Shown piece by piece: positions 1-41,626 of a stretch of DNA of 41,626 nt. The DNA is from a virus (lineage: Duplodnaviria; Caudoviricetes). Position 1 is the stretch's first letter. Each line of letters starts with the position of its first letter. Made by a program: the position numbers and the translations under genes. The notes under the pieces are model-generated. The model worked only from the letters and a program-made list of their open reading frames with translations. It was not told the DNA's origin and searched no databases. Location: positions 1-41,626 of IMG/VR virus record IMGVR_UViG_3300042348_000322; one strand, 5' to 3'.

Positions 1-32
1 CTTTTTACCAAGATACTGAGCACGGAGCCTGT

Positions 33-3002
33 ATGAATTACTCCCGTAGACAACTTGAAGCATTTGGCGAGCCGCTTGGCGAATCAGTTACCCGTTTAAA
101 ACCCGGCGGACGCATCTATGGTGGCGGTGGATCAAAGACTCCTGCCCAGACATCCCAAACCAACACTACAGATTTACCCGCATGGGCGAAGCCACACGCC
201 AAAGAGATTCTGGCTAGGGGCCAAGCGTTATCCAATGCTCCATACGAGACATACGGCGGAGATCGTACGGCTGATTTTGGTGCCATGCAAAAAGGCGCTA
301 TGGAAGACGCAAGGACAATGGGGCCTGCGGCTCAGTTGGGCACGGCTACCGGTTTGGCTGGGGACGTTGGACGACGTGCTATGGGCACGAACTACGAAGC
401 CGGTCAGTTTGCCAATCAGTTTCAAGCCCCCGGCGCGTATCAGCCCGGTCAGTTCTCCATGATGCAAGCGCAGGCTCCAAGCCTTCAGCAGTATCAAATG
501 AAAGGCCCACAAGATGTGCGGTCAATAGGGTATGACGCAGCAGAAATGGGTGCGGCGCAAACAGCCTATAACCCCAACTTGCAACAATACCAAATGGGGC
601 CAGCAGAACGTGTTCGCACCCAAAGCTTTGCTCGCCCCGGCGCAGCAGAAGCCTATATGTCTCCCTACATGCAAAATGTGGTGGACATCCAGCAACGTGA
701 AGCTCAACGGCAAGGGGATATTGCTCGCACAGGTCGCGGGGCTCAGGCTGTAGGCGCAGGTGCGTTTGGCGGATCTCGTCAGGCCATCATGGAGGCCGAA
801 GCTGCCCGCAATCTTGCTCAACAAAAAGGCGACATTCAAGCGCAGGGACTTCAGTCGGCCTACGGCCAAGCCCAGCAGCAATTTAATGCCGAACAGCAAG
901 CGCGTTTGCAAGCTCAACAAGCCAACCAACAAGCTGGTATTACTGTTGGCGGGCAAAACCTTGGCGCTGCGCTTGGTGTTCAACAACTTGGCGCTCAAAC
1001 GGGTCTACAAACTGCCCTTTCCAATTTAAGCAGCCAACAACAAGCAAACGTACAAAACCAAGCAGCCAGAAATCAAGCTATGGGCATGAATGCCCAGCAA
1101 GCGATGCAAGCGGCTTTGGCGAATCAACAAATGGGTTTCAACGTTGGCTCGCAGAACCTTGCGGCCAACCTTGGAGTCCAGCAATTGGGTGCAGGGCAAG
1201 ACCTGCAATCTCAACTTGCCAATCAACAGGCTTTCCAACAAGCACAACAAGCTGGAGAGCAATCACGTCAGTTTGGCGCTGGCCAAGGTCTTCAAGCTGC
1301 GGGTCTCGGCGCTCAGTATGGTCAAGCCGCCCAACAGTTGGGTGAGCAGTCTCGTCAGTACGGCGCGGGCTTGGGGATGCAGGGGCTTCAAACCGCTTTG
1401 CAATCCGCCGGACAGCTTGGTCAGCTTGGCGGTCAGCAGTTCCAGCAAGGTATGGACATCAACAAGTTGCGCTCTGCTTACGGCGGAATGGAACAAGGGC
1501 AGCGCCAAAGAGATGCGGACATTGCGTATCAAAACTTTGTTAATCAACAAAGCCACCCGTACAAGCAAGTGGGTTTTTACTCCGACTTGTTGCGTGGTAC
1601 GCCTACTGGCTCTTCAAGCGTTACCAACATGTATCAGCCTCAAGGTTCTGGTTTGCAAGATGCAGCCGGGGTAGCTATGGGCATGTACGGTCTGAGCAAG
1701 TACATGGCTGAAGGTGGCGTGACCAGTCAAGGTAACGTAGAAAGCATTATTGACAAGCTTGGCCCAGATCAGTTGCAGCAAGCTCGTGAAAATGCCTTGG
1801 ACCGCCGGGATATGGACACCGTAGCTGCAATTGACGAGCGTTTGGCTGAGCTTGCTCAGTCTAAGTCTATGTATGCGGGTCTTGGCGGCGCGTTTGACCA
1901 AATCCCAGAAGATCGCCAAGAAGCAATGATGGCGGGCGGCGGTATTGTTGCGTTTGCTAATGGTGGTTCTTATTTAGACCAAGCCGAAAAATCACGCGCA
2001 GAACAACTTGCTTATATAGATCAAGCAACCACAATGCCTACTCCAGAAGACCGGAGAAAAGATATTGTGGCGCAACGGGACATGATCAAAGGCTTGTACG
2101 AACCAAGCGTTTTACCTAAGTATCTGGAAGAGACAAAGGCTGAGCGTGCCAACCTTGGCAAGAACATGGATGAGGCTAGAGGTCTTGGCGCTCTACTGGC
2201 TGCTGCGGAAATGATTGGCGCTAGAAACTTCCGCGAGGGAGCCAAGGCTTCTACTAAGGCATTTGTTGGTGAAGTAAGTCGTGTTGCTAAAGAGAACAAA
2301 GAAGCAGACCGCTTGCTCCGTCAGTCTGAGATTCAGCTTGCCACAGCAAGCGAGTTGTACAACAACGGTATGACTGATAAGGCAATTGCCGAAGCTGATA
2401 AGGGGCGCTCCGCAAAAGCAAGAGCCGCTGAACTTAAAGCTGGCGTTGCTGGTGACACAGCCAAGATGTACTCACAACTTCAAAATACACAGCTTGGTAA
2501 GGATGCCACTATTGCGGCGGCAAACATCAGCGCCAAAGCTCATCGTGATACGGCCAACAAACCCGGCCAGTTGGAGCGTATGGTTTCTGACTACGAGCAA
2601 CGCCTCGGTAGAAAGCTCACGGCTGAGGAATACGTGAAAGCTACGGAGAAAATGGGCGCTGCTTCGTATGGTGCAAAATACACCGGCCCGGACACCACGT
2701 TTACAAATTCTGCAAAGTTCCAGAAAGACCTTGCGGATCGTACAAAAATGTTGCAGTTACAAAAGAGTATGCCCAACAAAACACAGGCAGAAATAGACGC
2801 AATAGATTCACAGATAGAAGCAGAGCGCCAAAAATTGGTGGAAGAGTATCGGGCTACCATAGCTTCTGGTGTTACATCAAAAGCCGCCCCCGAAGCTGCT
2901 CCAGCAGCCGCGCCCAAAGGTCCACGTCCGGGTACGATACAGGATGGCTACCGTTACAAAGGCGGTGATCCAGCAAATCCAACCAGTTGGGAAAAGGTGT
3001 AA
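33..3002 (+). CDS. Internal virion / DNA ejection (pilot-like) protein, Q/A/G-rich
   Basis: 989-aa ORF with GGAG RBS. Gln/Ala/Gly-rich helical repeats (QLGEQSRQYGAG / QAGEQSRQFGAG; QNLxAxLGVQQLGA twice) and a GAFGGSRQA motif typical of podovirus DNA-transfer proteins. Lies at the end of the structural operon. Confidence 0.7.
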   Translation: MNYSRRQLEAFGEPLGESVTRLKPGGRIYGGGGSKTPAQTSQTNTTDLPAWAKPHAKEILARGQALSNAPYETYGGDRTADFGAMQKGAMEDARTMGPAAQLGTATGLAGDVGRRAMGTNYEAGQFANQFQAPGAYQPGQFSMMQAQAPSLQQYQMKGPQDVRSIGYDAAEMGAAQTAYNPNLQQYQMGPAERVRTQSFARPGAAEAYMSPYMQNVVDIQQREAQRQGDIARTGRGAQAVGAGAFGGSRQAIMEAEAARNLAQQKGDIQAQGLQSAYGQAQQQFNAEQQARLQAQQANQQAGITVGGQNLGAALGVQQLGAQTGLQTALSNLSSQQQANVQNQAARNQAMGMNAQQAMQAALANQQMGFNVGSQNLAANLGVQQLGAGQDLQSQLANQQAFQQAQQAGEQSRQFGAGQGLQAAGLGAQYGQAAQQLGEQSRQYGAGLGMQGLQTALQSAGQLGQLGGQQFQQGMDINKLRSAYGGMEQGQRQRDADIAYQNFVNQQSHPYKQVGFYSDLLRGTPTGSSSVTNMYQPQGSGLQDAAGVAMGMYGLSKYMAEGGVTSQGNVESIIDKLGPDQLQQARENALDRRDMDTVAAIDERLAELAQSKSMYAGLGGAFDQIPEDRQEAMMAGGGIVAFANGGSYLDQAEKSRAEQLAYIDQATTMPTPEDRRKDIVAQRDMIKGLYEPSVLPKYLEETKAERANLGKNMDEARGLGALLAAAEMIGARNFREGAKASTKAFVGEVSRVAKENKEADRLLRQSEIQLATASELYNNGMTDKAIAEADKGRSAKARAAELKAGVAGDTAKMYSQLQNTQLGKDATIAAANISAKAHRDTANKPGQLERMVSDYEQRLGRKLTAEEYVKATEKMGAASYGAKYTGPDTTFTNSAKFQKDLADRTKMLQLQKSMPNKTQAEIDAIDSQIEAERQKLVEEYRATIASGVTSKAAPEAAPAAAPKGPRPGTIQDGYRYKGGDPANPTSWEKV

Positions 3003-3005
3003 AAG

Positions 3006-6000
3006 ATGGCTACTGGGCCTTGGGATCAATACAAATCAGGCCCAACCAAAGGGCCTTGGGATCAGTACGCCGCTGCGCAAGAACAAGAACAAGTCGCGAC
3101 GCAAAAACCTGAAACAGCACAAGAATCTACTTCAAATCCGTTTGCGGGGATGATTGGTCAAGCTGCGTCTTTAACTGGTGCCGGTATTGAAGCAGTTGCA
3201 GAAGTTGCCGAGCGAGTCGGCGACAAATTGGAATTGGCTGTGCCATTGTCAGACATAAGCCCAGAAGACATTAAGAGCAAAAAACAACTTCAGCCTTTGT
3301 TTGACTGGGCAAAGTCGTTAAAGGATTTTGACGAAAGCATTGGCTACCAACCAAGCACACAACTTAAAGATTTAGGTACTAACCCACTTAACGCCGTTCC
3401 TTTTATCGCCGAGCGTGTAATTACGTCTGCCCCTGACATGGTCGCCGCAGTTGCTGTTTTACCAGCATATGTAATGGCGCGAACAAAACAAATCTTGGAC
3501 GAGCGTGTTAAGAACGACGAAAAAACGCTTGACGACGCTACTGTTGGCGATGTAACTGCTGCGGCTACTGCCGCTGTCATTGAGTCCACACTTGAACGCT
3601 TCGCCACCAAAGGTTTGTTTAAACCTACTACCGCTAAAACAGGTACAGGTAGGGTCGCCAAAGAAACAGGTATTCAAGCGGGCACTGAAGTTGCTGAAGA
3701 AGAAGCGGCTTATCTTGGCGAAGCTGCGGGCACAAAGAAAGGGCTGAGCGGGGAAGAAGCTCTGACTCGCGGCGCTGAAGCAGCAATTGTTGGTGGTGGC
3801 CTCGGCGCTACTGTGCAAGGCACAAAAGAACTTCTTGCACCAAAGACGCCGCCCACTACCGAACAAGAACGCCAAACAATCCTAGACACTTTGGCAGGCG
3901 ACATGCAGGAGCCAGCCGATTTGTTTGCGGATCAAGAAGGCCAGCAAGCTGCACCAAAATCTCAAGTTGATCGCTACAAGCAGCGTGCTGATGAAGCGTT
4001 GCGGACTTCTGCGCAATCTGCGAAGTATGGTGACGTTGATCAAACATTACCGTCCTCCAACGAGCCACCCGGTTTGTTTACAGATGTAGACACCGGCGCT
4101 GCAACCACCGCAACATCAAGCGCCCCTGCTGTTCGTGCACCAGCAGCCCCCGCTCAGTCACTTGAAGCCTACAGCGATTTCGTACGGCAGTACACAGAAT
4201 TGCGGGATGAGTACAACTCTCTGCCATCTGGCCAGATAGATCAAGCGGGCATGAACTTGCGTAAGACCATCCAGAAAAATCTGGCTGAAGTCGTTGACGC
4301 CAACATGGGTTTGATCCGCAGCAAAGGTGTGGCCAATCAACTTAAGAACCCTGTGTTTGATGGTTCGCAAGTATTGGCTCGACTTGAGCCAAATGTCGGC
4401 CAACCCCGTGCTATGCAAGGGAACTTGTTTGGTACGTTCCAAGCTGCCACCCGCCTCGCAACAAACGCTATGGCTTTGTCGGGCCAAAACCCAGATGGCG
4501 CAATCCAAGAATTGGAAAACAAACGCGCTCGTATGCAGGAAAAGGTTGACTCGGGCGGTTATACCGACGCAGAAGTTATCAGCAGACGTCCTGCTGGTAT
4601 GACATCTGGCCAAGCACTTAAAAACAGAGATTCAATCCTCCAACGTCTTCTACAAGAAACAAACGCTGAGATTGACCACGCAATCGACATTGTGCAAAAG
4701 CGTACGGGCCAGCCTCGCGCTATGCAGGGTAAATTGTTTGGCCAACCAGAAGGCCAGCCTGACGTTGGTACAGAGAAGGCCGAAAATATTGAAGACGTGT
4801 TTAACGCTGCAAACGCAGCTGAATTGAACAAGTCTCGTATGCGGGCAACAGAAAAATCCAAAAAAATTGAAGCTGCTAACAGGGGCCGCAACCAGCAAGC
4901 TGGGGCTTCAATGACTGCAAGCGAACGTGTTGCGCTCTTTAAGTCTGAGAGAAAGCGCGTTGAAGGTGAACTTGCAAAAGCCCGCGCTGAATTGACGCGG
5001 CTGCAAAGTCTCGCCGCCCGCCCTGCTGGTGAGATAGGGTATAGGCCCACATCTGAAGATATTCGTGCGGTGACTGACACCATCAACGGGTACGAAAGAA
5101 CTTTGCAAGGCGTGCGTGAGCAGCTCCAAGATGCAGAAGCCGATTTTGATAACGGCATAGAAACGCCTACTCCACGTCAGCGGCAGGAGATTCAGCGCGT
5201 AGATTTGACGGCTGAACAAGAGCAGTTGTTTGATACAGAAAATTTTGAGGATAACGCCGTAGAAGTAACCGAGCGTAAGGCAGCGCCAATAGTAGATGAG
5301 CGCGGTGCAATAGTGCCATCCTCTAAAAAAGGAGAGAACCCAATTGCATCTGCCGGGTTTAAAACTCTTGATGAAGACAACAACATATCTGACAATCTTG
5401 TGGGCGCAACTTTTATTACCGGTATGGATGTATCGGCAAGAAACAAAGGCGCTGGTACAAGACTTTTAAACGCAATTACAAACTGGGCTGATACAAATGG
5501 CAAGACGTTGGTTCTTGTCCCTTCTGCAAATCCAGACCCTGAGTTGGGTGGGTTATCCCAAAAACAATTAAAGGCTTGGTATGCACGCAATGGATTTGAA
5601 GACCGTGTAGATTACATGGTTAGAGTTCCTACTGAAGAAAGAACTCAAGAAACCGAAAAAATCCAAGAAACTAAACCCGCTGAGATTGTCCGCGAAGGTA
5701 AAAAGCCACCAGAGAAATCTGTAAAAGCCCCTGCTACAGACACAGAACACATTGTGCAGACAGAAGAGGGCGGCAAGATCAAAGGTTTCTTTGACTCCAT
5801 CCTGCCTGCATCGAGCTCTCCTGCGGAGCAGGAACGTCACGGTAATTCAAAGAACACCGCTGCTGAAACCATGCTGGAGTTTGATATTGCCCGACCGGGC
5901 GAGACAACCAGCGCTGGTTCACAGAAGATGCTCGACTACCTTGCCCGCCGTGTGGGTGGCCAAGAGAAACTAAACAAACTTCTGGCTGCGTTGCAAAATG

Positions 6001-9000
6001 CGTCGCCCGATGAACAATCGCGCCTACTTAAAAACGCAGGGCTCCCAGACCTCACCACCCGCCGTGGTATGGATGAGTTCAGTTCGCAGGTGCAGGAATA
6101 TGTTGACCAGATGGTGGCCACAGGTGAAGGCCCGCTGTACAACATAAGAACAAGCAAGATGCGTCCGTCCCAAGTTACTGGGACAAAGCTGCCGTACCAA
6201 GAAACTATCACCACTGCTGTTACGGTTACACAAAGATACGACACACCTCTTGGTGAAAAGCCACGACGTCCAAGTCAAGGTATCAAAGAAATAGTTCGTG
6301 ACATCAACGACAATAAGCTGCGTGCGGCTGCATTGGTCCTCAAGCAGATGACTGGGAAGATTTCTCCCCAAGCGCAGGCTGCTATTACATACCTGACCAA
6401 CCTGAACCGTTCCACATTTGGGGATGCACTCAGGGATTTGGCGTTCGATCTTGCGTACTTTGAGCTTGACCCTAAATATTACGGTGCAGGTTCTACGTTC
6501 TACAAAGAAGGCGGTAAGTACGCACAAGACTTCCGTGCATGGATTGAAACCAATCTTGATGCAAGCACAGTTGCGTTACTTGATGAGTTGATTGCGGAAC
6601 ACAAACAAAACGCAGCAGAAGCTGAAAAGTTTGAGAACGCCATAACTGCTTACAACCAACTGTTAGAAATTGCGGCGGAAAAAAATCGCAAGAAAGCTGA
6701 AGGGCAAGGGGCCAAGTTGCCCAAAGCACCACGCAGGAAGAGAACCGCCAAAGAACGTCTTGCCACTATGCAAGAGGAAGCGGAGACTGAAGCAGGTGAA
6801 GGCGAAGAAACTTTAGAGCCGTTTACAGAAGCAGACACAAGGAACTTACCCACTGTTGAGATGCTTACTGAAGTGCATCCAGCCATCCGTCGATTGCTGA
6901 TGGACGGTGATACACACGGCGCTCTTGAACTTCTTGCGCAAGTAAAAAACAACAAGTACTACGCTGAATTGGCTCAACGCATCCTCGACACCGGCTTTAC
7001 AGCTGAGACACGGTTGATTGACCCCGACACTATAAAGTCGTTGTCTAACGACCCGAAAGTAACTGAGTCTTTGAACGAGCGGTTAGATGCTCTGCGTGAT
7101 TTGGTTGAAACTTTGTTCCCGCAAGAACAGCAAGCTTCCATCATCAGCGATTTGAAATCCGGCAAGTTGCGTAATCTTTTATACGCGCTTGAAACCATGC
7201 AGGGCACGTTGGAGAAAAACGGTGGGACTGAGTCCAACCAGCAGCTCCTTGATAGCGTAATAGACTTGGTGAACCGCGAGTTTGTATGGATCGGTAAGTA
7301 CGAACCAGCCAGCGACATAATCGTCATGCGCCAAGGCGTGGGCCAACTTACGAACCACTTGTTGTTGCATGAGAGCTTGCACGCCGCTGCATCTCATCTG
7401 TTGGACAACCCTAATCGGTTGGTTGGGATTCAACGCCAAGGTTATGACCGCCTCAATGAGTTGTTCCAGTACTCCAAGGGTTTGCTGGAACAGAAGGGCA
7501 TAACTTCAGACACCGTGTATGGTCTGCAAGATTTGCATGAGTTTGTTTCTGAGGCAATGACAAACCCAGAGTTGCAAGCGTTGCTGCGTTCTATTCGGTA
7601 CAAAGCTGCACCGTTCTCTTTGTGGAATCGCTTCACTGACTCTGTAAGCAAACTGTTCAACGTAAAACCCGGCGAGCCAAGCAACGTCATGGTAGAGGTC
7701 ATGTTTGCTGCTGATGCAATGATGGCCGGTACGATGTCCTTGGAGGGTATGCAAGGGTCAAGCACTCCAAGAGCGATGGCCACAAAAGGCCCACGCCGAC
7801 GCACAACTGTGCCACCCGGTATGCCAAACCAGCCTTCGACAATTCGTCGCTGGATGATGGCCGATACGTGGACATCAGGAAAGATGCGAGAGATTCGCAG
7901 TATGAACGCAGGGGCGCGTAAAGCGTATCTCGGCATGTTGACATTGCGCCAGATCAATGATTTGGTTGGCGGACGTATCGGGCAGATTGGCAACTTCATC
8001 AATGTGACTGAGAAGTTCCTCGCCCGCAAGTCTCAGATATTGAAAGAGTCGGGCGATATTGCCCAGAAGTGGGAACGTCTGCAAGCTGCTGACCCTGAGA
8101 TGTCTCGTAAGCTCGGTGTAGTGATGCACAGCGCAACCATTCTTGAGATCGACCCAGACAAAGCTACGTTGGCCCAGCGTACAAACAACGCCAAATTGAT
8201 GAACGACTGGAGGGCATTGAATCCTGAAGCCAAGACAATTTACCGTGAGGTGCGGAATTTCTACGAACGCAGATACAGCCAATACAAGCGTTTGATGAAC
8301 CGTCGCATTATTCAAATGCGGCAGTTGGGTGTGTCCGAAGCTACGATCACAGAGATTCGTAACGAATTTGAGAAGGGTAAGCGGGCTGGTCCTTATTTCC
8401 CTCTGATGCGTTTTGGCCGCTTTTGGTATCAGGTGGGCAAAGGTCAGAACCGTGAATACTACATGTTTGAGTCTGAGGCAGCCCGTGATATGCACCGGGA
8501 TGAACGGTTGAAACGCGACCCACATTTGGGTTCCACCATTGGCCAGAACATTGGTAACGACTATCAACAGCAGATGGACTTCCATGCGCGTGAGTCTGCG
8601 TTCTTGAAGTCTGCGTTTGCTGGCGTGGATAGTATGGACATGACTGGGCTTACACCAGCCGAGGCAGACAAACGCCGCACTGAGTTGAAGGACAACCTGT
8701 ATCAGACATATCTGGCCAATCAGCCAGACCGCAGTATGCGCAACGCCTTTGTACACCGCAACAGTATTGCCGGTTACTCAGAGGATGCGCTGCGTAGCTT
8801 TGCGTCGTCATCATTCAGTATGGCATACCAGATGTCACGGTTTGAATATTCTCCAGAAATGTTCTCACAGCTGGACGCCGCTCGCGCACAGATTAAAGGT
8901 CGTTTCACCCCCGGCGCGGCTTTTGACCCTGCGCTTGTGAGAGAAAACGATGAGTTGCGTGACTATGTTGGAGAGATTGACAGGCGTTTGGCGGGGATGT

Positions 9001-10700
9001 TGAACCCAACCGACACTGGAAAATGGGTGTCGTACTTTTCAAACATTGGGTTTATCTATTACTTGACGTCTATCGGCTCAGCCGTCGTTAACGTGATGGG
9101 CGGCGCAATGATTGGCGTGCCAACGCTCATTGGACAACAAGTCCGTGCAAACCCCAAGATGGGTTACACAGAAGCAACGGCTCGCGTGCTGTACAACACG
9201 TCAAAAACAATGGCGCAAATTATGCTCACTGGATTTGATGTGCAGGCGGGCGGGCGCGTTCTGGATTCAAAACTGTTGTCTCCTTCGTTGGATAGATCAA
9301 AAAGTTTGTCCGCAGTAGATAGGGCCGCATATAACCGGTTTGTTGCTGATGGACTGATTGATATAACGGCTGCGTATGACCAATCAGGTTTGGCGTCCAG
9401 CCCAACCTCTGAATACAACAGCATCCCCAACAAAGCTATGCAAGTTGTAGCTTACGCTTTTCACCACGCAGAGCGGTTCAACCGCGAGATTATTGCAATG
9501 TCTGCGTTCCGATCTGCAATGGAGAAACGAGCCAACTATCCAAACCAACAGCAGGCGTTTGCTGAATCAATTGCGGAAGCAAAAGACTTGACCGCCCGCT
9601 CTATGTTTGATTACTCCGAGGCCAACAAGCCCCGCTTTTTGCAAAACGCAGTCGCAAAAATTATTCTCCAATTCAAACAGTTTCCACAGCAGATGACTTG
9701 GTTCTTGGCAAACAGCGCTTGGAATTCGTTTGGTAATTTGCCAGAAGCAGAAAAACGTGAAGCCCGCGCCCGGTTTGTTGGCACGATGGGTATGGCGGCT
9801 ATCTTCTCTGGAGTCACTGGTCTCTGGGGATTCTCAACTGTGGCTGCTATCGTTAACGCCGTAGCCCAAGCAACAGCGGGTGACGACGATGAGCCGTTTG
9901 ATTTTGAGCTTGAGTTTGCAAACTGGGCGGTCAATACGTTTGGTAAGAACATGGGTACTATGCTGTCACGCGGTATGGGTAACGCTGCTGGTATTGATCT
10001 GCACAGCCGTTTGTCTTTAGATGGTATGTGGTTCCGTGATGGTCGCCAAAACCAAGATGCCGTAAGCGCGGTTGAGTCTTATATGGTTGGATTACTTGGG
10101 CCAACGGTTGGTGGTCTCCCCGTGACTGCTGCTCGTGTATATGACCTGTACAACAAAGGTCATGGAGATCGTGCGCTTGAAGCCGCGCTACCCGGATTTG
10201 CTAAGCAACCTATGATTGCTTACAGGTATTCGCAGGAGGGCGCAAAAACTTTGCAAGGTGACATCATGAAGAAGGAGTTCACTCCTTTTGAATTGATGAT
10301 GCAGTCTTTAGGTATCCGGCCCGCTGACCTTGCAGAAATCCAATTCCGTAACATCAAAGTCAAAGGCCAAGAGCAAGCAATCATAAAGAAACGTCAAAAC
10401 ATGTTGAACATTTTTGCATTGACTTTCATGGCCAATGACCCCAAAGGTAATCAGGAAGCCTTTGACAAGATCATGAAGTTCAACAAGAAATACCCGTCAA
10501 TGGCTATTGATGCTGATGGAATGATTAACTCCATAGCTGGCAAACTGGAGAAGTCTGCACAAACTGATCACGGTTTGTATGTAGACCCCAAACTGCAATA
10601 CTTGTTTAAGGACACATATATTAAGAAGCTGACTGAGAAAGAGCCAGAGGGCCCGTGGAACAAATACAAAACGCCTGCAATGGAAACCGCCGAAGAATAA
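3006..10700 (+). CDS. Large polyvalent internal virion protein with GNAT-like and zincin-like (HExxH) metallopeptidase domains
   Basis: 2564-aa ORF. RNKGAGTRLL...WYARNGF resembles GNAT acetyl-CoA-binding motifs. LLHESLHAA followed by HEFVSEAMTNP is a zincin pattern. Helical C-terminal region with a hydrophobic segment. Last gene of the virion block. Confidence 0.7.
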   Translation: MATGPWDQYKSGPTKGPWDQYAAAQEQEQVATQKPETAQESTSNPFAGMIGQAASLTGAGIEAVAEVAERVGDKLELAVPLSDISPEDIKSKKQLQPLFDWAKSLKDFDESIGYQPSTQLKDLGTNPLNAVPFIAERVITSAPDMVAAVAVLPAYVMARTKQILDERVKNDEKTLDDATVGDVTAAATAAVIESTLERFATKGLFKPTTAKTGTGRVAKETGIQAGTEVAEEEAAYLGEAAGTKKGLSGEEALTRGAEAAIVGGGLGATVQGTKELLAPKTPPTTEQERQTILDTLAGDMQEPADLFADQEGQQAAPKSQVDRYKQRADEALRTSAQSAKYGDVDQTLPSSNEPPGLFTDVDTGAATTATSSAPAVRAPAAPAQSLEAYSDFVRQYTELRDEYNSLPSGQIDQAGMNLRKTIQKNLAEVVDANMGLIRSKGVANQLKNPVFDGSQVLARLEPNVGQPRAMQGNLFGTFQAATRLATNAMALSGQNPDGAIQELENKRARMQEKVDSGGYTDAEVISRRPAGMTSGQALKNRDSILQRLLQETNAEIDHAIDIVQKRTGQPRAMQGKLFGQPEGQPDVGTEKAENIEDVFNAANAAELNKSRMRATEKSKKIEAANRGRNQQAGASMTASERVALFKSERKRVEGELAKARAELTRLQSLAARPAGEIGYRPTSEDIRAVTDTINGYERTLQGVREQLQDAEADFDNGIETPTPRQRQEIQRVDLTAEQEQLFDTENFEDNAVEVTERKAAPIVDERGAIVPSSKKGENPIASAGFKTLDEDNNISDNLVGATFITGMDVSARNKGAGTRLLNAITNWADTNGKTLVLVPSANPDPELGGLSQKQLKAWYARNGFEDRVDYMVRVPTEERTQETEKIQETKPAEIVREGKKPPEKSVKAPATDTEHIVQTEEGGKIKGFFDSILPASSSPAEQERHGNSKNTAAETMLEFDIARPGETTSAGSQKMLDYLARRVGGQEKLNKLLAALQNASPDEQSRLLKNAGLPDLTTRRGMDEFSSQVQEYVDQMVATGEGPLYNIRTSKMRPSQVTGTKLPYQETITTAVTVTQRYDTPLGEKPRRPSQGIKEIVRDINDNKLRAAALVLKQMTGKISPQAQAAITYLTNLNRSTFGDALRDLAFDLAYFELDPKYYGAGSTFYKEGGKYAQDFRAWIETNLDASTVALLDELIAEHKQNAAEAEKFENAITAYNQLLEIAAEKNRKKAEGQGAKLPKAPRRKRTAKERLATMQEEAETEAGEGEETLEPFTEADTRNLPTVEMLTEVHPAIRRLLMDGDTHGALELLAQVKNNKYYAELAQRILDTGFTAETRLIDPDTIKSLSNDPKVTESLNERLDALRDLVETLFPQEQQASIISDLKSGKLRNLLYALETMQGTLEKNGGTESNQQLLDSVIDLVNREFVWIGKYEPASDIIVMRQGVGQLTNHLLLHESLHAAASHLLDNPNRLVGIQRQGYDRLNELFQYSKGLLEQKGITSDTVYGLQDLHEFVSEAMTNPELQALLRSIRYKAAPFSLWNRFTDSVSKLFNVKPGEPSNVMVEVMFAADAMMAGTMSLEGMQGSSTPRAMATKGPRRRTTVPPGMPNQPSTIRRWMMADTWTSGKMREIRSMNAGARKAYLGMLTLRQINDLVGGRIGQIGNFINVTEKFLARKSQILKESGDIAQKWERLQAADPEMSRKLGVVMHSATILEIDPDKATLAQRTNNAKLMNDWRALNPEAKTIYREVRNFYERRYSQYKRLMNRRIIQMRQLGVSEATITEIRNEFEKGKRAGPYFPLMRFGRFWYQVGKGQNREYYMFESEAARDMHRDERLKRDPHLGSTIGQNIGNDYQQQMDFHARESAFLKSAFAGVDSMDMTGLTPAEADKRRTELKDNLYQTYLANQPDRSMRNAFVHRNSIAGYSEDALRSFASSSFSMAYQMSRFEYSPEMFSQLDAARAQIKGRFTPGAAFDPALVRENDELRDYVGEIDRRLAGMLNPTDTGKWVSYFSNIGFIYYLTSIGSAVVNVMGGAMIGVPTLIGQQVRANPKMGYTEATARVLYNTSKTMAQIMLTGFDVQAGGRVLDSKLLSPSLDRSKSLSAVDRAAYNRFVADGLIDITAAYDQSGLASSPTSEYNSIPNKAMQVVAYAFHHAERFNREIIAMSAFRSAMEKRANYPNQQQAFAESIAEAKDLTARSMFDYSEANKPRFLQNAVAKIILQFKQFPQQMTWFLANSAWNSFGNLPEAEKREARARFVGTMGMAAIFSGVTGLWGFSTVAAIVNAVAQATAGDDDEPFDFELEFANWAVNTFGKNMGTMLSRGMGNAAGIDLHSRLSLDGMWFRDGRQNQDAVSAVESYMVGLLGPTVGGLPVTAARVYDLYNKGHGDRALEAALPGFAKQPMIAYRYSQEGAKTLQGDIMKKEFTPFELMMQSLGIRPADLAEIQFRNIKVKGQEQAIIKKRQNMLNIFALTFMANDPKGNQEAFDKIMKFNKKYPSMAIDADGMINSIAGKLEKSAQTDHGLYVDPKLQYLFKDTYIKKLTEKEPEGPWNKYKTPAMETAEE

Positions 10701-10727
10701 AAAACGCCCCGCTTTTTACGGCGGGGC
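10699..10727 (-). terminator. Intrinsic terminator between convergent operons
   Basis: Stem GCCCCGC (10706-10712) / GCGGGGC (10721-10727). T-tract on the minus strand. Lies at the junction of the + and - gene blocks. Confidence 0.75.
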
Positions 10728-10748
10728 TAAGATCAAAGGAGAGAGCAA

Positions 10749-10970
10749 CTACAAGTTGCGCTTTGATTGTACGCGCTTAACCCGCCACACGCGCAAACCC
10801 CTCACTCCATCTTCTATTACTAACTTAATGATTGTCGCGTAGCCCAGACGTTTCATCTTTTGTTCTACACGCTCACGGGCTTTTACATCATCTAGGCACG
10901 GGACAAAGAACGAACTCCCGATTCTGAACTTGTCCCACGCCAGTTGATATGTGACCCCATCAATCTTCAT
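10749..10970 (-). CDS. Small hypothetical protein
   Basis: 73 aa from ATG 10970, overlapping the end of the primase gene. IGSSFFVP...GLRVWR pattern seen in small phage proteins that follow primase-helicase genes. Confidence 0.7.
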   Translation of the reverse strand: MKIDGVTYQLAWDKFRIGSSFFVPCLDDVKARERVEQKMKRLGYATIIKLVIEDGVRGLRVWRVKRVQSKRNL

Positions 10971-13797
10971 CGCCCTGAGTGGCAAAGTTAAAGTCAACGC
11001 CCAGCAAATCTGAATCAAACTCTAAAGCTACAACAGGTGGAGCGCTGATGTCCGTGCCAATATCCAACCGGGTGCGAACTTCCGCAATGAAGGCTCCGGT
11101 CTTGTTCAAGCCAGACAGCAGGTCGTTGAACGTGACTTGTTTGAGAACGCAGAAGTTTTTCAACTCCTGACGGATGATGTATATACGGCGCGTATCTGGC
11201 TCGTGTCTCACAACCAACGGGCCACGGGGCATAACCAGCGGAGTGGAAGCAATACCAGACTTGGAGCTGCTGAACTTGTTTACCACCAGAATGTTCAAGT
11301 TGTGCTTCAAAAGAAACTCGCCCACCACGGTGGCGTAATCGTTGAACGACAGCTTGGTGGCAGTCTGCATCTCTGAAACTTCAGCCACTGCCCAATCAAA
11401 CACGCGCTTGTGGTTGATCTCATGTAGGCCAAGCTTGCTGGCTATCAACGCGCCCGTCAGGTTGGCCCCTGCCATTGCTGACCAAAACCTCTCCCGTGTA
11501 TCAATGTTGACCGCCTTGTCAAACCGAGCCTGTACCTTCAACGCTGTGTCCACCACCTCTTCCAGATTCTGTACAAGGTACTGTGCATATGGCTGGCCAG
11601 CCAGCCCGTAGTTGCTGTTCAGTCGGCCAAAGATATGCTTGGCCGTGGCTTTGTCTAGGTTGTTGGTTGGGTCAATCTTGTACTGCATCAACCGCATCAA
11701 CTCACCCTCGGACGTGGACTTCAAGGACTCCAGCTTGTCGGTCATACTGGAGTTGGACGTGGCCACCATCATGGTCGCCCAGAATCCTTGGGACTCACGC
11801 TCTTCGTTTGTGGACGCTTTCATGCGGCGGCGCGGAGCACCTTGGGTTACGCTGTAGGCCATGTCGGAGAAGTCGTCGCCGCTCATCTTGGTGATCTCGT
11901 CCACCCCCAGCGGCAGGTTACACATCACGGCCATGCGATGCAGCTTCACGTTCAGCGTATCCCGCCATTGAATCATCAGCTCGTCGGGGTGTCCCCACAC
12001 GCTGTTCATAACCTGAAGTATGGTTGACTTGCCTGTTCCAGATTTATTATTTATAAGGTTAATGATGCCGCCCTTGACGCCCATGAACTTGATGAGGGGC
12101 GCACCAAACGCTGAGAACACGGCGAAGGCGTGGGGCTCAAACCCGGGCATGTTGTAGACGTTGATGATTTCCTTCCACTCATCGAGCGACCCAATCGGGC
12201 GCAGGGCATGGGCAATGTCCCTCGTTGCCTTGGATGGTGGGCTGTACTTCACATAGCTTGCCCCAATCTCCCTGTTACCCAGAATGAACTTCTCGTCGTC
12301 ATCGGCCCAACCAAATTGCAATCTCATCATCTCCACCTCTTGTGAAACTTGTAGTTCTTTTGCACACTGCATCAGGTAATCCAGAATTGATGCCATCTGA
12401 GTAGCTCCAGCAATAATCCCGTGGAAGGACACTACCTTGCGTAACTCGTCCTTACTCAGCGCATCTACCAGCGGCACAGGGAATTCCTTGGCTCCGTCCC
12501 TAGGGAGAACCCTACGTATCAGGATGGTCTCGCCCAGTGCGGGGTCATACATACGCTTGGTGACGAATAGGTCGTACTCGTAGATGAGGGCAACTGCTGG
12601 CCCATCGCCTTCCTCGTTCTCTTCCTTCAGATGTTTGTAGATGCCGCCGTTCTTCCCACGAAAGTAACGATTTGGTAGCTTTGGTACTACAAATTCAACG
12701 GGCTGTGGGTCGATGCTTGTGGTCTGGTACTCAATAACATCGCCTTCTTCTGATTTGGCGATCTCATGGCCAAGCACAATGGGCGATTTGATCTTGCCTC
12801 GGTGCGGGCAGTTACCACACACGCCGGGGACAAACGAGTCAAACGTGTCGCAGGTGTATGGGCCTTTGATCTGGCTGGCCTTGCGCTCAGTGGCCCGGGC
12901 GCTGTACCCCGGGTGATTCTTGGAAATCATGTGAATCGCCTTGTCGCGGTCTACGCAATGCTGAGCGATGGACAGCCCGGCCCGCCACAGCGGTTCTTCG
13001 GCGTTTTCCTGATCTTCAATCAACAGCTTGAGCTGCTCACAGCCTTGGCCGTCAGCAGTCTTCTTCATGATGGTGCGAAACCGTGACTGCTTATTACCAA
13101 TAACAGCTTTTGTGAAGTCGTCTAATTCCTTGGCGGCATATGGTTTCTTGGCGTCAACCAGCGGGCCCATGAGCGCGGCAAAGTCATCAAACGCTATCGG
13201 CTCAGACAGGTGCATAAGGACAACGTCATGCGGTGGCGTGTCCTTGAAGTTTTTTGTTCCCGGAATACGCAACACCCTTGCGGCATCCGCTGGTACGGCG
13301 GGGTCAACAATAAACTTGTGCTCAAGGCATTTGGCCTTGAATGTCTCGGCCACGGGTAGCCACTTGTCTTTGGGTACAGCCTCGGTCAGCGGCCAGTAGA
13401 CATGCCAGCCCCGGCCAGAATTCACAATGGTTGGGCGTGGGAGCTTGAGCGTCTTGCACAAGTCCTTGAGTGCTTGCAACCCAGTTGGCTGGTCAATGTA
13501 ACCCCTGATACGCCCACGCTTGTCAGGCTTGGCTTTATCCTCGCCGCAGTCGATATCCAAGAAAAACGACTGTAAGGAACCGCAATTGGATGCGTCTCGG
13601 TTTTCATCAGTAATGAACTTACCGCACCCAAAGAATACATCTACGCCGCTGGCCACCAGATGGTCGGCTTGTGCTTCTACTTCTTCTATTGTTTCGTGGT
13701 GGGTCTGTGAATAGTGTGAGCCATTCTTCAAACCAAGTACGCAGTAGAACCCTTCTTCTGAAGGGACAACTGCTTCAAGCAAACGAACATCCGCCAT
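10960..13797 (-). CDS. DNA primase (RepB/AEP-like)-helicase (DUF927, P-loop) fusion
   Basis: N-terminal LDID, SGRGWHVYW and RVLRIPGT primase motifs. Cys cluster CDTF..CGNCPH. FGW and Walker A SGTGKST, Walker B LGVDE. Start taken at ATG 13797 (ORF track gives 13812). Confidence 0.85.
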   Translation of the reverse strand: MADVRLLEAVVPSEEGFYCVLGLKNGSHYSQTHHETIEEVEAQADHLVASGVDVFFGCGKFITDENRDASNCGSLQSFFLDIDCGEDKAKPDKRGRIRGYIDQPTGLQALKDLCKTLKLPRPTIVNSGRGWHVYWPLTEAVPKDKWLPVAETFKAKCLEHKFIVDPAVPADAARVLRIPGTKNFKDTPPHDVVLMHLSEPIAFDDFAALMGPLVDAKKPYAAKELDDFTKAVIGNKQSRFRTIMKKTADGQGCEQLKLLIEDQENAEEPLWRAGLSIAQHCVDRDKAIHMISKNHPGYSARATERKASQIKGPYTCDTFDSFVPGVCGNCPHRGKIKSPIVLGHEIAKSEEGDVIEYQTTSIDPQPVEFVVPKLPNRYFRGKNGGIYKHLKEENEEGDGPAVALIYEYDLFVTKRMYDPALGETILIRRVLPRDGAKEFPVPLVDALSKDELRKVVSFHGIIAGATQMASILDYLMQCAKELQVSQEVEMMRLQFGWADDDEKFILGNREIGASYVKYSPPSKATRDIAHALRPIGSLDEWKEIINVYNMPGFEPHAFAVFSAFGAPLIKFMGVKGGIINLINNKSGTGKSTILQVMNSVWGHPDELMIQWRDTLNVKLHRMAVMCNLPLGVDEITKMSGDDFSDMAYSVTQGAPRRRMKASTNEERESQGFWATMMVATSNSSMTDKLESLKSTSEGELMRLMQYKIDPTNNLDKATAKHIFGRLNSNYGLAGQPYAQYLVQNLEEVVDTALKVQARFDKAVNIDTRERFWSAMAGANLTGALIASKLGLHEINHKRVFDWAVAEVSEMQTATKLSFNDYATVVGEFLLKHNLNILVVNKFSSSKSGIASTPLVMPRGPLVVRHEPDTRRIYIIRQELKNFCVLKQVTFNDLLSGLNKTGAFIAEVRTRLDIGTDISAPPVVALEFDSDLLGVDFNFATQGDED

Positions 13798-13823
13798 ATT
13801 GTGTCCAAGCACGTCAAGAGAAA

Positions 13824-13880
13824 GGGGGGCAACGGGGGCTGACGGATACCCCGTTCGCTCCGTCGAGCTAGTCGCCCCCC
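13824..13880 (-). promoter_or_regulatory. Structured intergenic element (long hairpin / H-type pseudoknot) upstream of the primase-helicase
   Basis: Minus strand reads GGGGGGCGAC...GACGGA GCG AACGGGG TA TCCGTC AGC CCCCGTT GCCCCCC TTTCTCTT, giving three complementary pairings. Confidence 0.6.
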
Positions 13881-13888
13881 GAAACGGT

Positions 13889-14113
13889 TTACTTCAAGTT
13901 CAAAAAAGTGGAGATGTGTTTCTGGTGATCTGTGCTGGGTGTATGAGTTCCGGAGAACCAGTTGTACACCGTCTGCCTAGTCACATTGAAAAGCACCATG
14001 ACATCAGTAACAGGGACATCGTGGGAGATGCAGTATCTTCCCAGACGAACACCTAAGTTCTTTATGCTTGCCGCTTTGTTGAGTTGAGCAACTCTCTGGC
14101 TGTACCCAATCAT
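13889..14113 (-). CDS. Small HTH (Cro/XRE-like) DNA-binding protein
   Basis: 74 aa with VTDVMVLFNVTRQTVYNWFSG helix-turn-helix signature. Confidence 0.8.
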   Translation of the reverse strand: MIGYSQRVAQLNKAASIKNLGVRLGRYCISHDVPVTDVMVLFNVTRQTVYNWFSGTHTPSTDHQKHISTFLNLK

Positions 14114-15000
14114 TTGTCGTCATCGCCCCACTCATCAACCATTGCAGACAGATTCTGCTTTGGTTTGGCCTCAGGTGCTTTCTTCTTCTCGACGCGCACA
14201 GTGGGCTCTTTAACTTCCTCGGTATCCTGCGCGTGCGCGGCGGCGGCAGAACCAGCAGGTGCAACCAGCTTTGGGATGGCAGGGGTTTCAGACTTCTTGG
14301 TGAAGTTCATCTTGCCCGCATTGATGGCAACCTGAGTCTGGCCTTGGGCTACCGCAACTTGATACGTGGGTTTATCAAGGAACTCGGAGTTGCTGAACAC
14401 CAACTTGGGGAAGTCGCTGTCAGTGTCAAAGGTCAGGCGGGTGGCCAGCATGTTCAGGTTGTAGCCAGAACTCGCAACGTACTTGGCGTATTGCAGGAAC
14501 GGCATATGATCAACATCGCCTGTGCCAAAGATACTCTTCTGGGGCAAGATCAATTGGAAAATGTCGCCGCCCACGTTGTTGCGCAGGACAACACCCAGAC
14601 GCCATGAGTAGCGGCAAGCCGCACGACCGGGGCCACCAGCACCTTTGATTGCTTGGGGGCAGTCTTTACAGATGGACGCTTGTGGGTTCTCAACATCTGC
14701 ATCGGGGCGTTCGCCATTGCTCGACCAGCAATCAGGGATTGAGGTCTCTTCGGAGTTGTACTCGGCGGCATAGTATGACTTCTGAACGCTTTTGCTACCG
14801 CTGACAATCACAACGTCCATGTGTGGGTCAGTGTTCTTGGCGATCTCTTTGCCGCCGTCAACCAGACGGAAGACACGCCCGCGCAGAGTGATACGTTTGA
14901 CGCTACCGCCAGAAGAAGTGAAGGCTTTGGTAAAGTCGTCCAACTCTACGTTTTGCAGGTGGGCAGGGAGGTTCTCGTTAAATGTTGTGATGTTGCTCAT
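14110..15000 (-). CDS. Putative single-stranded DNA-binding protein (Cys cluster, acidic tail)
   Basis: 296 aa in the replication cluster. C...CxxC...C cluster, low-complexity linker and acidic C-terminus DEWGDDDK. Confidence 0.6.
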   Translation of the reverse strand: MSNITTFNENLPAHLQNVELDDFTKAFTSSGGSVKRITLRGRVFRLVDGGKEIAKNTDPHMDVVIVSGSKSVQKSYYAAEYNSEETSIPDCWSSNGERPDADVENPQASICKDCPQAIKGAGGPGRAACRYSWRLGVVLRNNVGGDIFQLILPQKSIFGTGDVDHMPFLQYAKYVASSGYNLNMLATRLTFDTDSDFPKLVFSNSEFLDKPTYQVAVAQGQTQVAINAGKMNFTKKSETPAIPKLVAPAGSAAAAHAQDTEEVKEPTVRVEKKKAPEAKPKQNLSAMVDEWGDDDK

Positions 15001-15009
15001 TTTCTTTCC

Positions 15010-15426
15010 TTAGATTGCGGGTTTGCGTTTTACAGTGACAGCGTAACGGCTATCGACGTTGAGCCCCTCTGGGTACTCGTCTGGATGTTCTTCCAGAAAA
15101 TCTTTCATGTTGGTATCGTGGATGCGTTTGTGAAGCACTCCGTACGCTTTGTATTTATCAACCAGACGATACACAGCTTCCCAATTTGTTGGGTTGTATC
15201 GGCTGGATACGCGCTTGATTATGATTGCCCGATCAGTGGACATGCTGCTTGTCTCAGCCTTGTTCATGATCTGAATCAGCTTGTACTCTATTTCGGCAAG
15301 TTGATCAGCAAACACTTTGTCTGCATCATCAAACTTTTCTTTGAGTAGTTCACGCTCAGTTCTCACCCGAATATATTCAGCGGACAAGTCGTCTACTGAT
15401 TCGGTGGTAGCTACGCTCTCTTCCAT
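15010..15426 (-). CDS. Hypothetical protein (coiled-coil N-terminus)
   Basis: 138 aa with AAGGAG RBS, directly downstream of a consensus promoter. Confidence 0.8.
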   Translation of the reverse strand: MEESVATTESVDDLSAEYIRVRTERELLKEKFDDADKVFADQLAEIEYKLIQIMNKAETSSMSTDRAIIIKRVSSRYNPTNWEAVYRLVDKYKAYGVLHKRIHDTNMKDFLEEHPDEYPEGLNVDSRYAVTVKRKPAI

Positions 15427-15455
15427 TTGAAGCTCCTTTAGTTGTTGTGGGATTT

Positions 15456-15484
15456 ATTATATGGCCTCTACTAGACTTTGTCAA
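15456..15484 (-). promoter_or_regulatory. sigma70 promoter
   Basis: TTGACA-17 bp-TATAAT on the minus strand, perfect consensus. Confidence 0.85.
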
Positions 15485-16875
15485 GTATCTGCCAATTCTT
15501 TTTTGTAAAGATCGACCACTTTTTCGTGGTTCGTTATGTTGCTCTGTAACATGGTGTATAGCTTGCGCTCGATGGGGCTCCCTTCGATGTGCACTATGGT
15601 CATGTTGTTGCGCTGGCCCGGGCGATTGATACGGGCGTTGGCTTGCAGATACGTCTCTGTGGACGTGACAGGAGCGTACCAGATCACGACATTTGCCGCC
15701 GTCAGGGTAACCCCGTGTGCCGCCGCTTGTGGCTGTATCACAAGCACTCTTGGGTCTTTTGACTCTTGGAAGCTCTTGAATATCCTTGTACGCGCTTGTA
15801 CGGGAACATCGCCATTGATCACTTCACAAGTAATACCTTCCTTTGTAAGGTACTCGCTCAGTAATGTTATGGTGTGTTTGAATGGGGCAAACACCAGAAC
15901 TTTATGGCTGGCCTCTTCAATCACTTCTTTCACAGCATTTAGCCGGTTGGACACGTCAAATTGAACAACTGCGCCCGTGTCGCTGTAAACCGCCCCGCAG
16001 GAAATCTGGAGCAGCTTGTTCATCTTTGCCGCAGCATTGACCGAACTGACTTCTTCGCCCGCCGCCTCAAGCAACATCTGATCTTTGAGCATCTTGTAAT
16101 ACTTACTCTGAGATGGTGTTAGTGGTGCGTAGCGGCTGGTGTGAATGACATCAGGTAAATCAAGGCATTCTTCCTTGGTAAACCGGATCGCTGGCTGAAG
16201 CATGTCAAACACGATCTGCTCTGCGTGTGGGCGTGGAATCCAGCGGTACATGCTCATCTGTTGCATGACAGACTCGCGGTAGTCACCGAAGAACCTTGGT
16301 GCTCTCTGGGGGGCACACAACCGGCCAAGCCCGTACGCATCAAGCGGAGACTGAGAAGCAGGTGTGCCCGTCAATAACCACAAGCGGGTGTTCAATGGGG
16401 AAAACGACAAATTCACCAATTTGTTCATGAGTTTCCAGCGTTTGGTCTGGACGTTCTTGTACGCGTTGGCTTCGTCGATGACAATCAAATCAAAGCTACC
16501 GTTGTTCAGCAACTCGTCTGCAATGGTTGTCAATCCGTCGTAGTTGATGATTACAAACTGGGCTTTGCTCTTGATGATCTTCGCCCGCTTCTTGGCATCC
16601 CCATACGCCACATCTACAGATCGGTGCACAGCAAACTTGAACAAGTCAGCTTGCCATGCAGACTGCATGATTGATAACGGGCACACAATCAAAACACGTT
16701 TGACAATACCCGCATTCATTAGTTGGTCAGCGGCCCAAATCACTGAGGCTGTCTTACCTGTGCCCTGCTCGTTGAAGCAAAAGGCGCGGTGGTTGGCCAC
16801 GAGGAAGGATGCTGTTGCTCTCTGATGATCAAAAGGCTCAAACCCCATAGGGCGCGGCCATGTGTATTCTTGCAT
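15481..16875 (-). CDS. SNF2-family (SF2) helicase
   Basis: Walker A EQGTGKT, IVIDEA, LLTGTP, HGVTL, and QANARINRPGQ motif VI. Confidence 0.9.
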   Translation of the reverse strand: MQEYTWPRPMGFEPFDHQRATASFLVANHRAFCFNEQGTGKTASVIWAADQLMNAGIVKRVLIVCPLSIMQSAWQADLFKFAVHRSVDVAYGDAKKRAKIIKSKAQFVIINYDGLTTIADELLNNGSFDLIVIDEANAYKNVQTKRWKLMNKLVNLSFSPLNTRLWLLTGTPASQSPLDAYGLGRLCAPQRAPRFFGDYRESVMQQMSMYRWIPRPHAEQIVFDMLQPAIRFTKEECLDLPDVIHTSRYAPLTPSQSKYYKMLKDQMLLEAAGEEVSSVNAAAKMNKLLQISCGAVYSDTGAVVQFDVSNRLNAVKEVIEEASHKVLVFAPFKHTITLLSEYLTKEGITCEVINGDVPVQARTRIFKSFQESKDPRVLVIQPQAAAHGVTLTAANVVIWYAPVTSTETYLQANARINRPGQRNNMTIVHIEGSPIERKLYTMLQSNITNHEKVVDLYKKELADT

Positions 16876-16878
16876 TTT

Positions 16879-17133
16879 TTATTTCATTGATGAATCGGGG
16901 TTTCGTTTGAACGACCGATTTTTGCTGGGGGGTTCGAGTCTGACTCCGTCTTTGTTTGACCCGCCTTTAGATAAAGCTTTGACGTGTGCAACATCTTTTC
17001 CGTTGCGGTCAACGCCCTTGGCGTCAAGTTTTCTTCGGGCTCGTTGGCGCTCCATCCGGTCAGGCAACTCACCTCTTTGCTTTTGCTGTTCATATTCTTT
17101 TTTGTAGGGTCTGGATTTGTTCACGTAGGGCAT
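16879..17133 (-). CDS. Small HNH endonuclease
   Basis: DVAHVKALSKGGSN...NRS HNH signature. Confidence 0.75.
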   Translation of the reverse strand: MPYVNKSRPYKKEYEQQKQRGELPDRMERQRARRKLDAKGVDRNGKDVAHVKALSKGGSNKDGVRLEPPSKNRSFKRNPDSSMK

Positions 17134-17308
17134 TTTGTTTCTCCATGATGTGAATGATTGAAACGCGAGCTATACGAAGCTCCACAATGGCCAAGTTTAT
17201 TTGATCTATCGCTGGATTGAAATCCTCTTGTAGCAACAAATCGTGCGATGTTTTCATCGCCCGCTCTGCCATCATCAAAGGGCGAGCGTAATCAATTAGT
17301 TCTGTCAT
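17090..17308 (-). CDS. Hypothetical protein
   Basis: 72 aa from ATG 17308 (MTELIDY), with AAGG upstream. Tightly packed with neighbours. Confidence 0.65.
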   Translation of the reverse strand: MTELIDYARPLMMAERAMKTSHDLLLQEDFNPAIDQINLAIVELRIARVSIIHIMEKQNALREQIQTLQKRI

Positions 17309-17456
17309 TTTGTACCTTCTTATTTCTGCTTTCTCGTAAAAGCTTTCGCACCCATTTGCTCTTGCCAAGTTTTACGTATTCCTCATACTCACTCGGAGTT
17401 AAACGAACGCCTATGGTTTTGCCGTTCTTGGTTAACTCACTTTTTGGTCTAGGCAT
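17292..17456 (-). CDS. Small ribbon-helix-helix-like DNA-binding protein
   Basis: MPRPKS...TIGVRLTPSEYEEY...SKWVRKLL fits the strand-helix-helix pattern. GGGAG RBS. Confidence 0.55.
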   Translation of the reverse strand: MPRPKSELTKNGKTIGVRLTPSEYEEYVKLGKSKWVRKLLRESRNKKVQNDRTN

Positions 17457-17599
17457 TGGTGTTGTTCTCCCACTACGCGGTTTAGAAAAAGCATTTTGCA
17501 CTCTGTGCATCTCCACAGGTCGCCTTCAACCACTATGGTTCGCTTCTCTGCGTGTTGCCCACGCACCTTCCCAAAGAATGTTCTGATCTTCTCAAGCAT
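17432..17599 (-). CDS. Small zinc-finger protein (not in ORF track)
   Basis: 55 aa, MLEKIRTFF...WRCTECKMLF...EQHQC. Fills the gap between neighbours and has a GGGAG RBS. Confidence 0.6.
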   Translation of the reverse strand: MLEKIRTFFGKVRGQHAEKRTIVVEGDLWRCTECKMLFLNRVVGEQHQCLDQKVS

Positions 17600-17804
17600 T
17601 TTGGTTCTCCCATCTTCTGCACAAATCTTTCACGGTCTGACTCTTTCTCTTACCCTTGCACACGTTGCTGATTGACTTCTGCTTGGCTTTTATCTGCAAC
17701 TGCGCTGGGGTCAGGGGCTTTACTGGTTCTGCTGTAGCTGGAAACAAACCTGTCACGCCCAGCCAACAGCACACGGCGGCGACAAGAAGTCGGTCAAATA
17801 TCAT
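17592..17804 (-). CDS. Hypothetical protein with signal-peptide-like N-terminus
   Basis: 70 aa, AGGAGG RBS, hydrophobic N-terminus. Confidence 0.65.
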   Translation of the reverse strand: MIFDRLLVAAVCCWLGVTGLFPATAEPVKPLTPAQLQIKAKQKSISNVCKGKRKSQTVKDLCRRWENQNA

Positions 17805-17808
17805 ATAG

Positions 17809-18261
17809 CTACCTCCTTTTCATTTTTACTCTTGATGGGCCTTTGGTCACCCCCCAATCTGTAGCTTGATTGCGATTGCTTTTGTTTAGGGCGCTCATTG
17901 CATTGCGCTTTCGGTTTGAGTTATGTGATCGCCGTTCAGCCGCCAGTTCAAGGTCGTTGTTGGTGTTTTGAGTAGTCGTTGTGTACTTGGATGTTTGCAG
18001 CTTCTTCAGCAACAACACATCTTTCTCGGGCGGCTGTTCCCACAGGCGATTACTTATTTTCTCCAAATACGCCGCCATGTAAGCTCTTGCTGGAAGCTTC
18101 CAAGGTACGCCTGCACTTGGTAAGCGTAACAAAGGAGGATCAACATCATTTGTTTTCTTCCCAGTAACACTGGTGAACATTTGGAAGGCGTCCAACAGAT
18201 TGCCGTCGTTACGCCATGTCTTAATAAGGCAGGCGTCCCAATACTCTTGGGGTGTGCTCAT
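17809..18261 (-). CDS. Hypothetical protein
   Basis: 150 aa, packed within the minus-strand operon. Confidence 0.7.
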   Translation of the reverse strand: MSTPQEYWDACLIKTWRNDGNLLDAFQMFTSVTGKKTNDVDPPLLRLPSAGVPWKLPARAYMAAYLEKISNRLWEQPPEKDVLLLKKLQTSKYTTTTQNTNNDLELAAERRSHNSNRKRNAMSALNKSNRNQATDWGVTKGPSRVKMKRR

Positions 18262-18263
18262 AC

Positions 18264-18476
18264 CTACTCTTCCTCCTGATGTTCTTTAAGTCTGCGTTGT
18301 AGTCTGCCAATGCGCTCGACGTTGTAGGTGACGATTGACGCCGCATACTCCACAGCACTCTCCGCTTCCAGCTTCTTAATGACGGCCTCACGCATTTCTT
18401 TCTCGATGATTTCACTGATGGGCTTTGGCTTCATCAGTTCCTTGATGTACTTGAGCGTTGAATCTTTCCAGCTCAT
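18264..18476 (-). CDS. Hypothetical protein
   Basis: 70 aa, ATGA overlap with the upstream gene, AAGGAG RBS. Confidence 0.7.
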   Translation of the reverse strand: MSWKDSTLKYIKELMKPKPISEIIEKEMREAVIKKLEAESAVEYAASIVTYNVERIGRLQRRLKEHQEEE

Positions 18477-18709
18477 GCTTGCCGCTCCTTCATGCGTTGT
18501 ATTCTTTCTAATCTTTTGTGATGCGCTGTTGTGTACACGATGTACTCCATGTCTGAACGTACAGCATCCCAGTAAGTACCTTCTGCTCTTGCTGGCTTGT
18601 CCATGATTCCACTGTCAGCATCTTGTCGCGCCTTAGCTTCAATGGTTCTCATGCGTGTATCCCCCACAATCTCTTTGGCAGTGTCAATGTCAAAGCTCTG
18701 CGGGGTCAT
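18473..18709 (-). CDS. Hypothetical protein
   Basis: 78 aa, ATGA overlaps at both ends. Confidence 0.7.
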   Translation of the reverse strand: MTPQSFDIDTAKEIVGDTRMRTIEAKARQDADSGIMDKPARAEGTYWDAVRSDMEYIVYTTAHHKRLERIQRMKERQA

Positions 18710-18936
18710 TTCTTCAGCCCCCTGATGTAGATTGCAAACGAACTGATGGTGTCCTGACCAAACCCTTGCATCTTCTCGATGTGCTGTGCCACTTCTTCGA
18801 TGACTTTGTTCCTGTCCATGTTCAGCAGTTTCTCTCTGTCTTGCGTCATCTTGACAATCTCTTGTTTGACTTTGCTGATGCGTTCCAACTCGTTGAACGC
18901 TTCATCTTCTTCCGGTGTTGTTGGGACGTCAATCAT
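18706..18936 (-). CDS. Hypothetical protein
   Basis: 76 aa, GGAGG RBS, ATGA overlaps. Confidence 0.7.
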   Translation of the reverse strand: MIDVPTTPEEDEAFNELERISKVKQEIVKMTQDREKLLNMDRNKVIEEVAQHIEKMQGFGQDTISSFAIYIRGLKK

Positions 18937-19049
18937 TTCTTGCCTCCGTTCTGCATCCAGTCAAGTGCATATAAGAACACTGCTATGGCCACACCACCAA
19001 GGCCAAGGCCAATAAACAGCACAGCAATCAAAGCCATTACATCCAGCAT
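18933..19049 (-). CDS. Small single-pass membrane protein (not in ORF track)
   Basis: 38 aa, MLDVMALIAVLFIGLGLGGVAIAVFLYALDWMQNGGKK. AAGGAAG RBS, ATGA overlap downstream. Confidence 0.6.
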   Translation of the reverse strand: MLDVMALIAVLFIGLGLGGVAIAVFLYALDWMQNGGKK

Positions 19050-19059
19050 GGTGACTTCC

Positions 19060-19500
19060 TTACAGTTTTGAAATGGCGCGTTTGATGTACCAAACGGCTT
19101 TCTCTAGGTCTTGTTTTTTGTTCTCTTTGTAGTCTGCTCGGGTGATGTACTTAACCGCATTACCCAAGTGATAGTCCAAACCTTTGGCCTCGATGAAGTC
19201 GATGGTCTCGATACCGCCCACTTTGTAGTGGGATGGGTGGTTGACGGGGTCATCTTGTGTAAGTTGTGCCGCCAATGCGTTTTGTGCATCTTCGTCAAGA
19301 GCATTTGTATTAATCCAGCGATACACGTACCCGTCCCCTGCTTCTGGTGCGGGTGTTGGGTTGCTCGGCATCTTCCTCTTGATCATGTAGACAACTTGAT
19401 ATGTAGTACCAAACTGCGCCGCCACATCTTTCAATGCCATATCGGGGTGCGCTTTGAGGTGACGACGAATCTTCTCTGCTCTGCTTAGTTTTTTAGCCAT
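19060..19500 (-). CDS. DUF3310 (SaV-like) protein with N-terminal HTH-like segment
   Basis: DPVNHPSHY..GGIETID..GNAVKYITR..K..DLEKAVWY is the DUF3310 signature. Start at ATG 19500 (TAATG coupling). Confidence 0.85.
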   Translation of the reverse strand: MAKKLSRAEKIRRHLKAHPDMALKDVAAQFGTTYQVVYMIKRKMPSNPTPAPEAGDGYVYRWINTNALDEDAQNALAAQLTQDDPVNHPSHYKVGGIETIDFIEAKGLDYHLGNAVKYITRADYKENKKQDLEKAVWYIKRAISKL

Positions 19501-20171
19501 TATTTCTCTCCTTGGTTGTGATCGCATGATGTGACTGGACACCAGCCACGGCAGGTAAAGTTGGGCTTCGGGTTCCACATGTCGTTTTCTACGGAAGCCT
19601 GAAGTTGACCAACATCTGATATCCAGCTACCCCACAGTTCTTTCTGTGATTCAGCCAAATAAGCAGTCTTTACGAAGTCATCAGCGAACAGGAACATCAA
19701 GCCCGCTTTGACTTTCTTTACTTCTGGGAAGTGCTTGAAGATCGCAAGGGACACGATCTCCAGTTGCTTGAGTTCAGCAAACTTGCTCGACTTGCCCGTC
19801 TTGTAATCCACAGTCAGGGCGGTGTCGCCTTGCAAGATGATGATGTCTGCAACGCCGCGCCACCACACGTTCTTGTCGAAGAATCCGCATGGCTTCAAAT
19901 CAGCGGTCAGGCCGAGCTTATTCTCACAAAGTTTCTCCCCGGGCATATCTTTCAGCACCTTAAGGGCTGGCTCAATGTGGTTGTACTTCTCAGGAATGGG
20001 GCGACCCTTACCAACGTATTCTTCAGCGATCTTGTGAATCTCATTACCAAAAGTAATAGCCTCGCTCAACGGCTCTTTGATATCCTTCACCACCTTGAGG
20101 TGGTAATACTTCTTGGGGCACTGCTGGTACAACGCCAAACTGCTGTACGACCAAGTGATAGGTTTTGCCAT
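19500..20171 (-). CDS. PD-(D/E)XK exonuclease (RecB/Cas4-like)
   Basis: WSYS..CP, GNEIH, E..D..VDYKTG and C-terminal CxxxCxxxxC. Start at ATG 20171 (TAATG coupling with pol). Confidence 0.85.
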   Translation of the reverse strand: MAKPITWSYSSLALYQQCPKKYYHLKVVKDIKEPLSEAITFGNEIHKIAEEYVGKGRPIPEKYNHIEPALKVLKDMPGEKLCENKLGLTADLKPCGFFDKNVWWRGVADIIILQGDTALTVDYKTGKSSKFAELKQLEIVSLAIFKHFPEVKKVKAGLMFLFADDFVKTAYLAESQKELWGSWISDVGQLQASVENDMWNPKPNFTCRGWCPVTSCDHNQGEK

Positions 20172-22000
20172 TAACAATCTCCATAGTTGCGGGCCATCCC
20201 AGACTCGCAATCAAGCGGCAAGGTCAGAGCCCAAGGGGGTGGTGTACGCATACACGCTTCGATGTAAGCCCGAGCTTCGTCAGCCTCGTTCTCTGGTACT
20301 ACGCAAGCCACAGCGTCATGCACGGTCAGCACAACTCGATAGCGTTTTTCGATTTGAATGATCTGCTCACCAATAATGCAACGGGCAACAGCTTGGCACA
20401 GGTTCTCGGCAACCTTACCGCCGTATATCTTGTTTGGTTTATTGCGTGTTTCGTAGGTGAATTGGCCGTTGGTGTTTCGACGCAACTCAGGGTAGTTGAG
20501 GTACAGGCCATTGGGTAGGGGGATTCCCGTGAACGGGGAAGTTTCCATGAGTCCAACTGAATCCACCTGCACTGGCTTGTTGGCCACGATAGATGTCAGC
20601 ACCAAGTTCAAATGGTTCCACCACTCTGCAATACGGCGGTTTACACCACGGTACTGCTTGATGATGAAACGGCAAGTGTCTATATCTAACTCTTTGCCCA
20701 TGTTGGACAACTGAGCTTGAAACTTCTCCGCGCCCATTCCGTACCCCGCGCCAAGTACGGTTGTTTTCCCAATAAAACGCTGATCCGCAGTAACTTCATG
20801 CTCAAAAGTCCCATAGATCGCGGACGCCATGTGCTTATACACGTCGGCTTTTCTACGGAACAACTCCAAGATGTACGTCTCGCCCGCCAGCCACGCCAAC
20901 ACACGCGCTTCAATCTGGGACGAGTCGCAGTCGATAATTACATGGCCCGCTGGGGCAACGATACAGCGCTTGAGCTTGCCGCCCTCAGAGCCACGGCTTG
21001 GAAGGTTTTGCAGATTGACCTTGTCAGACCCGCCCCACCGCCCTGTGTGCGCGGCGTAATATTTCAAAGGAATAGGGAGACGATGAAGCGCCCCGCAGAT
21101 GTGCCCCCTGCGTGATATCTCGATGAACCGCTCTGTCCTTGTCTCTTCCAGCGTTGACTTCGCACCAATACGCGCCGCCACAATAGCTTGCACTGCCTCG
21201 TTCGGATGCCCCAACAAATGCAAGAAGTCCTTGTCGCTCTTGGCAAAGGCATATATGAATTTGTCTGGGTTTGCGGGGCTGGGCTTCATTGGTGGCCTCA
21301 CGCCATATGATTTCAGCAGTTCAGCAAACTTGGCCGAGCTGTTCAAAACTTCTTTCGTTATCCCAGAATCAGTAAACAATTTGTCCTTGCGCTCACGGAC
21401 CGCTAACAAATGCTCTTCCAATTTCTGCGTATCAAGCTCCAGCAGTGGGTCGCTGAACATCCTGATCGTGATATCTATGAGTCGCTTCTCTTTGGTCGGG
21501 AATGTTGCATCGAGTTCTTTAAATAGCTTGTAGGTCAACTCCACATCGTTCTTGCAATACTCACCGTACTGCGCCAACTGTTGTGCCCCAAAGTCCTCTC
21601 TTCTCAATCCCTTAGCGTCATTGACTTCAAAGCCCTTTGCACCCAACCCAAAGTGTTCGACCAGCTTGGCCAAACTGCCGCCCACCTGAGTACCCAGCAG
21701 AGCCCGAGCCATAGACAGCGTATCCAACCATGCCTTGGGCTTCTGACCAAACACCCATGTCAGGATGGCCGCATCAAACATAGCGTTATGGGCTAACACG
21801 AAGTGGTTGTCCCAATCAAAGCCCGCCAGCCATTCAGCGGTCTCATCCATGTCACCCGTGAACCATTCAGCGGGTGCATCGTTCACCTTGACCGCCACGC
21901 CCACAACTTGGAATTGTGGGTCGCGAACATATTCCTCTGTCGTTATTTTTGAGAGGCTGTAGTCTGCGGCGTAGTAAGTCTCAAAGTCTATGGTGATCAA
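20171..22000 (-). CDS. polA: Family A DNA polymerase with 3'-5' exonuclease domain
   Basis: ExoI DFET, HNAMFD, HTGR, NLQNLP, motif A DSSQIEARVLA, motif B RFIGKTTVLGAGYG, motif C VHD. Confidence 0.95.
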   Translation of the reverse strand: MITIDFETYYAADYSLSKITTEEYVRDPQFQVVGVAVKVNDAPAEWFTGDMDETAEWLAGFDWDNHFVLAHNAMFDAAILTWVFGQKPKAWLDTLSMARALLGTQVGGSLAKLVEHFGLGAKGFEVNDAKGLRREDFGAQQLAQYGEYCKNDVELTYKLFKELDATFPTKEKRLIDITIRMFSDPLLELDTQKLEEHLLAVRERKDKLFTDSGITKEVLNSSAKFAELLKSYGVRPPMKPSPANPDKFIYAFAKSDKDFLHLLGHPNEAVQAIVAARIGAKSTLEETRTERFIEISRRGHICGALHRLPIPLKYYAAHTGRWGGSDKVNLQNLPSRGSEGGKLKRCIVAPAGHVIIDCDSSQIEARVLAWLAGETYILELFRRKADVYKHMASAIYGTFEHEVTADQRFIGKTTVLGAGYGMGAEKFQAQLSNMGKELDIDTCRFIIKQYRGVNRRIAEWWNHLNLVLTSIVANKPVQVDSVGLMETSPFTGIPLPNGLYLNYPELRRNTNGQFTYETRNKPNKIYGGKVAENLCQAVARCIIGEQIIQIEKRYRVVLTVHDAVACVVPENEADEARAYIEACMRTPPPWALTLPLDCESGMARNYGDC

Positions 22001-22395
22001 GGGCTCGTCCCAATTAATACATTGCGCAAAGCTTTGTTCAATTCCTCATTGACCACGGCGTTCATCTGTTGCTGGTACATACTTTGTTGGGATGGGACTG
22101 TGCCGTTCCACATTGCTGTAGTTATGCCTGTCGTTCCTTTTGGCTGTATCACAACTCCAAGTTGGGGTTGGAGATTAAGCACCAACTCCATAGCTTCATT
22201 CAAAGCCAAATCCCGCTTGGCGCGGCGATAAGCTCGTTGAAGCATGTAGCGTTCGTAGCGCGAAAAGCCACGCGAGTCGGCAAGGCTATCCAGCTTTCTT
22301 AGGTGACTGGCATCAAACTCTCCGTCAAACTTTTCAAGGACGGCTTTAAGTTGATCGGGCAGTGGGTAACGCAGAAGTTTCTCAGTGAATTTCAT
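21997..22395 (-). CDS. Hypothetical protein
   Basis: ORF from ATG 22395 with GAGG RBS, overlapping the pol start. Confidence 0.65.
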   Translation of the reverse strand: MKFTEKLLRYPLPDQLKAVLEKFDGEFDASHLRKLDSLADSRGFSRYERYMLQRAYRRAKRDLALNEAMELVLNLQPQLGVVIQPKGTTGITTAMWNGTVPSQQSMYQQQMNAVVNEELNKALRNVLIGTSP

Positions 22396-22726
22396 TCTTG
22401 AACACCTCATTCAGAGTTTGAAAAATAGTCGCGCTGTCAATCGCGATCATCACGTCCTTGAGATGATCAAGGTTGCCCTCGTTTATCACAAGGGCCGCGC
22501 CTCCCGCGCCGCGAATACGCTGGAGTTCACGATCTTGCAAGGCTGTGGTTTTTCCCTTGCCCGCTTTGCATTCGATGGCTACAAAGTAGCCATGAGCGCA
22601 GACTATGATGTCTGGTATACCTGCACGGCCTAAACCGTTTGAGGCTGGGAAGAAGTAGTATGCGTCATGCTGTTTCAGTATTTCAACGCATTGATTTTTT
22701 ACTTTTCTCTCTGGGGTCAAGGCCAT
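22382..22726 (-). CDS. VRR-NUC domain nuclease (Holliday junction resolvase-like)
   Basis: PERKVK...GIPDII...AIECKA...LQ. Start at ATG 22726 with AGGAG RBS, downstream of a promoter. Confidence 0.85.
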   Translation of the reverse strand: MALTPERKVKNQCVEILKQHDAYYFFPASNGLGRAGIPDIIVCAHGYFVAIECKAGKGKTTALQDRELQRIRGAGGAALVINEGNLDHLKDVMIAIDSATIFQTLNEVFKNEIH

Positions 22727-22748
22727 TATTCTCTCCTGTATGGCCTCT

Positions 22749-22777
22749 AATATAGGGGTGGCTTTAGACTTTGTCAA
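22749..22777 (-). promoter_or_regulatory. sigma70 promoter for the replication operon
   Basis: TTGACA-17 bp-TATATT with an A-tract upstream. Confidence 0.8.
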
Positions 22778-22808
22778 GTCTTTTTTGTAGGGGTATCCAC
22801 TATACACC

Positions 22809-22837
22809 GAACAAAGCGACATCGTGTCGGTTTGTTC
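22809..22837. repeat. 29-bp palindrome, copy 1
   Basis: GAACAAAGCGACA TCG TGTCGGTTTGTTC. Confidence 0.95.
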
Positions 22838-22841
22838 AGGC

Positions 22842-22868
22842 AAAAAAAGACCCGCACATAGGCGGGTC
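22842..22868 (-). terminator. Intrinsic terminator ending the early operon
   Basis: Minus strand GACCCGC-CTATGT-GCGGGTC-TTTTTTT. Confidence 0.85.
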
Positions 22869-22889
22869 GTAAAGGGTGTAGCTGTTAAG

Positions 22890-23774
22890 TTATATGACGA
22901 TGTGGAAATTAGTGTCGTTGTATCTAAAGCCTACATCACGCACTACCTCTCCGTCTTGCATAAGCTGTAGTACAGCTAAGCGGTTCTGCCATGTCTCAGA
23001 CAGTTGGTCAAACTCCATAACTTCTATGTTGTCTGTTTGCTTGTCTTTGTACAAGTACAGCCCGTTGTGTATACACACAGTCGTCATTCCGTCGTTGGCC
23101 AAAAGCTGCTCCATCTCCATCGCTAACTCATACTGAGCCATGTGCTCCTCGTACTTGGGCGACTCAAAGATATCTCTGACCGGCCTGTTTATGCCGTCAG
23201 GTATGGGCAAGTTCCGGACTACACAGAACACATACTTCTGTAACATCACTTCATCTTTGATCATAGCTGATCTACTGATCGGAGCCTTCAAGTCACGCAA
23301 GGAATAGTAGGTGGCGTTACGCGCCTCATCGTCTGCCTTTTTGATGATCTCGTCGTAGTTCATCTTGACAAACAACTTCTTGATCTTGCGGACAGCAATA
23401 TCAAGCTTCTCGGTACTTGTAACATGTCGCGAGCCTCGCTGTTTCTCAATGCGCCACGACTCGATGTCATAGGTGTCGGTGTTCTTGCGCCCGTACCTGT
23501 GACTCACAGAGATACTACCAAGCTGTTCCCCGCCCGCTATGACATTGACTCGTCTGAGAAACTGCTTGCCATCGGGTGCGGTGATTAAGTCCCCGTCGGC
23601 ATTTCGTTTGTTGCCCATAGCGTTGGTGTAATTCCACTGGTCGTGTCTCTTCCAAGAGAATATCCAGTTCGAGTTGTCGAGCGCGAGCTTACGCACCAGT
23701 TCATCAAGCATCGGGTCAAGGATGCGGTTGTCAGGTAATTGAATGTTTGCAAACTGTGTCATGCGGTTCACCAT
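22890..23774 (-). CDS. Hypothetical protein
   Basis: 294-aa ORF coupled to the upstream gene. Confidence 0.8.
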   Translation of the reverse strand: MVNRMTQFANIQLPDNRILDPMLDELVRKLALDNSNWIFSWKRHDQWNYTNAMGNKRNADGDLITAPDGKQFLRRVNVIAGGEQLGSISVSHRYGRKNTDTYDIESWRIEKQRGSRHVTSTEKLDIAVRKIKKLFVKMNYDEIIKKADDEARNATYYSLRDLKAPISRSAMIKDEVMLQKYVFCVVRNLPIPDGINRPVRDIFESPKYEEHMAQYELAMEMEQLLANDGMTTVCIHNGLYLYKDKQTDNIEVMEFDQLSETWQNRLAVLQLMQDGEVVRDVGFRYNDTNFHIVI

Positions 23775-24640
23775 TGAAATTTGTTAAGGATGTCATCGAC
23801 GCTATGCTTCAACTCAGCGCGAGCGCTAGGTATCTTGCGTAGGTCTTCGGGGTCAATGCCGTTGATCGCTTTCTCCAGCATACGACGAGCTTCTTCAAGC
23901 GCTGGGTCTTTCATCACATTCAGCACAGATAACAGACCGCACAACTCCAAGGCGTTGTTGACCAGACTGTCTCTGAATATGTTGCGCTTGCCGTCCTCGT
24001 TGTCGGTCAGCGTTTCACTCATTCTCGACAGCATCTTGTGCAGTCGTGTCCAAGGGTCACGCATGGCCTCGTTCATCTTGTTGTTGAACATCTTGTCGTA
24101 CTGCTCGGCCAAGTCTTGACGCACCTTGTCCTCGCATTGGATACGGAAGTCACCCTTCTCTGGAACAGGAAGGAAGTTGTACTCAAACTTGAAGCGACGG
24201 GGCAATGACGCCACATCAGGAAACTCTGATGCGTCGAAATACTTGCCGAGCTTGAAGGCTTGGGCGCTAACCAACGTCGGATAAGCTAGTATGAAGTCAT
24301 CGACTAAAGCGTTGAAGTTGGCTTCCATCGTCCCGAGTTGCTCACGATACGCAAAGAAGTTCTCCATCGGCAACAAGCCAATGCCTTTCATCCACGGCAG
24401 AGTCTGTGTGCCGTTCCACGCGCGGCACTTCGCCGCATACTTCTCTATTTTGCTGAGATGATCACTGCCCGCCATGAGGTACTTGTAGACAGAGCTTGCG
24501 TCTTGGTCAGCTTCTTTGGCTGTGTTCAAGTCCGCAGTGGTTTCCTTATCGCGCTTGCGAGCAGTCCATGTACTGATACGCAATTCAACAAGCATCGCCA
24601 TAGAAGCGAGCGATATGGATGGGGTTTCAAAAGTTTGCAT
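23768..24640 (-). CDS. DUF3150-like protein
   Basis: MLVELRISTWTARKRD...TLPW...RD/SL pattern. Family call is from recall and from context next to the AAA/VWA genes. Confidence 0.65.
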   Translation of the reverse strand: MQTFETPSISLASMAMLVELRISTWTARKRDKETTADLNTAKEADQDASSVYKYLMAGSDHLSKIEKYAAKCRAWNGTQTLPWMKGIGLLPMENFFAYREQLGTMEANFNALVDDFILAYPTLVSAQAFKLGKYFDASEFPDVASLPRRFKFEYNFLPVPEKGDFRIQCEDKVRQDLAEQYDKMFNNKMNEAMRDPWTRLHKMLSRMSETLTDNEDGKRNIFRDSLVNNALELCGLLSVLNVMKDPALEEARRMLEKAINGIDPEDLRKIPSARAELKHSVDDILNKFQW

Positions 24641-24671
24641 TTATCTCTCCAAGATAGGTTGGTTTAGAAAC

Positions 24672-24700
24672 GAACAAAGCGACACCATGTCGGTTTGTTC
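24672..24700. repeat. 29-bp palindrome, copy 2
   Basis: GAACAAAGCGACA CCA TGTCGGTTTGTTC; overlaps the stop codon of 24699..25757. Confidence 0.95.
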
Positions 24701-25757
24701 AAAGCACAGGTCCGAGTTCCGTTAGAAACTCAGAGTTCTGTTTGGTTGGCACTTCGCCCACGGCTAAAGGGACTTTCCTAAAGCAGTCATCAAAGTGCAA
24801 GAACAGCGCAATGTCACCGAGATACTTCACGGCTTTCTCACGATTCAGTACAAAATTAACACCCCAGTGCTTGTCTGCAACCCGATAGTGTTTGCGCTCT
24901 GCTTCATGATGTTTGAGTACATTCAACGCATGTACCCAGTTGTCGCTTAGCGGGCCTGTGACCCACTCGTACAACTTAGCGCATCCGTTTCTGTCGAATC
25001 CGTTGTGTCTCGCACCACGCCAGTTTGCGCTACCGCCATGAGGAAAGTGCTGTCTGCTGTGGTTGATGTCCCATCTGTTTGGCGATTCACTCCAAGCTTT
25101 GGTCTTCGTGAACGCTTCATATTCATCCTCGTCCATCAAACCAACCGCTTTGAACAAGATACCCTTGGACGATTCGACTTCCTTAACGGCTTGGTCATTG
25201 GTCTCGGGCGCAATGGACTGCACCAGATCAACCCATTCAAGGAACGGCTCGCACAGTTTGAGATACTTCTTCTCCGACCCGCGAATCTTTCGGATAGCGT
25301 ACTCCACGAGAACATCAATCATCTCGAAAGAATCACCCGTCTTTCTAAACTTGATCGTCTCGCCCGCTCGCAATATGTAAGACTTCTCGCCCATGTTGCT
25401 GGTCACCAACAATCGGCCCTTGTCCCAACTGAAGCCAATCCCCATCGGAACAAATTGCTGGATGTTGTTGGGCACATACGCAGAGTAGTACACGGGAGAA
25501 TGAATCGTGAATGTGTCGTCCGACTTCCAAACCACAAGCGGGTGCTTGTAGTAATTCAGACAGACCGTGTCGTCATCAGGCATGGAGATGCTCGCCATGT
25601 TCCAATGCTTGCGACTACCAAGTGGCACAGCATAGTTTGACTGCTTGCTGTTGATCGGCTTGGTGTTCTTGAACTTCGCAACATACTCAGCGAACGACTG
25701 ACGCATCACCACGCCCGCTGTGTTGTAGTTGCTGTAATAACTTGCGTATCCCATCAC
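24699..25757 (-). CDS. Hypothetical protein
   Basis: 352-aa ORF with AAGGA RBS. Confidence 0.8.
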   Translation of the reverse strand: MMGYASYYSNYNTAGVVMRQSFAEYVAKFKNTKPINSKQSNYAVPLGSRKHWNMASISMPDDDTVCLNYYKHPLVVWKSDDTFTIHSPVYYSAYVPNNIQQFVPMGIGFSWDKGRLLVTSNMGEKSYILRAGETIKFRKTGDSFEMIDVLVEYAIRKIRGSEKKYLKLCEPFLEWVDLVQSIAPETNDQAVKEVESSKGILFKAVGLMDEDEYEAFTKTKAWSESPNRWDINHSRQHFPHGGSANWRGARHNGFDRNGCAKLYEWVTGPLSDNWVHALNVLKHHEAERKHYRVADKHWGVNFVLNREKAVKYLGDIALFLHFDDCFRKVPLAVGEVPTKQNSEFLTELGPVL

Positions 25758-25915
25758 GCTTTCCTTTCAATAAAGAGAGAAATAAGGTGGCGAACCACCT
25801 GTCCGTTTGTGGGCTCGAAGCCCATTGCACCAATGAGTTGGCCTCTCACGACTTGTAAGAGATCAAAGGTTTCTTTGTTAAGGGTCACTGAGTACCCAGT
25901 TTTTGAGTTAGTCAT
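25754..25915 (-). CDS. Small ribbon-helix-helix-like protein (not in ORF track)
   Basis: 53 aa, MTNSKTGYSVTLNKETFDLLQVVRGQLIGAMGFEPTNGQVVRHLISLFIERKA. ATGA and GTGA overlaps with both neighbours, GGAG RBS. Confidence 0.65.
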   Translation of the reverse strand: MTNSKTGYSVTLNKETFDLLQVVRGQLIGAMGFEPTNGQVVRHLISLFIERKA

Positions 25916-26166
25916 CGCTTGTTTTTCTCCGCAAGAATCTTCATGTTGCTGTCGATCTCAAGTTGCAGTACACCCGATATAGGCGCGATGGTCGCCGCCT
26001 GTGGGTCGGGGTCACCTATTGCGTTGCACTTGTTTGAGTCCTGTCCTTGAATCCATGCGTTGTGTATGCGTGACGCACCGCACAGCACCCTTGAAATACT
26101 CAAGGCTTCATCCATGCTCAACAAGAACCTCTTATCTCCAATAAAGAGAATTACCTGATCATCCAT
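25912..26166 (-). CDS. Hypothetical protein
   Basis: 84 aa, AGGAGG RBS. Confidence 0.75.
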   Translation of the reverse strand: MDDQVILFIGDKRFLLSMDEALSISRVLCGASRIHNAWIQGQDSNKCNAIGDPDPQAATIAPISGVLQLEIDSNMKILAEKNKR

Positions 26167-26599
26167 TTGTACCTCCTAATACAAGGAACCAAGAAAATAA
26201 AGGGCTGTCTTCGTGACAAGTCACAATGCAGGCCATGCCCTCCGTGATAAACGACATTACATACTTGTCGTATGTATGTATGGGTCGCTTGGCTAAGAAC
26301 CACCGAAACTCTTCGAGCCCAGCGACTGTAACGAGATCATCATCCGTTAAGCGAGCATTGGTTATCGCCGCTCGCAAACCAAGATGATGAATCTCTGTCG
26401 GGTGGAAGAGAGCATCGCCATCTATGTCCATCATCAACTTCAAGCCCGCTGGGTTGACGCGAACATAGAAGTAGACATGGTCATGGAGGAACCTCACCTC
26501 ACCCTTGACAAGCATGGGGACATGGTGCTCAGCAATGTGATACCACTCCCCACACTCGACATGCGGGTCGTCGTCATATAACAACAAGCTTCTGTCCAT
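26159..26599 (-). CDS. Hypothetical protein
   Basis: ORF from ATG 26599 (GAGG RBS). The longer track start overlaps the VWA gene too far. Confidence 0.6.
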   Translation of the reverse strand: MDRSLLLYDDDPHVECGEWYHIAEHHVPMLVKGEVRFLHDHVYFYVRVNPAGLKLMMDIDGDALFHPTEIHHLGLRAAITNARLTDDDLVTVAGLEEFRWFLAKRPIHTYDKYVMSFITEGMACIVTCHEDSPLFSWFLVLGGTNG

Positions 26600-27866
26600 T
26601 GGGGACCTCGTAGCTGTCGTTACCGATGATGCACCACAAGGTAGGCGCAGTAACAGCCGCCCACTTGCTCTTGTTGGTGTGCATGTAGCCATCACTCAAC
26701 ATGATCAGCGCATCAGGCTTCAACTGCTTCTCTACCATCAGGTCAACCACAACATCTGGGTTTGTGCCGCCACCACCCTTGGGGTTGGTGCGATGCACGA
26801 TGTCTTTCACACCACCAGTAAAGATTTCGTGCGCTTGAATTTCAGCGTCCCAATACACGATGTCTAGTCGGTCTATGCCCATGCTCTTGACAAGCCCGTT
26901 CATCTCAGAGAGAAACTCTGTGAGTAACGGCCCTTCCACAGAACCAGATGTGTCCATCGCCAAAACCAAGTACTTCACTCGCTTGCCGATGATGCTAGGC
27001 AATATCACATCCTGCCAAAGGAAGTTGCGATGCGCCTTGCGCCAAGAGATTGAGTCTCTGTCCTTGATGTGAGAACGGGCGAAGCGTTGGAGTACATCTT
27101 TCCAACTGACCTTGGGATTGAGTAGCTCGCCAATCTCGCGTGGTGTCTTGCCGCCAAACTTGCCCGCATAGATACCGCCCTGACGAATAGCTTGCTCGAC
27201 TTCCTGATCGAGTTGCTTCTTCTCTTCCTCGCTCAAGGCTTGTGCGCCATCCCAATCGTGGTTGTCGAAACCGACATCGCCCTCACCGAACAAATCGACA
27301 TCTTGTCCTTTTGTTCCGTCTTGCCCGTCACGCTTTGGACCACGACCCGAACCATCAATGGGCGGACCATCACCATCGCATCCTTCTTTCTTTTTCTTCA
27401 AGAGGATGTCGAAGACCTGCTTGGTGTCCATGCCACGATACGCCTCGTCGAAGAGACCCTCACGCTCACCTGTTTCTTTAGAACGGGGAAAGGCTATGAA
27501 TTTTTCTTCTGGGTCCATGTCATACAACTGTATGTTGATGACAAAGTCACACGCCGCATTCGTAAGTCTGCGGTCAATAGCATCCAATGCTTTCCATGTG
27601 GTCAGGTGTCGGTAACACTTGTGCATGTTCTCGTGCATGATGAGAAACGCCAGCTCTTTGTCAGTCAAAGAGTCAACGAATTCTCTGCCATACACAGCGT
27701 CCCTGCCGTTCGTGCCCGCTGTGATCTTCTGATCGGTTACTGTGGTAGACCCGACCATGAACAAGCCCGCGAAGAAGGCAAACGACTTCTCTCGCATCAG
27801 GCTCACATGAACCAGCTCGATTCGTTTCTCGGCTGGCAATTTACTTCTGACAACTGCAATACTCAT
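26574..27866 (-). CDS. Metallopeptidase (HExxH)-VWA domain protein (DUF2201-like)
   Basis: TAGTNG, HENMH, NAACD..IN, acidic/Gly linker, MIDAS DTSGS, GGGT, LSDG. Confidence 0.9.
   Translation of the reverse strand: MSIAVVRSKLPAEKRIELVHVSLMREKSFAFFAGLFMVGSTTVTDQKITAGTNGRDAVYGREFVDSLTDKELAFLIMHENMHKCYRHLTTWKALDAIDRRLTNAACDFVINIQLYDMDPEEKFIAFPRSKETGEREGLFDEAYRGMDTKQVFDILLKKKKEGCDGDGPPIDGSGRGPKRDGQDGTKGQDVDLFGEGDVGFDNHDWDGAQALSEEEKKQLDQEVEQAIRQGGIYAGKFGGKTPREIGELLNPKVSWKDVLQRFARSHIKDRDSISWRKAHRNFLWQDVILPSIIGKRVKYLVLAMDTSGSVEGPLLTEFLSEMNGLVKSMGIDRLDIVYWDAEIQAHEIFTGGVKDIVHRTNPKGGGGTNPDVVVDLMVEKQLKPDALIMLSDGYMHTNKSKWAAVTAPTLWCIIGNDSYEVPNGQKLVVI
27288..27316. repeat. 29-bp palindrome, copy 3 (intragenic)
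   Basis: GAACAAATCGACA TCT TGTCCTTTTGTTC. Confidence 0.9.
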
Positions 27867-28048
27867 GATGTCTCCTTCATGTGTGCTTTGAAATCCGCGA
27901 CGAGGGCGTCGCGCATCTTGTCATCCTCCATTAGGGCCTTGATAAAAATCTTGGCCCCATACTCTTGTTGTTTGTATTTAAGGGCAAAGGCTGTCGCCAA
28001 TACCGCCCAACAAAACAAAATTATTTCTGTGATTGATACTTCAATCAT
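27863..28048 (-). CDS. Small membrane-anchored hypothetical protein
   Basis: 61 aa, hydrophobic N-terminus, GGAG RBS. Confidence 0.7.
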   Translation of the reverse strand: MIEVSITEIILFCWAVLATAFALKYKQQEYGAKIFIKALMEDDKMRDALVADFKAHMKETS

Positions 28049-28188
28049 TTGACATCTCCATTTGCTTTAACTTCCAACACCCACAACTCAAGGTAGTGGG
28101 CTTCCTCGTCTTTGCCTAGCTTCCTGAGAAGCTCGGCCAGCTTCATGCCGTGATCGTAAATACTCGCAATGATCTGTTCATGCGTCAT
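28045..28188 (-). CDS. Small hypothetical protein (not in ORF track)
   Basis: 47 aa, MTHEQIIASIYDHG...; ATGA overlaps at both ends. Confidence 0.6.
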   Translation of the reverse strand: MTHEQIIASIYDHGMKLAELLRKLGKDEEAHYLELWVLEVKANGDVK

Positions 28189-28430
28189 CGTTTAACCCTC
28201 ACAGATTTACCTTCCATATCAAACTCATACTCAGGGAACTGAGCATCCAACTGCTTGGCCATGCGAGCCATGATTGTTGTGGCTTGCAATGTCAAACCGC
28301 GAGACTCCAACACCTCGCCCGCTGTGGCTTTCTTGTTGTAGATCAGCTTGTGGGTATGGTCTTGCATACGCTTGTATGTGGCGACCATGCCACGCCATAC
28401 GATCTTTGCTTCAGTGATATTCGTAATCAT
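28185..28430 (-). CDS. Hypothetical protein
   Basis: 81 aa from ATG 28430, AGGAGAG RBS. Confidence 0.7.
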   Translation of the reverse strand: MITNITEAKIVWRGMVATYKRMQDHTHKLIYNKKATAGEVLESRGLTLQATTIMARMAKQLDAQFPEYEFDMEGKSVRVKR

Positions 28431-28591
28431 TATTTCTCTCCTGTTGTTGGTGAACATTCCGACACCGTGTCGTTTTGTTCGTCGTTTACCTGCACACTGA
28501 TGATGCGCACACCATCAAAGATTTGGACAATCTCGTAGTCCGCGCCCGCTTTGTCGAGCGCATCGTAAAGCTCTGCTGGTGTCATGTTCAT
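28430..28591 (-). CDS. Small hypothetical protein (not in ORF track)
   Basis: 53 aa, MNMTPAELYDALDKAGADYEIV...; TAATG coupling. Its C-terminus reads through palindrome copy 4. Confidence 0.6.
   Translation of the reverse strand: MNMTPAELYDALDKAGADYEIVQIFDGVRIISVQVNDEQNDTVSECSPTTGEK
28452..28480. repeat. 29-bp palindrome, copy 4
   Basis: GAACATTCCGACA CCG TGTCGTTTTGTTC. Confidence 0.95.
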
Positions 28592-28680
28592 GGTCTCCAG
28601 TAAAAAACATCTAGCCCGACGATGACCAAACCGATCACCACCAACGTGTACAACATAGCGTTGAAAGTTTTGTCGTTCAT
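28588..28680 (-). CDS. Small single-pass membrane peptide (not in ORF track)
   Basis: 30 aa, MNDKTFNAMLYTLVVIGLVIVGLDVFYWRP; ATGA overlap downstream. Confidence 0.55.
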   Translation of the reverse strand: MNDKTFNAMLYTLVVIGLVIVGLDVFYWRP

Positions 28681-28682
28681 GC

Positions 28683-29762
28683 TCAACCTTTCAATCCGGC
28701 AAACATGTACTGATTCTCACGCGCCCATGTAACAAAGGCGGGATGAGACATGACCCATGCTTTCTTTGTGGGAATCTCGAGGATGCTGTTGATGAAGACA
28801 GCCTGAGTTTCTTTGGGCAGCCGCTTGATGTAGCGCATCCATGTGGCGAATGTCTCACGGGTAGACACAGACACAGCCTTGAACGCCAAGATACATTGAG
28901 CCGCTGGGCTGGTGGGGACAAGCGCAGACTCAGGGTTGGCAAGAATGGAATCAGTCATCGGCAGCTGATCTGCGAGCGAGATGTACGCTTGCAAATCACG
29001 CGACGCCGCCCGCCCGATAGTGCCATCAAGTGCCGCGATCAACGCATTCTCTGTGATGTTTTGACGCACAGTAATCCAATGCGAGGCCTTGTACGCAGTG
29101 CGGGGGCAGAAGTACGCCTTCTGTGACGCATCGGTGGGGTTGAAGATGTATGGGTTCTCTTTCTGCCCGCCATCCAAGTAGGACGCCATGCAGTGCGGGT
29201 ATTCCTTGACCCACGCTTGCATCTCAGGTGCTACATCGTTGTTCGCCGCCCAACGCAACCACTCTTCAGCCGTTGGCTTGAAGTAGTTGATCTCGGTCTG
29301 ACGGCTACGGGTGTGAGCCTTGGTGTGGTCGCCCACGCCATCACTGTCCATATTGCCCGTCGTGAAGACGATAGTCTCGGGGTGCAGTTTGTAAGTACCT
29401 AGTCTGCGCTCATGCAACAGGGGGTGTAGCGTGTTACGCGTGTAGTCCTCGGTCTTTGTCCACTCGTCGATCATGATGACTTGCGGTTCGTCAAGGTGCA
29501 AGCCGTAGTAATCGGTTGGGTAGAAGTCCAAGGTGCGAGTCGCGTGGTTGGGGATTGGCATACCAGACTGGCCGACATCGGTGTTTGGTCCGTCGATGTA
29601 CACCTTGCGGTAGCCTGTGCGCTCAACGATTGTGTCCTGAATGGCAGTCTTGCCAACACCGGGTTCGCCAGTAAGGTGCACTGCGTTAGGACCCGCGTTA
29701 AGAAGCAGGTCAACAGTCTCGGTGAAGTTGAGTCTGCGCATGAAGTTGATCTCGTTTGACAT
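28683..29762 (-). CDS. MoxR-like AAA+ ATPase
   Basis: Walker A GEPGVGKT, Walker B IMIDE, sensor TGN, CPRT. VWA partner gene downstream. Confidence 0.9.
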   Translation of the reverse strand: MSNEINFMRRLNFTETVDLLLNAGPNAVHLTGEPGVGKTAIQDTIVERTGYRKVYIDGPNTDVGQSGMPIPNHATRTLDFYPTDYYGLHLDEPQVIMIDEWTKTEDYTRNTLHPLLHERRLGTYKLHPETIVFTTGNMDSDGVGDHTKAHTRSRQTEINYFKPTAEEWLRWAANNDVAPEMQAWVKEYPHCMASYLDGGQKENPYIFNPTDASQKAYFCPRTAYKASHWITVRQNITENALIAALDGTIGRAASRDLQAYISLADQLPMTDSILANPESALVPTSPAAQCILAFKAVSVSTRETFATWMRYIKRLPKETQAVFINSILEIPTKKAWVMSHPAFVTWARENQYMFAGLKG

Positions 29763-29791
29763 TTGATTTCCTTGATAAGAAAGATTTACAA

Positions 29792-29820
29792 GAACATACC
29801 GACACCATGTCGGTTAGTTC
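29792..29820. repeat. 29-bp palindrome, copy 5
   Basis: GAACATACCGACA CCA TGTCGGTTAGTTC; contains the stop codon of 29814..30098. Confidence 0.95.
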
Positions 29821-30098
29821 GATGAGCGGGTGTTTTTCTGATTCGTGTCCATCAGAACCTGCGGCGCGGCTTCTGGTGTAACGAGCATGTACGGCCCCTT
29901 GCCGTATGTCTGCACCACACACCAAGATGCGCGGTCAGAGATTGCGGCGTCTTGCCCGCAATGTAAACACAACCTGTAGCCAAGAGCCCAGCGTTGTGCA
30001 TGGACATCGTCCCCACAATGGGTGCACGACATCCATTCGAAACGATCACAACCCTGTCGTTGATCGTCATCCAATTCTGTAGAAATGGGATATAGCAT
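29814..30098 (-). CDS. C4 zinc-finger protein (DksA/TraR-like spacing)
   Basis: CTHCGDDV..QRWALG...CLHCG. Confidence 0.7.
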   Translation of the reverse strand: MLYPISTELDDDQRQGCDRFEWMSCTHCGDDVHAQRWALGYRLCLHCGQDAAISDRASWCVVQTYGKGPYMLVTPEAAPQVLMDTNQKNTRSSN

Positions 30099-30322
30099 TA
30101 GTAACGAAGACCGGTGTTGGGGTCGATCAAGCCGCTGGTCAAGCCAAGGCGTTGGTAGTGGGCGAACAACACGGACACGCTGGCAAAGCTGTCAGCGACT
30201 TCCTTGTCAGTAACAAGGCCCGACACCCAAAGCTGTGCGACATCGCGCATGGCCCTGTGGACCTCGATCAGTTTCTCGTTGGTGCATGACAGGTCAGTCA
30301 TGTTGTCAGTTGCTATCTTCAT
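30098..30322 (-). CDS. Hypothetical protein, first gene after the 30.47-kb promoter
   Basis: 74 aa from ATG 30322 with GGAG RBS; TAATG coupling downstream. Confidence 0.65.
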   Translation of the reverse strand: MKIATDNMTDLSCTNEKLIEVHRAMRDVAQLWVSGLVTDKEVADSFASVSVLFAHYQRLGLTSGLIDPNTGLRY

Positions 30323-30353
30323 AATGATCTCCAATAAAGGACTTTGAATCGCC

Positions 30354-30382
30354 GAACAAACCGACATGATGTCGGAATGTTC
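30354..30382. repeat. 29-bp palindrome, copy 6
   Basis: GAACAAACCGACA TGA TGTCGGAATGTTC. Confidence 0.95.
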
Positions 30383-30461
30383 AGCATCGGTGCGCTTTCG
30401 CACACCTGCGGCTTTTAGATGTGGTGTCGTCGTCATCACTCACCAATGTATCTAAAGATAC

Positions 30462-30490
30462 ATTGTACCACAAAATAACTCATTTGTCAA
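30462..30490 (-). promoter_or_regulatory. sigma70 promoter with overlapping inverted repeat
   Basis: TTGACA-17 bp-TACAAT. CAATGTATCT-AA-AGATACATTG (30444-30465) overlaps the -10 box and start site. Confidence 0.8.
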
Positions 30491-30530
30491 GGGGGTCGTT
30501 CGTGTTTTAAACATGAAGTTCCCATGCCCG

Positions 30531-31193
30531 CTAGTTTCGTTCTGACTTAGCTTTGCGTTGCGCGGAGATGTGGTCGATCATTTGGTCCAACCCAAATTCG
30601 ATCTCGTCCCATGACGGCCCCTCATCCTTCACCTCTTGGGTGACTGGTTTCGGCTCATCCCGCAGTTTGATCTTGAGCACGGGCTTGCCTTCCGTAGCCG
30701 TGGGTAGGTCGCGCTTATTCTTGGGAATAGCGAATCCCTTGGTTTTGAGGATTCCATCGGTGTCGTAGCCCGCGAGGGATGCACTGTCCATCAGTATCTT
30801 GATATGGCGCGGGTCTTTGGGGCGCATGTCGATCAACTCGTCATCGGGCGGGGCGATCAGGTGGCGGGTGGATTCTTGCTCGGGCAACAGATCGTTGGGG
30901 AAGCCTGACGCAAACCGCTTGACCCTGTACATCTTGGACTCGCAATGGTGGTACGGATTGACGCACCACTTCGTACCGCACATGTTCATCAAGCGTGGGC
31001 CAGCGGGCGGGAAGCGGCAGATCGTGAACAGGATACGCAAGACAGCGTTTGTGTTGAACTTGTATGTCAGGGGCGAATGAGGGGAGAGCATGGGCAGAGA
31101 ACAGGATGACTTAGGCCAGACATAGCAAAGGTTCTTGACCTCGCAGTTGTCCAAGAGGTTGTCAGCGTTGAGGTACTTTTGAGGGCGGGGCAT
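30531..31193 (-). CDS. Degenerate His-Me finger (HNH_3-like) protein
   Basis: 220 aa from ATG 31193 (AAGGA RBS). CYVW and MNMCGTKWCVNPYH motifs. Confidence 0.6.
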   Translation of the reverse strand: MPRPQKYLNADNLLDNCEVKNLCYVWPKSSCSLPMLSPHSPLTYKFNTNAVLRILFTICRFPPAGPRLMNMCGTKWCVNPYHHCESKMYRVKRFASGFPNDLLPEQESTRHLIAPPDDELIDMRPKDPRHIKILMDSASLAGYDTDGILKTKGFAIPKNKRDLPTATEGKPVLKIKLRDEPKPVTQEVKDEGPSWDEIEFGLDQMIDHISAQRKAKSERN

Positions 31194-31243
31194 GGAAATT
31201 TCCTTTTTGAGAGTTTTACACCGTATACCATATATCCGTGGTA

Positions 31244-31271
31244 ATTCTATTATATTTGGCGTGGCTGTCAA
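31244..31271 (-). promoter_or_regulatory. sigma70 promoter
   Basis: TTGACA-16 bp-TAGAAT, about 50 bp upstream of ATG 31193. Confidence 0.6.
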
Positions 31272-31305
31272 TAGGGGTAAGGGTTTATCGGGATAAGATA
31301 AAGGG

Positions 31306-31454
31306 TATAAAACGTTGTTCCTGAAATTGAGATAGTGAGAACGGGAGAAAGAGGGCGAGAGGTGAAACACGCTATTCTCAACTTTTTCTATGTTTGGAGG
31401 GGAGATTCCTAGACCCGCTTTATACTATGCCCATTTCAGGAACAACGTCTTATA
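31306..31454. repeat. 149-bp element bounded by 31-bp inverted repeats
   Basis: Left arm TATAAAACGTTGTTCCTGAAATTGAGATAGT; reverse complement of right arm TATAAGACGTTGTTCCTGAAATGGGCATAGT (27/31 identical). Confidence 0.85.
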
Positions 31455-31750
31455 TATTATATTAAATTATTTTATTATTATAGAGAAACCTAGGAAATTC
31501 GGGGCTTGCGCACTAGCGCCGCCTTGCGGGAGGGGTCGGATAGGATATAGTTAGTAACGATATACGGTATAAGATGTAGTTGCTACGGGGTGGAAACTAC
31601 GGCGTTACTGGGTTAATGAAGATTAAAGTATGCGTTTGGAGGGGCAATGCCCGCTGGAATGATAAACCAAGCCGTGCAATGCGGTATAAGCGACGCCCGC
31701 TTTGCACTTGGTGGGCGGGCCAAGCGGTCTGCGTCATAACTAAAAGTAAT

Positions 31751-31779
31751 GAACAAACCGACAATGTGTCGCTTTGTTC
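31751..31779. repeat. 29-bp palindrome, copy 7
   Basis: GAACAAACCGACA ATG TGTCGCTTTGTTC. Confidence 0.95.
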
Positions 31780-31794
31780 GCTTTGCCCGCAATG

Positions 31795-31955
31795 CAAGGC
31801 TACCCCGTTCCTACCTGTGACTGGTATCTAGCGATACGGGCGGGGCGGGCGACTCACCGCCAAGCCAGCCGCGCTCGCCAAGGCTACCGCGTTACTGCCA
31901 CAATCTATTCTAAAGAACAGAGCTACCGCGTTACTACCACCAAGTGACTGGCATC
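31795..31955 (+). repeat. Degenerate direct repeats (GCTACCGCGTTACTRCC-like) x3
   Basis: Copies at about 31799, 31883 and 31922; two are followed by GTGACTGGYATC. Confidence 0.75.
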
Positions 31956-31982
31956 AGGGCGGGCCGCGCCGTCGCGCAGGCC

Positions 31983-32010
31983 AAAAAAAATCGGGGGCCG
32001 AAGCCCCCAA
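31983..32010 (-). terminator. Intrinsic terminator
   Basis: Minus strand GGGGGC-TTCG-GCCCCC-GA-TTTTTTTT (cUUCGg tetraloop). Confidence 0.9.
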
Positions 32011-32013
32011 AGG

Positions 32014-32184
32014 TTAGTCAGGTGTGTATTCCAATTCCCAAAGAATCAGGACATGAAGCCCAATAAAAGTTATCACAAAGACCAGCATCTCGACCGCGCC
32101 AATGAGCCCGAAAAGCCCGCAACCAATCGACACGATGGCCATCAGCAAAGACGCAAACCCAACCCAAGACAAAAATGTACGCAT
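32014..32184 (-). CDS. Small two-helix membrane protein (not in ORF track)
   Basis: 56 aa, MRTFLSWVGFASLLMAIVSIGCGLFGLIGAVEMLVFVITFIGLHVLILWELEYTPD. GGAG RBS, followed by a terminator. Confidence 0.7.
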   Translation of the reverse strand: MRTFLSWVGFASLLMAIVSIGCGLFGLIGAVEMLVFVITFIGLHVLILWELEYTPD

Positions 32185-32196
32185 GGAAAACTCCAG

Positions 32197-32216
32197 AAAA
32201 AAGCCCCCGAAGGGGC
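32197..32216 (-). terminator. Intrinsic terminator
   Basis: Minus strand GCCCC-TTCG-GGGGC-TTTTTT. Confidence 0.75.
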
Positions 32217-32223
32217 GTGAAGG

Positions 32224-32421
32224 TTAATGAACGCGCACAAGCTTGGAAAGCTTGGCGTAGCGAATCCAGACCTGAGCGGGCACGGCATCCCGAACGCTCA
32301 AGTATTGACCCGAAACGGCACAGCGGAAATCCTTGCCCGCTTGCCAGTCCGCCTTAACAGCGGCCGCAGATTTATAGTCCCGCCCGTAGGCGGGCACGGC
32401 ATGAATGTCGCGCCCGCTCAT
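32224..32421 (-). CDS. Hypothetical early protein
   Basis: 65 aa, PAYGRDYKS....ADW..GKDF pattern; starts 3 bp after the upstream stop. Confidence 0.7.
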   Translation of the reverse strand: MSGRDIHAVPAYGRDYKSAAAVKADWQAGKDFRCAVSGQYLSVRDAVPAQVWIRYAKLSKLVRVH

Positions 32422-32424
32422 GGG

Positions 32425-33195
32425 TTAGCCCAAGGCCAAAGAGGCCGCAGTCAAACGCGCGAGGCTTTCGACCGAACCGGCTTTTGCCCACTCAGCCGCA
32501 CGCTTGCGCAAGGCCTCATGGATGACTTTGATGTCAGCCTGCAACTGTTCTAGCTCGGGCTTTTCCCTGCGCTCGATTTCTTTCGCAATGGCCGTGGCCT
32601 CGCGCATCGACTTGACATCGCCCTTTGCGACCAGCTCGGCTTTCAGGTCGGCCAACTCGCCATCGCCCTTGTCCGCGAACTTAGCCGCATCAGCCGCACG
32701 CTTAGCCGCCATGCGCTCAGCATCGACCGACTTAGAACGAGGCCGCTCGAAACCAAGCCCGACCAGTCTATTGACTTGCCGCTCGAATTGCTTGTCAGCC
32801 GCATCAGTAGATGCCGCGCCGCAGTCAAAGTACTTGGCCACGCCCCATGTCCGAACCTGAAGGTACTCAGGGTAAGAGATAGGCACGAACGCCATGATCG
32901 GCTTGCCATCCTTCAAGACGGGCTCGCCCTTGATGTCGCACTTGGCGCGACGCATTTTGACGAACTTGCCGTCTACTGTTTCCCACTGGCACAGCCAATC
33001 CAACAGCAGGGCATCAGCCGCATCGCGCGCGTCTTGACCACGCGACATCAGCTTTTCAGCGTCAGCCGCATTACCAAAGATTTCCTCAAGAGAGGATTGT
33101 GCTTCGACCAAGGAACGGCCGCAGATCGACTCGACCACGGAACCAACTGCGCTTTGTGCGGGCGCAGTAACCGCTTGAGTGGCTTTGTTTGCCAT
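32425..33195 (-). CDS. Hypothetical Ala-rich protein, first gene of the leftward arm
   Basis: 256 aa from ATG 33195, GGAG RBS. Confidence 0.8.
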   Translation of the reverse strand: MANKATQAVTAPAQSAVGSVVESICGRSLVEAQSSLEEIFGNAADAEKLMSRGQDARDAADALLLDWLCQWETVDGKFVKMRRAKCDIKGEPVLKDGKPIMAFVPISYPEYLQVRTWGVAKYFDCGAASTDAADKQFERQVNRLVGLGFERPRSKSVDAERMAAKRAADAAKFADKGDGELADLKAELVAKGDVKSMREATAIAKEIERREKPELEQLQADIKVIHEALRKRAAEWAKAGSVESLARLTAASLALG

Positions 33196-33231
33196 GATGT
33201 ATTCTCCAAGTAAAGGTCGGGCAAAACGCCC

Positions 33232-33261
33232 GAACAAAGGGACAGGAATGTCCCTTCATTC
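33232..33261. repeat. Divergent palindrome, copy 8
   Basis: GAACAAAGGGACA GGAA TGTCCCTTCATTC (4-bp spacer, ATTC in place of GTTC). Confidence 0.6.
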
Positions 33262-33296
33262 AGCACAGCGGGCATCACCCCTCTGTCCATGTAGTA

Positions 33297-33305
33297 ACTA
33301 TATCA
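33297..33305 (-). promoter_or_regulatory. Possible extended -10 promoter
   Basis: TGA-TATAGT (TGn + -10) about 100 bp upstream of ATG 33195; no good -35. Confidence 0.3.
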
Positions 33306-33716
33306 AACTGGCAAAACTTAGGGGAAAACCGCACACAGGGTAACGACGCAATGCAAGGAAAGATAAAGCCCGCAATGTACGATCCACGCCCGCCAGCCAG
33401 ACGCAGAAGCCTAAAAAAATCGCGTCTCTTCCTCCGACTAGGTGGTAGAAAATCGCGACGCTTTCTCCGGCCATACCCCTTCTTAAATCCTGGGTGGAGA
33501 ACTCCACGACCCCCCACCACCCCAAATTTCATTAAGGGGGACCCCACATACATACACAGTGTTTTGCACACCCGGTGAGCAAAATTTAAAAACAGGGGGG
33601 AGGGGGGTATAAAAATTTTGGGGTTCTGCCGGTAGCACTCCACCAGAAACACCCCCCGTCAAGGGGACCCAAAGCAGGTCATGTATAGAAAACGCCATAT
33701 TTTGTGCATGACGGGC

Positions 33717-33746
33717 TTGTCATGTATAGATTTTTTCTGTTACATT
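33717..33746 (+). promoter_or_regulatory. Possible late-operon promoter
   Basis: TTGTCA-18 bp-TACATT with TG extension. Overlaps one of two GTCATGTATAGA direct repeats. Confidence 0.45.
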
Positions 33747-33779
33747 CGCGCATCCTCTTTACGGAGTGCCCTTGAACAC

Positions 33780-34490
33780 ATGACAGTGCATTTGACGCCT
33801 GACAACACAGTTCCGTTTCCGGACAGCTTAGAACCGGAAGCGGGCGGGACGCTCCGCGAAAACATGCAGATCGCGGCAAACACTGCTGAAGTCCTCAAGG
33901 GACTGGGTGCGCAAGTAGAGGATGATCCTGAAGCGCAACTCAAAGCTGAGAACGTATTCAAAGACTTTTCGGAACTAGCTAAGCAACAGTACGAAGAAGC
34001 CATGCTTCCTAAGCGGGGCCGAGGTCGTCCACGCAAAGACCCGAACGCTGAGCCCGCTCCAAGTAAAACGCCCGCCCTGATGTACAACCTTCCCGTTGCC
34101 GAACGAATCGGTACGATGCTGCGGGAGTACAACAACCCAATCGTTGCAGATGCCGCCGAGCTTAGGTTAGTAGTCACTAACAAACTACTGGACCTAGCGT
34201 CATGCGGTGACCCACGGATCGAGATCAAGGCAGCGGAGATGCTGGGCAAGATCAGCGACGTGGGCCTCTTCTCCGAGAAGACCGAGATCACTGTTACGTA
34301 CAACAACGTGACTGACTTGGATCAGGCGATCAAGGATAAGGTGCGCAAGATGTTGCTGGCGCAAGGGGTTACCGATGTGACCCCCATCGACATTGATCTG
34401 GACAAAGAGTTTGGCCCCGCCGAAGAGCTAGAAATGGTTGAAGAGGTGCAGCCCGAGCCGCCCGTTGAGGATGAAGATGCGCAGAATTGA
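33780..34490 (+). CDS. terS: Putative terminase small subunit with AT-hook motif
   Basis: Immediately upstream of terL. IKAAEMLGKISDVGLF.EK.E motif and KRGRGRPRK. Start taken at ATG 33780. Confidence 0.65.
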   Translation: MTVHLTPDNTVPFPDSLEPEAGGTLRENMQIAANTAEVLKGLGAQVEDDPEAQLKAENVFKDFSELAKQQYEEAMLPKRGRGRPRKDPNAEPAPSKTPALMYNLPVAERIGTMLREYNNPIVADAAELRLVVTNKLLDLASCGDPRIEIKAAEMLGKISDVGLFSEKTEITVTYNNVTDLDQAIKDKVRKMLLAQGVTDVTPIDIDLDKEFGPAEELEMVEEVQPEPPVEDEDAQN

Positions 34491-36015
34491 GTCTGCCCCA
34501 ATGGACGCAGAGATGAAAACTCTGCTGGCCAACCTTGGAAAACTATCAGATGATCAGAAAAAGCTAATCCTTGCAGATTTGAATGTGCGGGACGAGCTGT
34601 ACGAAAAACAAATCGCCCAGAATACGTTCATGGGATTCGTAAACAAGGTGTGGCCGGAGTTCATAAGCGGGCGTCACCACAAAATTATGGCAAGAGCGTT
34701 TGAGCGGGTGGTGAATGGCGAATGTAAACGCCTGATTATCAACATGCCACCCCGCCATACTAAGTCTGAGTTCGCTTCTTACCTCCTTCCAGCTTGGTTT
34801 CTAGGTAAATACCCCAACAAAAAGGTCATTCAGAGCTCAAATACTGCTGAATTGGCGGTTGGGTTCGGTCGAAAGGTGCGAAATCTGGTCGATTTGGACA
34901 CTTATAAGGAACTTTTCCCCAATTTGGAGCTTAGAGCGGACTCAAAAGCTGCTGGGCGGTGGAATACCAGTAAAAATGGCGACTATTTTGCGATTGGTGT
35001 GGGCGGTACAGTCACCGGAAAGGGTGCTGACCTGTTGATTATTGACGACCCCCACTCTGAACAGGAGGCCGCGCTCGCCGCGAGCAACCCAGATGTGTTC
35101 GACAAGGTCACGGAGTGGTACACGTCAGGCCCCCGCCAGCGTTTGCAGCCCGGCGGGGCAATTGTGATCGTGATGACACGCTGGGCTATGCGGGATTTGA
35201 CTGGTCAGGTGCTCAAAGCTGCGGCCCAAAGGGGCGGTGAGCAGTGGGAAGTCATTGAATTCCCGGCCATCATGCCCTCGGGTAAACCCCTATGGCCAGA
35301 GTTTTGGTCGCTTGAAGAGTTGGAAGCTCTCCGCGAGGAATTGCCCAACAGTAAGTGGCAGGCGCAGTACCAGCAGAACCCTGTGGGTAACGAGTCGGCC
35401 ATTGTAAAGAGGGATTGGTGGAAGTGGTGGGAGGCAGAACGGCCACCTGTGTGTGAGTACATCTTACAGACGTGGGATACGGCGTTTGAGAAGAACAATC
35501 GGGCTGACTATTCCGCAGGAACGACGTGGGGTATCTTCAACTTTGACGAAGATCACGGAGCGCCGAATATCATCTTGTTGAATACTTATAAGAAGCGGGT
35601 TGAATACCCAGACCTGAAGAAGGACGTGCTGGAGGAGTACCGAGAGTATGAGCCGGACGGGGTTTTGATTGAGAAGAAGGCGTCTGGTGCGCCACTGATC
35701 TACGACTTACGGGCGATGGGGATCCCTGTGCAGGAGTACACGCCTAGTAAGGGTCAGGACAAAATTGCCCGCCTGAACTCAGTCTCGGACATAATTGCGT
35801 CGGGCAAGGTATGGGTTCCGCGCACGCGGTGGGCCGAAGAGCTAGTCGATGAGATTGCAGAGTTCCCATCTGGCGAGCATGACGACTTGGTTGACGCGAC
35901 AACTCTGGCCCTCATGAGGTTTAGGCAAGGCGGGTTCTTACGTTTGCCAACGGATGAACCAGAAGAAACAACGTATTTCAGGAGCCGCAAAAAAGAGCGG
36001 TTCTACACAGTGTAA
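34477..36015 (+). CDS. terL: Terminase large subunit
   Basis: Walker A-like MPPRHTKS, Walker B LLIIDD, YQQNP, nuclease WDTA and HDDLVDA. Exact start uncertain (34471-34501). Confidence 0.95.
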   Translation: MRRIESAPMDAEMKTLLANLGKLSDDQKKLILADLNVRDELYEKQIAQNTFMGFVNKVWPEFISGRHHKIMARAFERVVNGECKRLIINMPPRHTKSEFASYLLPAWFLGKYPNKKVIQSSNTAELAVGFGRKVRNLVDLDTYKELFPNLELRADSKAAGRWNTSKNGDYFAIGVGGTVTGKGADLLIIDDPHSEQEAALAASNPDVFDKVTEWYTSGPRQRLQPGGAIVIVMTRWAMRDLTGQVLKAAAQRGGEQWEVIEFPAIMPSGKPLWPEFWSLEELEALREELPNSKWQAQYQQNPVGNESAIVKRDWWKWWEAERPPVCEYILQTWDTAFEKNNRADYSAGTTWGIFNFDEDHGAPNIILLNTYKKRVEYPDLKKDVLEEYREYEPDGVLIEKKASGAPLIYDLRAMGIPVQEYTPSKGQDKIARLNSVSDIIASGKVWVPRTRWAEELVDEIAEFPSGEHDDLVDATTLALMRFRQGGFLRLPTDEPEETTYFRSRKKERFYTV

Positions 36016-36024
36016 GGACACATC

Positions 36025-38514
36025 ATGTTAGACAAAGCACTTTATCAAGCACCTCAAGGCATCACCATGCTCGAAGAGCCCGATATTGAAATTGAAATTG
36101 AGAACCCAGACGAGGTAAGTATTGGTCTGGGGGACATTGAGATTGACTTGAAGCCTGAGAAAGAGACGGCCAAGGACTTTGATGCCAATCTTGCGAACTT
36201 CATGGATGACGGTGACTTGGATACTCTTGGCCAAGAGTTGATAGAAGATTTTGATAAAGACACCCAAGACCGCAAGGAGTGGATCAAAACTTATGTTGAT
36301 GGCCTGAAACTGTTGGGCTTGCAGTATGAAGACCGCACTGAGCCGTGGCAAGGGGCTTGTGGCGTGTTTCATCCCATGCTTACAGAATCAGTCGTGCGTT
36401 TTCAGTCTGAGGCAATGATGGAAACATTCCCTGCTATGGGGCCTGTGAAGACTCAGATTGTTGGGGCGATTGACTTGTTACGTGAAGAGGCTGCTGCCCG
36501 CGTGCGCGAGGACATGAACTATCAGCTCACTGAAGTGATGACTGAGTACCGGCCAGAGCACGAGAAGATGTTGTGGTCACTCCCGTTGGCGGGCTCAGCG
36601 TTCAAAAAGGTGTACTACGACCCCAGTAAGGGTCGGCAGATGGCGGTGTTCATCCCCGCTGAAGACATCGTAGTTCCATACGGCGCGAGAGATTTGGAGA
36701 CAGCCGAGCGGGTCACGCACGTCATGCGTAAGACTGAAAACGAGGTGCGCAAGTTACAAGAAGCTGGGTTCTACAGTGATGTGGAGCTGGGCGAACCCGG
36801 CTACGAGCTGGATGATATTGAGAAGCAGAAGGCCGAAGAACAAGGCATGTCGGCCTTGAACGATGACCGCTTCCGTATTCTTGAGATGCACGTTGACTTG
36901 GACTTGCCCGGGTACGAGCATAAAGACAAGAAGGGTAAGGAGACTGGGATTGCCTTACCTTATGTTGTGACTGTGGAAAAAGGAACCCGCAAAGTTTTAG
37001 CCATACGGAGGAATTGGTACGAAGATGACGAACTACACACTAAACGACAGCATTTTGTTCACTACCAATACATCCCCGGTTTTGGCTTCTATGGTTACGG
37101 CCTTATCCACCTTATCGGCGGGTACGCGAAGAGCGCGACGATGCTCATCCGTCAACTCGTGGATGCAGGAACACTTTCGAACTTACCCGGGGGTCTCAAA
37201 TCTCGTGGTCTCCGCATCAAAGGTGACGATACACCTATCCAGCCCGGAGAGTTCCGAGATGTAGACGTCCCAAGCGGCTCAATCCGGGACAACATTCTGC
37301 CTCTGCCGTACAAGGAACCAAGTCAGGTTCTCTTTGCTTTGTTCCAGAATATCGTCCAAGAGGGCCGTGCGTTTGCCTCAAGTGGCGATATGAACGTGTC
37401 CGATATGTCGAGCCAAGCTCCTGTGGGTACAACTCTGGCTCTGTTGGAGCGTACTCTCAAGGTGATGACAGCGGTCCAAGCCCGTCTGCACTACACCATG
37501 AAGCAGGAGTTTCGTCTGCTCAAGGTCATCATCGCCGACTATACGCCCGAGGAGTATGACTACGAGCCAGAAGACGCAGGTCGTAAGGCCAAGAAGTCGG
37601 ACTACGACAGCACAGATGTAATTCCAGTCAGTGATCCCAACGCTGCGACGATGGCGCAGAAGATTGTGCAGTATCAAGCGGTCTTGCAGTTGGCTCAAAG
37701 TGCGCCGCAGTTGTACAACTTACCGCTGTTGCACCGCCAAATGATTGAAGTGCTGGGTATCAAGAATGCCAACAAACTTGTACCGGTGGAAGACGACCAA
37801 GTGCCGACTGACCCAGTGCAGGAGAATCAGAACCTGCTGATCATGAAGCCGGTTAAGGCGTTCATCGAACAAAACCACGAGGCGCATATTCAAGCGCACA
37901 TGGCCGCTATTCAGAATCCGAAGATTCAGCAGATGATGCAGATGAACCCGCAAGCACAAGCGATCATGGCCGCAGCTATGGCTCACATCAACGAGCACAT
38001 TGCGTTTGAGTACCGCAAGCAGGTGGAGATGGCCATTGGTATGCCGCTGCCCAATGAAGAGCAGAACAAGCAGGTTCCTCCAAACATGGCCGATCAGATT
38101 GCCATGATGACTGCCCAAGCGTCACAGCAGTTGACTCAGCAAGCTCAACAACAAGCTGCGCAACAACAAGCTCAGCAGCAGATGCAGGACCCAATTGTCC
38201 AGATGCAGATGCAAGAGCTTCAGCTCAAACAACAAGACTTGCAGCTCAAGCAGCAGAAGCAAGCGATGGAAGCTGCTGCCAAAGCAGACCAAATTCGTGT
38301 CGAAGAGGCCCGCATCGCGGCGCAAAAAGAAATCGCGGCCATGCAGGTGGGAGCCTCCACAGCCGCTGCAAAAGACAAGCTCTCCAAACAGATGGAGATG
38401 GAAGGAGTTCGTATGGGCATAGACGCTGCAAAACACCGCGCTCAAATGGCCATGCAAAACGCGCAACGGGCAGCGCAACGAAACCAGCCTAGCAACAAGA
38501 AGGAGAATAAGTGA
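36025..38514 (+). CDS. Portal protein (P22-like, Gln-rich C-terminal coil)
   Basis: 829 aa directly after terL. GSAFKKVYYD and GFYGYGL motifs; long Q-rich tail. Confidence 0.9.
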   Translation: MLDKALYQAPQGITMLEEPDIEIEIENPDEVSIGLGDIEIDLKPEKETAKDFDANLANFMDDGDLDTLGQELIEDFDKDTQDRKEWIKTYVDGLKLLGLQYEDRTEPWQGACGVFHPMLTESVVRFQSEAMMETFPAMGPVKTQIVGAIDLLREEAAARVREDMNYQLTEVMTEYRPEHEKMLWSLPLAGSAFKKVYYDPSKGRQMAVFIPAEDIVVPYGARDLETAERVTHVMRKTENEVRKLQEAGFYSDVELGEPGYELDDIEKQKAEEQGMSALNDDRFRILEMHVDLDLPGYEHKDKKGKETGIALPYVVTVEKGTRKVLAIRRNWYEDDELHTKRQHFVHYQYIPGFGFYGYGLIHLIGGYAKSATMLIRQLVDAGTLSNLPGGLKSRGLRIKGDDTPIQPGEFRDVDVPSGSIRDNILPLPYKEPSQVLFALFQNIVQEGRAFASSGDMNVSDMSSQAPVGTTLALLERTLKVMTAVQARLHYTMKQEFRLLKVIIADYTPEEYDYEPEDAGRKAKKSDYDSTDVIPVSDPNAATMAQKIVQYQAVLQLAQSAPQLYNLPLLHRQMIEVLGIKNANKLVPVEDDQVPTDPVQENQNLLIMKPVKAFIEQNHEAHIQAHMAAIQNPKIQQMMQMNPQAQAIMAAAMAHINEHIAFEYRKQVEMAIGMPLPNEEQNKQVPPNMADQIAMMTAQASQQLTQQAQQQAAQQQAQQQMQDPIVQMQMQELQLKQQDLQLKQQKQAMEAAAKADQIRVEEARIAAQKEIAAMQVGASTAAAKDKLSKQMEMEGVRMGIDAAKHRAQMAMQNAQRAAQRNQPSNKKENK

Positions 38515-38708
38515 ACGAGTACAAACTACTTGGTCCAATTTTTAACGAAATCCGCAAGCTGAAACAAGAGCGAGAAGCTTTTGTAGCGGCTGGGCGCTGT
38601 GATCACATTGAAGAGTACCGAAGAGTCTGCGGAGTTATCCAAGGTTTGAACTACGCAGAGAACATCATTGAAGACCTTGTGCAAAAAATGGAGAAAGCTG
38701 ATGACTGA
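38511..38708 (+). CDS. Small hypothetical protein
   Basis: 65 aa, AAGGAG RBS, EYRRVCGVIQGL motif; follows the portal gene. Confidence 0.75.
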   Translation: MNEYKLLGPIFNEIRKLKQEREAFVAAGRCDHIEEYRRVCGVIQGLNYAENIIEDLVQKMEKADD

Positions 38709-39111
38709 ATTTGACGTTGCTGCGGTTGATCTGACCGGCATTTTGAACAAAAGCGCCGAAGAAAAAGCCAAACAATTGCCTGATCCCAAGACTTTCCGTC
38801 TGTTGTGTGTTGTTCCAGAAGCTATGGAAGAGTACGCAGACAGCGAAGTTGGTCTACTCAAAGACTCAAAAACCATGCACTACGAGGAAGTACTGACCCC
38901 AGTACTGTTCGTTATAAAGCTTGGCCCCGATGCTTACAAAGACACTACCCGGTTCCCAAGTGGACCGAGCTGTAAGGAAGGTGATTTCATCATCGTCCGC
39001 CCCAATTCAGGCACTCGCCTGAAGATTCATGGCCGTGAGTTCCGCATCATCAACGATGACAGCGTGGAAGCGGTTGTGGAGGACCCCCGTGGTATCACGC
39101 GTGCTGCATAA
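38701..39111 (+). CDS. groES: GroES-like co-chaperonin
   Basis: VIKLGPDAY...CKEGDFIIV...GTRLKIHGREFRIINDDSVEAVV matches the Cpn10 C-terminal pattern. Confidence 0.85.
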   Translation: MTEFDVAAVDLTGILNKSAEEKAKQLPDPKTFRLLCVVPEAMEEYADSEVGLLKDSKTMHYEEVLTPVLFVIKLGPDAYKDTTRFPSGPSCKEGDFIIVRPNSGTRLKIHGREFRIINDDSVEAVVEDPRGITRAA

Positions 39112-39121
39112 GGAGTAACAC

Positions 39122-40117
39122 ATGGCAACAAAATTTGATGAGACTTATGAGTTTCCCGACGAGCTAGAAGCCAAGAAAGCTGCTGCTGAAGAGGACAAAC
39201 TTGAGATCGAGATTGAGGACGACACCCCCGCCGAAGATCGTGGTCGCAAGCCTATGAAAGAACCTGTCGAGGATGTATCCGACGATGAGTTGGCTACCTA
39301 CGACGAGAAAGTTCAGAAGCGGATCAAGAAGTTCACCCGTGGTTATCACGATGAGCGACGCGCCAAAGAACAAGCACTGCGCGAGCGCGAGGCCACTGAA
39401 GCCTATGCACGCCAGATCATTGAAGAGAACAAACGGCTTCAACAACAGCTTTCTAATGGAAGTAAAGTACTAATTGAACAGTCTCAGTCGGGCGCACAGC
39501 TCCAACTGGAAGCCGCCAAGAAAAAGTACAAAGAAGCATACGAACTGGCAGACGTGGACGCCCTAGCAGAAGCCCAAGCAGAAATTGCCCAAGCTACTTT
39601 GCGTATGGACAAAGCATCTGGTATGAAACCCCTTGAGGTTGAAGAACGTGAGTATCAGCCCGCTGAACCAGAACGCCAGAAAGTTAGCCCCCGTACCCAA
39701 CGTTGGGTGGAAAACAACAGCGACTGGTGGGGTCGGGATGACGAAATGACAATGGCCGCAATGGGTATTGACAGGAAGTTACAGAAAGAGTATGGTCCGG
39801 ACTATGTAGGTACTGAAGAGTACTTCAAAACCATCGACAAAACGATGCGCAAACGATTTCCTGAGCACTTTGAAAGTGATCAGAGCTACGAGGATGATGA
39901 TCCGCCTCCTAAGAAAAGGACATCAGAACCGGTTGACGAGGATGATGAAACCCCGCGCCGTGCAACAAGAATTACTTCGCCTGTAGCTCCGGCTACGCGG
40001 AGTACTCCGCCAAATCGTATTCGACTGAAAGCATCAGAAGCCGCGCAAGCGCGTCGCCTTGGGGTGCCAATTGAAGAATATGCAAGACAGGCTGCTTTAC
40101 TTAGAAAAGGTGTTTAA
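39122..40117 (+). CDS. Putative capsid scaffolding protein
   Basis: Acidic, coiled-coil, upstream of the capsid genes; C-terminal ARRLGVPIEEYA. Confidence 0.65.
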   Translation: MATKFDETYEFPDELEAKKAAAEEDKLEIEIEDDTPAEDRGRKPMKEPVEDVSDDELATYDEKVQKRIKKFTRGYHDERRAKEQALREREATEAYARQIIEENKRLQQQLSNGSKVLIEQSQSGAQLQLEAAKKKYKEAYELADVDALAEAQAEIAQATLRMDKASGMKPLEVEEREYQPAEPERQKVSPRTQRWVENNSDWWGRDDEMTMAAMGIDRKLQKEYGPDYVGTEEYFKTIDKTMRKRFPEHFESDQSYEDDDPPPKKRTSEPVDEDDETPRRATRITSPVAPATRSTPPNRIRLKASEAAQARRLGVPIEEYARQAALLRKGV

Positions 40118-40119
40118 TC

Positions 40120-40584
40120 ATGACTGAAGCAAAACAAAACCGTTCGGATCGCGGCTTGGAATCACGGGCAACTACTTATAGACCTTCGTCTTGGCAGGCC
40201 CCCGAAGCTCTTCCAATGCCAGATGAGCGTCCCGGCTGGAAGCATCGGTATGTTCGATTGAGCACTATGGGTGTTGCTGATCCTAGCAATATCTCTTCTA
40301 AGTTACGAGAAGGATACGAACCCTGCAAAGCAGAAGACTATCCTGAACTCATGATGCACGCTGCCGTTGACGGCCGCTTTAGAGGCGGTATCGAAATCGG
40401 CGGGCTGTTGCTCTGTCGTATTCCAAAAGAGTTTATGGAACAACGTGCGCAACACTTTGCGAACTTGAACCAATCTCAAATGGACTCGGTGGACAACAAT
40501 TTCCTTCGTGAACAAGACTCTAGGTCTAATATGGCGATGATCGTCGATAAGAAATCTAAGGTTTCGTTCGGTTCTGGTTCTTAA
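40120..40584 (+). CDS. Hypothetical head-module protein
   Basis: 154 aa between the scaffold and capsid genes. Confidence 0.75.
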   Translation: MTEAKQNRSDRGLESRATTYRPSSWQAPEALPMPDERPGWKHRYVRLSTMGVADPSNISSKLREGYEPCKAEDYPELMMHAAVDGRFRGGIEIGGLLLCRIPKEFMEQRAQHFANLNQSQMDSVDNNFLREQDSRSNMAMIVDKKSKVSFGSGS

Positions 40585-40602
40585 AATTTAGGAGTCTTTC
40601 AA

Positions 40603-41259
40603 ATGGCTTATCCAACGGTAAACGCCCCTTACGGGCTGAAGCCGATCAATCTGTACGGTGGTACACCTTTCGCAGGTGCAACTCGCCAGTACCGTATTGC
40701 TTCGGCGTACAACACAAGCATCTTCTACGGTGACCCCGTCGAGATGATTAACGATGGCACGATTATCAAATCCGCCATTACAACTGCTCGTGCAACTGTG
40801 ACAACTTCACAGATCATGGGCGTTTTCTTGGGCTGTTCTTACGTTAACGCGCAAGGTCAGACTATTTTCGCTCAGTACTTCCCAGCAAACACTACTGCCC
40901 CAACAGGTACAGTTATTACCGCTTACGTGTGTAATGACCCTGACACCCTGTTCAAAGCTGTGATTGCCACTGGCGCTACTGCCGATGATGCTACTTCTGG
41001 CTTGTTGCCTTCCAGCACTACGCAATTTGCCGTTATTGGCACTAACGTAGCATTGGTGCAGAACACTGGTTTGACAACTACTGGCGATAGCCGTGTAGCT
41101 GTTGCATCATCTGCAACCACAGGAACACTGCCCTTGAACGTCGTTGACGTTGTGCCCGAGACATCTTATGTCAACGGTTCTGGCAACATCGTGTTCCCCG
41201 AGATCATCGTTCGTTGGAACTTTGAGATTCATACAACCACTATCGCTTCTGGCGTTTAA
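40603..41259 (+). CDS. Putative capsid decoration/cement protein
   Basis: 218 aa, Thr/Ala-rich, APYGLKP..IFYGDPV..DPD pattern, AGGAG RBS, directly upstream of the MCP. Confidence 0.6.
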   Translation: MAYPTVNAPYGLKPINLYGGTPFAGATRQYRIASAYNTSIFYGDPVEMINDGTIIKSAITTARATVTTSQIMGVFLGCSYVNAQGQTIFAQYFPANTTAPTGTVITAYVCNDPDTLFKAVIATGATADDATSGLLPSSTTQFAVIGTNVALVQNTGLTTTGDSRVAVASSATTGTLPLNVVDVVPETSYVNGSGNIVFPEIIVRWNFEIHTTTIASGV

Positions 41260-41274
41260 TCAAGGAGCTAAATC

Positions 41275-41626
41275 ATGGCTATTTCACGCGCACAACTGCT
41301 GAAAGAGTTGCTCCCCGGATTGAACGCTTTGTTCGGTATGGAGTACGCTCGCTACGGCGAAGAACACAAAGAAATCTACGAAACCGAGACTTCTGAGCGT
41401 TCGTTTGAAGAAGAAACCAAACTGTCCGGCTTCTCTGCCGCACCCGTCAAGAACGAAGGCTCTGCCATCGCTTACGACAATGCACAAGAAGCATGGTCAA
41501 CCCGCTATACACACGAAACCATCGCCTTGGGTTTCTCAATCACTGAAGAAGCGATTGAAGATAACTTGTACGACAGCTTGTCTGCTCGTTACACCAAGTC
41601 ATTGGCTCGTGCTATGGCATACACCA
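41275..41626 (+). CDS. Major capsid protein (5' part, truncated by window end)
   Basis: AAGGAG RBS. MAISRAQLLKELLPGLNALFGMEY...SERSFEEE..LSGF..APVKNEG...RYTHETIALGFSITEEAIEDNLY; frame stays open to the window edge. Confidence 0.9.
   Translation, partial: MAISRAQLLKELLPGLNALFGMEYARYGEEHKEIYETETSERSFEEETKLSGFSAAPVKNEGSAIAYDNAQEAWSTRYTHETIALGFSITEEAIEDNLYDSLSARYTKSLARAMAYT

Follow-up and report, generated by a model that had tools for sequence, protein, structure and literature searches.

Stoperator systems are described for Cluster A mycobacteriophages (L5, Bxb1, and TipsytheTRex) and for Streptomyces phage R4 (PMC9283540; PMC6550527; PMC10276819). As the available portions of these reports present them, such systems share with the locus analyzed here a multiplicity of sites that mostly lie off promoters, with some close to the gene for the repressor itself, a site consensus that diverges along with the phage protein, and two DNA-reading parts per protein, which in our case are predicted (PMC9283540, PMC6550527, PMC10276819). 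Stoperators are 13-bp, asymmetric, orientation-dependent sites, numbering 20 to 30 per genome, to which a monomer binds and which serve to maintain lysogeny, whereas the present sites are symmetric 29-mers, numbering 5 to 11 per genome, that occur only in the early arm, are probably read by a helical protein that appears unrelated, and belong to phages in which no lysogeny genes were found. Searches that could have linked that protein to L5 Rep gave no PDB sequence match and no significant fold match. On this comparison, the array would function much as stoperators do without belonging to that class. Stoperator-like roadblocks, one of several options in an earlier note made from the DNA alone, remain the best of those options. 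Asymmetry and genome-wide spread are absent here, and no temperate genes were found in complete relatives.

Another comparison is with phage phiC31, which has a repressor and conserved inverted repeats as its sites. Those sites are palindromic, multicopy, and bound by a phage repressor, as we propose here, but phiC31 is temperate, its sites are genome-wide, and its repressor is different and larger. In RK2, the site binder is KorB. The ParB-type systems of N15 and RK2 resemble our locus in their scattered inverted repeats and element-encoded binder, to the extent that the accessible part of the source describes them (PMC3235114). In complete relatives of the present phage, in contrast, neither ParA nor ParB_N was found, and the proposed binder has no sequence match to ParB. 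Phage T5 carries a long terminal repeat, while read depth does not show the present array as one. First-step transfer of T5 DNA is similar in its defined first-entering segment, cis signals, and host-facing early genes, as outlined in the available section of the source (10.1101/866236); T5 has a single stop signal there, whereas here a coded array of sites spans the arm. A literature search, which covered few subscription papers, found none describing this array or its protein.

Site array in the early arm

The window, the whole 41,626-nucleotide stretch that we analyzed, is a 41.6-kb fragment of a lake phage genome. A motif scan recovered seven exact copies of a 29-base symmetric site, at the coordinates first reported for them, together with an eighth, degenerate copy; every one of the eight falls within the early arm. 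The consensus, in a fuller form than originally given, is GAACA-N3-CGACA-N3-TGTCG-N3-TGTTC. When up to three mismatches were allowed, nine matches were found in the window, whereas 100 shuffles averaged 0.23; the extra three-mismatch matches at 21366 and 23741 were lost once a weight matrix was applied. The eighth copy, with its 4-bp centre, has a weight-matrix score of 26, versus 39 to 45 for the others; most relatives carry its positional counterpart in the leader of the first early gene. Gaps between neighbouring copies were 0.56 to 2.6 kb (0.6 to 2.6 kb by the first estimate), and the arms paired at 10 to 12 of 13 positions, in agreement with the one to three mismatches per copy counted before. 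The centres of the seven exact copies were not alike.

The first early gene (32425 to 33195, minus strand) encodes a mostly helical 256-amino-acid protein, the likely site binder by covariation. Site 1, the degenerate copy (33232 to 33261), is in its leader, 37 bp before the ATG, and is likely its autoregulatory site. A candidate extended -10 promoter (TG-n-TATAGT; 33297 to 33305, minus strand), seen by eye and not called by the promoter scan, would put this copy roughly between +30 and +59. Scans placed two terminator-like hairpins with T tracts downstream of the gene (32203 to 32216 and 31991 to 32010, both minus strand), and site 2 (31751 to 31779) lies within a long noncoding stretch. Minus-strand sigma70-type promoters scoring 11/12 were found by scan before the open reading frame (ORF) 30531-31193 (31244 to 31271) and upstream of site 3 (30462 to 30490). 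That ORF has no site from its promoter to its end, and site 3 (30354 to 30382) is approximately 75 to 100 bp downstream of the start predicted for the second promoter. Site 4 (29792 to 29820) covers the stop codon of a zinc-ribbon ORF, 30 bp before an AAA_5 (MoxR-type) ATPase gene lying within the array (28683 to 29762, minus strand); this gene and the DUF genes below were assigned by domain search. Site 5 (28452 to 28480) falls inside the end of a 53-amino-acid ORF, and site 6 (27288 to 27316) falls inside the Gly/Asp-rich linker of a DUF2201_N/DUF2201 (vWA-like) gene (26574 to 27866, minus strand). Site 7 (24672 to 24700) touches the stop codon of a 352-amino-acid ORF, 32 bp before a DUF3150 gene (23768 to 24640, minus strand). 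The last copy, site 8 (22809 to 22837), lies 4 bp past the T tract of the terminator-like hairpin, identified by scan, that closes the early arm (22842 to 22868, minus strand) and 31 bp before the -35 element of the sigma70-type promoter of the replication operon (22749 to 22777, minus strand; scan), which is outside the array. The earlier statement that no copy overlaps a recognized -35/-10 holds for the four strong sigma70-type promoters of the window, none of which is covered by a site.

Confinement and site versions among relatives

Since the window is only a fragment, confinement had to be judged in complete relatives, whose genomes are 62 to 66 kb. In 9/9 relatives with records 92 to 100% complete, the array, of 5 to 10 sites each, was confined to the early arm (564 bp of G015 was unscanned, and G016 ends inside the arm), so that confinement stood and the sites are not genome-wide. 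Of 48 ATPase-linked loci, 43 had an array. The site comes in about a dozen versions, each specific to a lineage, and the copies within an array all change in concert. Spacing had a median of 1,237 bp and a maximum of 2,879 bp (n = 173), and 35 sites of relatives fall inside the DUF2201 gene. Four duplicate loci (L082, L095, L099, and L112) were left out of the position counts, the distance scan, and the covariation counts. Variable genes are flanked by sites.

These comparisons bear on two further options of the earlier note, both now disfavoured. Recombination sites that shuffle genes would account for the flanked variable genes, and the 11-7-11 layout of the site resembles that of tyrosine-recombinase sites. 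However, integrase was found in 0/4 and resolvase in 0/5 complete relatives, centres differ among copies, and no site-to-site joint was among the joints listed. Decoys for a host protein would have to be squared with a code that follows a phage protein and with the lack of any host chromosome array of this class in GTDB; we regard either role as very improbable. Dispersed centromere sites are known in N15 and RK2 (PMC3235114), and a parS-like array of this kind could serve a plasmid-like carrier state, a reading to be given equally little weight: palindromes of the same 13-3-13 geometry do occur within or close to parA/parB genes in mobile elements of Firmicutes, but ParA and ParB_N were not found in 5/5 complete relatives, and the candidate binder lacks a match to any ParB domain. 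Positive controls worked in the searches for integrase, resolvase, ParA, and ParB_N; the window, unlike these relatives, is incomplete.

Probable duplex sites and their candidate binder

The sites could instead be RNA hairpins, read by the same protein for processing, antitermination, or translational control, with lambda N as the model. Their 13-bp stems with 3-nt loops, the many copies directly ahead of ribosome binding sites, the position of the terminators after the first gene, and a mild excess of G.U mismatches on the sense strand (111, versus 68 A.C) fit such a role. To set against this, arm pairing at positions 5 to 8, with identical 29-mers counted once per class, was below chance in 4/6 classes tested and above chance in none. 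Only 2 of 234 sites were perfect palindromes, the loop was not conserved, the two arms of the symmetric 13-3-13 site had nearly equal base preferences, and the sense strand folded lower in only 120 of the 234. Moreover, conserved copies lie past the terminator, in probably untranscribed DNA, or upstream of a promoter, and Rfam gave no match in 22000 to 34000. Because variable positions pair less than expected by chance, a double-stranded DNA site is favoured and an RNA role is improbable. The earlier preference for a protein site on duplex DNA is thus supported by pairing, by site positions, and by the protein covariation that follows.

Arg166 of the first-gene protein accompanied C at half-site base 4 in 17/17 genomes versus 0/14, the only such column of 3,287. 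This trait changed five times on a neighbour-gene tree, and 5/5 independent pairs agreed (P = 0.0625). Lys versus Met/Val at residue 162 followed base 2 (K162 and G2 split the genomes 16 against 15), and R139 and R143 went with C12 in a split of 28 against 3. R139, R143, M162, and R166 all lie in two predicted helices, 130-145 and 157-172. In a distance scan, the 8 best of 586 segments all fell within the first gene. Loci with fewer than four sites were left out of the distance scan, column splits, and independent pairs. The residue-162 rule held in 28/32 proteins beyond the training set, scored by eye and not independent, and missed in two degenerate leaders (L153 and L217); the inner-box rule failed in L048, L218, and L220b/L222b/L225b, and in the CAAC class no helix column passed the covariation test. 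The independent contrasts comprised 2, 2 to 3, and 5 pairs, none reaching a P value of 0.05. DUF3150 followed the outer box too, with five split columns and a partial r of 0.48 against 0.57. Judged by sequence covariation, the first-gene protein very probably binds the sites. The recognition code that these splits suggest can be tested: C4 would go with Arg166, and base 2 would be G where residue 162 is Lys and A where it is Met.

The protein lacks a net positive charge (40 K+R and 40 D+E) and has a predicted C-terminal helix of 46 residues; its dimeric state is inferred. Its family comprises 199 clusters at 50% identity. Distant homologues found by protein search alone adjoin new arrays of the same geometry; one marine distant homologue yielded no viral locus, and the arrays of G006 and G010 had no detectable homologue, nor did the candidate proteins of those two genomes have a profile match. 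Pfam, PHROGs, PDB sequences, and GenBank phages provided nothing usable: Pfam gave subthreshold Myb-like matches in 5/134 members, and 2/94 matched PHROGs families of unknown function. An ESM Atlas search returned only unnamed viral clusters (under 0.9), and fold searches gave nothing significant (best Z, 6.7 over 48 residues, VIA), which does not imply a new fold. The covariation pairs an orphan array with a specific unannotated protein family, and its likely binder is a new element, outside the candidates first put forward for DNA binding assays.

As determinants of specificity or as general binders, those candidates did not hold up. ORF 30531-31193 does not follow site class, and neither does the 53-amino-acid ORF at 25754-25915, whose strand motif is unchanged among classes A, B, and C. 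The recognition helix of the helix-turn-helix protein at 13889-14113 is likewise invariant from class to class, and just 3/13 genomes had a detectable 17292-17456, which excludes it as a general binder. By eye, ORF 30531-31193 carries a degenerate HNH/His-Cys-like motif; it has no Pfam match.

A proposed roadblock on the early arm

Relative to predicted starts, no site centre fell between -40 and +29, and 35 fell at +30 to +89. In 30/31 genomes, a site was present between the terminator and the next promoter; it keeps its place beside the terminator, and the interval separating it from the -35 element varies from 13 to 47 bp. This last site, whose centre is at -81 relative to the replication promoter in the clade of the window, would suit a binder that touches RNA polymerase from upstream as an activator or early-to-middle switch. 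So would L226-L230, where a site upstream of the first gene's -35 is centred near -61 of its own promoter and fits activation equally well. However, last-site centres ranged from -63 to -97 with no helical phasing, and most sites are far from promoters, making an activating role improbable, slightly more so than an RNA one.

We propose that a dimer of the first early protein roadblocks host RNA polymerase and so shuts the early arm, to which we assign a probability of about 0.5; given binding, the sequence evidence leans moderately towards repression. The predicted dimer would occupy the eight palindromes, each subunit using two helices to read one 13-bp half-site. Of these, the 130-145 helix (R139/R143) would contact the inner CGAC box, the 157-172 helix (M162 and R166) would contact the outer GAAC box, and a basic F-x-R-P linker would span the A/T-rich bases between the boxes. 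The leader copy would provide negative feedback on the first gene, and copies ~1.2 kb apart would act as elongation roadblocks, turning the arm off once protein accumulates. The last copy would reinforce the terminator, leaving the replication operon, with its own promoter, insulated and on. If repression holds, a phage seemingly reliant on host RNA polymerase can silence one arm while promoters of the same type stay on. A search for a phage RNA polymerase gave 0/5, with no match in its positive control either.

Entry of the genome probably begins with this arm, and a second phage of the same code could be silenced by the same protein. Such cross-silencing, we suggest, may drive repeated code switches as escape, so that immunity-like diversification would be possible without lysogeny genes. 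More tentatively, and doubtful as a whole, these may be a widespread, apparently lytic phage group with coded self-silencing, in which the first protein to be made, from a new helical DNA-binding family whose two helices match residues to bases, coats only the first-entering arm, turns off the phage's own early programme, and stalls transcription, perhaps also entry, of a same-code superinfector, creating immunity groups without lysogeny. The roughly one dozen natural protein/site pairs with long sites would be candidate orthogonal regulators.

The same binder might have a mainly physical task, to ratchet, bridge, or compact the first-entering 10 kb, with repression as a side effect; DNA could be pulled in, shielded, or anchored through the long C-terminal helix. 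The regular spacing, the sites forced into a protein linker, and the 46-residue helix itself are compatible with this. It would, however, leave unexplained the dozen specificity classes, the leader copy, and the fixed link to the terminator, and we consider it unlikely. In each of 4 runs (4/4), contig depth climbed towards ~33.7 kb and fell beyond it, which hints weakly at a genome end and also favours such a task, but depth was not raised over most of the array, which argues against both this task and a long terminal repeat. The earlier option of an injected binder retains some probability, but the covarying protein is early, not structural. A joint between 30384 and 33281, seen in two runs, was rejected as a deletion, since a related strain has a leader that it matches (compare L116).

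The palindrome array and its confinement to the early arm

The 41.6-kb virus record is carried by lake-water metagenomes and encodes terminase, portal, a large internal virion-type protein, primase, helicase, and DNA polymerase; a GroES-like gene lies at 38668-39111 (+), with the portal gene upstream of it. An earlier note had claimed seven exact palindrome copies in the window, and a pattern search returned exactly these seven (22809, 24672, 27288, 28452, 29792, 30354, and 31751). Tolerating up to 3 mismatches gave 9 matches, compared to 0.23 expected, and the two additional 3-mismatch matches were lost under a weight matrix. A half-site matrix allowing 2 to 5 central bases added solely 33232-33261, which has a 4-bp center, and found zero sites in a shuffled control. 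The array covers a single minus-strand arm encoding an AAA_5 ATPase, a DUF2201 protein, and DUF3150.

The claimed restriction to this arm was upheld in nine relatives (92 to 100% complete; 5 to 10 sites apiece, one site of genome G012 being listed twice), where every site is bounded by the terminase small subunit gene on one side and the opening nuclease gene of the replication operon on the other; shuffled controls contained 0 to 1 sites. Among loci retrieved via the ATPase, 43/48 had the array. Sites recurred in the first gene's leader, before the ATPase, over stop codons, and in the DUF2201 linker (35 sites), with a median spacing of 1,237 bp and a maximum of 2,879 bp (n = 173), and 30/31 genomes had one directly after the final early-arm terminator. 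Leader copies before the first early gene often have a 2- or 4-bp center or are degenerate (loci L093, L107, L118, L122, and L164 and the window), as if tuned to lower affinity. Site 2 lies in noncoding DNA (31270-31990) that resembles a replication origin: by eye, it contains short direct repeats, one A/T-rich block, and one inverted repeat.

The view that these are double-stranded DNA sites rather than RNA hairpins gained support from arm pairing at positions 5 to 8, which was rarer than in among-site shuffles (observed versus shuffled: class A, 145 versus 173; B, 53 versus 59; C, 47 versus 59; E, 143 versus 165) and equal to shuffled in two small classes, the counts resting on orthologous copies and thus not being independent. 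Only 2/234 sites were perfect palindromes, and the sense strand folded lower in 120/234. A hairpin acting in the transcript would mildly fit the excess of G.U over A.C on the sense strand (111 versus 68), but the terminal copy sits between terminator and promoter. Rfam returned zero matches for the array region.

Covariation between sites and the first early gene product

Half-sites occur in lineage versions (GAAC..CCGACA, GAAC..CCAACA, GAAC..CGAAW, GGAA..CCCT, GGA..TCGACA, GAAR..CCGAC, GTGACA, and GGGACA), and within a lineage all copies and both arms switch together. When thirteen conserved genes were set against site class, the 8 top-ranked windows of 586 all came from the first early gene (32425-33195, minus strand), which also had the highest whole-gene partial correlation (0.57), followed by DUF3150 (0.48, in fewer genomes); the binders proposed earlier (30531-31193, 25754-25915, 17292-17456, and the helix-turn-helix [HTH] gene at 13889-14113) failed this comparison. 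The tree of the first early gene required 5 class changes, the minimum; eight other genes required 6 to 9, and one gene required 5 on fewer rows.

Residue 166 was Arg in 17/17 genomes whose half-site base 4 was C (frequency, 0.49 to 0.98) and was not Arg in 14/14 genomes lacking that C (C frequency, 0.09 or less). This was the sole column of 3,287 that split the trait perfectly; in 13 longer genomes, the trait was likewise split by three further columns (of 9,226), which belong to two virion genes. The trait changed five times on a neighbor-gene tree, and 5/5 independent pairs agreed with residue 166 (P = 0.0625). At residue 162, the 16 genomes with G2 had Lys and the 15 with A2 had Met or Val (2 independent pairs), and R139 and R143 occurred together in 28 genomes with C12 and were missing from 3 without it (2 to 3 pairs). 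Arg with the guanine opposite such C positions is the usual chemistry. The gene product, the likely site binder, represents a new candidate protein family with a testable recognition code.

Among further proteins, the residue 162 rule held in 28/32 (by eye); the other four comprised two misses with degenerate leaders, one with a residue outside the rule, and one without a site. CGAA leaders accompanied 4/4 further proteins lacking R139 and R143, and a CCCT site accompanied one Lys139 protein; the inner-box rule was broken in L048, in L218, and in the L220-L225 family. Loci L220, L222, and L225 carry two binder paralogues in tandem, and in L222 and L225 the sites start after the first paralogue and flank the second. 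At 50% identity, the family comprises 199 clusters. Searches with three distant members yielded 11 loci, all from two of these queries, and 7 of the loci had repeated new 29- to 30-bp palindromes of the same geometry near a binder homologue; the other 4 reach <3.5 kb beyond the gene. These distant phages add four further half-site versions. Because they share the ATPase arm, their arrays demonstrate co-occurrence and code rather than independence. Arrays in genomes G006 and G010 had no detectable binder homologue, which counts against the assignment. In G006, several near-identical promoter-gene-terminator cassettes lie upstream of the array (L066:14000-15500), and a 203-amino-acid gene with no match to the binder immediately precedes the first two sites.

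AlphaFold2 predicted a mostly helical product (pLDDT, 86; pTM, 0.54), which places the covarying residues on two helices (130-145 and 157-172) with an extended linker between them. Folded alone, this region gave a pLDDT of 92 but a pTM of 0.53, the pattern expected of two parts with a loose connection. Family and fold searches gave no match to the binder, and a dimer is inferred solely from site symmetry.

Possible function in early-arm silencing

Integrase, resolvase, ParA, and ParB_N were absent from the complete relatives searched, and phage RNA polymerase had no match in a search whose control also stayed silent. Both early and replication genes have sigma70-type promoters, whose cores are free of sites; 35 site centers lie at +30 to +89 of predicted starts. 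The terminal site stays near the T tract, while its gap to the next -35 varies (13 to 47 bp) and shows no phasing, so that a block fits better than activation. Given the missing lysogeny and partition genes, the promoter type, and the site positions, we favor feedback silencing, in which the binder would shut down the early arm through roadblocks; cross-silencing between coinfecting phages could then select code changes. On this reading, the array would operate in the manner of the stoperator system (PMC9283540; PMC6550527; PMC10276819). It departs from that system in symmetry, range, and lifestyle and is therefore not a member. The array is real and resembles a known kind, the candidate protein family being new.

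Vcrx089, an ATPase related to that of the arm at the level of the AAA_5 domain, aids IncC plasmid escape from type I restriction on entry (PMC7498323); the arm may thus contain entry-stage functions needing just brief expression. Contig depth was maximal near 32 to 33.7 kb and lower beyond, weakly hinting at a genome end, and strain sharing could produce the same. The 13-mer TTGACAAAGTCTA, an imperfect inverted repeat kept in every site class, lies over the -35 of both replication-arm promoters (22765-22777 and 15472-15484, minus strand) and is possibly an operator for the class-invariant HTH protein (13889-14113). The conserved 220-amino-acid open reading frame at 30531-31193 (minus strand) had no match in Pfam; its C-x4-C-V-N-P-x-H motif, missing the usual catalytic His, resembles those of HNH/His-Cys nucleases.

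Related palindromes in GTDB

A GTDB scan for the site gave 13 loci and no host-chromosome array. One (L193) is a related phage on a 60-kb contig in a "Ca. Nanopelagicales" metagenome-assembled genome, with a leader site preceding a binder homologue; its binning is either a host hint or an error. The other 12, mostly in Firmicutes, have one or two near-perfect palindromes without the binder, two being in or near parA/parB genes. Near-perfect 13-3-13 palindromes with the GACA/TGTC core of the array sites (L203:8762-8892, L200:10001-10098, L003:1278-1306, L192, L197, L199, and L201) occur within or close to the parA/parB, repA, and relaxase genes of mobile elements, most of them from Firmicutes, and are possibly parS-like sites.
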